From: Massalongia carnosa
Lineage: Eukaryota
DNA: 64,000 nt
Direction of reading: 5' to 3'
Assembly: GCA_965645245.1 (NCBI GenBank)
Contig: OZ287082.1
Coordinates: forward strand, 992,001-1,056,000
Part shown: positions 1 to 64,000 of the stretch, piece by piece
Layout of the letters: the number at the start of each line of letters is the position of its first letter
Position numbering within the stretch: position 1 is the first letter of the stretch
Notes under the pieces: model-generated
Told to the model about the DNA's origin: nothing
Seen by the model: the letters and a program-made list of their open reading frames with translations, nothing else
The model's database searches: none
Position numbers and translations under genes: made by a program

Positions 1-382
1 GAACTTTTCCAGAAGCTTTGCTTTTGATCTCAGCAACATAGCTAGAAAGGTAATAATGCTGCCTGCTAATTCGGTGCTGGCAGAAAGAAATTGGTCGGTC
101 ATGAATTTGATCATGACCAAAAGTCGGAACTCTCTACATTCCATCAATGTTGATAAACTCATGTTTATTTACATGAATGAGCGTACTCTTAATCGGCCAA
201 CAGATTTCAAAAGCAAGCTTCAGTTTGCTGGCATCGACATCAATGAGACGGATCTTTGTGAGATGGAGGATAGACTACTGCAAGAAGAGATCTCTTTATC
301 TGATACGTCCATGTCATCATCGAAAAGACCGGCGAGTCAAACGATATTTGGTGATGCGACGAGAGCTTGGATAAACACCTAG
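1..382 (+). CDS. hAT transposase C-terminal dimerisation domain (5'-partial)
   Basis: PANSVLAERNWSVMNLIMTKSRNSL...VDKLMFIYMN matches the hAT dimerisation motif P.SS...ER.FS....I....RN.L. Confidence 0.85.
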   Translation, partial: NFSRSFAFDLSNIARKVIMLPANSVLAERNWSVMNLIMTKSRNSLHSINVDKLMFIYMNERTLNRPTDFKSKLQFAGIDINETDLCEMEDRLLQEEISLSDTSMSSSKRPASQTIFGDATRAWINT

Positions 383-633
383 CTAGTAGAGTAGGAGATA
401 CATAAAATTGTACGCAAATTGCTAACAAAATAAAGTATCTTTTCCCCACTTTCTATCTTCCCGCTTCTTCCGCCCCCCCCCCCTCCCCCCCTGTAGCTAA
501 TCCCTGTGTCTGTCAGTTGGGCCAACTGACACGTATTAAACACTTCCCGATCGGGTTAGTCAATAAACATGTTTAATACATATCCTAGCCCTAACTAGAA
601 TAGCAATAAACACAAGGTGGCTGCGTTTCACTA
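1..633 (+). mobile_element. 3' end of a hAT-superfamily DNA transposon, abutting LINE ORF2
   Basis: Carries the transposase C-terminus, a C-tract and a palindrome TGTCAGTTGG-G-CCAACTGACA (511-531). Ends ...GGCTGCGTTTCACTA at 633, where homology to the LINE begins. The other TIR and TSD lie outside the window. Confidence 0.7.
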
Positions 634-2912
634 GTGTCCGTTTTTGGTTCAATTTCGGTGCTTGCAATGTTGATAGATGCAGCCATATTGAATCTTTTGG
701 GATTTCTAGACAAGTGAATGAGTTCGTACTTCGTCGGAGCGAATAGAGATCCGTGTCGGGAAGCCCACTTTTCGCATTGTCTGTGTATTGACTCCAGAGT
801 CTTGCAATTCTCTTCGGTGCTTTTTCCGTATGCCAAAATGTTGGCATCGTCTACAAATCCTATGGCACTTGTGTTTGTGCCTGGTCGCTCACATATTTCC
901 AATAGGTCTGCATTATAGAATAGATAAAGGATGGATGAGAGAGGGGAGCCCTGTGGTATACCAGTTCTCACCGCGAATCGTCCGGTCGCTTTTCGATTTA
1001 TAGCTAGAGTTGTGCTACGATCATTTAAAAAGCTGTTTAACCAATCAGTAATCCATTTCGGGATTTTTCTTTTACGTAGATTGTGCGTTAGTCTTTGATG
1101 GGAAACTGTATCAAACGCGCCGGCGACGTCCATGCTTAAAAGTGTGGCTACTTTATCTTTTCCTTGTCCCCAAATCGTGTGAACCTGTTCGGTTAACAAC
1201 TCTAGAGCTGATTCTGTAGATCTGCCCTTTCTCGCTCCCATCTGTGTGTCGGGTAGGAGCCGATGTGTTTCCGCTAAATAGGTTATTTTTGATCCTATGA
1301 TAGATTCCATTACTTTGCTGAGAGTGTTGAGTAATGCAATTGGTCGGTAAGCCTTTGGAGTGGTGTTATTCCCTTTGTCTATTTTTCTTAATGCTATTGT
1401 GTTTGCCGTTTTGAAGGCTCGGGGATGGTACGAAAGTGTAACGCACGCCTGAAACAGAGGTGTTAATAGTTCAACAAGTTTTTCCGCGCATGCCTTGAGT
1501 ACTATATTAGATATGCCGTCAGGACCCGGTGCTTTATCGGGCTTGAGCCGATGCAGGGCCTTCGACACTTCTGACCTGGTGATGATCATTGGACAGTGCG
1601 GCGATGCTGGATAGAAGGATCCTTCTATATCGCTTAAGTCGGCCGGTGGTGGTGCGGGAAAGAAAATGCTTTTCAGCATTTCGGCTTTCTCATCAAACGT
1701 GTCTGCTATTTGATCATTGAACTTTAAAGTCGGCATTTTGGGTACTTCTCTAGCTGAGTGACTTTTGTCTTTGGCCCATTTCGCTAGCCGCCACAGACCC
1801 TGAGGCGTTTCGGTAGCCTTACTGATCTCTTGACGAAAATTTGTCCTCTTTGCTTTTTGGATAATTTTCTGTTTCTTGTCATTAGATTTCATGTAGTTGG
1901 ACCAGTCCGCTGGATCTCGTGTGTCAGACCATATGCGGCGTAATTTTCGTGTGGCTTTGGTGGCAATATTGCATTCTTCTGTCCAGAAAGGCTTAGCATA
2001 TTCGCTAGGTTTCGCCCATGGAACGGCTGCATTGATGACATTTTGTAGGAATTTTTGAATCGATTCTGTGTACGTATCGATCTCGGCAGGTGTGCAGGGA
2101 GACGTCGGTGGAGGTGCGTGGCGCTCGGCTTCCCTTAATTTTTCCAAATTCAGAAGTTTCCATGCCCTGCGTTTACTTTTTGGTTGCGACTCACTACCGA
2201 GTAGGATGCGGGTTGATATCGGTACGTGATCGGACGATTGATTTAATTCTGGTCTGGTCATGCAGAGTTCAAGTCTTTCAACTAGATAATCTGACATGAA
2301 AACTAGATCGATCGTGCTAAACGTGTTTCTTGCTTCCCATGTTACGGTGCCTTTCGGCAATGTTAGCGAGAGATTGAATTCATCGATGATATCTAACAAT
2401 TGATCCGCTGCAGCATGTTGTGTGGGTCTTGAAGGACCGTTCCAAAATGGATGATGCAGATTGAAATCACCAAGCAGGATATGATGCACGCCTTGGGTTA
2501 GCATGCTCCGAGCGGTCGATAGAGTGGAGAGGCTGTCAGTGGACGAATAGGAGGCAGGGGAGGGATTGTATACGTTGTGTATATTGATCACCTCCGCTAC
2601 GCCTTCGGTGCATGTTTCTATTTTTAGCGTGCACATGTCAGCCGAGGGAAATTCTGCTTCCCAGCTATCAGTGTCTATTGAATCGTTGATATAGAAGCAC
2701 ACTCTGGTGTCGCCTCCTGGGCGGTATATAAGGTGAAAGCCAATTTGATGTGAACTGAGCGATGTGGGGGCGGATGGGTTGCGCCACGGCTCCTGTATTG
2801 CAATGATATCATAGTCCTGGGTGTTTGTGTCTGCTAAGAGGGGTATCATAGTACTCACTCTGTCATTTCTGACATTATACTGCAATATCGAGAGGGATTT
2901 TGTGTCCCTCAT
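634..2912 (-). CDS. LINE ORF2: APE endonuclease + reverse transcriptase, truncated after EPKTD
   Basis: Motifs LQYNV, IQEPW, LLGDFNLHH, SDH, KAPGPDG, YRPIALL, GIPQGSPLS, FVDD. The ORF-track tail after KTD reads into hAT DNA. Confidence 0.95.
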
Positions 2913-5270
2913 AGGATTTCCATGGTTTCGACCACTGTGACTGGGGTGGCCTGGGTACCTGTCGTTACTACGGATTCTGCGCGGGGTCTACCTAGCGCTG
3001 GTTTTGCTAAGGCTTTGATCATGTTTTCAGGATTCATAATGCCTATATTAGCCCAGGTTGATACTTGCTCTCCTCGGGGGAAGCCCGGTGATAAATCGGC
3101 TGAGAGCCCCGCGTTGTGCATTTTTCTTTTCTTGCCGTTCACAATCTTCCATGTTGACGAAATTTCGTTCGTTTGTGTAGCTGCGAGTGTCGGCGCTCCT
3201 TGAAACTGGAATGAGGGCGATTGTGACTCGTTTGTGTATAGTGGAGCGCGATTTTGCATAGCAATTTCAGTTTTTCGCTTTTCAGCCTTTCTGATTTTGC
3301 ATGCTGTAGACCACGCCTCGTGTCCCTTCTCTCCGCATACGGCACATCGACGGTATTGCCCCGTTGTCTCCAAGTTGCATTCTTTACTTTGATGTCCACC
3401 GGCACAGTGGCCACAAGCGGCGGGATTGCGACATGATCTACCTATGTGGCCATATTTCTGACAATTGAAGCATTGGGTCATGGTGCAACCGCGTGTAAAA
3501 CGCTCACAGTCTTTTATTTCGTAGTCCTCCATCAGACCCTCGGTGATGAGCCGGTTGGCCATCTCGGCGGTAGCGACCTCCATGTGTAGCGTGGAGTATG
3601 CTTTCTTCTCCCTGATGGCCTTGACTGACCAAGCTACTTTGATGATCTTGAGGTCAGGATGCAGGCGTGCGTTGGCGGCCTGCAGGTATGCGATAGCAGT
3701 TGATTAATTGGCCACTTTGATGTTTGTTAAATAAACAGTTGACGGCATAATGTTGAAATTACTACGGAGGTGACTGCTTATAGCAGCCATGGCAGCCTGC
3801 AGGGCTGAGCTAGAACTAATGGGGCTAAGCGAGTATTCCAACACTCCCCTTCGAGCGTGGCTCCCCTTTCGCCTCCAAAATTGAAACTATCCAGCTTTTA
3901 TCACTCCCCTTGCGAAGTGATTCATCCAGCTGTGTCCGATTCGCTCCCTCTGACTCCATTTTCCCTAAGCACGTAGTTCTTTCTTATGTCTTTTGTTGTC
4001 CTGCTTTGTAGCCTCATTAAACCCATAACCATCTCTCGAGACGTAGCTTTTGTGAGTGTATGGGTGGATGGGAAGAGTACTATGGACGTGTTTTATTGAT
4101 GGCCTGAGCAGGGCTTTTCTCGATGTCTCTGTTAGACATTTTCCCGCAGACCATTGACGTTGGTGGCCTGATCGCAGGGCTTTTATCTCCCCTTGCTGAT
4201 CTGACCAGTATTCAAAGATGTGAAGTCTTCGAGGCACCGCCCGTTGTAGATGTCCTCCTCAGCACGTTTCGTACGTACACCACTTTCGATGACGCTTCCG
4301 CTTCGTTTCCGCTTCGTTTCTCATCCCTTTCGATGTCGTTTCCGCTTCGTTTTCGCGCTTTCCACGTCTGAACTTTCACCTCATCATCTTCTTGATACGA
4401 CATGATAGTCCGTAGTCTATGCATGAAGGATGCCGTCGGAGGGGCGCAAAGCACAAACCCGGGACTCATAACCTGTTAAATAAACAGTTGACGGCATAAT
4501 GTTGAAATTACTACGGAGGTGACTGCTTATAGCAGCCATAGCAGCCTGCAGGGCTGAGCTAGAACTAATGGGGCTAAGCGAGTATTCCAACAATGTTTTC
4601 CACCCTGGTTCCATTTGCCCTTACAGTGAAGGCACGAGTATTCACCGCTGCGGAGGCGGCCATCATGCGGGTCCAGTCGGTCTTTTCCTGCAGAATTTTC
4701 TTTGCCTCCAATGACTCCGTGTGAATCCTTATGTCGCCATTTAACAAGCGCGACACTCCTCGTATTCCTTCCGCTCCATTTTGCAATGTTTCTACCAGCT
4801 CTTTGGTTGGCATCAGCTTTATTTTTTCCTTATCTGCATTCTCCGTTATGTGAACAGTGATTTCTCGAGCGCGTCGCGCTTCCTTCGGTGTAGGTGTTTT
4901 GTCCTTTGAAGTCGGTTGGGACTTGACATTTTTCTTCGCTGGGGGTGCGGGTCCATCACGACCTCGCCCCGTGGCGGCAGCGGCGTAGCTTTGGGGAGTT
5001 GTATCCTTCTGTTCTATGCGTGTCAGTGGTTTGTTGAATAGATTGTAGAGTGTCATTGAGGATATTGGGCGCTTTTGCGACTTCGTCGTCGATCTGCTTT
5101 TGCGCTTGCAAAAGCTCCGCTGAATTTTTCAGCAACTGTAACGCCACCGGGTCACCCACAGTGCCCACACGATCAAGATACTCCTTGATTTTCTCACGCA
5201 AGCTTTCCTTCTTTTCGCTATGTTCATTCAAGAACGCGTTTTGCTGATTGAATGAATTCATCATTCGCAT
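2909..5270 (-). pseudogene. LINE ORF1 (gag-like, three CCHC knuckles), disrupted
   Basis: CFNCQKYGHIGRSC, CGHCAGGHQSKEC, CAVCGEKGHEAWSTAC and SYAAAA. Frameshift near 5.0 kb, insertion at 3725-4592, in-frame TAA near 3705. Stop overlaps the ORF2 start (ATGA, 2909-2912). Confidence 0.9.
3725..4592 (-). mobile_element. Non-autonomous miniature LTR element (TRIM-like, copia-derived)
   Basis: 119-bp TG..CA LTRs at 3725-3843 and 4474-4592 with one mismatch. 5-bp TSD ATGTT (3720-3724, 4593-4597). PBS-like GGTTATGAGTCCC after the 5' LTR and purine tract AGGGGAG before the 3' LTR on the minus strand. Confidence 0.92.
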
Positions 5271-6799
5271 GAAGCTTATAGTTTTTTTTTTGATATGATA
5301 TAAATATGTCTTGATTAGATATATAGCTATTTTTAACGAAAGAGGAAAGTCCCTTCAAAAATAGGAAACCAGCTTTTCGGTAGACTCCATAATGTTTCTC
5401 TATCACGTTTCATGCTCGGGGAAAAGGAATTGCCTCTCGCTGGATATTTGCAGGAACAGCAATGGTAAAACGTAAGGAGGGTAGAAAGATTTAAGACAAG
5501 ACGAGGGGCTAATATGGATTTTTTAATATGACACTCGTCTCTTGAGTCTTGCCTGGGTATTGTAGACATATCCGTTTTAAGATACTAGGACGAGCCAAAG
5601 GTCTAAATAGCTCCCTAAGTCTTGGCTAGCAATGAAATATATGGCGCTACCGTTAACAGGATGTAATAATAGAAGCGGGCTGTTGCAGAAAGACACAAGT
5701 ATAAAATATTATTTTTAGGGTTTTGGGAGAGCTGTTGTTTAAACCAAGTTCGTCATGTTCGTATTGATACTTTTTGCGTAGTGTTACCCTTCAATTTATT
5801 TTCTTGCTTTCTTCATGCTTCTGATCGCAGCCTGATTCTTTGCGCTCGCCTGATGTTTACGAAATCCTTGATACAAAAGTATGATTAATGCGTGGAACCG
5901 CTCTGAATGAGCATATGCTGCATTGGAAATAGACTTTAGACGAAGGAAAGAAGCCGGAAAAAGTTGTCAGGGATTTCCAATTTAATAAACTGGAAAAAAT
6001 CCTCGCAGCCTAGGTTCATGAAAGGTGGGCTTTATATACCAAAGTTTAAAGAGTTAGTAGTTTAGATTTTGCAAGTAGGTTCTGCATTTGATACAAATAT
6101 GATGAGCATTCTATATATTAATAGTTCAATACCGAGTAATGTCATTTATAATATTTATAATGCCGTTTTAACAGTGTTTTGTTGTTGCTGTAGAGAGCAA
6201 AGCTCAATTTCGTGGCGAAAAAGCTTGTGTCCCATAAACTCTCGCCGCTCGTCTTTGTAGAAATGGCAACGTTTCATTATATTATTAGTCATGATTTATT
6301 AGATTTGAAAGTGTTGCCGTGTATCTTAAGTTTGAAGAACCGCCATGCAGAGAACTGATACTGACAGGACTTAGTCATAACTAATAAAATAGCTTCCACG
6401 GCTTGTTTGGCAAATATCACTCATCTAATGGATTGCTTTAAGCTTTTATTTTCGCTGCTTTACGGTCTATCCCTCTCCGGGTCAATTCCGAGTAGCGGAA
6501 GTAGACAGTTTTTGAGTATTTTAGATACAATGACAAATTTCAGGTCTGATTGATATGGGGAAATCTAGAAAAGAAAGGCCAAGTCGCATCAAACTTGGCG
6601 AATAGCTCTTCGGCACAGAGCACAAGAATGAATGGTAGCTCCAGGTTAAGGGTCTTGATTCTGGCTGGCTTACGCCGAAATCCGCGAGGTTAGAACCTTA
6701 TTGGAGGTCTGTTCATTAGCCCCCGATGTTGAGCCTGCTACCCCTCAGTGATATGATGATACCAGGAGGAGGTGCTCAGAAGGCAGGAATGTACGTATC

Positions 6800-7330
6800 C
6801 GTACGGGGTACGTCTTTCATACTCTGTCTCAACACCCTCATAAATACTTTGTGCAAATCCCTTTTCGACATATATTTAGCTCAGTTAGCCTCGATAAAAC
6901 TGGCCTTTCGGCTTGTAGAAATGGTCATCTGTTCATCTACCTTCGAGGGCTTCTTTGGGCATCATTCTTCTGGCGGTCATGGTGTGATTGAGAATGAAGC
7001 CTTGATAGCAGACATCGTTAGGTTAAGTACCAGTGCAAAAATCCCAGTCTTTCCATCTTTCCATATCCACTATAGTCTATCCACAGCCAGTCGGTTGCTT
7101 GCTTCTTGAACAGCCTGATCCGGAAACAACCCTCCTCTAAGAAGAGCGTTCCAGATAGTACATCAGCTACCTTATTCCGTTTGCCCGGGATATACTTAAT
7201 CTCAATATTCAGTCTTCTAAGTTTGTCGGCCCAGTGTCTATAGATGCCTTCATGAATGTCAGACTTCAGGAAATTTACAAGAGGCTTGTAATCCGTGTGG
7301 ATTACGGCCATGTTGACGAGATGCTTTCAG
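6800..7330 (-). pseudogene. Ty3/gypsy pol relic (RNase H region)
   Basis: IHTDYKPL...RHWADKLRRLNIEIKYIPGKRNKVADVLS is the gypsy RNase H C-terminal motif. Boundaries approximate. Confidence 0.8.
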
Positions 7331-10300
7331 AAGTAGTCGTGTTTCGTGACGAACTTTACCAATGCACATAGCCCTTTTTTATAGATGGGGTATCTCTCCC
7401 TTACGCAGCTTAGTCATTTTTTCCCGTAAGGAGCTTGTTGTTGGGGCTTCTCAGCCTGTTCCAAGACATTTTCCAGGGAAATTCTTGGGTGTTTTCCACC
7501 AAATAACTTTGAAACGGGTCGGCCTTTTAAAAATCAAATCAAGGTCAGACGATAGATTTCGTTAAGACTAAACTGTTTCAAAAGGTGCCTGGGGCAACTT
7601 TCCTAGGGTTGTGATATCCGGATCCATTGTGTTGTCCGCTCATTAGTGATATACAAGTCAGTCGTTGTGACATATAAATGATGTTTTCAAAAGCGTATGT
7701 AAACGATAAGTAATCAAGTTTAAGTAATATATGAAAAGAAAAAAAGCACGTAATTGAAAAGTTGGTATAGCACAATCTTCATGATGTTAATTTTCAACTA
7801 TATTTTCTTGAATATATCTGAATTTTTAGCTTAATGGCGAGGAGCTCTTTCCAACTCTGCAAACTTCCTCCAAGATTAATTTTGATTTATTGGAAGAAGT
7901 TTGGAGACTCCTAATGCAAGTCTGAACCCTCAGAAGGGATTTTCTTTCGTATGCTTCTTGACTTTATATTTTCTCTCATAATTGACGGTAAAATTTATTC
8001 ATCCCAGATTTACTAGTCGATAGCTTAATTGAAGTTGTAGGGAAATTGTCAAGAGTTTCGCTCAATGTTGCGAAAAATTCATGGCATAGGTAAAAAAAAG
8101 CCGTACAAAGATTTCAAAAATACTCAATTCCACCTCCACTTGATTTTGCAGTATAAAAACCTCAGATGAATGCAGCAAAATACTGGCAGAGATACATATT
8201 GAAAGATGGGCCACCCAAGAAACTGGCTCCTGGAAGCGAAGGTACAATCCGCGGGCTGATGAGTTGAATAGCAAAAAAAAAAGAAGCGAATTAACAAAGA
8301 TAGCTTTCAGAGGACCATTCATATTGGAAACTCGAATTACAGACGGGAGGAAGCCATGCTTACCGAATGGCGGTCCTGCCTTTCGAGGAGGAAAAGGGGA
8401 TAGCATCTTTATGAATAATTCTGGAACTGGACTGTTTTTCTAAAAGAGATAATTATTTACTGAATTAAGTGGAGATTATGTTGGGGAGACAGAATAAACA
8501 TTATTTTGGAGCGTCATAATAAGATATCGAAAGCGGCTTCGGTGTCGTGAGGTAATTAAATTAGGAGTACTATAATTATATTCAGTAAACATATTAAGGC
8601 AGGATCTAAGCAGAAAACTTATGATTGATATGTTTATACCTTGTTGTGAGATATATATGCCTAGTAATACGCGGCATTGATATTAAAAGAGCTTACTTAT
8701 GGATTTGGTCAAGCAAACCGAGCACGAGAACATAGTGGCTTATGAAAAGCCACCCGAAAAGTCTCAGTATTAAAAGTAGTGGCTGGGTAAAAACGGCACT
8801 GACGCAGCATGTTTTTCTATTGACTCTTTATCACGATCCAATCTTCGTCAGAAATACATTTTCGTAAGTAACTCCCTGTTTCTCGAAACATATGATGCCA
8901 CCCAAATGCGCATTCTCACTTGCAAACCTTGCTCAGAACTTTCTTTTTAGAGGATTTTGAGGAGAGAAGAAATGTAATATAAGAATACACTGCTTCGCTT
9001 TGCAGTTGAATATCCTTCTCAAATAGTTAATGCGGCTGAAGTCGATATCGCGATAATTTATGAATATTAGCCGTAGCTCATTGACGAACATTCCTTTTAG
9101 CCATAGAAAGATAGGAGAGCAGTAGAAAGAAGGTAGGAGGTTGGTGGAAAATTTCACACAGTTAAAGAAGTCAGAAGATGGATGCCGACATTGAGTAGTG
9201 GAGCTTTAATTAGCGAAGGATTTCCTCCCAGTCTCGTTAAAGAAAAAGCGGCTACCTGGTTAAAATCGAATAATGCTACTAGTTCGTTTGAATGAAAGCA
9301 TGGCAATATCAGAACTGTAAGTTGAATTGAAAAGAGTAGGGAGATTTAGAGAGCAAAATTGGGATTTATGCTCAAGTGACGACATGATCAACCCATAGCT
9401 CCATCCGGTGCAACATTAGCATGAAAGGTGGAATTCTTTTCCTAAGCCTCCGGATCCCAATTAGTAGAATATCATAGACGCTACCAAAGCATACTCTGCG
9501 AGGCATCGCACATCTATAGAACATGCGGGAGCTGAGGCAGAACGACTGTTAGACGGTAGAAACGAAGCAAGAGCTAAAGCTGGTTAATCTTGGTTTGCTC
9601 TATTAATGTTTCAATCTACGTTTTTTAAATTTGCCGCTTCGTTTATTTTTGTAAGGAATAATACGATAAAACTGACTGACCAAATCAATTCTGATATAGA
9701 TATTATTCGATGTAACAAGATTTTCTTTGGAAGGGGACTGATATCAAAGGATAGGGGTATTTGGCTTAGGAAGATAAGTGAAAAGACTGAATTCTAGATG
9801 ATAGTTTACTAGTCTGATATTCAAATCTGATAAAGAGCATCTATCTACATAGGAATTCTAGGCCCTATTTATAATGATATCTGACCCCAGAATCTCATTA
9901 TTGATGCCTAGATTCCTTGATGTTGCCTATTTAGCCAGCAACATTGCTACCTTCATTTAGGCATCAGGATAAACGTCATCAGTGTAAGCATCAGGATAGA
10001 TATCACTAGCATAGGCATTAGTGTAGGCAACAACATAGGTGGCGAATGTTGGACAGAATCCAAAGATTTTCACTCGTAGCTTATAGTTGCTAAACTCCGG
10101 AGGCTGATGTGACTAATGTAAGCAAAGAAACTTTGAAGCTTCTCTTTACTAAAGCATATAGCGAAACCAAACAGCCAAAAGATAAGAAAATCTCTGGGCG
10201 ATGGCTAGAAATTATCATTGAGGGCCTTTTTTGTGAACAGATAACGGCATATTAAATAGAAAGCGCTTTCATGGGATGATCGGAGGAAACAGCATGCGGT

Positions 10301-11007
10301 AAGCTCGCCAATGGAACGGTAGAAGCGAGGAAGGCTTCACGCTGAGCCATTCACTTCCGGAATATTTGATGAATAAGATCTTGTATTTGTGATAATTCAT
10401 CATGTAGAAGCCATAAAACCTAGAGCATCATAGATAGTTAAGGCTCTTACACTGACGGCATTCGTAGCTATTAATAGTGAGCAACTTGGTTATATATAAC
10501 CAAATATTGTGCAACATGTTAGCTTGACTATTTGCTTGTAATTGGGAATAGTAACAGGGTCAAATTTCTAGGTGCTATACAACAGTGGCAATTTCGTGAC
10601 TCTACAATCTCTCCTTAAGGGCTTAAAAGGTCTCGAATTGCAGTTACAAGGTCAGGTACAGATTTGAATGGAAACATCATTAACTTGACAAGCAGCTTTT
10701 CTAAGAACTTTCATGTCTACGGAGTACCTATGGAGATGTTTGATAGCCATGATATCATAGTATGATTGAAAAAAGTTAATTTTCTAAATATTCGCTTACT
10801 TCCATTATTATCAGAATCTTTCGAAGTAAAACCCTGAGATTCCGTTGGTCTCTCTTTCTACTCTAAACAATATTCTTTTCACAAATTTTCTTTCTCGTAA
10901 AGTAGTAGAATATGAGAATGAACTCACGCCAGAGAGAGATGAATGTGATAGGTAAGTCGCCAGGCTAGAGCGGCACCGATAGAACTGAAAATTCCTCCAT
11001 TCGATCT

Positions 11008-11682
11008 TTAGCACTGCAAGCATTGATTTGGTAAGTGAATCATGGGAATACATGTTATGATATCAAGGTGCTTCGTCTGGAGCTCCACTATTACCATCCC
11101 CTGGAATTCGAGAAGTGGCATCGTCGTCATGGTGGCGGCCAAGGTATTCACCTCTAAATCGTACCACAAGCCACCAAATTCAACTCGCAGAGTTGCCCAC
11201 TTCTCACAGGTTCTGAGACATTGGGAAAAAAGCCCTTCGCAACCGGCATGAAACTTTAGAAACTGGAAGCAAAACTTGCCAAGATAACAGACGCGATTAG
11301 GGCAATCGAGTATAAATTGGTCTAGTAAAGATACGTTGCTGAAGATGATACAATTGTACTTGTAGAATATTGGTTCCGCTTCTTGATAGATCGTCTTACT
11401 AGCAGCAACCAAAGAAAGCCGTGAGGATGGGTTTTTTATTGTTGTTCTCCTATATGAACCCTGAGTGATACAGCTAATCGTTCGATCTCGTGCGTTGACA
11501 GCATGGTCATCAGGAGGGTTGGGACAGTGGGCCAGATGGGTTCTAAGGCCACTTGGCCCTCCTTCCGGCAGAAGAAGAAAAGAAATATCTGATATTAGGT
11601 GAAAGTGGTAGATATGGGTACGAAGCTCAATTGGAAGCATCTCCAGTACTCCAAGTGGCGAGGGAGCATTGTTCGACGTCAT
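11008..11682 (-). CDS. Hypothetical fungal protein with an N-terminal F-box-like 'LP.ELR..IY' motif; possibly frameshifted at the 3' end
   Basis: 224-aa ORF with LEMLPIELRTHIY and L....K.IYQEA.PIFYKYN, a pattern common in uncharacterised ascomycete proteins. Confidence 0.55.
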   Translation of the reverse strand: MTSNNAPSPLGVLEMLPIELRTHIYHFHLISDISFLLLPEGGPSGLRTHLAHCPNPPDDHAVNARDRTISCITQGSYRRTTIKNPSSRLSLVAASKTIYQEAEPIFYKYNCIIFSNVSLLDQFILDCPNRVCYLGKFCFQFLKFHAGCEGLFSQCLRTCEKWATLRVEFGGLWYDLEVNTLAATMTTMPLLEFQGMVIVELQTKHLDIITCIPMIHLPNQCLQC

Positions 11683-14287
11683 AGCGGTTGATATTTAGTT
11701 CTCAGTTCAAACAGTCTAAGATAAAAGCATGTTAGTATCATTTAGCAGGTTTCTTTACGTTCAAGTTTTCACCTTCCCCTTCCCCTTCCCCTTGAAGAAA
11801 GAACGTAGTTACCTTACAGATCTATCGCTGAGAAGGAGAATCGATAGAGAACAAAGTTATCAGAGATCTGACAAGTATTATGAAGGTTGTTAATAGCCTT
11901 GCAGAGATGTAAATTAATGCTGTGTTGAAACTCTTTTTAAAAAAAACCAAAGATAGGCCCCAAATACGACTTTGGGTCTACTCCCCAAATCGGCGCGGCA
12001 TCAGTCGTGAGTCGGTGAATAACTTCAAAATCTCGCCCCGTCATAATAGCATCATACTCAAAGAAATATACGATCTAAAACTTCCAAGCGTCCCCGCATC
12101 ACGAGGGTGATCATCTTTTCTCCTTAATCAAAAGACAATAGGCTCTTAGAGGCGGCTATCTTGTAAAGAAGCCGAACAGAGCTCCTAGCAGCCATTTCTT
12201 CAACTCTCTTTGAAAAGTCCTAATTATCTCTAGGGAGTTCATTTTAAAGCACTTATGCCGTGCATGACCTGTCTTAAGAGGTCGTAATAGATAATGTTTT
12301 GTTAGACGCAGATAGTTAGCAACATCACGTGCATATGAAAGCGATAATAAGCGATTTGCCGCGGTAACGACGAGAATACTGCGACATTTCGCAAAGGCTA
12401 TGCAGTATTCGAATGAATGCAACAGCTATCATAAATTCTCGTGGTCTCACGAGCTATAGCGTTAATTGGGGGTTTTCTGCGGTGAAATTCTTCCAATAAT
12501 CTACATTAATCATATCTTGTCAAGTTCTCCGCGCTTGCTCATCTTGTGTCTATTGGCTTTTCTTTAATTATAGGTATTATGCTAGTCCTAGTGTTCGAGA
12601 ACCTGATATACTATCCGCTATTGACTTTAGAAGACTTCATCTCGACCGCTCCTTTACTTATTAGACGCTCCGACGGGTTTACGGTAGTATTGAAACAACA
12701 ATAGGTGGAGCCTTCTTCCGAATAGCCATAAAACCGATGCAAGAATCCCATCGGATTCAGTTTCTCGTTTTGCTATGAAAAAGGAATGAGTCCCATTTAC
12801 ATTTTTTAAAAACTTGGTGCTTGAAAAGCCCTATAAAACAAGAACCTAAAGATAGGCCGCTTCAGCACGAACACTCCTTGAAAGCAGGTGACAAATAGCG
12901 GCGGCAACGGAATATAATTCTGAAATCTAAGGACTGAAGAAAAATCTTGAAAAAACAACCTTACGATATCAGCGTATATAGCTTGTTTTATTCTATTAAT
13001 ATTTAGAGGGTTCCTAGGAGGTGAATGAGAGCTTTCTTAAGGATTCCCCGGTCGGCTGGCTTTGAATCTACTAGCCTTATCTTCTGGGGTTATACGTTCA
13101 TGCCAGCGCGGTTCTTAGAAATGCTCGAAAGCTTTCGTATGGGTGTAGAGTCTAGCCATAAGAAAGGCTAGGATGCCACTTGTTCCAAGAGACTCTAAAT
13201 CTGAAATATCCTCATACTCTATCGTTCTGGCCGGAATCCATATGGTTAGATACAGCTGAATGACACATTTCTTTCTAGACAAGTCTAGGATTAGCGGCTA
13301 ACCGTGAAGGTGGCCATAGGGGAGGACTCAGGATATGTTTCTACCCCTTAACTGTTATATCTGTTTCATTCCCTGTTATATCGATGCCTGAAGCTCCTTA
13401 AGCATCCGGACTGCCGCGCAGGTGACTGATCTGAACGCTTTAGATATCTTGAAAGGCTGTTCCGGAATCAAAATTATAGTAAGCTACAAGCTATAGATTG
13501 CTATAATTCCTAGGATTATTCTGAGACCTTCAACAATTAAGATGGAGTAGTGCCTTGCAAATATGAGGGTTCAACTTGAACTCAAAGTCAGAAGCATCGT
13601 AGCTGCAGCCGCAAGCTGAATTTTTCCAATCCACGGTTGCAAGAGGTTGTTTTGTTATTGAAAAGACAACAACGCCAGCGTCTCAAAGCATGAAGAACCC
13701 ATTTAGTATGTCTGAGATGCAGCCTGAGACTTCATATGACGTGCAACAGTCACATAGTCAGCACTGAAGAATGTAAGCTTGAGTAGGTGGTTTACTACTT
13801 CTGTGCAAGTTGCTGGTGGGATTATGCTAAGTAGTAGTCAGACACTTTCGCAAAGAAATAAGAAATCCAAGTTTTAGGGACTAACCTCGTTTCGTTTGAT
13901 CTTCCTCCTAACAAGACTATGCTTGAGTAGACCTTCATCGAACGAATGTCACGTGAGAAAGAAGTCGTTAGGGCTACCATTATTGGAGAGAGGGGTTGAA
14001 GGATTACTATCTCTAACTCTATGGTCTATATTCAGCGCCATTTATAGGTCCTCGTTATAGGAGTTTGAAAAGCTGTTCTGTAACAGAATCATCGACTAAG
14101 GGACGATTGGCTCTTCAAATAATTGCAGCTCAAGAATCGTGCCTTATGAAAAGGTACAACGAAGATCTTGTAGCCTGCACACCTCAAATGTGCATCCGCC
14201 CTAGCTTCTTGGTTGGGGGCCGGGAACCCAAGAATTTTCTTAAATTTCCCTTATTGTTGTTCTTTGTAGCTAGGCGAATAGGCTTCA

Positions 14288-14410
14288 TGTTGGAATACTC
14301 GCTTAGCCCCATTAGTTAGTTCTAGCTCAGCCCTGCAGCCTGCCATGGCTGCTATAAGCAGTCACCTCCGTAGTAATTTCAACATTATGCCGTCAACTGT
14401 TTGTTTAACA
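14288..14410 (+). mobile_element. Solo LTR of the 3725-4592 family
   Basis: Reverse complement of the 119-bp LTR with a 4-bp duplication and a few substitutions. TG..CA ends, TSD CTTCA (14283-14287, 14411-14415). Confidence 0.93.
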
Positions 14411-16510
14411 CTTCATACACCGTTGATATCTATTAGCTACTAAAGAGATTTATAAATGCTATCCAATCACCCAAGTTTTCTTCAGATTAGACTTGTTTTC
14501 GCTGCTTGGAATCCTCAGAAATGTCTCCATACATCCTATGCTCGGCTACAGAGCTCCCGAACGTCCTTTGTGTCTTGATTCTATATCAGTTAATGAGCCA
14601 CACAATAACATCTTTAGCCTGTTCTCCCTCCAATGCGCCTAGCGCATAGTGAAAACAAAGATGGTGCCCACTCGCGTGCTCCCTCATACGGGAACCGACA
14701 GGTATCAGCATCGGAGATGAAATTATTCAATGAGGCCAAGTGGGCTATTGTTGTGGTTAAATCGCTGCAAGGACAGTGAAGCGAGGGGTGGATCAGGGTG
14801 CTAAAATATACCGTTGTCTTTGGGCTTGCATAACAAAATTTTCCATCCGTACCAGCTTGCCAAGCTTAGAAGCCTTGAAAACCGCCAAGAAATCTATTGA
14901 ACTCGAATTCTTCCACTGTAGCAAAAAAAGGTTTCGGGGCTTATCTTCCCTGTCCTCAGCTTCGGTCGGCAACTAGAAAAAGTTTTGGATTCCATCTTCT
15001 GGTAACATTGTCTCTGATGAAATAACATGGAGTATCCTGCCTCCCTATCCGGAACTTGAAGTGCATAGGAGCGATAACCCCCGTTTCAGGTTTCCAAATA
15101 TTCAGTCAAATTGACAGATTCTTGGAATTTTCTAGTTCCTGGCAAGGATTGACGAACCGCTATACAGGACTGACAGATAACCTTTTCCCCAGTTCTTTGA
15201 GGAGAGGCTTTCGGTTAAGGCATAGCAAGAGATATCTCGTGCCTCGAATATATCGCATTTTGTTCTCCGGCTCAATTCCAGAAACCGTGAACTTGGTTTC
15301 GATTTTAATCAAGCGTTAACGACTAAGTTTTCTTGGATTTCTGATGTTATAGTACAAGAGATAGTATGTATTCTCTTAAATTTTACTTGAGACGTCAGAT
15401 TCTGGCATGAAGTGACAAAATTACCAAATCTGTTTTCCATTTCAGCCGAGGCTGGGATTTTGAGCATTCAAAGTTCTTCGAGTGTGTTAAGTACCAGTGG
15501 TCTCGTCCTTTTTCTGTCAGAAAGGCATTGGCTTTGTGATCCATCTTCGCATTTCGAACCTTGATAAACCCCTTTCAAGGTAGATTTCCCCTTTCTACGT
15601 ATTTTCCTCGTTTGTCTCTTGATATACGCGCTCTCTCTAAAAATAAGCTCATCTTTCGGATAGAGCTATGTTTGCTGACCGCCAAGTTTCTAAGTTTGCA
15701 TTGCTTAACGTCCGCTAGCTGAAATCTTCGGCGTAAACCTCATGGTTCCGACCCGTTCCTTTCTCCGAACCTTATACTTGCTTTTAATAATTTTCTCATG
15801 CGTAACAGTGGTGAATGAGTCAGGAATATTTATCGGGAGCTTAGAACGTTTTGTCTGGTGCTAGCGCTATTTCATTGGAATCGCTGCTCCGGCTATCCAA
15901 CCCCCCCGGTAGTGAAAGACTTGAGTACCACCTATAATATTATATGCGGCCCAGAGTTGTGGTTCTGTTTGCGGAGCTATATCGACAGCGATTTGGTTCG
16001 GATAGCACTTCATTCAGATACCCCTAGCCTCGGCGAATTGATATTTTTAACATCCAAGATCTTAAAAACCTTGCATGAAGGTGGCGGGACAGCAAGATGC
16101 CTCTTATGCGGTGTTCAAGTTGAGCCCTTCTCTCTAAGCTTCGCAGATGGGCGGCAACGTACAAGGAATATTCATAGCCACATGAGAATTTTAGCTTCTA
16201 CTTCCAGAACAGCTAATCGAAATAAAGGAAGAGCCTATAGGTTTCAGTTTCAAATCAGTTAAAGCAAGTTTGACAGGAAAAGAACAGTTCTTCAACGCCT
16301 ATAGCCTGCCCCGGACTAGTTCCACGTCAGCACCTTGATCTCCTTGATGGGGAATGTAATGATGTTTACATCAGAAGCAGTTAGGGACCACCATATACAT
16401 ATCCACCTTTTTTTTTGAAATCGAGGGTTTGAAGCAGCGCAGCGCAGCGACCGCTCTGGCCGGCCTTCACTTTCTTTAAAATAGTAAGCATTAACGTTGT
16501 CTAACGATCT

Positions 16511-16660
16511 GTCCTCCTCCTTTTACACCATCGGTCCTCCTCCTTCTACACTATCGGTCCTCCTCCTTCTACACCTCGGTCCTCCACCTTCTACACCATC
16601 GGTCCTCCTCCTTTTACACCATCGGTCCTCCTCCTTCTATACCATCGGTCCTCCTCCTTC
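16511..16660 (+). repeat. Minisatellite, 23-bp unit (CCATCGGTCCTCCTCCTTCTACA), about 6.5 copies
   Basis: Direct tandem repeat visible in the sequence. Confidence 0.9.
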
Positions 16661-16787
16661 CCATCTCTTCGCATCAAAACCATGCTAATTTAACGCGTTC
16701 GCACGCGTCGCAGACGTACGTACGGAAGAGGATTCGAAGGCCAAACGCCGGGGGGTTCGCATGCGCGCGTCCCTGCACCATGCTTGT

Positions 16788-17525
16788 AAGGGTTCAAGTC
16801 CCTTCATGCAGTCATCAGCTGGAAGAAGATGTGGACCAAAGGAGCCGCATCACCCCTCATCCGGGCACGGTCGACACGCGTTCTAGCTCCTGAGAGTTCA
16901 AGTCTCCCATGCAGTCATCAGCTGGAATCAACAGAACACGTACAGGCACCGGGGCGAAGCCACCTCAAGAAAACTCCATCACGGAGCGGAATAAAAATAT
17001 CTCATTTAACAGGCCCGGCCTGTTAAAATAAAATCGAGGAAAACACAGAGTCACAAAACACATACTCACAAAACACATACTCACAAAACACATAGTCATA
17101 AATCACACAGTCACAAAGCACACATTTACAAAGCACAGTCACAAAGCACACAATCACAAAGCACATAGTCATAAAGCACACAGTCACAAAACACACAGTC
17201 ACAAATCAATAACACGTCCCTGTGAAGGGGGTTCTGCGGGGGCTCGTTAAGGCAGATCTGCATCTCGTTAATATCGGAGTACATATTTTTAGAGGTTCAA
17301 GTCCTTTCTAGCAGTCATCAGCTGAAAATATTGCATTTTGACATGGGCACGGTGTGGCTTTGACACGGGTAGACCTCGATGGATCACAAAACGAATGAAA
17401 AGAGTTCAGCGGAACTTCGTTAATATTGTTCTCGAAGATCTCGTTAATAAGATTTTCATAGACCTCGTTAACAACGTTCGATCATACTCTTAAAGGTTCA
17501 AGTCCTTTCATGCAGTCATCGGCTG
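16788..17525. repeat. Four dispersed copies of a stem-TTCAAGT-stem-CATGCAGTCATCAGCTG motif
   Basis: Copies at 16788-16821, 16892-16924, 17291-17324 and 17492-17525. Confidence 0.85.
17041..17210 (+). repeat. Minisatellite, ~16-bp unit (CACACAGTCACAAA..), about 10 degenerate copies
   Basis: Direct tandem repeat. Confidence 0.85.
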
Positions 17526-18838
17526 AGAGCTAGAGACGTACGACACGGGTCAGCTATGTCTATCACACTGGTCTCCTTCGTCTACAACACGGAGCCCTCC
17601 GGCTGAAAGAAATAAAACATATAGACACATAGTGTGGGGTCACACCCTGCACGATACAAGGGATTTGGGTTATGAAAACCATCCGATTAATGGCTAATGT
17701 GAGCAACACGACCCGAACCGGGGTCGCACCGGGGATGGTGGAGCAACCTAGTCATCAAATAGGACACCCTTGGGACAAGAAGAGGGCAATATACGAGGAA
17801 CCCGTTAATTGATAACAGTCTAGGCCCTGAGCTAATAGACGAATTTCAAACGAGCACCCCTCCGAGTTGTCCTCGACTCCTTTTGGTTAGTAGGGACGGA
17901 AAATCGTTACTATACTGCCTGGTCAGGAGCAAAGTGGCCGAAATCCCCGCGAGACATGGTCGGTTCATAAACGGGAGACCTTTATGAATAACGCGAAGTG
18001 GGCGTAAAAAACCCGTGAGGCGTGGTATGCAATGGCGGCCACCGTACGGAGACCGTCTGCATAGCCCGAGAGGACAGTATGCGCATGTCGGTGTATATAG
18101 AGCAGGGAATGTCTATCTCGCTCGTAACGAGACCCAGTCGGTTCGCCGGCGCATGGGCTACGGCTAGAATCGCCCTTGATATATGCTTAAGGAGTAAACT
18201 GGGTTTGACCTGGGCGAAAGGGACGTCGTTCACCCCAATCGTAGAATTCATCAATAGTCTTGGGCCGTAAAACGCACCAGTGAGATGAACGAAAACTGGG
18301 ATAGAGACTTCACGAAGGAGATGTCAATTCCATTTTATCATTCTTAGATCGAAAAGCGACCGGACGATTCGCGGTGAGAACTGGTATACCACAGGGCTCC
18401 CCTCTCTCATCCATCCTTTATCTATTCTATAATGCAGACCTATTGGAAATATGTGAGCGACCAGGCACAACACAAGTGCCATAGGATTTGTAGACGATGC
18501 CAACATTTTGGCATACGGAAAAAGCACCGAAGAGAATTGCAAGTCTCTGGAGTCAATACACAGACAATGCGAAAAGTGGGCTTCCCGACACGGATCTCTA
18601 TTCGCTCCGACGAAGTACGAACTCATTCACTTGTCTAGAAATCCCAAAAGATTCAATATGGCTGCATCTATCAACATTGCAAGCACCGAAATTGAACCAA
18701 AAACGGACATTAGAGTCTTAGGGTCTGTTCGATAACATTAAGACTGCTCCTTTTTGCACCCCTGAATAAGCTGGTGTCCGTGCGTTTATAGCGTCTTATT
18801 CGCGGCTACAATAAGAAGCTATTGACAAGTCTTACTTA

Positions 18839-19759
18839 ATGGAGGGGATCCTCTTTGAGACTCTTGTTGAGGAGGTGGGTAAGGGGTTGCGAGCCGACTC
18901 AGGATATAAAAGAGATGCCTGAACTGCTGTAGAAATGGCCATGAAAACTCGACTCAACATCATCGCATCAATTAATCAGTTGAAGAATAAGCATGATGCC
19001 TTCAAGATCAAGTACAAAACTTGGTATCATCTAGCCAACCAATCTGGTTTCGGTAGAGATCCACATAACAATGCTGTCACCGCACCCGACGAGGTATGGG
19101 ATCGATATCTAGACAAACATCCCAAGGCCAAGGAGTTTCGAACCTCTGCAAAACCAATTAGATATGAGGCTTTCTTGAACACGCTGTTCTTTGACGTTCT
19201 GGCTACTGGCGAGGAAGCTGTAGATGTAAATGATTTTGATGAAGGCGAAGATAAAGATATGTTGGATGAGGAGGAAGACGCCCTGGATCCAAGCCTTCGA
19301 TTAGCAGCTGTCGATAACTTGTATGATGAAGAACAGTCATTCTCACAGTCTTCCAACCCCATTTCTCAGTCGTTATCTGCCGCGTCGTCGGTACCCTCTC
19401 TCAGAAAACTTGCTGGAACCGCTTCTGCATCAGGCCCATCAGAAGGTCTCAAACGAATCAGAAAGACCGGCTCTGAGCATCTTACTGAGGCGATCACTTT
19501 TCTATCAACCTCGAACGAGCAGCAGACATCACAAGTATTGAAAGATAAGAATTTTGAGACCCCAATAGAGCGAGCTTTGGGCGTGTTCTTTCCAGCGTTT
19601 GAGGATCTGGATATGGAGGATCAGATTCGAATGACGGAGGTGTTTGAAGACGAGACGAAAGCTCGTATCTTTCTAAGTTTGACGAGTTCAACATTCAGAC
19701 GTCGATGGGTGGAAAGGCAGTTGGAAAAATTACAGGAAGAAATAAAGAAGAGTTCATAG
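18839..19759 (+). pseudogene. Harbinger Myb/SANT-like DNA-binding protein, one premature stop
   Basis: MEGILFETL..GLRADSGYKRDA*TA..QLKNK..SGFGRD..VTAPDEVWDRYL..HP. TGA at ~18920 sits where the family has Trp. Confidence 0.85.
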
Positions 19760-19868
19760 GATTTTATTTTAAGTAGTTGAATAACGTCTACATATGAAGC
19801 ACTTTCTCGACTCAATGCATCAAGTTATCACTGAAATCTGATCTATTCCATGGAGATTTCGCTCTAAT

Positions 19869-21030
19869 CTATATGTTGTCTATATTGATCCACATTTGAG
19901 TAGCAATATCCTCTCGTTTGGCGTTTATGAATTTACTATCTTTCTCAAGATGATTTGAACTTTCATCTTCTTCATCTTTATCTTCGACGTCGTTTGATGC
20001 TTCTTCAGACGTTATCTCGTTGTCTATGTCATCAGATATGCCATTATTATGATGATGAATGAAGTTATTCAACGCCGTCAACGCATATATCAGTCCTACT
20101 TGTGTGCGCATAGGATGCTCCGGAGCAGTTTGCAGTATTCGAAATCTTCGTTTTATGATGCCAAACAGTCGTTCAATGACATTTCTTAGCGATGAATGAC
20201 GAAGATTAAACAGCTCTTGCTTGGTCTGTGGTTTCGATGCATGCTGTGCCTGTTCTTTGAGATGATATCTGACGCCCCGATAGGGGACCAAAGTCTTGAG
20301 AGTGTTCGAGTATCCAGCGTCGGCGAGATAGTATTTGCCTGACGGGGCGATAAATCCTTTGTTGATGGCATCATTCAAGACTCTTCCATCATGAGCAGTT
20401 CCCTCCCATCCAGCAGGTATATAAACGAAATACATATCCATATCGCACGCAGCTAATACATTTTGAGATACAAAGCCATTGCGATTCCTCCAAGCGGCCT
20501 GTTTCGATAATGGAACAAAAGCTGATTTATGAGAACCATCCAACGCCCCAATACAATCCTTGAAGAAGGGATAATATTTTGGATTTCCAGCTATATGAGA
20601 CGACAATGAAGTATTCGACCGAGGCATCTTTACAGTATGTTTATGCAGCGTGATAAGTGCATACAAGACCTCTTTAAAGACTCTACTGACGGTATCGAGA
20701 CTGTGCCCGAACCATTCAGATATCAAACGATACGAAACACCTTGACCGACGTAGACGAGAAACATAGTTAACTTTTTAGTCGCATCAATCCATCTAGTAG
20801 ATACCAAATTGGTATTTTTTAATAATCAGTCCAATAGCGCATCAAAGATCTCGAGACACATTCGTAGCATGTTAAAAATGCGACGATGATGATCAGTAAG
20901 TAAACTCGTCGTATATTCTTTGCCTCTATTCGACTCATGCTGAGTAGTCAGAATTAGATTGGGAATAATTCTCATCAAGATTAAATTGATAACCGTCGCT
21001 GTTTGCGATCGTCGCTGCAAGTAGTGTTTC
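19869..21030 (-). pseudogene. Harbinger DDE transposase (HARBI1-like), in-frame stop near 20826
   Basis: DCIGALDGSH, GWEGTAHD, YYLADAGY, FNLRHSSLRNVIERLFGIIKRRF. Start position approximate. Confidence 0.9.
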
Positions 21031-21716
21031 ATATTTAAAAGACATACAATCGTCGAATACAAGGCAAATAGAACCCTCCTTAATAAAAAAAGGACCTCGC
21101 GACCACCTTTTTTTGGCCCCCTGCAACAATCCCTGCAGACCCTTTGCAATATACCAATTATAGAACTTGCCGCGAAGGAGACTCCTTAAAAATAAGGAGA
21201 AGGCCGAACCGAACGGAAGCCTTTTTCATTATAAGGAGGTTCCATATTTTCAAGAAGGAGGCTCCTTATTGACAATAAGGAGGTTACCGAACGGGGCCTT
21301 AGGCTTGCAAATTGACACCAAATTGAAATGGGGACCGCACGTTCGCAAAACGCAAAAGAAAATGGTTAAACAATCCATGGCATTGACAAAAATCTCCACA
21401 TCGACTTGGGGTGCCACCTTCACCAAAGCAAGGCAAGTTTACAGCGCCGTACTCGGGATGACTGGGATATGCAACAAACCTAGATATGCAACAGCACTAG
21501 TAGGGGTTTACCCGAAGTTTGACCGATAATCTTCTGATTAGCATTGCCAGTCTTCCTTATCGAATTTGGCTGCAGTATCTTCAGAGCACTAATAATTGCA
21601 AGCAACGGCCGAATTAATGGTTTAAACAACTGAAGCTATAGAAAGCTTTGGTGCTTAGGCCCCGCCCGCTAGGCCGGCTCAGTGCTATATTATACATGAT
21701 GTAGTATATAAAGCAG

Positions 21717-23660
21717 TCAATCTCGCCTTCTAGGAGGTCTCACTATCCTCCCAGAGGCCGTATATACAGGCAATACCGTCACAGCGTCATGTATTCCCTC
21801 ACTTCGGGCCTTGACTGACTTCCTGCCTCTTTTACCTCTCATCCCTTTATCCCTAACATCCTGTACCTCAGTCTGTATAGCGAACTCTGGATCCTCATTC
21901 TCTAAGCAAGGCTCAGGCGGAGCAAGCGTTGAAGGGTCTAAATCGATGGAAATTGGCTGGATAGCCTGTGCCTTCTTATTTGTCTTGTTTTTCAGACTTT
22001 GAGGTTTGGGCTCTGCAATGAGACTCCACACAGATTTCCAGGCCTCCCAGAACTCCTTCTCTTGTTTATCTGCACGCTTCTTCTGCTCCTCTGTGTGCTT
22101 CTTCATCTCCCGTTCTTCGAGGACGTCATGATTCATTATACGTCCTTTACCGAGCTGTTGATTTGAACGTTTGGCCTTCTCCTTTTTACACTGTTGATTC
22201 TCCAACAATTCAGTATTTGTAGTCTCTAGTAACACCTTCTCGACGTACGTTTTTGATCCAGCCTTGCCTAGCTTCATAATCTCTTGCTGGGTACCCTTCC
22301 CATCAATAGCTTTGTGGACGATTTCATCGAATTCAGCTGCATTTCTTGGAGTCTTGATAGGAGCGGATATAGTGACGCCATCCGACGATCGGAAGAATAC
22401 TTCTGGTGGCGTATACGGCCTTAGAGTAATAGTGTTTATCACATCTTTCGGCTGTGGCAATGTCTTAAAAAGACTCTCTGGATCCAGAGGAAATAGAAGT
22501 GCTTTCTGCCAAGCACTGAGAATAGTAGTGAGTTTGGCTGTCTCACTCCGAGCTCGTTGATATAAACCAATGAAATCGACCTTATCCACGTTAGCACTGC
22601 TATCCCACTTTATCAGACGCAGTAGCTTGGTCCGATAGAGACTCCCCAGTGGCTGAAAGAAACCCACATCTAACGGCTGGAGGACGTGAGTTGTGTGAGC
22701 TGGAAGGCAAGCAAGAATAATCTTCTCATTGATACAGAATTGGATAACTTCCGACGTAATATGAGAAGCATGCCCGTCGAGGATAAGCAAGCGATATTCG
22801 CCTTGTTGTCGCTTCTTCGAATATGGATCAAATACACGTTTAAACCATTCGAAAGCGAGTGTATTATTGGTCCAGCCCTTGTCACTGATAGCGATGTTAT
22901 TACCTCGCTCCAATTCATTCATCCAGGCCTTCCGTTGAGTCTTTGCTTTAAAGATGACGAAAGCAGGAAGAAGTGCTCCATCTGCAGAGATACATTCAAG
23001 AAGAGACACCCATTCCCGGCTCCCATTCTGACACATGTATGTATTGAGGTTTGCCTTTGAAACCACTACTTTCTGCTTGCCTGCTTGGCCTATTGCAAAG
23101 CCCTTCTCGTCCATATTATATACGTCTCTTTTTTCAATGTTGTATTGCTTCATTGTGTCCGAAAAGAGCTTAAACCAATGATTGATTGTTTCGTAATTGA
23201 CTGCATTGATGCGCTCTTTATCTAACGGAGTGCAAAAGCGAGATTTTAACGAATGATGTCGATTCAAGAACTTCTCCACCCAGTGACATCCCAATGGGGT
23301 ATGATTTGCTCTTTTTTTGAGAATCTCTTCTGCTTGTAACTTGATTCGATAAATCATTGGAGGGAAGCCCCATTTGGCCAATAATTCGATCCAGTTTACT
23401 AAGCATTCCTCCTCAATGAAAGTGAGGCGTTGTTGGGCTTGATGAGCTTTGTGATGAGGTAATGTTTCTCCTTTGTATCGTCGATATAATGTTGTATGGC
23501 AAACATTGTATTTGTTGGCATATTGGCGGAATGAAGGCTTCTCTTGCTTAGGCTTTATTTCAGGCTAGAGTTCATATTCATCCCACCGCTTGATAGCTTT
23601 GGCAAAGGAGATCAGAGCAAGCTCCATGCGCTCACGCCTTGGGATGACCTCTGTATCTGA
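21717..23660 (-). pseudogene. pogo/Fot1 transposase (CENP-B HTH + DDE_1)
   Basis: YNMDEKGF, GWT, LLILDGHASH, LPAHTTHVLQPLDVGFF. The frame extends upstream of 23381 through an HTH to an in-frame TAG near 23567. Confidence 0.9.
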
Positions 23661-24182
23661 TTCCTCTTCTAATGGGTCTTCCTCAACAGCTTGTATGAAA
23701 TATAAATTCACTTTGTAGGTATAGTAGCATGATTGTCATTGAAGGTGATTATCTATGTGGGCTATTTGTCTGCTTTATATAGCAGTCACAAAACAGTCAC
23801 ATCTAGGAGGTCAGACCTTGTCCCCCTGACGGTTAGACCTTGTCCTCCTGACGGTCAGACCTTGTCTCTCATCTCTGCTTGTTTAGGCACTTTGCAAGGC
23901 ACCTCCCGAGGCTCATGATGGATGCCCATGATGATGGTGACCTCATCATCTAACATCCAACAGCTTGCATGATATTTTGGTAACGGAGGGATGGCTAGGC
24001 CAGGCGCTGAGACCAATTATAGCTTCAATGGCCAGGGTTAAGGGTTGGAGAGTAGGTATAGGTCAATTGGCTGATTTGTAGAGACGCTACAGTATAAATT
24101 TTGGTAGGAATGCTTTAGCATCGGATAAACATCGGATATAAACCCCTACTAGTGCTGTTGCATATCTAGGTTTGTTGCATAT

Positions 24183-24513
24183 TGTTGCGAATGCCAAGCC
24201 AGCTAGATCATATCTGACGTAATATGCGAATGCCCTCGCGTATTTTACTATATGGGAATAGTTACATCTGAGAATTTCTGGTATCTTCGATGCTTAGAAA
24301 TTCAGGTCTATAGACGTTCGAGGAGAATCTCGAATGTTCTATGATCAACATGTATATAACATCACTCCTACGCATAGCTTAGAGATCAGTCGCAATAATC
24401 TGAATTATTTCATTCATAGAAGTTCTGTACTATCCAGAGACTTCTGGCACTCTGCCACCTATTTTCTGTGCATTGGGTCCATCATTCTCCATCCATCCCT
24501 CCTATTTTAAACA
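24183..24513. mobile_element. Solo LTR (331 bp) inserted in the pogo TIR
   Basis: TG..CA ends, TSD CATAT (24178-24182, 24514-24518). Removing it restores the TIR. Confidence 0.9.
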
Positions 24514-26364
24514 CATATCCCAGTCATCCCGAGTAGTGCGTCCGGTAATGACATACGGGTCAACCGTATGGCACATGCCCAAAGAAGTCAAAAAGTCAAA
24601 AACGTCAACGAGCAAGCTCTCCGTTATGCAAAACAACTGCCTTCGCACCATAGCCGGTGCCTTTAAAGCCACTCCTATTCCAGTTCTTGAAGCAGATACA
24701 TACATAGCACCCATAGATGCACACCTCGACACGCTACAGGCGCAGGCCAGACATCGACTCCGAGCCGGAGGTCAATCGAAGGTCATTTCTTCCGCATGCA
24801 GCAAAATAGTTAACAAACTTCAAGGCAAGGCAGGTCGCAAACGCCTTCAAAAACCCACTCCGGGAGAGCTGAAGCACACCTGGGCCAAAAACCTACTGAT
24901 CGACGCAAAAATCGTTCAACCACCCAAAGCACACCCACCATGGTCCGTCCACTCCCCAGCGCATCTCCGCGAAGTCTCCGTAGCAGCGTTGGCTCGTCAA
25001 AAACAAATGCAGACAATTAAAGCACGACAGCTGAAAGTCTGGAACGACTCGTGGAGCGCATATCAAAATCGCGTCACCGAACCCTCCATAGCGCAATCAG
25101 TCCCACTGAGCAAAAAACGACTGAAAATACACACGCTGCTAAAAAAGGCAGAAAGCGCCCTGACAACACAGATCCGCACCGGTAAGATCGGTCTAGCTGA
25201 CTTCCTCTACCAGCGACGGGTCCCCGCCGTCACCTCACCGGCCTGCCCATGTGGCTAACACAGACAAACTCCAGAACACGTACTTATGTTCTGTAGACTT
25301 ATTGATTGACAATAGAGAACAGATGTTTTGCGCCGCTGGCACGAATAACTATCAACAGCTGACCGAAACATCAAAACTCTAAAGATATTAACTACTTGGC
25401 TAATGAAAACAAGTCTACTGACCCAATTCTCACTGGCATCTACACTCTTATACAATTAACAGTAGTTTTACTTCTCTTTTCCTTCTTATCTCACAAGGCG
25501 TCACAGTTCTCACATGATTTTCGCTCTGCGTCTCCTGTCGGACGTTGACCCGGTGTCACATCGGACAGGTATCAAGGGATATAGTTTTTACACCTGAAAA
25601 AGGGTTTCCATGTAACATAACTTAGATAGCTTTGCCCGCATGGGCCGGCCTACGGCCGGTGACATATCGGAGTAAAAATAACCATTCGTGTTGCCATAGA
25701 AGCTATTGATGCGGATAGTTAGAAGATTGTTTGAGGGCTGTGCAGGTTTGGTTTTTAATGCCGTGGCACATCGACAAGCTCTGTTTGCGCCTATTTTGAT
25801 ATGGTAATGTCTCTTCTTTCCAGCAGTCCTATTTAGAGTGTGAGCCATTAGATGGCACGAAAGCTGAATAGAACCAGGAAACAACGTTCAAATGACTGTC
25901 CCAAAGCTGCCGATCTTGTAAGTAAATCTGGGTTGATATGTTGTGCCCCTACTTCCCACAGCTTTCTTAAGACTCCGCTTGCCAACGGGTCTCCAACTTA
26001 AACCTCAAAGCTAAACCAGCGCAGGACGGTCTGCCCGAGTCCATGACTAGTTATCTTGAAGTCAATACACAACTTTGACAAACAAACATGCAGCAAACAA
26101 TCCAAACATTTTATGTCAGACAAGCTTTGGAAAGAGACTGAGTACAAGGAGATGTTGTGAAATCCTGGACTTGAGTAGATGAGAGACATAATAATGTTTA
26201 GTTCTAAGTCTGTTGCACACGATGTGTAGGTTCTGAATGAAAGATAAGATTGTCGAATTTGTAGTAGTGTCTTAAAATAAATAAGAGTTTCTGCATTCCT
26301 TTTGCAGAATACATCGCCTAGAGCAAACTTACAGTGCTTTTGAATGGCATCAATAGAAAGTTCT

Positions 26365-26436
26365 GGCCTGCTAGGTCAGAAACCTCTACGTGGTGCAGGC
26401 TATCAACAACTCCTCGAAGGTGGCCAATATCTGATC
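26365..26436 (+). ncRNA. HDV-like ribozyme (copy 1, P4 weakened)
   Basis: Same P1/P2/P3/L3/J4-2 as 29905-29976, with two substitutions in P4 and one in J1/2. Confidence 0.72.
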
Positions 26437-26582
26437 ACCGCCAACGCGGAAGCCCACCTTGATGGCCGTTTGAATGATCAACGTCTCTACTGATCATTCA
26501 CCACTTCGAAGGCATACTAAGCCCATTCATTCGGAATGACCACACCCCTCAGGCGAAAGCCTTTCACCACATCGAAAAAGCC

Positions 26583-28505
26583 CGAGATGCTTAGGGACAG
26601 TCCCCCCTCGACCGTCCCCCCCCCCCCCCCCCCCCCTGTGTAAATCTTTACTAGTAAACAGCCATTTTACTACTCATCCAGGGTGCGTACAAGCTAGCAG
26701 TTACACTACGTATTAATAATGTTGCTGTTACTGACTAAGTGTATTTAACATCTACAAATCTACCTATTGCGATGATTTCAACTCCATAAACTCGTCAGCC
26801 AATTGCGATGATTTCAACTCCATAAACTCGTCAGCCAATTGCGATACATCATCTTTTCTAGGTTTCATGGTTTTAGCCACCTTTCTCATCGCCGTTTCCT
26901 TTCTTGCTCGAGCCCTAGCCTGTTTGACTGATTCTCAACTCTTTGCTGAGATTCCAACTCCAACTGAGCCTTTGATTTCTTCGCCACACCCCGAGACCTT
27001 CGCGTTGTTGCAGAGGAAGTAGGGAGAATTTGACTGGCGCGCACGTTTTGGCTAAGACTATAAAGAGATGGAGCCAGCGCTGCCTGAGGTAGGGCTTTTT
27101 GACTATGCTTGGCAAGCACATCGTCAATATCTTCGAGCGAATCCGACGAGGCTTCTGATGTAAGAATAACATCATTATCGTCATCCGAAGGAAGCATATG
27201 ACCCATAGAACGACCGAGAATGGGCTGAGTGCTTATATATTGCACCTCGTCATTGTCGTCGGAGACGATAGGCGCGTTTTCGATTCTCTTCATAACTAAG
27301 TTTTCTCCTAAACCTATTGTACCCAATAGAGTATTAGCCGACCCGGGCGCAATAACTTTGCAACATCGTGAGTTTTATCTTCTGTTTCACCTTCAACCTC
27401 ATCGTCGCCCCTAGCACGCAATCTATTATATCTAAGCCTCCTCCCTTGTTCAATAGAGTCCCTTCGCCTAGTACGTCGCTGTTCAGTTTCTCTAGCCTCA
27501 GCTGCCTCGCGATCAGTGTAGGCACGTCGACGACTCCCTCCTTTCTTATACATGAGGTTTTCTTTGGGCCGAATTTCGTCGAGGACTGTGATGAGGATGT
27601 GAGGTCTTATCAGCTCCTTCTTTTGCCATTTCTTATTGAACTTTTCAACGATGTGAGCATGCTCGCGAGCGTACTCCTTCCTTCGATGAGAATCTTTTAT
27701 TGATTGATGCAGGTCAATAGATTGATATGCCACAGAATGTAGCAAATCAAGGCCCCCGCGGCGAAATCTATCCTCACTCAACACGCCTTCTTCGAGCTCG
27801 ACCTCATTCTTATTCGCCTCAATCTCTCTCGTCCCTTCGACCTCATCGACGATCTTTTCGATCTCGGGCTCCGAGCCGCGAGCGAGATCGAAGGTCATTT
27901 GTCAAGAGACCGCATAAGGTGGGCCATCAAAAAACCAGCGGGGGTAGATGAGGGAAACGGGAATAGGGATCGAGTAGATGATGCATTTATACAATCAGCA
28001 TTTGCATGGGAGACCGTACCTTAAAGGCAATTCACAATCATAAACATAGCTTTTATCATCAGGGAAAATTGAAAGGATTCGTTCAGCTAATGATTTGGCG
28101 GCATCGAGTTCTCTTGAAACGAGGCCAATGGCATGATGCGTAATTTTCTCAATGAGTAGCGTAAAAGCATTTCTATCTATCAATCTAGGATTGCGTATTC
28201 GCTGTTGATTGCACAAAATCTCCTGATCTAATTGTTTTTTCCGCACCTCATCACATATTTTCTGCACCGATTGTCTTATAGGCAAGGGCAAATGGTAAGT
28301 GAGGGTGAGGGTGAGGGTGAGGGTATGCTTTATCAGACTGAGTAGGGTAATTATTAGTACGATTTAAACCGAAAAGAGTTTAATGCAGTTGCATTACTAG
28401 CTTGTACGCACCCTGGATAAGCAGTGAAATGGCTGTTTACTAGCAAAGATTTACACAGGGGGGGGGGGGGGGACGGTCGGGGGGGGACTGTCCCTAAGCA
28501 CCTCG
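26583..28505 (-). mobile_element. Internally deleted Mutator (MULE)
   Basis: ~120-bp TIRs (CGAGRTGCTTAGGGACAGTCCCC...), 9-bp TSD GAAAAAGCC (26574-26582, 28506-28514), and a frameshifted transposase C-terminus with SWIM-like CELPLRYGLPC. Confidence 0.9.
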
Positions 28506-28926
28506 GAAAAAGCCCATTCATTCGAAATGGCCACGCTTCCACACCTTCATTTATACGACATCACGATCTGCCCTCGATCACGATCAGTCTTTCCTTCATT
28601 GTGTCAAAACGATTAAAGAGAGAGAACGTTCGTCGAACGTGTGAATATACAGTCTATAGGATTCCTAGCGCTTGAAGATCTGAGTGTAAGCACCGCGTGG
28701 CAGAAGAACGATTTCGTTGCGTTCAATATGAAATAAGGGAATGATTTTACCCTGGGGCTAGGTTTCTACTTCTTGACTTGTTGTTTATGTACATAAATAG
28801 CAGTCACAGCGTCATATCCTTAGGATGCATACGCTTAATAATAAAAAATTATAAAATAAAATAAAATATTTCAAGCTAAGCTATTTGGAGGGTTTTTTTT
28901 GTCTTTCGTCGAACAGCCGGCTACTA

Positions 28927-29114
28927 TCCCTTGTGCGCCGGTAACTCATCCATACCAATCTTACCACACCGTCAACCAATCAGATTTAATGCTTCGCCCC
29001 TATTTGTAAAAATGATACACGATGAAAAGGTATATATTTTGATGTTCGTCCCTCAGCCCTACGGTAATGCATTAAACCCTTTTGGGGTGGATGAATTACC
29101 GGCGCACGAAGGGA
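28927..29114. mobile_element. MITE (Tc1/mariner-type)
   Basis: ~26-bp TIRs TCCCTT(C)GTGCGCCGGTAAYTCATCCA, TA on both sides, 188 bp, non-coding. Confidence 0.82.
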
Positions 29115-29904
29115 TATGAGCCCCCAATCGCGTTCCCCGAACCGGTGTGCCGCAAACGTCGTATAGCCGTACATGGTCGTCTCTTCCTTGCTAGCGTTCC
29201 CGTAGCACCGAGTGGTCCTAGTTTCTAGCGCTTCATATTCTTGATTCTTGCGTGGCTCCCTCCAGGCGTTGATCGCAGGAGGTTCTCTGACATCTCTGGG
29301 AGATCGTCGGCAACTTTATTTTTTGACATTAACTTTGCAAGTTTAGCAGTATATGCGCTTTTCGGCTCCTTGAGAGATCCTTGAGATTCTCGGAATACTC
29401 GAGGCGCTACATTGTCACGCAGCTCCTTCTGCGTAGCCTTTGACAGGCTTGCCCGTTCTATGATAGATCTCGAGTGGGAGGTTCATGGTAACATGAACCT
29501 ATGACTAGGCCCTTAAGTGTTCCTGTAGGGGCCGATTTAGTCGATTCAATGGATCTGGCATTCATTGAACAATCAAGGCTGGACCGTGTCATTGTCACGA
29601 GGCTGGTACTCTACCAACAAGGCTGGACCTTGTTGTTATGATACTGATATTCTATCAACAAGACTAGATCTTGTCGTCGCGAGGCTAATCCTGATTGCAC
29701 GATACTGGTATCGTGACGCAGACATGGTAGGAAAGAAGACTGATTGGATAGACGAGGCATAAGAAAAATTTCTGAACGGATTGATTTCTTGAGCATTGAT
29801 TGCTTCAGAAGCCGCATCAGAAAATCTGTAGGAGTTTTCATCATGACATCAACAAACACCCTTAGGCATTTTGTTATCAGATCCGCGGAGGAATGAAATC
29901 GGAG

Positions 29905-29976
29905 GGCCTGCTGGGTCAGAAACCTCTACGTGGTGCAGGCTATCAACACCTCCTCGGAGGTGGCCAATATCTGATC
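29905..29976 (+). ncRNA. HDV-like self-cleaving ribozyme
   Basis: P1 GGCCTGC/GCAGGCT (G1.U wobble), P2 GGTCAGA/TCTGATC, P3 ACC/GGT, L3 TCTACGT, P4 CACCTC-CTCG-GAGGTG, J4/2 GCCAA with C29964 at the catalytic C75 position. Confidence 0.85.
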
Positions 29977-30061
29977 ATCGCCAGTGCGGAAGTCCACCTC
30001 GGTGGCCATTTGAACGATCAACGTCTCTACTGATCATTCGTCACCTCGAAGGCACACATAC

Positions 30062-30325
30062 AAAGCCCATTCATTCGGAATGACCACACCCCTCAGGCGG
30101 AAGCCTTTCACCTCATCGAAAAAGCCCATTCATTCGGAATGGCCACACCCCTCAGGCGGAAGCCTTTCACCTCATCGAAAAAGCCCATTCATTCGGAATG
30201 GCCACACCCCTCAGGCGGAAGCCTTTCACCTCATCGAAAAAGCCCATTCATTCGGAATGGCCACACCCCTCAGGCGGAAGCCTTTCACCACATCGAAAAA
30301 GCCCATTCATTTAGAATGGCCACAC
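30062..30325 (+). repeat. 59-bp tandem repeat, about 4.5 copies, inside the retroposon
   Basis: Units start at 30062, 30121, 30180, 30239 and 30298. Confidence 0.95.
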
Positions 30326-31829
30326 TTACACACCTTCATTTATACGACACCACGATCTGCCCTCGATCACGGCCAGTCTTTCCTCCATTGAATCAAAACG
30401 TTTAAAGAGAGAGAACGTTCGTCGAACGTGTGGAAATACACTGTCTAGTTCATCGAGTCTATAGGATTCCTAGCGCTTGAAGATCTGGGTGTATGCACCG
30501 CGTGGTAGAAGGACGGTCTCGTTGCGTTCAACATGGAACAAGGGAGTGGTTTTACCCTGGGGGCCAGGTTTCCACTTCCTGACTGTTGTTTATGTACATA
30601 AATAGCAGTCACAGCGTCATATCCTTAGGATGCATACGCTTAATGAATTAATAATAATAATAATAATGAAATCGGAGACTTCTGGTTTTGATCCTTTGGC
30701 CGCGATGGTGTTGAGCCAAGACCGAAAAGATCGGGACGCCTTTCTTTGTGATCTTGACTCAAGCGTCGCTGGGGGGTGGGCAGAACGGAGACGGAAGAAA
30801 AGGAGGGATCCGAGATGTTGATGGGCCACAGGAATTGAGGACTAGATTGTACACATGAGACGTAGAGCTACTTCTTTAATGTACGAAGTACAGAATAGTA
30901 TGATCTCAGCATGTATTGGCTTCGAGTCATTTTATCTATACAGCATAGTCTCACCCGTGTCAATGATATTCATCCATTTATAAAATATCGTAATCATAAG
31001 ATCTCATCCTCAACATCACACATCGACTGTGTTGCAATTCTCTTCTTTCCAACATTCCCGAACGAAGCAAGCAGTATGTTAACAAGCACGTCGCGATCGA
31101 GCCTTACCAACCAACTTGAGCCCCACCCGACCTTTCCCACATCATAACAACAATTATCCCCGCAACGCTCGTCATTCGGTCATCGCAACGTGCAATGGGA
31201 CGGTGCGGTAGGGAATAGGCGGGGAGGTGCTTGATGGATTGATTGATGACAGTGCTGGTGAGAATACGGAATACGTGTTAGTGAGACGGGGTTGAGGGAG
31301 AACGCTTTGGTAGAGGTGCGTGATGATGATGAAGCTGATATTTTGTGTGATAATGCCTGGTGATGGAGGAAATGTTGGCATGGAGATGAGATGTTTATTA
31401 TCTGTTTTGTGGCATTTGAATCGTCTTGATCGTTGAAGTGTTTAAAGCGAAAACGATTACGTTGTTGATAATCATCATACATGATTACAGTACTCCGTAC
31501 TCTGTATAGAGTAAATAAAACTCGTATTATATATAGAATACTCGAGCGTAGCACTTCGTACTCCGTACAGTAGATAGATGAGTCGTATTTTGCAAGTCGT
31601 TTTGTCGTAATAAATGTTAGCGTACTGCAGATGGCGATAAATACGTGTAATCTCGGGACATGGGAACCTCGAGACGATTTGTATTCGTACAATCATGCAC
31701 TCCGTGTGCTATGGAGATGATGCTGCTTCTAAGTCCAAAGTATACGATTTAAGCCTCATCTGTGACCGGTTACCTGTCCGTCGCTTAATCTCGAATCAGT
31801 TAACTTAATGCTACGATTGACTACAAGGA

Positions 31830-32243
31830 ATGGGCCGCGGCGGATACAATGGAGGTAGCCCAAGTGTAACAGCCCCAAAACTCGATCAGGTTCTGATCAA
31901 TGATCTTTCCAAGATCAAATTCACGGAGAAGTCTTGGATATTTAGCGTGGGCTGTGGCCTTCAGAACGAGGAAGGTGGCGTACAACCGGAATTTGGTTAT
32001 ATCGTGAGTTTATCTCCGGAAGAAGAGACACCTAAAGCTTCGGTTTTGGTCAATCTTATACCAAAAAAGAACAACAAAAGAGTTCAAAAGAAAAAGAAAT
32101 TAACGAACAAGAAGAGCAAAAAGTCGACATTGCCGGATCACAAGTGGGTACCCGCATCATATCTGTTAGAGCACGCACCCGAATTAGCCAAGGGATATCA
32201 TTTAGCCAATCCTGATGCGCCAAAGCCATACGGTCTTGAGTGA
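31830..32243 (+). CDS. Small basic hypothetical protein with a chromodomain-like C-terminus
   Basis: 137-aa ATG ORF with a Lys-rich stretch and WVPASYLLEHAPELAKGYHLANPDAPKP. Confidence 0.5.
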   Translation: MGRGGYNGGSPSVTAPKLDQVLINDLSKIKFTEKSWIFSVGCGLQNEEGGVQPEFGYIVSLSPEEETPKASVLVNLIPKKNNKRVQKKKKLTNKKSKKSTLPDHKWVPASYLLEHAPELAKGYHLANPDAPKPYGLE

Positions 32244-32279
32244 TCTAGCTTCTCAATCCTGAGACGGTTATGAAATACT

Positions 32280-34480
32280 ATGCCTTCCGAGAAAGAAGAT
32301 GTTCTGCTTTCACCCCTGGACTCGAAGGAAATGCATTCAAAAAGCTTAGACGGCATGAAATCAAGATATGCTTCGAGCGATTCCACTCCAATCGATAGAT
32401 CTCGATTATCGTCATCCTGGCGACCGCGGAGGAAATATCCCAAAGCAGCGTCATCCGCGCTTTCCTTTTCAAGTCATCTTGCGGGCTCATCATCGGACAC
32501 GGGTCTTGGTCCGCCTCATTCCAAACGGGTGGATTTCAGCGGGTTTATCAATTCCATGGATGATTTATCATTTGCCTATTTTTCGTTGATACGAGAACAT
32601 GCGTCTCGGTATCTGCAAGGTAACGCGCTGCAATATGAGGGCTTTTACAAAGCCATGGCTTGTCAGCAGTTCACTGATGAACGTCACTCTCGCGTCAGCG
32701 TCATTGAGTTCGACGACGAAGGCTCAAGCTCGAAAACATTCGATGGCTATGATGATTTCTGGGAATATATGAAGGAGAGCAACTCATTCAAGGGACGACA
32801 TAGGCGACTTTTCCTGCTCGAAGACCTCCCCGTAAGATTGGTATGTTTGCTGGGATCGCGTCTCCAAATTCATCCGGGTGTTTTTGCCAATCACTACAGC
32901 ACCGAGGACAGCGCAAACGCCTCGGACGATGTCGTGGCGTTTCCATCCTTTCGTCAGGTCAACACAAGCGATGGACTAGATTACGCAAGCTCTATGGGCT
33001 CTCCTTTGGACGGGGAAAAGAGGCGCTTCGTTCTTCGCTTCCCGATCATCATGCCACGCGTCTCCGCCGGCCAAAGTGCAAATCCCGAGCTTTGTCCACA
33101 CTGGCTCAAGCCGTGTAGCCGTCTTACCGATCAGAGCGCATATCCCCGGTTCATTCTGGAGCGACGGCTTGATACTCCTACCGTAAATGACAGGTGGGAC
33201 GCGAAAGGGGAAGTGTCGGAGCTGGAAGGACAAGTCGCTTATTGGTCACATGAAAATCCGGGTGGAGGTTGGGATGGTGAGTCCCACTTTCTTTGCGCCG
33301 TGAGGAGCAAGACTTTGTCTTCACGAAACGGCGAAATCCCCGCTGGATCAAGCCATCGTACTAGTACACAAGCTTGCGGTAGGGTTTGTTATTTACGTTA
33401 TTTGGACTGGTTCAGGAAGCATGAACAGCAGCATCATTGAAAACTAACATGAAACTAGCATTGCTTCTGGTTGACCCTTGTCTCAAAGACCCAGAACACT
33501 TGGCGCTTCTTGATGGGAATCCGTGTCCCAATCTCAACCGGATGATCCGCTACCCCGAGCTGGACGACCACGAAAGAGTGGATCTAGGGTCTAATTCTCT
33601 ACAATGGCACCCTTGCGCAGCGTTCACCAAATACAACTTTCATGACGACATTCTCACCCACTTCGCCGTGGCCAACGCTGGCCCGGGTGACACCCCCATC
33701 GCCATTACGCCCTTCGTCCGCGGGTTTGCAATCAGCAAATGGACCGCTCATCTGAATCATGTGCGACGATGCTTCATTAACACGCGAGCCGCGCTATTTG
33801 CGAGCGGCGACGCCTTCAACGCGGAGGGTGTAGCGCAGCACACGGCGCGATGGGGCGCGGATTGGAAAGAATGGATGTTTGAAACGATGACGCGATGGGT
33901 GTCGGATTTGACCCTATGCCGGCTCGATGTGGAGACGAACATGCGCGCGTTAGGGATTGATCCTCGAGCTAGCGATAGCTACGGAATCACCGGGAAACGA
34001 GAAACGGAAATGTGGCGTTATATTCGAGACGCATACATGGATCAACAGCAAATGTTCGAGAGCTTGACCAACTCGTGAGTTTTTTGCTCTTTCTCCCATC
34101 TTCCCCGAACGTGATGTCATGGTTTTACTCGTCGCTTGGAGAGAGACGCTCGGCTCATGAAATCTTCTATTCTATTATGTATTCGCAGATACGCGCAAGT
34201 CGTCGCCATTCGCGAAGCCCAGACCTCCAACCTGCAAGCCCGCTCGGTCCGCTGGCTCACCATTCTCGGCACCTTCTTTGTGCCGCTGTCCGTCGTCGCA
34301 GGGGTCATGTCCATGGGTGGAAGCTTCTTGCCGGGCGAGGACCGGTTTTGGGTCTATTTCGCCGTCACCAGCCCGATGTTGCTGGTGATCGGGGTCATTT
34401 TGCTTGGAATTACAAACGGTCGACAACTCATTTTAAGCATTTACAAGTTTCTCGACAAGGGATCTATCCTTGATTCTTGA
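32280..34480 (+). CDS. Fungal CorA-like membrane protein (3 exons)
   Basis: RRLFLLEDL, WDALLLVDP across intron 33277-33458, intron ~34076-34188, and two C-terminal TM helices (LTILGTFFVPLSVVAGVMSMG..FWVYFAVTSP). GMN motif is degenerate. Confidence 0.8.
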
Positions 34481-35129
34481 AGTTATGAAATATGCTCGGG
34501 CTTAAGTTTTGAAGGTTTTTCAACACGATAAACGACTTTGTAAGTTTAAGAGATGTGCAAATTGATTATCGTATTCCATAAGCTGTTAAACATTGAAAAT
34601 AGAATTACTTCTCGATATTCACGAAAAGACTATGACGAAAATCTTCATTCGCTTTTGCTCATATTATCTGAAATGAATTAATTTGGAGTGACGATTGTAA
34701 TCCTCATGTAACAGCCTCAACGGATTTAGATGATTCTAGAGCCGATGGCGTCAATTCGTCGTCGTCGTCGTCGTCGTCGCGTCTGCTGTATAATTGTTAA
34801 TTCATATTTATATGATTCTCGGGATATTGTGTCTAGAACCCCGAGTAGATATCTTACTTTGAGCGCACCCGCTTCTCTGTCGAATTTCCCGTGCTCAGCG
34901 ATGTAGAAGATTTGCTCATCTTGTGAGTGATTTGTGATTTTGCTTTTATTTAGCGTTCTGTATCTACAGAATGAATAGGTAATATTATCCGCGAAACAAT
35001 AGAATTCAACGCTATAACTAATGAGCTTTGCTCGATGGATTCGTTATCACACATTGGATTTTCTAGATCTAGCTTGCGAGGATTAACCCTTTCGCGCCAG
35101 TCATGACGCTGGACTTGGGGAAGGTCCTC

Positions 35130-36679
35130 TCATGGTTTCCTTCTTGGTCGCTTGGTTGAAGGGTTGCATGTTGATTCTTCATCCAAAGCGAGCTCGTCGC
35201 TTGAGAGAATGGACTCGTAAGCGGGGTACTGCGATGCTGAGTTGGAGGTATCGTTTTCAGATAAACTTGAAGATGAAGCGACTATGGCCACATCTTGAAC
35301 CTTTCGATTCGCGGCTTCGATGAATTCATCTCGTTTTTCCTTGGCCCAATCTTTGGCGTTTCGGAAAGCGCCAGCTCCTGCCCGGAAGCTATCAGATGTA
35401 TCCGTCATTGCAAACGATCTTAGTTGGGTCGTCTGATACTCGGAACGGTAGCCGGTAGCTCCGGACTCGGTGGGATGTGTCGTAAACAGTTTTAGCGTTC
35501 CGCCATGATAGGTTGTCGTGATAGTATACGCCTTGTTGTCATAAAGAGGTTCTGTGTTTCCATACGACTGCAGGCAATGCATAGCGCGCGCGCCCAACGC
35601 GCCATCATAGCAAGCTTGCCGTCCCACCACCGCCAAGGATCCATCCGGACCTTTAGTCTCAAGGAAAAAATTCGGCGCCATAGGAAGCGTAGTTTGTGTC
35701 GAGGGAATGATCATCTTGTTGAGCTTGCGACGAATGCGCATATCGAGTTGCTCTGGACGAGCTCCGCAGTATCGATCGGGCTTCCCGAGAGCTAAGGTAC
35801 CGTCTGTTAGATGTGCGAGGTTGGTAAATAGAATCCCGCTCGCGGAGGTATTGTCCGGATTACTCTCGCCGAATATCATTGGAATGACTTCGGCCATCAC
35901 GCCTTCCTCCTTCACGGCACGGCTGTCTCTCCGTTGAAAGTCTTTGAAGGCGTCTTCGGAGAACTTTGATGGAGAGAGCGACGATCGAGAAAGTGCCAAC
36001 CGTTGATGAATCTCGTCCCAGTTGTCCGGTGTGGCAACCGAGCGGCCATCGGGGTACTCGTAGCCTGCCGGATGAATACCGTGATCAACAAGCTTTTGTT
36101 CAAAATCGCGATCGTACGCCGAAGAGTTCCTGCTACTCGCCGACTTGGCGGCTGACCTTGCGGAACGCTTTCGGCTGCCCGAGCTAACTTTAGTGGAGCT
36201 CATTCCGCTGTCAAGAGAACGATTAGGTTCAGGATGCTAGGTGCGAGTAATTAGTTCAAGTGTCAACACGTATTGGGCAGATAACCTACGCTTCTCAGAT
36301 CCGAGAGGTCGGGGCCGCCTTGTCGCGCGAAATGCTGTAATCCCTTGACTTCTGCTTCAGACAGTGAGGACAGATTTTTATAGATAAGTAGCGATGAAAG
36401 ATCGTTTCCCTTGAATTCACAATCGATGCTTCGGTTGAGCGATTGGTTTCGTTCTTGCCTTTGGCAAAGCGGAGAAGGAATTCGAGGGTCGAGCCGGTTC
36501 CTCCGATTCAACTCTTCCAGAGCCCGTTTTGTCAGCCAAACCTTGGACAATGAGTCCCAGTGGACTCTGTGCAGCGTGTGCTTGCTCTTTAACCTCTTGA
36601 CCGACGACTGCGGTGAAAGCGGAGGCGTCACAGGTGAATGGGCTCGTTTGCGCGGATTTGGGGCTTGAGAATCGGACAT
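35130..36679 (-). CDS. Conserved fungal hypothetical protein, PD-(D/E)xK-like nuclease fold (2 exons)
   Basis: Exon 1 WDSLSKVWLTKRALEELNRRN..GGPDLSDLR, intron ~36238-36290, exon 2 KPDRYCGA..PNFFLETKGPDG..RQACYDGALGARAM. Confidence 0.75.
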
Positions 36680-37079
36680 GAAGCGACGGCGCGGAAACAG
36701 GATCAGTTGGGTTTAAATTGTGTAGGTATTTGCGTCTTTGGCATGACTTCAAACACGAGACGCATGAAGGTTGTGATGCTAATTGTATAATTGAAAAGAA
36801 GAAAAGGCAAGAATACTGTTACTCTGTATACGATGTTGAGATGAAACTCGACTCGTCCAGCCTATTCAGGTTTAGCGGAACGAACTCATCAAGTCGCCGA
36901 AGATCAGCAAGGCAAAAGCGAATGATTGTTGTGTCTTTCGCAGTTACGGAGTATGGGTCACAACAAAGGCTATAATCCGCTATTCAGATCTCTTCACGCA
37001 GCTCTTGCAAAATCTGGGCCTCCCCGCTAATCTGACCTTGCTAGGAGTCTGCTCGCTGGCACCAAAGTTCTTAACAGAC

Positions 37080-37600
37080 TTTTAATTCGCACCGCTCGCT
37101 CTAATCCTCGTCTTCCCCACCTCGACAGCTTATGAAGAACACAAAACGCGCGAGGAGCTCGATCAGATGGATTATACTGAAAAGGGCGAAGAAGAGGAAA
37201 GTTTTGTGGTTCAAACAGATCATCCACAACGCATGCGGTCTCTATACGATCCTTCACGCGGTGAGCAAAAGCCGCCTCGAGCTGAGTGATTCTGCCTGTA
37301 CACGGCTCTCCGTTTTCGAGACTGATGCGGAAATAGAGAATGGTTGTCTGAAAGATCTCCTAACCGCCTGTATACCACTTTCCCCCAAAGGATCGTGTGC
37401 TGGTCCTGGAACACTCCTAGGACGTGGAAGCGGCATATGCAGCGGCAGCCTTGCAAGGTGACTCGACTGTTCCGACTAGTCCGGAGGAAGGGGTGAATTG
37501 TCATTACATCTGCCTGGTCAGATCTCATAAGAGCGGCCATCTCTACGAGATAGACGGCGATCAGATGAAGGCCTATTGCACGAGAATGGTGGCTTAAAAC
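37080..37600 (+). pseudogene. Ubiquitin C-terminal hydrolase (peptidase C12) pseudogene
   Basis: ALILVFPT, WFKQIIHNACGLYTILHAVS (catalytic Cys) and HYICLV..HLYEIDGD (His/Asp) lie in different frames. Confidence 0.8.
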
Positions 37601-38199
37601 TTCTACGGGGCTTGATGGAGTAGGAGCAAGGCCAAATCCAAATTTTAGGTTATTGGTCTTTATAGATACAAGCAAACTTCCAAGGATCATCCAGAACTTC
37701 TGATTCATCCTCCAACCGCGTCACTGGCGAATGACGACCTGAAGAGGCAGCGGAAAATACATCATGACTACAACAGGAAAGCCGTGCTGCTTTATAACCA
37801 ACCGGTCCGTTCCTCTTGTGTGTGCGGAACAGTACTCGTGTCCTTGCCATCAGCGATCGGTTTTACGCTCTCCGCGAAATCACTACATCTACCTGGGCGA
37901 TCGATTCCTAGGATGCTCAAGCTTGCCCTGGTGTTTTTCATACTTATCCCATGCAATGAGCAAACATGCCTAAAGAGCAGAGGTTCCAACACGGATTTGA
38001 AACAATTCTTTCTCCCATGGCTTACGTCTGCCATTGACAGCTTCACCATAAATCTTAGCCTTCGGACGGTGCCCGTCAAAGTATCGTTATAAACACACAA
38101 CACAGTCCCCTATGATTCTCTAGTGCTCTTCTGAGTGCAAGAAGGCCCGCTTTGACGAGATACGCACTCTTGTGGTTGGGAAAGGCATTCCTCAACAAT

Positions 38200-39150
38200 G
38201 TCGATCCATATGGGTCTTGGTCTGCTCTATGCAAGCCACATGAACATACTTGACGTAACTTGGTATGATCGTTCGCTATTTGTAGTATGCTAGGTACTAC
38301 TTCTGCAGGAGCTCCAGCCGCGGGATTGCTAAAGAGACATGTAGAATTTTAATTAAAATAAGAGCCAACATCGGCTTAGAAGATAAAATAGGCAAGTTTG
38401 TCATACTTTCGGAGATCACTCGGTATTCATGCCGCGATGGGCAGACATTTAATAGTCTTGTCAAGCACCCCTAGGGAAACGATAATAGACGACTTGCTGA
38501 TGTCCAAGGCCGTAACCAATCCTGGCTCGCGGAACTTTGATCTAAATAGCCTTGAGGGCGTCGCCGAGATATCCCGCAAATGCTGCATTGATCTTGTGGA
38601 TGACTACAAATGAAGTGCTTCTAGGTATCGACTGCATGCATGGGACTTTAAAAGGTTACTTGGACTTCCTATCGAAAACCGCTGCATTTGCAGATGTCAT
38701 CGACACCCTCGACTCGTGCGGCAGAACCCCTCTTGCCTGAGCAGTTGAGTATGCATGGCCCGACGCTGTCTCTACACTGTTTAAAACACAGCGCAAATCC
38801 TCATCAGCGCTCACTCTCGGCGAAAGGCGAATTGCCTCTTTTGCACCTTGTCATCGCTGGATCCGCATCTCAGCAATCAAGCCCTCGGCCCTCGCTTCTC
38901 CAAGGTTATCAGAATCCTGCTACAAGCCAGTATTTAAATCAGCGCTGTCGACCACGAGGGCTGGACCCCGTTACACGTTGCAACGTCGTGGAATCTCCTC
39001 GACATCGTGGCGGAGCTGGCAAGCTTCGGAGGCTCGGCGCTAGATTAGGACGACAGGACATATTGCGGGGATTTCGCACTACACTTGGCGCAGGGAGGCA
39101 TTACGATGAAGAGGTCGAGAGTCTTTCACCACATAGTGATCTACTTCTTC
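38200..39150 (+). pseudogene. Ankyrin-repeat protein pseudogene
   Basis: DSCGRTPLA*AVEY, LPLLHLVIAG and VDHEGWTPLHVATSW, with stops and frameshifts. Boundaries approximate. Confidence 0.7.
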
Positions 39151-39810
39151 TCAGCGGTGGCGTCTGCAATAGAGGTCAGAAGACGATGACGATTGCTCGG
39201 TGTCAAGCGATGGCGCTGGCGATACGAAGCCGATGATTTCTGAAGTCCGGTGAAGTTCATCACATCCCCCAGGTTGATCTATCGAGGTGGTGAATATCTC
39301 GTATTGATCTACTGAGTCAGCCGGTTTCCAAATTCTTAGGTCAGAGATGACAGGAACTCGGCGTCTCTCGTTTATCAACAACATGATACTAGATATGCCG
39401 AAAGATATGCGAAAAGTCCATTCAGCTACTGATCCGACAAATGATAAGAGTCCAGCTGTAGTTTCTTCGGCCTGTATGGTCGCGTTGCAATGTAGGTTCT
39501 TCGACGAGAGCACCGTGTAAGTCTCAGTGCTTCTGCTATCGTCACCATCGCCGTACGAGTACTGGGCTTGTTAAGACCGTCTTGGGAACCGATTATTCAG
39601 CTCTCTATTGCTCGATTGTTCATCCCGGTCAAGGAATGCACGTGTGCAGTTACGTCACATCAGATCCATGACATCTGCCGTTGATGTCCATGGACTACGG
39701 CTGTACATAAGGGCTATGAGAGTCCTCTCCATGTTTGAATTATCATCAATACTTCATTGACGACATCGACATCGACATCTTCGTTACGAATCTTGGCAAG
39801 AATCATTACC

Positions 39811-40217
39811 ATGACTTCACTCCTCCAGAAATTGTGGTTTTCTGCGTTGCTGGTAGCCCCTGGGATGCTCAGGCTAGGAGAAGCCACAAGTGGAATCACG
39901 ACCAGATACTGGGACTGCTGTAAGCAATCCTGCGCTTGGTCTGGCAAAGCGCAGGCTTCGAAGCCTGTCAACACGTGCAGCATTCAAGACCAATATCTCT
40001 TCGACGATAACGCTCCATCCGCGTGCGAGGGTGGATCGACCTACGCTTGCAGTAACCAGGGACCTTGGGCCGTCAACGACAATCTAGCATATGGGTTTAC
40101 GGCGGCAAAGCTTGCCGGAAAGAGCGAACCGGACTGGTGCTACGCTTGCTACAAGTACGTGCATTTAGAATAACTCCAGCTTCTCCGACACTAAAATCAC
40201 CGTACAGGTTGACCTGA
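39811..40217 (+). pseudogene. GH45 endoglucanase, 3'-truncated
   Basis: Signal-peptide-like start, TTRYWDCCKQSCAW, PWAVNDNLAYGF. After the intron (~40155-40207) the frame gives LT* and homology is lost. Confidence 0.85.
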
Positions 40218-40720
40218 AATTTAGATGGAAATAAGATATTTGAACGATAAAAGTTTTGCTTATCAATTAACGTTTTATTAGTTGATTAATAAACATCACG
40301 ATAAGTTGCTTGATGTTATGATCTACCTAGAGACAAGTCATAGGGACACTAGAAACGAATACAATAAAGATGAAGAAGGAAAAAGACAATCGACAACCAG
40401 AACCTGCTCCTATATATCCTCTACTGCGCTAGTACCCATATGGTATAGTCGTCATGGAATCTTCTAATAGCTGCGGGAACGAAATCGAAAGTGCCTGCGT
40501 GTTCCATCTACGATTGCCCTAGGCGGTGCCGAGGTCGTGCCGTGTAGAATCGTGACACTTGATAAATTTTAAATTTTTTGATATACACAGTAATATCATT
40601 TAAAATTCGTTAATTTATACAATCTGAGCTATTATGATATGTCGTTAGTGTCCGGATAGGCGAATTTAAACGAATTTTATAGCAGTATGAATTATGTATT
40701 GTTGCTGTTACAAAATCATT

Positions 40721-42472
40721 CTATAATCTTATCGGCTCCAGCCTGACACCTCCAAAAGAAAACCCCCCAAACCAGCTTCTTTGAAACTTCATGCTGATTA
40801 TCATTGCCAAATGCCCATCGAGCTCGACATCGACCAGATCGTTTCCAATCTCGCACCATCCGGTATCCTTGAGGGTGTTCCATAGACCGGAGTCTACCAT
40901 TTGCTGTTTGTATCCGTCCCTTAGCAATACCGGCACGCTATCGGGAAATGTGTTCACATCAATGCTTTTGTGCATGAACTTCATGGGTTCTTTTGCTCTA
41001 CCAACGGAATAGAGGACGTTGAAAGGCGGGAAATGGCCTGGTTCTACAACCGATGCATCCTGTCCGGGAATAATGGAGGGAAATTTGCGCTGCGTGACCG
41101 AGTTCTCCTCTATAGTGGGTGCTTGCCCGCGGAAATACCATACCACCCATTTGATTCGATATCTCCCATGAGGGATATCAAAGGCCTGACCTCGAATAAG
41201 AAGGTTTACAAACCTTCGGCTCGAAAGAATGGTAGAGCCCACAGGTCTCACGGTCTTGCAACGAAATTGCGGATCGACTCTTACGTTTGACGGATATCCT
41301 GATGTATGATCCACTTCCTCACGATACCAGAGTGCCATTGATGGATAGTCTGAGTCGCGGTCATCTTCGTGAACGACGGTGAATTGACCGGCAGATAGCT
41401 CATATGGCATCGCTTTGTTCGTAAGTTCTCTGATGCGTTTCACACAGGCCAGCTGACTGCGATATGTCTGGGCATTATTCAAATACGCCTGTGTAAACCC
41501 CGCAAGCTGATTCATCTTTTCCCATTCTTGTAAGCCAATTGTTTCGAGTCCTTGGTCGACGTTAAACCGATAATACTCGGTCTTGCATCTGTAAGAATGG
41601 AATCTTCTGTCAAGCGCGTTATCAACTCCAGAAGCTGATGTCGCGAGATCTTTAAGGGCCTTGAGCAATTCTATTTGTCCTCGAAGCCCAACGTTCCACC
41701 AGCTTGGCTGCTGCTTCTCGAGAGAAGATGGAGGCTCTTTGCCGGTCCCCAGGGAAACAAACACGCCAATCTCCCGTCCTGGCCACAGTCGATCTACTTC
41801 ATCACATGCCACTTTCCCAGGGTTATTGAAGCCCAAACCAGCATCTATGTATCGGACTCCAGGAGTACCAATGATCATCTCCTCGAAGAATGTGAAAGCG
41901 GCGCTAGTCGCTCGAGCCGCTTCCCATATGGTGGTTTCGTCGTTTCGCTCGTAAGTAGTGAAGCTATGCGGATCAGGGTTGTTAACCTTATCCGCGATGA
42001 CCGCAAGGACAAAGGCATGACATGCCCTCTGTTGCTCCGAGGGCTCCTCATACATGCTTGCTTCGGAATCGCCAGAATACTTCTTTACAACCTCTTTGAT
42101 GGCATCCTTTAGCTTCTGTGCGCTGAACCTGGCCTCACCCTTCTTGCTTACCCTAAGGACGGTTCCTAACACGCTGTGTCCTTTCTCTTCCTCGAATATT
42201 CGTTTCGAAAGCCTTAGATATTCGTCAATCGCTTGTTTGGTAGTAAGCCTCAATCTTCCTAGCAAAATTGCGATCAGCCCTCCGGTGCTTGTCCCACATA
42301 TTATGTCAAAGTAGTCGCACGGTCTAAGCGTTCCTATCGCAGCCTTTTCTTGATCGCCCAGATGATTCATAAGAGTCTGGAGAATCATGAGTGCGGAGAG
42401 TCCGCGGACACCGCCCCCATCCAGAGAGAGTACTCGCGCTGGCTCGAGGGAATTTGACTCTAAATGAGGCAT
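40721..42472 (-). CDS. Patatin-like phospholipase with an extra C-terminal domain (PP2/Nictaba-like)
   Basis: LSLDGGGVRG, GTSTGG, ARATSAA, DAG motifs. Intronless 583-aa ORF. Confidence 0.9.
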   Translation of the reverse strand: MPHLESNSLEPARVLSLDGGGVRGLSALMILQTLMNHLGDQEKAAIGTLRPCDYFDIICGTSTGGLIAILLGRLRLTTKQAIDEYLRLSKRIFEEEKGHSVLGTVLRVSKKGEARFSAQKLKDAIKEVVKKYSGDSEASMYEEPSEQQRACHAFVLAVIADKVNNPDPHSFTTYERNDETTIWEAARATSAAFTFFEEMIIGTPGVRYIDAGLGFNNPGKVACDEVDRLWPGREIGVFVSLGTGKEPPSSLEKQQPSWWNVGLRGQIELLKALKDLATSASGVDNALDRRFHSYRCKTEYYRFNVDQGLETIGLQEWEKMNQLAGFTQAYLNNAQTYRSQLACVKRIRELTNKAMPYELSAGQFTVVHEDDRDSDYPSMALWYREEVDHTSGYPSNVRVDPQFRCKTVRPVGSTILSSRRFVNLLIRGQAFDIPHGRYRIKWVVWYFRGQAPTIEENSVTQRKFPSIIPGQDASVVEPGHFPPFNVLYSVGRAKEPMKFMHKSIDVNTFPDSVPVLLRDGYKQQMVDSGLWNTLKDTGWCEIGNDLVDVELDGHLAMIISMKFQRSWFGGFSFGGVRLEPIRL

Positions 42473-45330
42473 CTTGAATAGGAAAACTCAAGGTATCTAA
42501 CCATGGTCAGATAGAAATGTGCGCCGAGTGTAGTAGTTTAAAGAGCGATGGTTGAAAATGTTCTCCGCGCTCGTCATGAATGCATCGACAGCGCTATAGC
42601 AAAGGGCGCTGGGGGCGCGCTGCAGCCTTGCGCTCCACATGCGCGATACGCCAATAATACTTTCAAACTATACTTCCTGGCGAGGGTGTGATGATAATGC
42701 GGTGAGGTAGGTATTATTATTGTAAATAAGGGAAGTCGACTCTGCCGCAGATGCTAGTCTTGGTGGTGGCTGTACTCTATTTCCATCGCAGTGTTTCATC
42801 CAATCAGTTATAAAAAAAGGCTGAACTGTTGAATATTCAACTCCTACCAGTACAGTGAACACCTACCAGTTCAATGAACATAGCACCTACGACTGCCCAA
42901 GATGGACAGAGCACCTACAGAAACCGTAGATGCCGTATTAGGCTTAGCCTAAAGATTAGATAAGATCGGCTCAGATAATCTTATCACCTCGCTTAGCAGA
43001 GGGTGACCAGTTATGGGACAAAGACTGCTGAACAGCACTCTTCATCCTTAACATCACGGTCATACATACCATTTTTATTATAGCCATATAGCCATAGTCA
43101 TATACCTATTTCAACATGAACTTTGACGTCGAACTTCAACGACCTCGCCTTCACTTTTTGGACGTTTGTAAACGCATGCACTGAGTTGAAAGAATCCGGG
43201 AGCTTTCAATAATCACATCAACTTCCAATCACAATGAGCTTTTTCCAGCCATGTGAGGAGGCTCTTTTTCCGGGCATTTCATACCACTTGTCTGGCCTGT
43301 CCACTTTATATATATTCACCTGTTCGCTGTTCATTAAAAGCGCACTATCAATCAACTCCTCAAAGCTACCACTTTCATATTGACATATTACTTTCGTTAT
43401 GATTTCACATCTTTGATATAGTGTGTTTTCCCGCTGATTCTCAATCAACCAAAGTTTCATTCTATATGACCAAGACCAAGATTGGAATAGATGGAGAAAT
43501 AGCATGGGAAAATAGTATGATGCTAGGCTGTGGTTATGATGTCGAGAATCTTCAGACGACTCCGTTTGCCTCGATCGATTTAGAAATAGAATCCAATCAC
43601 GCTCCAGAAGGGGTTGAGAAAATTCGATACGGGTGTCACATCATCAGAATCGCCGAGGAACTGAAGATTATGATAATTGTCTCCGCAAGGGCGTCCGCCT
43701 CGACCTCCTCGGCATTTCCGCTCGAGGCTTTCTCGGGATATCTTCATATAATCCAATGCAACGTCATTAAAATGACCACGATCATCCGCTACATAGTTAC
43801 TTCAAGGTTAATAAGATACTTGTTGTGTGCTCTTCTGTCCTACGACGCGAAACGCAAGCTAAAAAGAATCTTTATAGCAAAGTCGACGCCCAATAAATTC
43901 TTTCATCAATATAAATAGTATTATGTGTGAGATCAGATCCATCAATCTTTTCTTCTTGTCATTTGCACGCACTTAGCAAGCAGCAAAAAGAAACTCGACA
44001 ACTTCAAAACAAAGCTTGAAGGCAATTATCAAATCACGACCTTTGATACTATTGTCGAGTTCTTCAAGAAAGCGAAGTCTACGCGCATCAACACGCATAT
44101 CAATCTAAAGATCACAGGATGCGATACGTTGAAAATGTGTCAACAAAATGATTATTCCGATCCTAAAAGCTTTCCTGAATAAAAATGTACACATACCGCA
44201 TATTGCCTGTCTCAAACACCACTCGTGGGTCAAGTCAAGAATGTCAAGATTTACACGGCCAATCGAGAAATCTGTTGTTCCCCCGGCAGTCGGTCACGCG
44301 TATAAGTCTTCTTTATTGCTTGAGATAAAAAAGTAAGGAGTCATAGGATGACTTCTGTCAAAAACACGCTGCCTAGTATATCAGCTCTCAGGGAGAGTCT
44401 GATGAGTATAAGAACGTCCAAGTGAGACTAATAATCCAATCTCCATGATCTAGAAAAAGACCTGCGTGATTTGGAGACGGTGATAAAGTGTTGACTTCAA
44501 CGAGAGCGCTTGCTGCAAGAAGCCAATAATTCGCCCGTCAAAAGATGGTCAAAGTAAGTCTCCTTGGATCTGATTCACGATCCAGTTTAAAGTTACCGAT
44601 CGAGATACATCAGAAAGGATTGGAAAGCTCAAGACAAGCTAGAGTGGAGAACAGGCGTAACCGATCTGTCTCTTTCGTCATCCAAGTCTCTCGCATCCAA
44701 GCTCGCCTATCATAAGTTAGAGTTCGTTTACAGCTCCAGAACGTCAACTAAATGCCCTAGTAGAAAGAAAAGAAATTCTTTGCCACGGACGGGTTATCGT
44801 TGATGCAAAGGGTGAAGGATAATAGAGAAATCGGGAAAAAACGGAAGTTGGTCGCCGAAAGATGACTGAATCGGAGACGATCATCTTGAGACAAAGTTCT
44901 CGACCGGTTATTTTCACGCGAGTCGTTGGACGCTGGAGGCGAGGCTTGGTAGATGGCGGTTTTGTACAAAGAGGAAGAGTAGTCGATTCTGGTCGGTTGG
45001 AGACCAAAATTGTACTCGATTTTAGAAATTCGACGAGTTAACGAGAAGTTGCTGAAGACACAAACTGGTTCATGCACCCCCGTGTTTATTCAATTAATAA
45101 TAAAAGATGTATTATTGCTGATCTATCATATTGTAATCATCTTGTTTCAACAACAATCGCGACGAATAAATACTCGATTTTTGAATTTGCACAGAAGCTT
45201 GCAACTTAATTCCACTTTAAAGCTTAGCCGATATTTGAATGAAAAGAATCGTCAACGTTTCATATCTGCGGCCATTGGTTCGAATTGAAGCAGTTATGCT
45301 TCCAACGAACCTTTCAAAAAATGTCTGGGT

Positions 45331-46464
45331 TCATTTTCCTCGCAACGTTTCCTTCTTCATCCTGCTCACAAACTCCCCCGCAAGCTTTACCACCTTTTCC
45401 GTCTCAGCTTCAAACCCAGTCAAATTGCCCGCATAGAGGATATCGTGGCTCGTAAACGGCTCGACGTAGACCTCGATCCTATTTCCTTTCCGATCCATAG
45501 CATCGGCAAACGCCATGCCTTCGTCGTAAAGGATCTCGAGGCCGCCAAGCTGGATCCAGAGGGGCGTTTCGGTCCGAAACGGATGGTGGAGGGGCGAGAT
45601 ATACGGATCGTCTGCTTCCATCGCCTTTGGGATGTACGCACGAGCTCCCCAGGAAGTGAAGTTGCTGGGCAGATAGTCGGTCTTGTAATGTCGATTGCCG
45701 TTGATATATGCCTCGTCGCGGGCGGACGCAAGATCCAACCAGGGGCTGAAGAGCAATGCGGCCAATGGGTCGGGGAGGAGACCGTTGCTGCGGGCAATGT
45801 GGCGTAGCAGTGCGATGGCGAGATTCGCGCCGGCGGAGTCGCCGGAGATGACGATCCGGCGAGCGGAAACCCCTTGATCGAGGAGATACTGGTAGGCGGT
45901 AACGGCGTCCTGCAGTGCGGCGGGGAAATGACAGTGTGGATTGCTGGCAAGCCTGTATGATAGAAACAGGGCCTTTGCGTTGAGGTGTTCGGTCAGCTGC
46001 TTGGCCCCAAAGTCAACGTCGCCTGATCGGCCCTCTATCACCACATAGGCACCTCCGTGAAAATGAAGAACGACGGTCTGCTCGTCATCGATCTGGTTCT
46101 CGTTGGCTTGGAAGAGACTTGGGTACCAAGTCCCTCCTGTGAGCGTCGGCTGGACGTCTGCATCATCCAAAAGCCCACGATAGATGAGATCATCCGATGA
46201 CGGGCTGATCGTGACGAACCGGTCCTTCTCGGTGAGCTGGAGAGGCGTGTGCATTTCCACGGCGCTGATGTTGTACAGGATTGCCCTGACAACCTTGCTC
46301 ATGATTGCCTGGCGATAGGTCCATTGTGGATGCTGACGGAATCGTCTGGGGATGAAACAGATGAGCCAGAACGGCAACCGGGCCAAAGTGAAAACAACCA
46401 CGGCGACAGTCCAGATGGCTTTTCCCGGCTGTTGAGTGACGAACTTCTGTCGTGATTCGGTCAT
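45331..46464 (-). CDS. Alpha/beta-hydrolase fold-3 (HSL-like) esterase/lipase
   Basis: HFHGGAY, YRLA, FPAALQD, GDSAG, SPW, ISP and HD motifs. Confidence 0.92.
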   Translation of the reverse strand: MTESRQKFVTQQPGKAIWTVAVVVFTLARLPFWLICFIPRRFRQHPQWTYRQAIMSKVVRAILYNISAVEMHTPLQLTEKDRFVTISPSSDDLIYRGLLDDADVQPTLTGGTWYPSLFQANENQIDDEQTVVLHFHGGAYVVIEGRSGDVDFGAKQLTEHLNAKALFLSYRLASNPHCHFPAALQDAVTAYQYLLDQGVSARRIVISGDSAGANLAIALLRHIARSNGLLPDPLAALLFSPWLDLASARDEAYINGNRHYKTDYLPSNFTSWGARAYIPKAMEADDPYISPLHHPFRTETPLWIQLGGLEILYDEGMAFADAMDRKGNRIEVYVEPFTSHDILYAGNLTGFEAETEKVVKLAGEFVSRMKKETLRGK

Positions 46465-47460
46465 TGCTGTTGTTATATTTCGATGCCGATCGACTAATGG
46501 AGCTGTTAGTTTTGCATTGACGAGTGAGAGTTGCGACTGAATGTCATAAATGTCTCATCAGTAGGGACTTCAGCCGCAATCCTTTCACTCGGTACGCCCT
46601 AAAGATACATGCAGGCGCATGCATGATACGGCAAGCGCGGCTGCAATGATAGACGAGGTAACATTTAACTGATGACTGCCGACTGCGCTGCTCTGCATTC
46701 AATCAACGTGAACGTCGTTGTTACGCGGAGAAGCTCAGCTCGACAACGGCGCAGCAAAGCGTTCTTCATCCAGGAATATTCTCCGAATCTCGCTGTCCGG
46801 CAATCCGTGCGTTCACATAGTTACGAATGATAGTTCCTTTCGAGAGATTTCAGCAGTCCATTCCTCACCAAAAGGAAGCTCATCACGAATAGACTAGAAA
46901 TAGAATCGGGTCAGCTAGTTAGTGCTTAGTTCGCCTGCTTGACAAGGCGCTGAACCGCACATATCGATTTCGTTGATCAACTGATGAATATTACCTTCTT
47001 TACTATTACAATACTGTAGCTGAGCAGCAGCGCAATCGACTTATGGTTAACGATATGTCAATTCTGTTTACTTTCTCGATTCGCGGGCTTTCTCAATATG
47101 TTCAAGCATTTTGGAGGGCCAGAATTTTATTTTTTAAAAAAAGAAAGTTTTCATTCAAGTTACTTGACGAGCTCTAGACAGATAACAAATCCAATGAGGG
47201 GCTTCAGTCCATGATAAAACCGGACGAGAAACTATATATAACAACAGGACAGGTAAAGAGTGATGATAAAACATGTCTATGAAAATGCGCTGTGGTGCTT
47301 AAATCATCACCATCGTTCACGACATCATCGCACATCGGAAGCAATCATTAACCGCATCGCATACCGTAGTTCAAGCTCTTCGTTCAAGATTCGACTCCAA
47401 AGCAGATTCGGCGATGAGAAGTCGCGTTCGAAGATGGGGGCCGAAGCGAAGACTAATTCA

Positions 47461-50150
47461 TCAAACTCCCGAGTCTTCCTGGAATTCTTCTTGATTGAAC
47501 CAGTGCAGATGCCCGGTACCATCGGGCTTTTTCATGTTGAACCATTCATCCCAATCGTGGCACATTTGTTTGTTATTATGCGCAGCCTCCTTCGATAGTC
47601 TCACCTCCGCGTTCCGTTCACGAATCTGAAGCGCAAGACCCGAGGATGCATGCCACGCTATATGGCAGTGCAAGATCCAAATCCCCGGGTTGTCCGTCTT
47701 GAACGCAATAGCAAGATAACCGCCAGCCGGTAGGAGCGCAACGTCTCGACGCGGTGGATTGTTGTAGCGAAAAGTGCCGTTCGTAATGTCTGACTCGTTA
47801 AATACACGATTCTCTTGCGCGAGAATCGCGAAATCGTGACCATGCAAATGGATAGGATGAGCAACGGCGAAGAACCCTCTCCTGCGCTCATTCCTTTGTT
47901 GTTCAGTCCCGTTTTCCTGAATGATGAGATACACCCAGTCATCTTTACGGTGGTTTTCCGTAATCAGAGCATACTCAGCCGGTTCGAAGGACTGGTCATG
48001 CAGATTGTTGATGGTGGGATTGCTAAAATTCAGCCACATCGGTGTGTTTAGTATATCCCATCTGCTAAAGTTTCCATGAGGCACCGTATGAGTTGCGTTG
48101 GGCTGCTCAAGACCAACTTGGAAATTGTCGCCATAAGGCTCTTTGACTGATCGGTGTTAGTATAAGATGTGGCTATGTGACATCATTACTTGCTATTGTT
48201 TGCATGTCCCTTCACCATCCAGGGCACGACAGGAACGAGGCTCTCGTAAGGTTCATCCATGCATACTTTCGAGAATTGATAAGCTGTGGTACTAGGGTCT
48301 TTGACATTACCGCGATTGTAGCGGATGATCCCTAATCTTTCGTTTTGCTGGTCTGGCTCAACATTAATGCATTGGTCTGCGCCAACAATGCGAATCCAAT
48401 AATTCTGATCTTCGACTGGTATCAGATCATTCGAGGGTCTAGCCTCGACAATCGCATGATAACGTTGTCCTGTTTTGATTAGCGACGGGTTATACTTAAA
48501 GAGGCGCTAACCTATGCTCACCAATACCAACCAAGATGGAGTCGGTGTACTATGCAGAAAGCCAATTAGCGACGAATGCAGTCATACAGGGAACAAGTTA
48601 CATACATATGGCTCGATGGGTACAAAATCCATTCCGACGACTTGGAGCACATGCTTGTCAATTGAAAATATAAAAGTCGAAGCAGTTGAGGTGTTGATTA
48701 AACGAAGTAAATATCTGCGGCCCTGATGCGGAACCAAACGTTAGTAAAGACATATCCCTGATCGACATACTTGAGAAGTGTTCATATACTCTTTGGAAAA
48801 CCTGTTCGTAAATGGCCGGCGCTGTCGTATTATCATAGTTTATCAGACAGTCTGAAGTATTCCGACCGGTGCAGTTGTAAAATCCTTGAGGCATTGTCAA
48901 TGTAACTCGCGTGCTAAGCCGGGAAAACCTCGTTGCTCACCTTTACCGTTCAAAATGACAGTCGACATCAAAGGGTTGCCCTTATGAAGCTCTTGCGAGA
49001 AGTCTTGGAATGCGCTGTTATGACTCCAGTCGCTGAATAGGAACGGGTCGAGAGCTTCGTCGTAATCTGCCGAGCTTGGGCCATGGAATGTCATTGGACC
49101 AGCAAGACCATCCGGGTATTGCAGGGAATAGTGACTATGATACCATGACGATCCATACTGAGTGACGTTGAATTTGCTGTTGTAGATCTTGTAGTCAGCA
49201 TCAATCTTTCCAACCGATCATCGAGCCAAAGTCGCGATTTGAGAGTCGAAGGGCTGTGAACGCGTGAAAAGCTGTCTGGCAACTCAAAAGTTGGAACCAG
49301 TCAGGAAGAAATTGCTCGGAAAAGTACGTACTAGGTAAAGGTATGGTTCGGGGCGAGTGGACATTGAGTAACGCCGTTCACCCCGTCCATCTCGAACGAG
49401 TTCAGCTGCCGAACTCCGTGCCAGTGGATCGTGGTGCCATTGAATGTCAGGTTGTTCAGTATCGTGATCTCGAGTCTATCGCCCCAGCAAGCCTCGATCC
49501 AAGGACCAGGATAAGTGCTGTTGAAGGCCTTTCCGCCTGATTTGCGTATGATCCCGTCGGCATTGATTGGGAAATCGGTTACGTTGAGGAAGTACTACGC
49601 GAGGTTAGCTAATGAAGGACTCAATCCGATGACAGAATTTTGAACGAGCGATGCGGCGTACTCGGCGCGTGATCCCAATGGGATGGTAAGCCTCATAATT
49701 GGTGAAGATGTTGAACACGCCCCCGGTCGGGTCGTTCTCCGAGATAGGCTTCTCCAGCCATGAAGTTCGGGACCCGCTGCTTCCCGCATGCCTCCAGCCT
49801 TTCATTGCCGAATAGTCGCAAACGAAACCTGGCGAGGAGTTTGGCGGCGCGAAGACCGGGCCATTGGGAACATTGTCGTCGTTGTTCTTGATGTTCACCA
49901 CCTTCGCAATATGTGTAGGCTGCGTCCCGACCGCGACCGATGGTTCATCGATTGTGGAGGTGGAAACTGCGGGGACTGCCTGCGTCATCGGAGGTGTATC
50001 GACGATTGGATACAACTCTCCCACGTCTGCTAGAGCAAGGGGCCGTTGGGAACTTGGTTCATCGGTCCAGGGCGAGAGGGATGTCAAGCCCAAGGCTCGT
50101 GTGAGGATCTCACCGAGACGATCAAAGAACTTCATCGCGGTGGAACGCAA
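47461..50150 (-). CDS. Multicopper oxidase (ascomycete laccase, AA1), multi-exon
   Basis: All four Cu motifs present: [35 protein letters not shown]-terminal DSGV. GT-AG introns. Confidence 0.93.
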
Positions 50151-51259
50151 TCGTGCAGGAGGATGGGGGAGAATGTGCTCAATCTCTCTCGAGTGGCTGA
50201 GGAGAGCACATGTTATAGATCATCTCCGTAACGCTCAGGTCAGGGTGTGCGGGTTGACGAACATTGGTTTGGATCGTGCTATCTCGCCCCTGCTTTGCCA
50301 TCTTTTTGGAGATTGGCGAATGAAACGCCGTCTCACAAAACACGACCATCGCTAACCCTACAAGCACAATCGTCAACATTTTCACAGGCGTCGACTTCGC
50401 TCGCGCGCACGATGAGGGGAGGGAAACTTGCATCATTTTCGCAAGATTAAAGGACCACGCTTCGTCTATTCCGTCAATGAAAATGTTGTTGTCGCCAAAT
50501 CATAACCATTGGAAACAGGGAACTAGGGAAATCGATAGTCGCTGCTGCAACTAAGCTGCGTTTTTACGGTCTGGACACGCACAGCGCCCGTAGCAAAGAG
50601 CTAGTCGAACTGATGGCGTTCGTGAGAGAGGGCTGGCCACAACTTGACCAGGAACTATTGCATGTGTCATCGCTGCATCTCACGCCGCCCTCTCGGCGAG
50701 AGGCACGAAACTCATGCGATTGGCGAGGGGCAACCTGATGTGCAACTTTAGCTTGAGTGAATTGCAGCATGTTGAGAGATCTAGCATCGGAGGAGACGAG
50801 GTAAGTTTGATCTAAGGCTGGCTGAAGCAGGGTTCACTGTATGAACAAATGCGTTTGTGGAAAGAAGCAAGAGATATGTAGCGTCAGTGTGGCCGGGTAA
50901 AGGGGAAAACCGTCGAGATAGGCAATCAAGCATCGAAAAGGCGGAACGTGTAACGTCAGGCTAGAGCCGCCTTGAGCTTTCCGTCCCCAGGGATGTGGGA
51001 CCAAAGCAGTTTGGCGACTCTGTAGAGGGAGACTGTGGCTGGCTGAGGAGGGGTCATAATACGACGTATACGTTGGACCAACACTCCCGTCCCTGGAAGA
51101 TGGTCGAACTATCTCGAACTAACGTGATCCATCGACACTTCCGTTACGACGGGGTTTGGGCGGTAGAGATACCCGGCAACCGGCACGGATACTCTATCGA
51201 ATACAGAGAATACGCTAATGCGGGCTAAAAACGCCACGTCGATTTAGCGTTAAAAATGC

Positions 51260-51570
51260 TATAGGGAGATCATTCAAAATGGTAACAACAAGGTCGAAAC
51301 TTCAGCATTTGATGTGTGTTTTATTATCAAATTTTCTATAATATATTTTATATAATCATGAGTGATTCACGAACAGTAAACCATACAATAACTGCTAGAT
51401 TACAGGCTCTTTCTTTGATTGAACATGAAGTTGAAATAGATGCAGCTGCTACAGCCTCCGATATGACTTCTATAATCGTGAGACGTCTGAGAAAAAAAGC
51501 CAAAGAACGAGATTTTGATCCGAAGATCTCTTCTGAAAGAAGAATATGTCAAAAATGCATCTCGTTGTAA
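51260..51570 (+). mobile_element. Tc1/mariner-like 5' relic (HTH N-terminus)
   Basis: HTITARLQALSLIE..RRLRKKAKERDFDP resembles fungal Tc1-like transposase N-termini. Degenerate. Confidence 0.5.
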
Positions 51571-52003
51571 CAGAGGTGATAATAAGTCACCTAAGCCACT
51601 GAGCCAAAAGGCTACTATGGTAGTTCTCCTATAAAGACACTACCGGTGTCCCGCGCCCGGTACGTCACCGTACTCATGTACTGCGCCCGCTGGCTGGCAG
51701 TACTGATTACCGCTGTAACACTCGTTTAGATCGTTCATCGAAGATGACTTCGAAGATTGAATCTGACATTTTAACAACGGTTCGAAAAGACGCTGAAGGA
51801 GGATAGTTAATCTGGATGGTGTGCGTGTATGAATCAATCGTACTGTCACTGAGCTATTATATGAAAAGAAATGAATGATTAGGTCATCGTCGCCGTCATG
51901 TAGCTACGTACGCACTGAAGGATAAACTGAACAGAAGAAGTGGGCGAGCAGGACTAATCGTGCTAAACCACTTTCGGAATGGAAGGGCATCCCTTAGTGC
52001 TTA

Positions 52004-52368
52004 CCGTCTCAATGACGCTTTGGGCTCAATGTCGTTTATTCAACTAACCATCCATCATCTTTGACACGTAAACACTCCACACCATGTGGTCCAATTCCTA
52101 TTATAAGCTCGAGAATCGAATCGAGGAGGCTATCGACGCGATTAAAGAAGGTTGGTACTCCGATTGTGCCAAAAGCTGCGCGTGCATACGGCGTGCCCAT
52201 TCGTCAACTTCAAAGACAATGGAATGGGTTCAATTCGAAAAGCACCCGTCCTAGCACCAGCAAAGCTCTTAAGGAGGAGCAAGAAGAGGCCATTCGCGAG
52301 TATATCGATCGATGTGATCGATTCAATATGTGTGCCAGGCCGAGGATGATTGTGGGAGCTGCGAATTA
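52004..52368 (+). mobile_element. pogo-like transposon 5' stub
   Basis: ENRIEEAIDAI..AARAYGVP..LQRQWNG..LKEEQEEAIREYIDR..MIVGAANY (psq/CENP-B HTH), frameshifted and truncated. Confidence 0.75.
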
Positions 52369-55300
52369 CGACGCCAGGATGCCCTACAGCTAGCTAATCA
52401 TGAATCTGACGGATTACCTCCAGTTTCAATTCATCCTGTGCGGGCACCCATAGCTTATTCCGCTTGTATAGCAAGCCGTCCTTGACCTGACAGTCTTTTA
52501 ACGCCGGCGAGTATTCCGAGTCTGAATCAATTCCAGTGCTTGCAGCACTCAATGTCTGACGCATATTATTGCAATCCTCATCTGTGACATTGCCCTGCCT
52601 TACCTTTTCTTCCAAGGTCTGAACAGCCTCTTCCGTTTCTGTCTCGATGGGCGCCAGTTCGATGCGATTGCGGGGCAACAGAGTCTGTAGCTGATGCTGT
52701 TGGCGATCGTCCTTCTCATCCTTGGGCTTATCATTGGGTCTCCGGGTTAGAGCATCAGCCTTTTCATTATTTTTACCCGTTTGATAAACGATGACGAAGT
52801 TGAACTCAGATAGGAATTCCGCCCATCTAGCCTGTCGACGGGTCAACTTTTTGGCAGTCATGAAAAATTCCAAACTCTTGTGATCGGTGAAGACCTTTAT
52901 AGGTATTTCTGTGCCTTCCAATTCTGGTCTCCATTTTTCAAAGCATCGAATGATAGCTATAAGTTCTTTATCGTAGATCTCGTAATTGCACTCGGCCGGG
53001 CTCATGTTCTTGGAGAAGAAGGCTACCGGATGCAATTCGTCATCCTCACCCATTTGGGACAGAATACCCCCACTGACATAATCCGAAGAGTCTGTTTCTA
53101 ACCAACACTGTAGTTTTGGATCGAAATGAGCAAGAACAGGTGCTTCCACCACTCGATCCTTCAGGTCCTGGAACCCCTGAGCGCAAGCTTCGGTCCATTC
53201 GAAGATTCTATCCTTCTTGGCCAGTGCGTTTAATGGTCCAGCTAGTTTGGAAAAGCCTCGAATGAATCGCCGATAGAAGTTGCAAAAGCCTATAAATGAT
53301 CGCACCTCGCGAAGACAGGTAGGAACGCTCCATTCCATGATAGCCTTGATCTTTTCCGGGTCCATCTTGATACCATCCGTGCTGATGATCAGGCCAAATA
53401 CTTCGTTTCAGTGACGTGGAATTCACACTTATCCACATCGGCTTGAATGCCTGCCTCTCTTAACTTGATGAGCACTCCCCTTACATGCTGACGGTGTTGT
53501 TTCAGATTTCTGCTATAAATCAGAATGTCATCCAGATAGGCCGTACAAAATTTGTCTAAGTATTCAAAGAGGACATCATTAATGAAGTGCTGCCACGAAG
53601 CCGGTCCTCCAGTCAATCCAAATGGTGACACCTTGTATTTATAGGCCCCAAACCGTGAGTTGAAGGTGGTGAGGTCCTCCGACGCAGCCTTCATCCGAAG
53701 TTTATGAAAGGCCTAACGAATATCTATTTTAGAGAATATTTTAGCCTCTTTCAACTAAGCCAACGTTTCCTCGATAAAAGTTATTGGATAACGATCATTT
53801 TTAGTGACCTGATTTAGCCTTCGGTAATCTACGCAGAACCGTAATCCACCACTAGGCTTTTTAGCTAACAGAATGGGCGATGAGCATGCCGCATGGCTTG
53901 CTTCGATGAAGCCTTTTCTGAGATTGTCTTCTAGATATTTCCTGACAAACTCCAGTTCTTTCTGGGACATGCTCCGAAGAGGACTATATCCATGATCTTT
54001 ACCCCCTTCGAGCAGTATCTTGTGATCATGCAATCTATGAGGTGACAACGTATCAGAATCTATCTTCGAAAACACGTCCAAAAACTCGTGATACTCCGGC
54101 GGCACTACCAACTTTGGATCAGTAGGAGGCCTCGACTCCTTATTCAACTGATCGTCTATGTCCTTCATCGAGATCGCATAGACTTTTACCGCCTTACAGT
54201 GAGTAAGATATCGGTAGGATTCTGCACCAATGATGGCTACATCAACCGGTTTAGATGGTTTCGGATCGATCCTCGGAACTTCCTTTGGGATTGGAGTAGC
54301 CTCCGGTTTATCTTCCATGATAGATCGACGCAATATCTTTTGGGGTGAGATCACTGTAGTCAACTCCTCATCCATCGATTTTTTATTGATCGTTTCCAGT
54401 TTCCTAGGAAGTTCTATCAACTTAGGAGCACCCGGGTGGGTGCAGTGTCCAGGCCAGAACATGATTTTATCGCAACTCATGTCCAGAATGACTCCATGCT
54501 TTCGCATCCATGGTTTTCCTAGTATCATTTTATGCTGCCCTAGCTGTGTAATCAACAGAGGCGAGATTGTTTCCCTATGATTCTGCACGGTGAGGGTAGG
54601 ATAGATGGCGTGGGTGATAGGCTTACCCAAGCGGCCATCGAAACCTCTCACCGGCTTCGGTTTCGTCAATCGCTGCGGTGATAGTTGCAGTCGTTCACAA
54701 ATCGTGCGCACCATCTTTTCATCAATAAAAGCATGTCCTGTAGCACCAGTTTCTAACAGAGTAACAAGCTCTATTTCTTCCTGATTGCCTAGTTTACATG
54801 AAGTAACAAGAGGTTCATCGGTAAAAAAATCACCAGGCAAACAAGATGATGAGATCAAAGAGGTTTATCATCGTCATCTTTACTCGCGTCTTCGAGGGAG
54901 ATCAGTCTTTTTTTGACTTCGGCTCAACATCTAACTCGTTAATGATGGCTGTCATCTTTGATTTCTTTTTAGGACAGTCCCTTGAGGGATGTCCGACCTC
55001 CTTGCAATTGAAGCTCTTCCCTTCCCTGCTCAACCGCTCCCGTTCCGGCTCCGATAGATAGGATCCTACGGTCCAGGACGACAAGGTCGATGACGATGAA
55101 GGGGCACGAGACTCGGTGCGAGCATTTGGTGCCCCATAGGTTTTGCTTTCGGTGGTAGTGGTAGGGGTGTTCGCCGGGACCACTACACTGGTTGGTTTTT
55201 TTCCTTCGGCAAAGCGTTCCATCCTAGCTTTGCTACGATCCACATCCTTCAGAGCCTGATACATGCGCTGGCAACGCTGAGCGAACGCATATAGGTCGGT

Positions 55301-56594
55301 TGGTTCGCGATCGCCGGCGGCTAGCCGACGGCGCATATCTAGGTTGAGCTTGTGTTTCAACTCACCGATTAGGGTAGCCTCATTGTGATCCAACTCGGCG
55401 GCCAAACACTGAAACTCCGCCCAAAAGGTATTGAAGTCCTTTTGACCCTGTCGCAGAGAACGGAATAGGTTCATGGCAGTCTGTTTGCGGTTCGGATCTC
55501 CATAAATTCGTTCCAAATGATCAAACATTTCCTCTGCAGTAAGAAAAGGGTTGATAGCATTTTTTCGGAGACGAGGTTCCAAATGGCCCATGGCCTCTCC
55601 GCCGACTCGGTTTTCCACATAGGCTTTTTAAATAGCTCGGTAGGCATATGGTCTTCATAAGCAGCTAATTTGCTGCGCATTTTAGTCAACCAATGATCGA
55701 TACTCGGTTCTTTTCCATCGATAAAAACCGGTGGGTCGGGAAGTTTCATCGACTTCCATAAAGATCCTTCGCTCTGATTGGATCGTGCAGGGAGCCCTGC
55801 AGGTCATGTGGAGGTGGATATGATGGTGGTGCATTACTCCCTGCAGGTGCAGTAGCTGCTGCGGCCATCCGCCGAGCCTCTTCAAGTTCTTCCTTCTGGT
55901 ATTCAATCATACCTGCTTGGTATTATGTTCCACCATGACCTCATCATAGTCTGACTTCATGTCTCGTATTATAGCCAAGACTGTTTCGGCATCCTCCTGC
56001 ACCCAGTGCCGAAGACGTTGTACTGTTTCTATCCTCCATGGTGAGTCAGCCTCGGGGCCTTCTTCACCGATTTCTATGGGCGGGATGAGAGACTCCCGTT
56101 GATAGTAGGTGGGTGTTTCGTTCGCGGATCTAGCCATTTCTATCGTTCTTCCTTACTCAGCTCTGTTGAGTATAGTCCGGTTTCGTTCGTGTTCGGATTG
56201 GTATCGGATCTACTCTGAGGATAGTCCTAGGATTTCGGATCTGGTTCGTGTTTCGGGTGCTGACTGACTAACAGTTGGGTGGATTGTTTTATATCCTCCA
56301 CAAGGGATAGCAAGATTTAGAGTGATCTTACTAGTTGTGTAGCACGTCGACCTAGATAGAAATCTAATAGGGACTATGTACGAAAATTACCTTAAGGGCG
56401 GTTGGGGGTATTCGGACATGGTCTTGAGATGGTCTCAAGATATTATCCACTAGAACGTTCTTGTCTTAGTCTATCTACATAGTGATTACGTCAGTCAAGA
56501 AAGCAAATAGTGTTCAGATATTTTGTTTTCAAGACAATCTCGTGACTTCGTTATATGTAAGATATCTTATGACGTGGAATGCATGTTTCTAACA
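52367..56594 (-). mobile_element. Ty3/gypsy LTR retrotransposon, degenerate and 3'-truncated
   Basis: gag (degenerate knuckle SFNCKEVGHPSRDC), protease (LLETGAT), RT ([20 protein letters not shown]), RNase H (ETDSS, NYEIYDKEL, TDHKSL) and integrase start HD*LAVGHPG. Multiple stops and frameshifts. Confidence 0.93.
56285..56594 (-). repeat. Probable 5' LTR of the gypsy element
   Basis: TG..CA-bounded ~310-bp segment just upstream of gag. No second LTR available to confirm the ends. Confidence 0.55.
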
Positions 56595-56799
56595 TCATCA
56601 TCTCAGGACGATCTTCGTTTGAAGAATTTCATCAGATTAGCTCAAGATTCTTTTGAATCAGGAGTGCTTTGAAACAGTGTGATATTTGGTTGACAAGATT
56701 TCAAGTTTCAGTTTGTGTTAGAGCCAAGTGCAAGCAAAACATTTTCTTCGGTCAAGCTATGAGAAGCTAAATAGGATTGCACCAACAACTTCAAGCAAA

Positions 56800-57758
56800 A
56801 CATCTTTTCTTCATACCAGTACAAAAAAAGCAAAGCGTTCACGAGCTAAACTGATCCTCGTCTTCGTTCTCGGCCTCGGTGACCTCCATCTCATCCATGA
56901 TGGTACCAAATTCCTCCGTCTCTGGTTTGTCTGATGATTCCTTTCTCAGATGTTTTGTCCGAGCTGGTTTCAATTTGAAATGGTGTGGCTTGATGTTTTG
57001 GTATTTCGCCATTTGGGGAAACGTATCATAGAACTCTAGCAGGGAGGTTCGATCTGTCCCTTCTGCTCTGGGGGCATCCAAGAACAACTTCGTCTTCACC
57101 GCTAAATTAAGAAAAAACACTTGTTTCATATCAGTATGTAAATATCATCAGTTCTCCCATGCCTTGTCACGTACCTTTAATCCAATAGGGTCCTCGAGGC
57201 ATTACGCCCTTTTTTGAAGACTCATGAAACATCAAATCTTTTGCAGCCCATGGAAAAACAGTTTCAGCATCGTGAGGATCGTATTGCTGTGCAAAAGCTT
57301 TGAATAATCTGTTCGAGTCATGCTCGGATTCCAGCAGCCCTAGGTTGTCTCTCCTCATCGCAGACTTCACATAGTCCTAACAAAATTCAGAAGTCGAGTA
57401 TAAACGCTAATAGCAAGCTACATACTTCCATACAGGTCAGAGAGCGATGTTTCCACGTTGAAACGTTGGACTGCGCTTTGGTGAGTCCTTTCTTGAAATA
57501 TATATCTTCGTCATCCACATTTTCCTTGATTGCAGTACGTGCGATATGCGCTATCTGATCTGCGTCCAACTTGCCATAACGAAGCGCAAATGGCCGCAAA
57601 GCAGCCTCCAATCGCATCGCTATTATTTTCCATTCCGACGTAATGGCGTGTCTTCTCCGCCTCTTTTTTGTTGATATTTCTGCCGCTATTGGCCCTGATT
57701 CTATCTCGGATTGTGTCGTAGGTTCAAGGACTTCTTCATTTGAGGATGAGATATTCAT
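56800..57758 (-). CDS. Hypothetical multi-exon gene divergent from the CMC-like transposase
   Basis: Three consecutive minus-strand ORF blocks (57758-57387, 57370-57167, 57129-56839) separated by short GT..AG segments. Basic KKRRRRH and an acidic tail. Confidence 0.6.
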
Positions 57759-58116
57759 GATTGTATTTGTGATATCAGCATGAACGATAGTGCAATCGGA
57801 AGAAAGCCTGAAGAATGGTAATGTTCTGAAACAGTGTGCTAAAGCCCTAAGAACTAAAATATCAACTCACAAGCAGTTCTTCATGAGAATACCTCACCTG
57901 CGCACAGAATTGAACTCAGTCATAAGACACGATGCCTCGTCGTGTATTTCAGGATGATGTGACGGAGAATATGATGATCGATGAAGGTCATGTTTTAGGA
58001 AGAGAAGAAAGCCTAAACCATTTGACACTACTTCAATCATCTCAGCAGTAAGCCTTCTTCATATCAGTCTGAATAAACCGGATCTTGATGAATTAAGTTT
58101 CCAGGGTCCTCCTCTT

Positions 58117-61100
58117 GTGGAAAAGGCATTGATTGTTTCAGCATCCACTGTTCAAAGCAGTGTCCCACAGGCCAACCCACAGCCTTTCAAAAGTCAACCG
58201 ATAGACTTCCCCGATCATGAGTCTATGCAAGCCGGTTCTTCATATCAACACAATTCTGCACATATTCATGAGGAGCAAAAGCAGACTCAGAGCTCAGAAC
58301 CAATAGCAATGACGCATAAGAAGAGAACCATAGAGAATCTCGATAAAATTCAATCATCGTCTAATCAAATTCCTGAACAACACGTTCAAGACAATTTCCC
58401 AGCCGATATAGAGACGGCATTCGATCAAAATAGTGATTATGAGCGGGAAACTGATGAAGAGTTTCAAAAGGTTAATACTCGACCTACTTCAATCGCTGAT
58501 ACATCGGCCTTTGCTGTCGGCTTAATTTCTTCAAATGCTATCATGACATTATCATCCAATCAACTCGCGGAATTTGATATAGAAAGCACAGACACCGCTG
58601 AGTCTTTCAACGAGTTTGCCCCTTCTGCTTCTGAAAGCACGATTGATGATGATATCCGGGTGCCCTCCCGCCCAGTACGAGGAGAAATATCGGATTTCTG
58701 CTTGGCTCTTGGTCTCTGGTGTGATAAAGAAGGCATCAAGCGACGCACCTATGATGGCCTGCTCGAAGTTTTGCAACTGTTAGACATTCATGAAGTGCGA
58801 AATTTGCCAAAGCGACTATCAACTTTGCACTCCTGGTGCCGTAAGCGCCTTCCCCTTCCATCCATTCAGAAGGCAGTGATATCAGTACGACGAGAAAAAC
58901 AACCCACCGGAACACCAAGACCGGCTCAAGCGAACGTCTCTTACTTTGATACTCGAACTGTCATCAGTATCTTACTTTCAGCCACGACTCAACGAAACAT
59001 TCATATCGGTATGGCAGAGATCGTTGATAGTCCTTCGGAATACTGGCACTCAAACAGTTGGGGTTCTTCTATTCGCACATGTTCCACTGATTTTGCGAGA
59101 TTTCCCGATTCATCCCCTATTTTTCCCTCTGACATTGTGCAGTATCGCTGTGGCAATGATAAATGTGGAATTATTCATGATAGTCACTGCGGACAGGTCA
59201 TATTTTTTGGACGTGATCAAAGATCGCGATCTCTGACCCTAGGTCAAACTCTTGTCAGGGTTCGTCCTTTGATAAGTAGAAAGAACGTCGACGAATATTC
59301 AGTTCCAGTCACGTTTGACTGGCTCGAAGATCAGTTGCTTTTGATAGAAGACGCGGATCAAGATGTCTTATCCGAGCATGTTCTAGCTCGCCGTTTCGAT
59401 GTTGCAGTTTGTAGGGATGATCAGTTACGGTCTACAACGCCTGTCTTAATTCGTCAGATATTCAACGTCACGCGAGGAGATCTTAGATCAATCAATCTTT
59501 CATCACCGATTCGAGCGGAATTAGAATTGGAGGTCTTTGGTCGAGAGTACCTAATCTCACAGCTAATTAAAGGAGTTCAGTCATATCCTCTAGTCATTTT
59601 CATCGACGATTTCGGGTTATATCGAAACATGTATCGTTCCATCACAGGTGTTTATGCCATGCCAGCAGGCTTGCCCGCCTCGGAACGTCAAAAGAGTTTT
59701 AATGCTTACACCATTGCTCTTGGCCCGCACGGATCCGAGTTTAACGATGTGATGAACTGTCTTCATACCAGTTTGGGAAACATGGATCGTGGTTGCATTC
59801 TTGAAATCAATGGACAGAAACAAGCGGCTTGGGCCCCGATTCTAGCATATCTTGGTGATATGAAGCAGCAGCAAGCCTCCGGAGGGTTTCTTGGGCCTCG
59901 TGCCAACTATTGTTGTCGCTTTTGTGATGCGGGCCTTCATAATCGAGGAGATTTGCAGCGGGATATTCTACTTCATGGTCGTTATCATCATGAGGTGTTG
60001 GCTATATGAAAAAAAAGCCTAGCAATAAAAGGAAAGACAAAGAGACTGGCATATCTTACACGAAATGGGCTCAAATCCGAATCTTCTGCGCTTCAGACAT
60101 TAACCCCGGCGCTTGATCTTATCATGAGTTGTCCACCGGATCCGGCTCATAGCGAGTATTACGGACTGGTACGAAGATTGTACCCTCTTCTTTACACGAA
60201 AATACTCACGAAACGGGCTGCTGAAGAGTTTACAGCTGCCTTGCACTGTTTTCCGTTTCCACCTGGCTGGGGTCGAATACAGTCTCCGGCTATACATATG
60301 GCCTCATGGAGTATGAGCGAATGCGCTCGTGCCTCAGTCGTAATACCTCTACTTCTTCGCTGTTGGTTAAGAAACCATCATGTACGACAGCCTTTTCGAA
60401 ATGGATTAAAAATCCAGTTTCCTAAAGAATGTCGCCATTGCGCTTCAGATGAAGATTTGATAGTGTTTTGCTTTGGGAAACTCGCATGGAGTAACACGTT
60501 AATCTCGTCTTTCGAGTTATCCCTTAAAGATCGTCAAGAATTTCACAGTCAAATCATCAATGCTCGACAATATTTTTTAGGTCTGATGAATGCAGCACAA
60601 AATCCAAAAGGACAAGGAAAGAAGAAAGACAACGAGAAAAGTGATTTTGTCACTGAAGAGTTGTCTTCCAGTTCTAGACGAGCATCGATTTCTGAAACAT
60701 CCATAAACTTCCTTGATGGTGACACGGACACTCCATTTGAAGAGGCGTCCGTTGCATCAGATACCAACATGGGACTTTCTGCATCAATGACTGCTCGGAA
60801 TGGCGAGGCCAATAAGCTGCCAAACTTTCATATCGGTATGCATTTCGAAAGAGTCATGCAGGAGTATGGTGTTCTGTGGAACGTTAATGTACTCTTTGGA
60901 GAAGACAAACATCGCTTTTTTAAGCAAGCTGTATTGTCAACAAATCATCGAAAGCCAGAGCGACAGCTTTTAGTGAAAGCCGCTATCCTCTTCACTGTTG
61001 TCGCTCTTTTGAATGGCTCGTTTCGTCATACCGATCTGGAGATCACTCTGCAAATGATTCGTTTGAAGCGGAACTGCCCGGCTCTTCTTGAGAGTCTATT

Positions 61101-61743
61101 ATTCCACGGGGATCGCTCACAAACAGACGATCAGGAGTCGACAAATACTTGTCTATTAGAATCTCCCTCATATCTAAAACCTGCAGTGCAGGGAAAGCTC
61201 AAACCTTCCTATGCACAAAATCAAGGTCTTCCTATCAGAATAACCAACTCTACAGAGCTCCGATTTAGGCAACTGATGCAGACTGCTATGATCGAGTATG
61301 GCCTTAACTGCGTCCAATGGGGAAACAAGCCTTTGTACTGGTATGAACAATGCTCCTTTACTGTCAGGTCAACCGGCAAACGTTTCTCATTGCATATTGG
61401 CGACTTTCTTCGAATCCGCTCTGGCACATATGCTCAGCTTCGACAAATTTATACTCACTGTCTACCATTTGAGGATATTCAGCGAGTGTTCCTTTGGATT
61501 CGACTGCTAGAGACCGCTTCCTATAAAGACGAGGTCCTAAATTTAAGCGTCTTTCAACTGACAAACACGGATAGAATAATCCCGTTATTCTTTGTTGATC
61601 CAGATAAGATCTACATTGTTCCTATCAATCGTACACTCAATGAGCCAGTATCCTCACATACTATGCCGACCATAAGTTCAAGCAGTAACAAAGAATCAGA
61701 CATGGATTTATTACATTGTACATGGGGAAGCAACTTTTTGTAA
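58117..61743 (+). pseudogene. CACTA/Mirage/Chapaev (CMC)-like DDE transposase, one in-frame TGA at 60007-60009
   Basis: FIDDFGLYRN (D1), YLGDM (D2), CRFC, DPAH, HIGMH, then GEDKH (E). The two track ORFs share a frame with no other stop between them. True start uncertain. Confidence 0.75.
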
Positions 61744-62079
61744 GAAAAATCGTCATGACGACTGAACTGATGTCGCGTGAATTTAGGACAACACTTTCAG
61801 CCTCAAACATTATGTTGATCTTCATTTCACTTCATCTACCCTTTTTCATCTTTACCTTTTCATCCATCTTTACCTTTTTTCTCATCTTTATCTTTCTTCC
61901 CATCCGTCATTGATTTGTTCTTTCAATCCTATTGCTCATTCCTTCTTAATCTTAGTAATACTATCGATCTCTTCTCGATCATCAGTTCTTAAACTGGTAT
62001 GATCGTCTGACTTGATTTTGAGATACAACATCATCTCACATTGCATTATCACAGATTTCAGCCTCTACTTATCCACATC

Positions 62080-64000
62080 ATGGAAGAAAATGTATATTCC
62101 TCATAATATCTTCATCTAAAGCTTTTAACTTACCTTTTTTTAGTCGATCCCGATCACGCCTAGAAAAACGAGGAGAGCGGTAAAGAAGGATATAGATAAA
62201 AAGATGACAAATGAGAACTTGGCCACTCATGCCAAGTTTTTCAAGAATGAACCAAAGACTTATTTAGGATACAGCGATGTCGCCGAATATAGGAAGTTTC
62301 GGTTCAGTAGTGTTGTACTGGAATGGTATATTCCATATTATCAAAACTGCCAACAGAGAAGTGTCAAAACTCCTCTGGCGCTTCTTCGAGATCTTCCTGA
62401 CCTGTCAGATGCTTTTCCAGCTGACTTAGGTCAGCTTCTTTCAAAATATCCTATTACAGATCAGGATGACAGGGCCAACAGGCGTCAAAACAATGATAGC
62501 AGGGACTATCTATATGCCGCCATACTTTTTCGACTCGCAGAAGCCATTGATGAGGTTTCGTCTACTAGATTTTATGAAGTTGAAAGACACAGAGCGGCTT
62601 CAAATCGATTTGAAAAAATTATAAGTTTGAACATACCAAATATCAAGATTCCCGCGTTCAACGACACTGTCATACAACTGGGTCCCTTGCAAAATTTCAA
62701 AGAAGACGAGTTAGAAAGGTATAGCCGAACCAACTCAATTTTGAAGTCTCTGCAATGTGTCCTCGCGCCAACAAAGTGGAGGGAAACATTCGTCAATGCA
62801 AAAAGTTCACCATACGCATCCACTTTGATCTCTGCTGACATGATACCCTCTTGGATGCGGCCTGAGGAGCCGCAAGATGATCTTTCTATTACTATTGCTT
62901 CTGTCGAGCCAACCGAATTGATACGAAAATCCTTCATATTGTATCTGAATCGTCAGCAGAAGACCAAATTCAGTTCAAAGCTTGACAAGCATTTTCAAGA
63001 GTTTATCGTGTTCAATGGTTTACGCCTTCCCGAGAGCAATGTGCAAGTAGAGCGAGATCCACGTGCATATCCAACGGGTGAGATGTGGCGAGATACTCTG
63101 CGCCGACAGCTTCACTTTGAACAGCTTCGTGTAGACTTCTTGAAAATGAGTCTTACTGTAAGAAATACAGTCATACCGATACGAGAGTTGTTGATCTACG
63201 ACCTAAATCACCCCTCTACTGCAGCCTCCTGGTCGGAGGTCCAGGAATTTCTTGCCAAAAAGGATGTGGACGAGTTCATATTCTCTTATACTCTGCATGT
63301 CATTGAGGAACATGAAGACTTTGACTATGAGCATGACGGACCACTCTTGGCAATTCTGAAAGACATTCAGGTGACGGAAGACAACGATGTAGCTGTGAGA
63401 TCTGTGATCGATCCAGTGAGCACTCGATCTATTGATGAAGCTTTCGAGAAGATGTCACAAACTTCACAAGCGCTCGAGGACACTATGCCAATGCAAAATG
63501 ACACGGAAAACATGGACCCTAGCTTAATGGAAGGATCCTATTCGCCGTCTTTGCACAATAAACTGCGGCAATTTTTGTCTGATGGATCCACGATTACTCG
63601 AAAAAAATCCATTCCGCAGTCATATTTTGACTCAACGCAACGCTCGGAAATGCTTCTATATCATGAAAACTTTGATGTTTTTACCGAAGAAGGTCTGCTA
63701 CGCTGGCAACATCATGTACTGGACAAAGTCTGCGGTCAGATGCCGAAGGCTTTGAAGGAGAATAGTATCTTGAAGCTTAATAAAAAGGTGCGAGAAGAGC
63801 TACAACAAGCTCAAACTGATAGCGAGACTGCGCTTCTCTTAGCTGAGGTATTTATTCAATCTCATATCAGTTTGAAGTTGTCTCTAACATGTCTTGAAAA
63901 GCCCGATTCCGTTCATGATCTCAAACGATATTTCGACATTCAAAACGCCTTTACAGGCAGCGCATCACAGACCGGTCCACCTATTGCTATCTGCAAGATA
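62080..64000 (+). CDS. Large hypothetical protein, 3'-partial (absent from the ORF track)
   Basis: Stop-free frame from 62144 to the window end (>600 codons). Plausible ATG at 62080 with a GT..AG intron 62092-62143 joining in frame. Confidence 0.75.

What the first reader, a model, noticed from the sequence alone, without database searches (positions are those of the whole stretch)
29905..30664. SINE-like retroposon whose 5' end is an HDV-like self-cleaving ribozyme
Seen: a 760-bp non-coding element with a 13-bp TSD and (TAA)n tail. Its first 72 nt fold as a nested double pseudoknot: P1 GGCCTGC/GCAGGCT, P2 GGTCAGA/TCTGATC, P3 ACC/GGT, L3 TCTACGT, a one-pair P1.1 (T-A), P4 CACCTC/GAGGTG and J4/2 GCCAA. 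The predicted cleavage site (5' of G29905) coincides exactly with the TSD boundary. Known: HDV-like ribozymes cleave 5' of a G.U-paired G1 and process the 5' ends of several non-LTR retrotransposons such as R2. Inference: this is a non-tRNA, non-5S 'ribozyme-headed SINE' that cuts itself out of read-through transcripts and borrows a LINE RT through its 3' hairpin and tail.
Basis: partly seen in the sequence, partly recalled or inferred. Interest (0 to 1): 0.92.

Follow-up and report, generated by a model that had tools for sequence, protein, structure and literature searches.

The report
Ribozyme-headed SINE-like retroposon in a fungus
A short, very abundant, non-coding jumping element of a lichen-type fungus starts exactly at the predicted cut site of an HDV-like self-cleaving RNA; this design is known from insects and trypanosomes but has apparently not been described in fungi.

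Summary
Window 29905-30664 (+) is a 760-bp non-coding retroposon with a 13-bp target-site duplication (TSD), a (TAA)6 tail and a 59-bp x4.5 internal tandem array.

Its first 72 nt give full-length but sub-threshold matches to two Rfam HDV ribozyme models. An older second copy at 26365 gives the same match, and these are the only HDV hits in the 64 kb. Two descriptors I wrote after seeing the sequence hit only these sites and no shuffled window.

Assembled contigs from four sequencing runs show many copies whose sequence breaks away from the window exactly at G29905, into unlike upstream flanks. There is no tRNA, 5S or 7SL head.

The 3' end folds into three stable hairpins and resembles the (TAA)n-tailed 3' ends of Tad1-like LINEs.

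Best reading: a non-autonomous non-LTR retroposon whose 5' end is made by ribozyme self-cleavage and which is copied by a Tad1-clade LINE. Cleavage, transcription mode and the partner LINE are inferred, not shown.

The architecture is already known (R2 SIDEs, NARTc/L1Tc), so this is a new member of a known kind, apparently the first in fungi.

By eye only, the published consensus of the powdery-mildew retroposon Eg-R1 folds in the same register, with compensatory changes in P1 and P2.

The parts
29892..29904 (.). Left copy of the 13-bp target-site duplication, AATGAAATCGGAG
   Evidence: identical to 30666-30678
29905..29976 (+). Predicted HDV-like self-cleaving ribozyme, with cleavage 5' of G29905. 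P1 29905-29911/29935-29941; P2 29914-29920/29970-29976; P3 29922-29924/29932-29934; L3 29925-29931; J1/4 29942-29946; P4 29947-29952/29957-29962; J4/2 29963-29969 with candidate catalytic C29964
   Evidence: RF02682 26 bits and RF00094 23.1 bits, both full length, both below gathering score
29977..30061 (+). Unique 5' body after the ribozyme
   Evidence: 70 of 81 aligned bases identical to copy 2
30062..30325 (+). Tandem array, 59-bp unit x4.5. The number of units varies between copies
   Evidence: copies skipping 177 bp (3 units) in runs X6 and X7; about 1.5 units in copy 2
30326..30540 (+). 3' body
30541..30640 (+). Three 3' hairpins (30541-30580, 30581-30610, 30613-30640); likely the site recognised by the reverse transcriptase
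   Evidence: -43.6 kcal/mol, z = -5.24, 0 of 200 shuffles as stable. 30586-30644 (about 59 bases, ending just before the tail) is identical in copy 2. Similar to the LINE 3' end in L017
30649..30666 (+). (TAA)6 tail; its last base overlaps the first base of the TSD
30666..30678 (.). Right copy of the 13-bp TSD
26365..26583 (+). Older second copy, 5' part. It starts at the same G; ribozyme 26365-26436
   Evidence: (RF02682 26.9 bits)
28506..28854 (+). Older second copy, 3' part with a degenerate A/T-rich tail; no TSD recognised
26584..28505 (.). About 1.9-kb DNA transposon with terminal inverted repeats, nested in copy 2. Not part of the retroposon, but it dates copy 2 as old
   Evidence: inverted terminal repeats of about 110 bp with poly-C/G runs; flanking repeat GAAAAAGCCC at 26574-26583 and 28506-28515

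Best explanation
A SINE-like, non-autonomous non-LTR retroposon of an ascomycete. Runs labelled lichen metagenome hold it.

Proposed cycle:
1. The element is transcribed as part of a longer RNA or from an unknown promoter (inferred).
2. Its first 72 nt fold into an HDV-like double pseudoknot that cuts the RNA just 5' of G29905, so the RNA begins at the element's first base (inferred from fold and position).
3. The three 3' hairpins plus the (UAA)n tail are bound by the reverse transcriptase of a (TAA)n-tailed Tad1-clade LINE (inferred from likeness).
4. That LINE copies the RNA into a nicked target by target-primed reverse transcription. This gives the 13-bp TSD and full-length copies that all start at G1 (TSD and uniform 5' ends are shown).

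Its origin is either an internal deletion of a ribozyme-headed LINE or the joining of a ribozyme module to a LINE 3' end. This is open.
For: (1) Covariance models. Full-length matches to RF02682 and RF00094 at 29905/6-29976/8. In the RF00094 alignment P1 starts at G29905, and GGCCAA aligns to the models' GGCUAA, which holds the catalytic C. The same hit occurs at copy 2. No other HDV hit is in the 64 kb. There are 0 HDV hits among 4 matches in 60 kb of nine LINE loci used as a control.

(2) Descriptors. The strict one hit only 29905, with 0 hits in 60 shuffles. The P4-free one hit only 29905 and 26365, with 0 hits in 30 shuffles.

(3) Precise 5' ends in contigs of four runs (16 loose-end rows shown, 127 not shown). 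Contigs break away just before 29905 in 18 (X1), 6 (X5), 1 (X6) and 1 (X7) records. The upstream consensus agrees only 0.39-0.5 in X1 and X5, which indicates many different insertion sites. A few break at 29904 (3+3), 29908 (3) or 29917 (2). 1976 records were laid in X1.

(4) Conservation. Copy 1 versus copy 2: ribozyme 69/72, next segment 70/81, 3' body 184/203, last about 105 nt 97/103. The three ribozyme differences lie in J1/2 and P4, not in P1, P2, P3, L3 or J4/2. None of the 40 variant rows shown lies in 29905-29983, while 29 lie in 29984-30532 (20 rows not shown).

(5) No pol III head: no tRNA, and no 5S, 7SL or tRNA match at E<=10.

(6) 3' end. Three hairpins, z = -5.24. Element bases 705-760 match the 3' end of a Tad1-like LINE in L017 (78% over 58 nt, E 5.6e-4, partly tail). 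The LINE in L005 has a 19-bp TSD and a (TAA)6 tail.

(7) By eye only, from the Eg-R1 consensus printed in supplement 1 of PMC6022598. It has the same register: P1 1-7/31-37 GGGGGAC/GTCCCCT with G1.U37, P3 ACC/GGT, a 7-nt L3 and GCCAA in J4/2. 4 of 7 P1 pairs and 6 of 7 P2 pairs are changed on both sides yet still pair; P2 needs one bulge. An example 5'-RACE clone there starts at that G1.
Against: - Both Rfam scores are well below gathering (26 vs 44; 23.1 vs 50), and the gathering scan is empty.
- The nested fold is not unusually stable (z = -1.59).
- P1.1 is reduced to one U-A pair (U29927-A29942). The aligned position that is G in the F. prausnitzii and HDV models is U29943 here. From memory, weakening P1.1 slows HDV-type ribozymes.
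- Within the family I have only two full sequences and no compensatory change. Copy 2's two P4 changes break pairs.
- A uniform 5' end could equally come from a fixed transcription start.
- The partner LINE was not found. There were 0 hits for the 23-mer in metagenome contigs. No ribozyme was seen in 79 Tad1-like LINE loci: one search gave one AT-rich hit (L011), one search gave one hit 3' of the RT (L053), and the best non-window score was 14.9 bits. One search found nothing at the TSD-defined 5' end of the L005 LINE.
- The descriptors were made post hoc.
- The Eg-R1 fold was not run through any tool.
Confidence: 0.75

Rival explanations
1. The element is a real SINE-like retroposon, but the HDV-like fold is inactive or coincidental. 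On this view the uniform 5' end comes from a fixed RNA polymerase II start with an internal promoter, as in many I/Tad1-type LINEs.
For: - Rfam scores are below gathering.
- P1.1 has one pair.
- Fold energy is unremarkable.
- There is no covariation within the family.
- Uniform 5' ends do not separate a transcription start from a cleavage site.
- In L1Tc the same 77 nt are both promoter and ribozyme (PMC3383444, abstract as listed).
Against: - The full-length double-pseudoknot match sits exactly on base 1 in both copies and nowhere else in 64 kb.
- There were 0 descriptor hits in 60 and 30 shuffles.
- The core is the best-kept segment.
- By eye, Eg-R1 keeps the same helices with different letters.
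Confidence: 0.15
2. It is a short internally deleted LINE (a SIDE-type element). Head and tail would both come from one ribozyme-headed autonomous LINE still present in the genome, rather than from an independently built SINE.
For: - Precedent: R2 SIDEs (PMC3414825, abstract).
- Many length variants keep about 150 nt of the 5' end and about 300 nt of the 3' end while swapping the middle (joints 30058/30111/30119 to 30346 and others).
- In run X5, 4 contigs run on unlike the window right behind 29976, the last base of the ribozyme. This suggests another family carrying the same head.
Against: - No LINE with this head or this 3' end was found.
- The in-window Tad1-like LINE (591 to about 5056, minus strand) shares nothing with the element and has no HDV hit.
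- This is a sub-case of the best explanation, not a contradiction of it.
Confidence: 0.35
3. It is a 5'-truncated LINE 3' UTR or another fragment, not a discrete element.
For: Both the (TAA)n tail and the TSD would also fit a truncated LINE copy.
Against: - In the rows shown, 26 contig ends in four runs lie at the same base, 29905.
- Two window copies start at the same G.
- There is no RT-like sequence, and the longest stop-free frame is 125 codons.
Confidence: 0.02

Closest known systems
R2 SIDEs and R2/R1 hybrid SIDEs of Drosophila (PMC3414825; abstract read)
   Same: An HDV-like ribozyme at the 5' end is joined to a LINE 3' end. They are non-coding and copied by a LINE's target-primed reverse transcription. 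The R2/R1 hybrids have 14-bp TSDs.
   Different: SIDEs insert in rDNA, are rare and are clear deletion derivatives of known R2/R1 elements. The window element is dispersed, very abundant (1976 contig pieces in one run), fungal, (TAA)n-tailed, carries a 59-bp tandem array, and has no identified parent.
NARTc / L1Tc Pr77-L1TcRz of Trypanosoma cruzi (PMC3383444 and PMC3185411; abstracts as listed)
   Same: A non-autonomous partner shares with its LINE a roughly 77-nt 5' head that is an HDV-like ribozyme.
   Different: It is a trypanosomatid element of the ingi clade with an A-rich tail. Its head is also a proven promoter, and cleavage has been shown in vitro. None of this has been tested here.
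Eg-R1 (EGRT1) SINE-like retroposon of barley powdery mildew (PMC6022598; passages and supplement 1)
   Same: It is a roughly 670-bp fungal non-coding retroposon without A/B boxes, with TSDs and more than 3000 copies. Its 5' 88 nt are shared with another non-LTR family. By eye its first 86 nt fold in the same HDV-like register, and a 5'-RACE clone starts at G1.
   Different: It has a poly(A) tail and signal instead of (TAA)n, no sequence likeness outside P3 and J4/2, a longer P4 and a two-pair P1.1. No ribozyme is mentioned in that paper ('ribozyme' occurs 0 times in the preprint text). My fold of it was not tool-tested.
Rfam RF02682 (HDV-F-prausnitzii) and RF00094 (HDV ribozyme)
   Same: Full-length alignment, an identical 13-nt P3/L3 block ACCUCUACGUGGU, the CAAC of J1/4-P4, and GGC-AA in J4/2.
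   Different: Scores are 26 and 23.1 bits against cut-offs of 44 and 50. J1/4 is one base shorter and lacks the G that makes the second P1.1 pair.
Classical tRNA-, 5S- or 7SL-headed SINEs
   Same: Short, non-coding, LINE-dependent, with a TSD and a LINE-type tail.
   Different: There is no pol III head. A ribozyme occupies the position of the head.

Membership tests
HDV-like self-cleaving ribozymes | Nested double pseudoknot with P1, P2, P3 and P4 in the canonical order | tested here: met
   P1 7 bp, P2 7 bp, P3 3 bp, P4 6 bp. P1 and P4 also appear in the unconstrained MFE fold.
HDV-like self-cleaving ribozymes | Cleavage-site G1 closing P1 as a G.U wobble | tested here: met
   G29905.U29941. 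The RF00094 alignment starts P1 at 29905.
HDV-like self-cleaving ribozymes | Catalytic cytosine in J4/2 (C75 equivalent) | tested here: met
   C29964 in GGCCAA aligns to GGCUAA in both models. It is identical in copy 2.
HDV-like self-cleaving ribozymes | P1.1 mini-helix, two pairs between L3 and J1/4 | tested here: inconclusive
   Only U29927-A29942 can pair. C29926 faces U29943, where the models have G.
HDV-like self-cleaving ribozymes | Score at or above the Rfam gathering cut-off | tested here: not met
   26 vs 44 (RF02682) and 23.1 vs 50 (RF00094). The Rfam seeds are viral or bacterial.
HDV-like self-cleaving ribozymes | Mg2+-dependent self-scission leaving a 5'-OH at G1 | not testable with these tools
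   No RNA run was listed. This needs a bench assay.
SINE in the strict sense (pol III head) | A 5' head derived from tRNA, 5S, 7SL or snRNA, with an internal pol III promoter | tested here: not met
   ARAGORN found 0 genes in 26000-31000. No such Rfam match at E<=10.
Non-autonomous non-LTR retroposon (LINE-dependent) | TSD, a 3' tail of LINE type and no coding capacity | tested here: met
   13-bp TSD and (TAA)6. Longest stop-free frame 125 codons. Tad1-like LINEs with (TAA)n tails and a 19-bp TSD.
SIDE / NARTc type (ribozyme head plus LINE 3' end) | The 3' end is shared with an identified autonomous partner | tested here: inconclusive
   Only a weak likeness to the 3' ends of distant Tad1-like LINEs (78% over 58 nt including the tail). 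No partner in the window. No genome is held.
SIDE / NARTc type (ribozyme head plus LINE 3' end) | The same ribozyme head is present on the autonomous LINE | tested here: inconclusive
   Not found in 79 distant LINE loci. There is a hint of another family with the same head in run X5.

The most novel reading that the evidence does not exclude
HDV-like ribozyme heads may define a whole, unrecognised class of pol III-independent SINE-like retroposons, and perhaps their LINE partners, across filamentous ascomycetes. The range would run from lichen fungi to cereal powdery mildews. It would include Eg-R1 and the BG_Non-LTR families, whose conserved 5' 88-100 nt would then be the ribozyme. The 72-88-nt head would be a portable module swapped between families.
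Probability: 0.45. Interest if true: 0.7.

Novelty: new member of a known kind. Interest (0 to 1): 0.55.

Why it matters
It would extend ribozyme-processed retrotransposition from animals and trypanosomatids to fungi.

It would also show how a very abundant fungal repeat can spread without a pol III promoter: any read-through transcript becomes a correct template once the head cuts itself free.

If the by-eye reading of Eg-R1 holds, it gives a testable answer to a question open since 1996, namely what kind of element Eg-R1 is. Eg-R1 is described as sharing some SINE features while being distinct from classical SINEs. With Egh24 it is said to cover about 10% of the barley powdery mildew genome (bioRxiv 10.1101/242271, the preprint of PMC6022598; passages).

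It also adds eukaryotic sequences to HDV-like models, which currently score such heads below threshold.

Tried and rejected
- Whole-genome search: no genome is held for this window.
- Earlier notes of this scan: nothing by place, sequence or words.
- RNA evidence: no RNA holder was listed, so nothing can be said on expression.
- Exact 23-mer of the ribozyme core in metagenome contigs: 0 hits.
- Degenerate core pattern and the LINE protein in viral contigs: 0 hits, and 0 confirmed relatives.
- Ribozyme in Tad1-like LINEs. 79 metagenome loci (455 kb, RT 25-52% identical to the window LINE) gave no credible ribozyme.
  - The strict descriptor gave one AT-rich hit in L011.
  - The P4-free descriptor gave one hit in L053, 3' of the RT.
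  - Model R1 gave its best non-window score at 14.9 bits.
  - Rfam on nine loci gave no HDV match.
  - Rfam on the TSD-defined 5' end of the L005 LINE gave 0 matches.
  - These loci are distant and many are cut at the 5' end, so this is a weak negative.
- A loose, structure-only descriptor was rejected as unspecific, with about 20 sites in the window.
- Fetching a powdery-mildew copy through a published 18-nt primer: 0 hits in viral contigs. There were 5 hits in bacterial genomes, which I take to be chance matches; none shows the P1 partner upstream.
- Folding or model-scoring Eg-R1 with tools was left out, because that sequence is neither the window's nor a stored locus.
- TSD of copy 2: none recognised.
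- Literature. No paper in the held library joins HDV-like ribozymes with Tad1 (0 papers). For fungal non-LTR elements the searches returned 6 and 2 papers. I judged the 6 by title and abstract start only. One of the 2 (PMC6765202) I read in passages and found no fungal non-LTR ribozyme case; the other (PMC3185411) I judged by title and abstract. The search joining ribozymes with Blumeria retrotransposons gave 3 papers, unrelated by title. Subscription-only papers are not covered.
Full report
**What is there.** Window 29905-30664 (+) is a 760-bp element bounded by a perfect 13-bp direct repeat. The repeat is AATGAAATCGGAG, at 29892-29904 and 30666-30678. The element ends in (TAA)6. The 5' boundary is unambiguous, because the base that follows the downstream repeat is A while the element begins with G. 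Inside lies a 59-bp unit repeated 4.5 times (30062-30325, 98% matches). No stop-free frame exceeds 125 codons, ARAGORN finds no tRNA in 26000-31000, and no tRNA, 5S or 7SL model matches at E<=10.

**The head.**
- P1, 7 bp, with G29905.U29941.
- P2, 7 bp.
- P3, ACC/GGT.
- L3, 7 nt.
- P4, 6 bp.
- J4/2, GCCAA, with C29964.

Infernal aligns the whole of two Rfam HDV models to it. RF02682 gives 26 bits (E 0.016) and RF00094 gives 23.1 bits (E 0.72) for the 951 bases searched against 4227 families. In the RF00094 alignment P1 starts at G29905, which places the predicted cut between 29904 and 29905.

Both scores are below the curated cut-offs (44 and 50), and the gathering scan is empty. In the E-value scan of the whole window only three matches reach E<=10. 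Two of them are RF02682 at 29906-29976 and 26365-26436.

I wrote two descriptors.
- The strict one requires perfect P1-P4. It hits only 29905 on either strand, and nothing in 60 dinucleotide shuffles of the window.
- The second ignores P4 but requires GCNAA before P2. It hits only 29905 and 26365, and nothing in 30 shuffles.

Both were designed after seeing the sequence. A loose structure-only version is unspecific, with about 20 sites. The nested fold energy is unremarkable (z = -1.59). The weakest feature is P1.1. Only U29927-A29942 can pair, and the position that is G in both models is U29943.

**A second copy.** BLAST within the window finds an older copy. Its bases 1-223 lie at 26365-26583 (90.6% identical) and its bases 391-756 at 28506-28854 (86.4%). 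The two parts are split by a 1.9-kb element with inverted terminal repeats, flanked by the repeat GAAAAAGCCC. This copy starts at the same G.

Identity between the two copies, by segment:

| Segment | Identical / aligned |
|---|---|
| Ribozyme | 69/72 |
| Following unique segment | 70/81 |
| 3' body | 184/203 |
| Last ~105 nt | 97/103 |

About 59 bases ending just before the tail (30586-30644) are identical in both. The three changes in the ribozyme lie in J1/2 and P4, and the two in P4 break pairs. So there is conservation of the core but no covariation within the family.

**Many copies, one 5' end.** No genome is held. Public runs that hold the stretch include ones labelled lichen metagenome and several coded organisms. 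I laid Logan contigs of four runs on 29600-30950 at 80% likeness.
- 1976 records fell on the element in X1, 118 in X5, 2 in X6 and 1 in X7.
- Summed word depth inside the element is hundreds of times that of the flanks. The tool warns this is not a copy number.
- Among the 16 loose-end rows shown (127 not shown), contigs break away just before 29905 in 18 (X1), 6 (X5), 1 (X6) and 1 (X7) records.
- The upstream consensus agrees only 0.39-0.5 in X1 and X5, meaning different insertion sites.
- A few break at 29904, 29908 or 29917.
- None of the 40 variant rows shown falls in 29905-29983, against 29 in 29984-30532 (20 rows not shown).
- X6 and X7 each hold a near-identical copy lacking three 59-bp units.
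- In X5, four contigs run on unlike the window right behind 29976, the last base of the ribozyme. This hints at another family with the same head.

This rules out randomly truncated LINE tails. It does not separate ribozyme cleavage from a fixed transcription start.

**The tail and the likely helper.** The last 125 nt fold into three hairpins (-43.6 kcal/mol, z = -5.24, 0 of 200 shuffles as stable).

The window is TE-rich fungal DNA. It holds a Tad1-like LINE (endonuclease plus RT, 591-2912 minus strand, with a zinc-knuckle ORF1 upstream), pogo-like and Harbinger-like transposases, and an LTR-element RNase H. The LINE's named relatives are from Macrophomina and Bipolaris, at 42% identity. That LINE shares nothing with the element and has no HDV hit. 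Its ORF2 stops after 773 of about 1120 residues, so its own 3' end is not visible.

From 79 metagenome loci encoding relatives of it, at least four carry (TAA)4-6 where the 3' end of the LINE is expected: L005, L011, L017 and L075. In L005 the LINE is bounded by a 19-bp TSD and ends in (TAA)6. Element bases 705-760 match the 3' end of the L017 LINE (78% over 58 nt, E 5.6e-4, partly due to the tail), and a similarly placed hairpin precedes the tail. So a (TAA)n-tailed Tad1-clade LINE is the likely helper. This is an inference.

None of the 79 loci shows a credible HDV-like head. This is a weak negative, because the loci are distant (RT 25-52% identical) and often cut.

**Comparison with what is known.**
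- Ribozyme heads on non-LTR elements are established for R2, L1Tc, RTE and baggins. [quoted passage not shown]
- The nearest architectures are the R2 and R2/R1 SIDEs (PMC3414825, abstract) and NARTc (PMC3383444, abstract as listed).
- Searches joining HDV-like ribozymes with Tad1, with fungal non-LTR elements, or ribozymes with Blumeria retrotransposons returned no paper on the point. Most were judged by title and abstract start only, and only within the held library.

The element is therefore a new member of a known kind, apparently the first fungal one.

**An unexpected relative, by eye only.** Eg-R1 of barley powdery mildew is described as SINE-like but without A/B boxes, probably polymerase II-transcribed, with more than 3000 insertions. 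Its 5' region is conserved among eight BG_Non-LTR families, with 88 nt shared with NonLTR-5_BG (PMC6022598, passages and supplement; bioRxiv 10.1101/242271, its preprint, passages).

The 670-bp consensus printed in its supplement folds, by my reading, in exactly the window's register:
- P1 1-7/31-37, GGGGGAC/GTCCCCT, with G1.U37.
- P3 18-20/28-30, ACC/GGT.
- L3, 7 nt.
- A two-pair P1.1.
- A long, bulged P4.
- GCCAA at 72-76.
- P2 10-16 with 79-86, with one bulge.

Against the window, 4 of 7 P1 pairs and 6 of 7 P2 pairs differ on both sides yet still pair. An example 5'-RACE clone in the same supplement starts at that G1. I did not run this sequence through any tool, so it is a lead and not a test.

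**Verdict.** Self-cleavage, the mode of transcription and the partner LINE remain to be shown.

Noticed in passing
window 26584-28505: A DNA transposon of about 1.9 kb nested in the older retroposon copy. It has inverted terminal repeats of about 110 bp with long poly-C/G runs and a flanking 10-bp repeat GAAAAAGCCC, which looks Mutator-like. It holds a 194-aa ORF (27314-27898, minus strand) with no Pfam match.
   Followed up: partly
window 591-5056 (-): A Tad1-like LINE. ORF2 has endonuclease and RT domains but stops after 773 of about 1120 residues. ORF1 has a zinc knuckle and is interrupted by an insert flanked by direct repeats of about 125 bp (about 3725-3845 and 4480-4600). A poly-G-rich stretch follows the ORF2 stop.
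   Followed up: partly
window 19869-23381, 52394-55618: Further mobile elements: a Harbinger-type DDE_Tnp_4 transposase (19869-20807, minus strand), a pogo-type DDE_1 transposase (21717-23381, minus strand) and an LTR-retrotransposon RNase H (52394-53365, minus strand). Host-like genes: patatin (40721-42472, minus strand) and an Abhydrolase_3 (45331-46464, minus strand).
   Followed up: no
window 29905-30664 versus runs X6 and X7: Runs labelled as two other organisms each hold a copy that differs from the window copy by only 6-7 letters over about 558 nt and lacks three 59-bp units, in a different flank. This fits recent activity or very close relatedness of the fungi. It was not resolved.
   Followed up: no
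window 29976/29977, run X5: Four contigs match the ribozyme and then run on unlike the window, starting right behind its last base. This may be a second family, perhaps the LINE, carrying the same head.
   Followed up: no
copy 2 versus copy 1 (26365-28854 versus 29905-30664): 27 of 47 substitutions are G>A or C>T in the direction of copy 2. That is a RIP-like or deamination-like bias in the older copy.
   Followed up: no
L005 3063-8023: A metagenomic Tad1-like LINE with a 19-bp TSD (TCGTCCCAGGAAAATCGTC), a (TAA)6 tail and a 1050-aa ORF2. There is no ORF1 of 120 aa or more, and no Rfam match at its 5' end.
   Followed up: yes
window 30636-30672; L005 7975-8004: Both the retroposon and the L005 LINE have ATGAAT(T/G)AA just before the (TAA)n tail, and the window TSD begins AATGAA. 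This may be microhomology between the RNA 3' end and the target.
   Followed up: no
Eg-R1 consensus in supplement 1 of PMC6022598: By eye, the first 86 nt of this powdery-mildew retroposon form an HDV-like fold in the same register as the window's head. A 5'-RACE clone starts at its G1. This was not tool-tested.
   Followed up: partly
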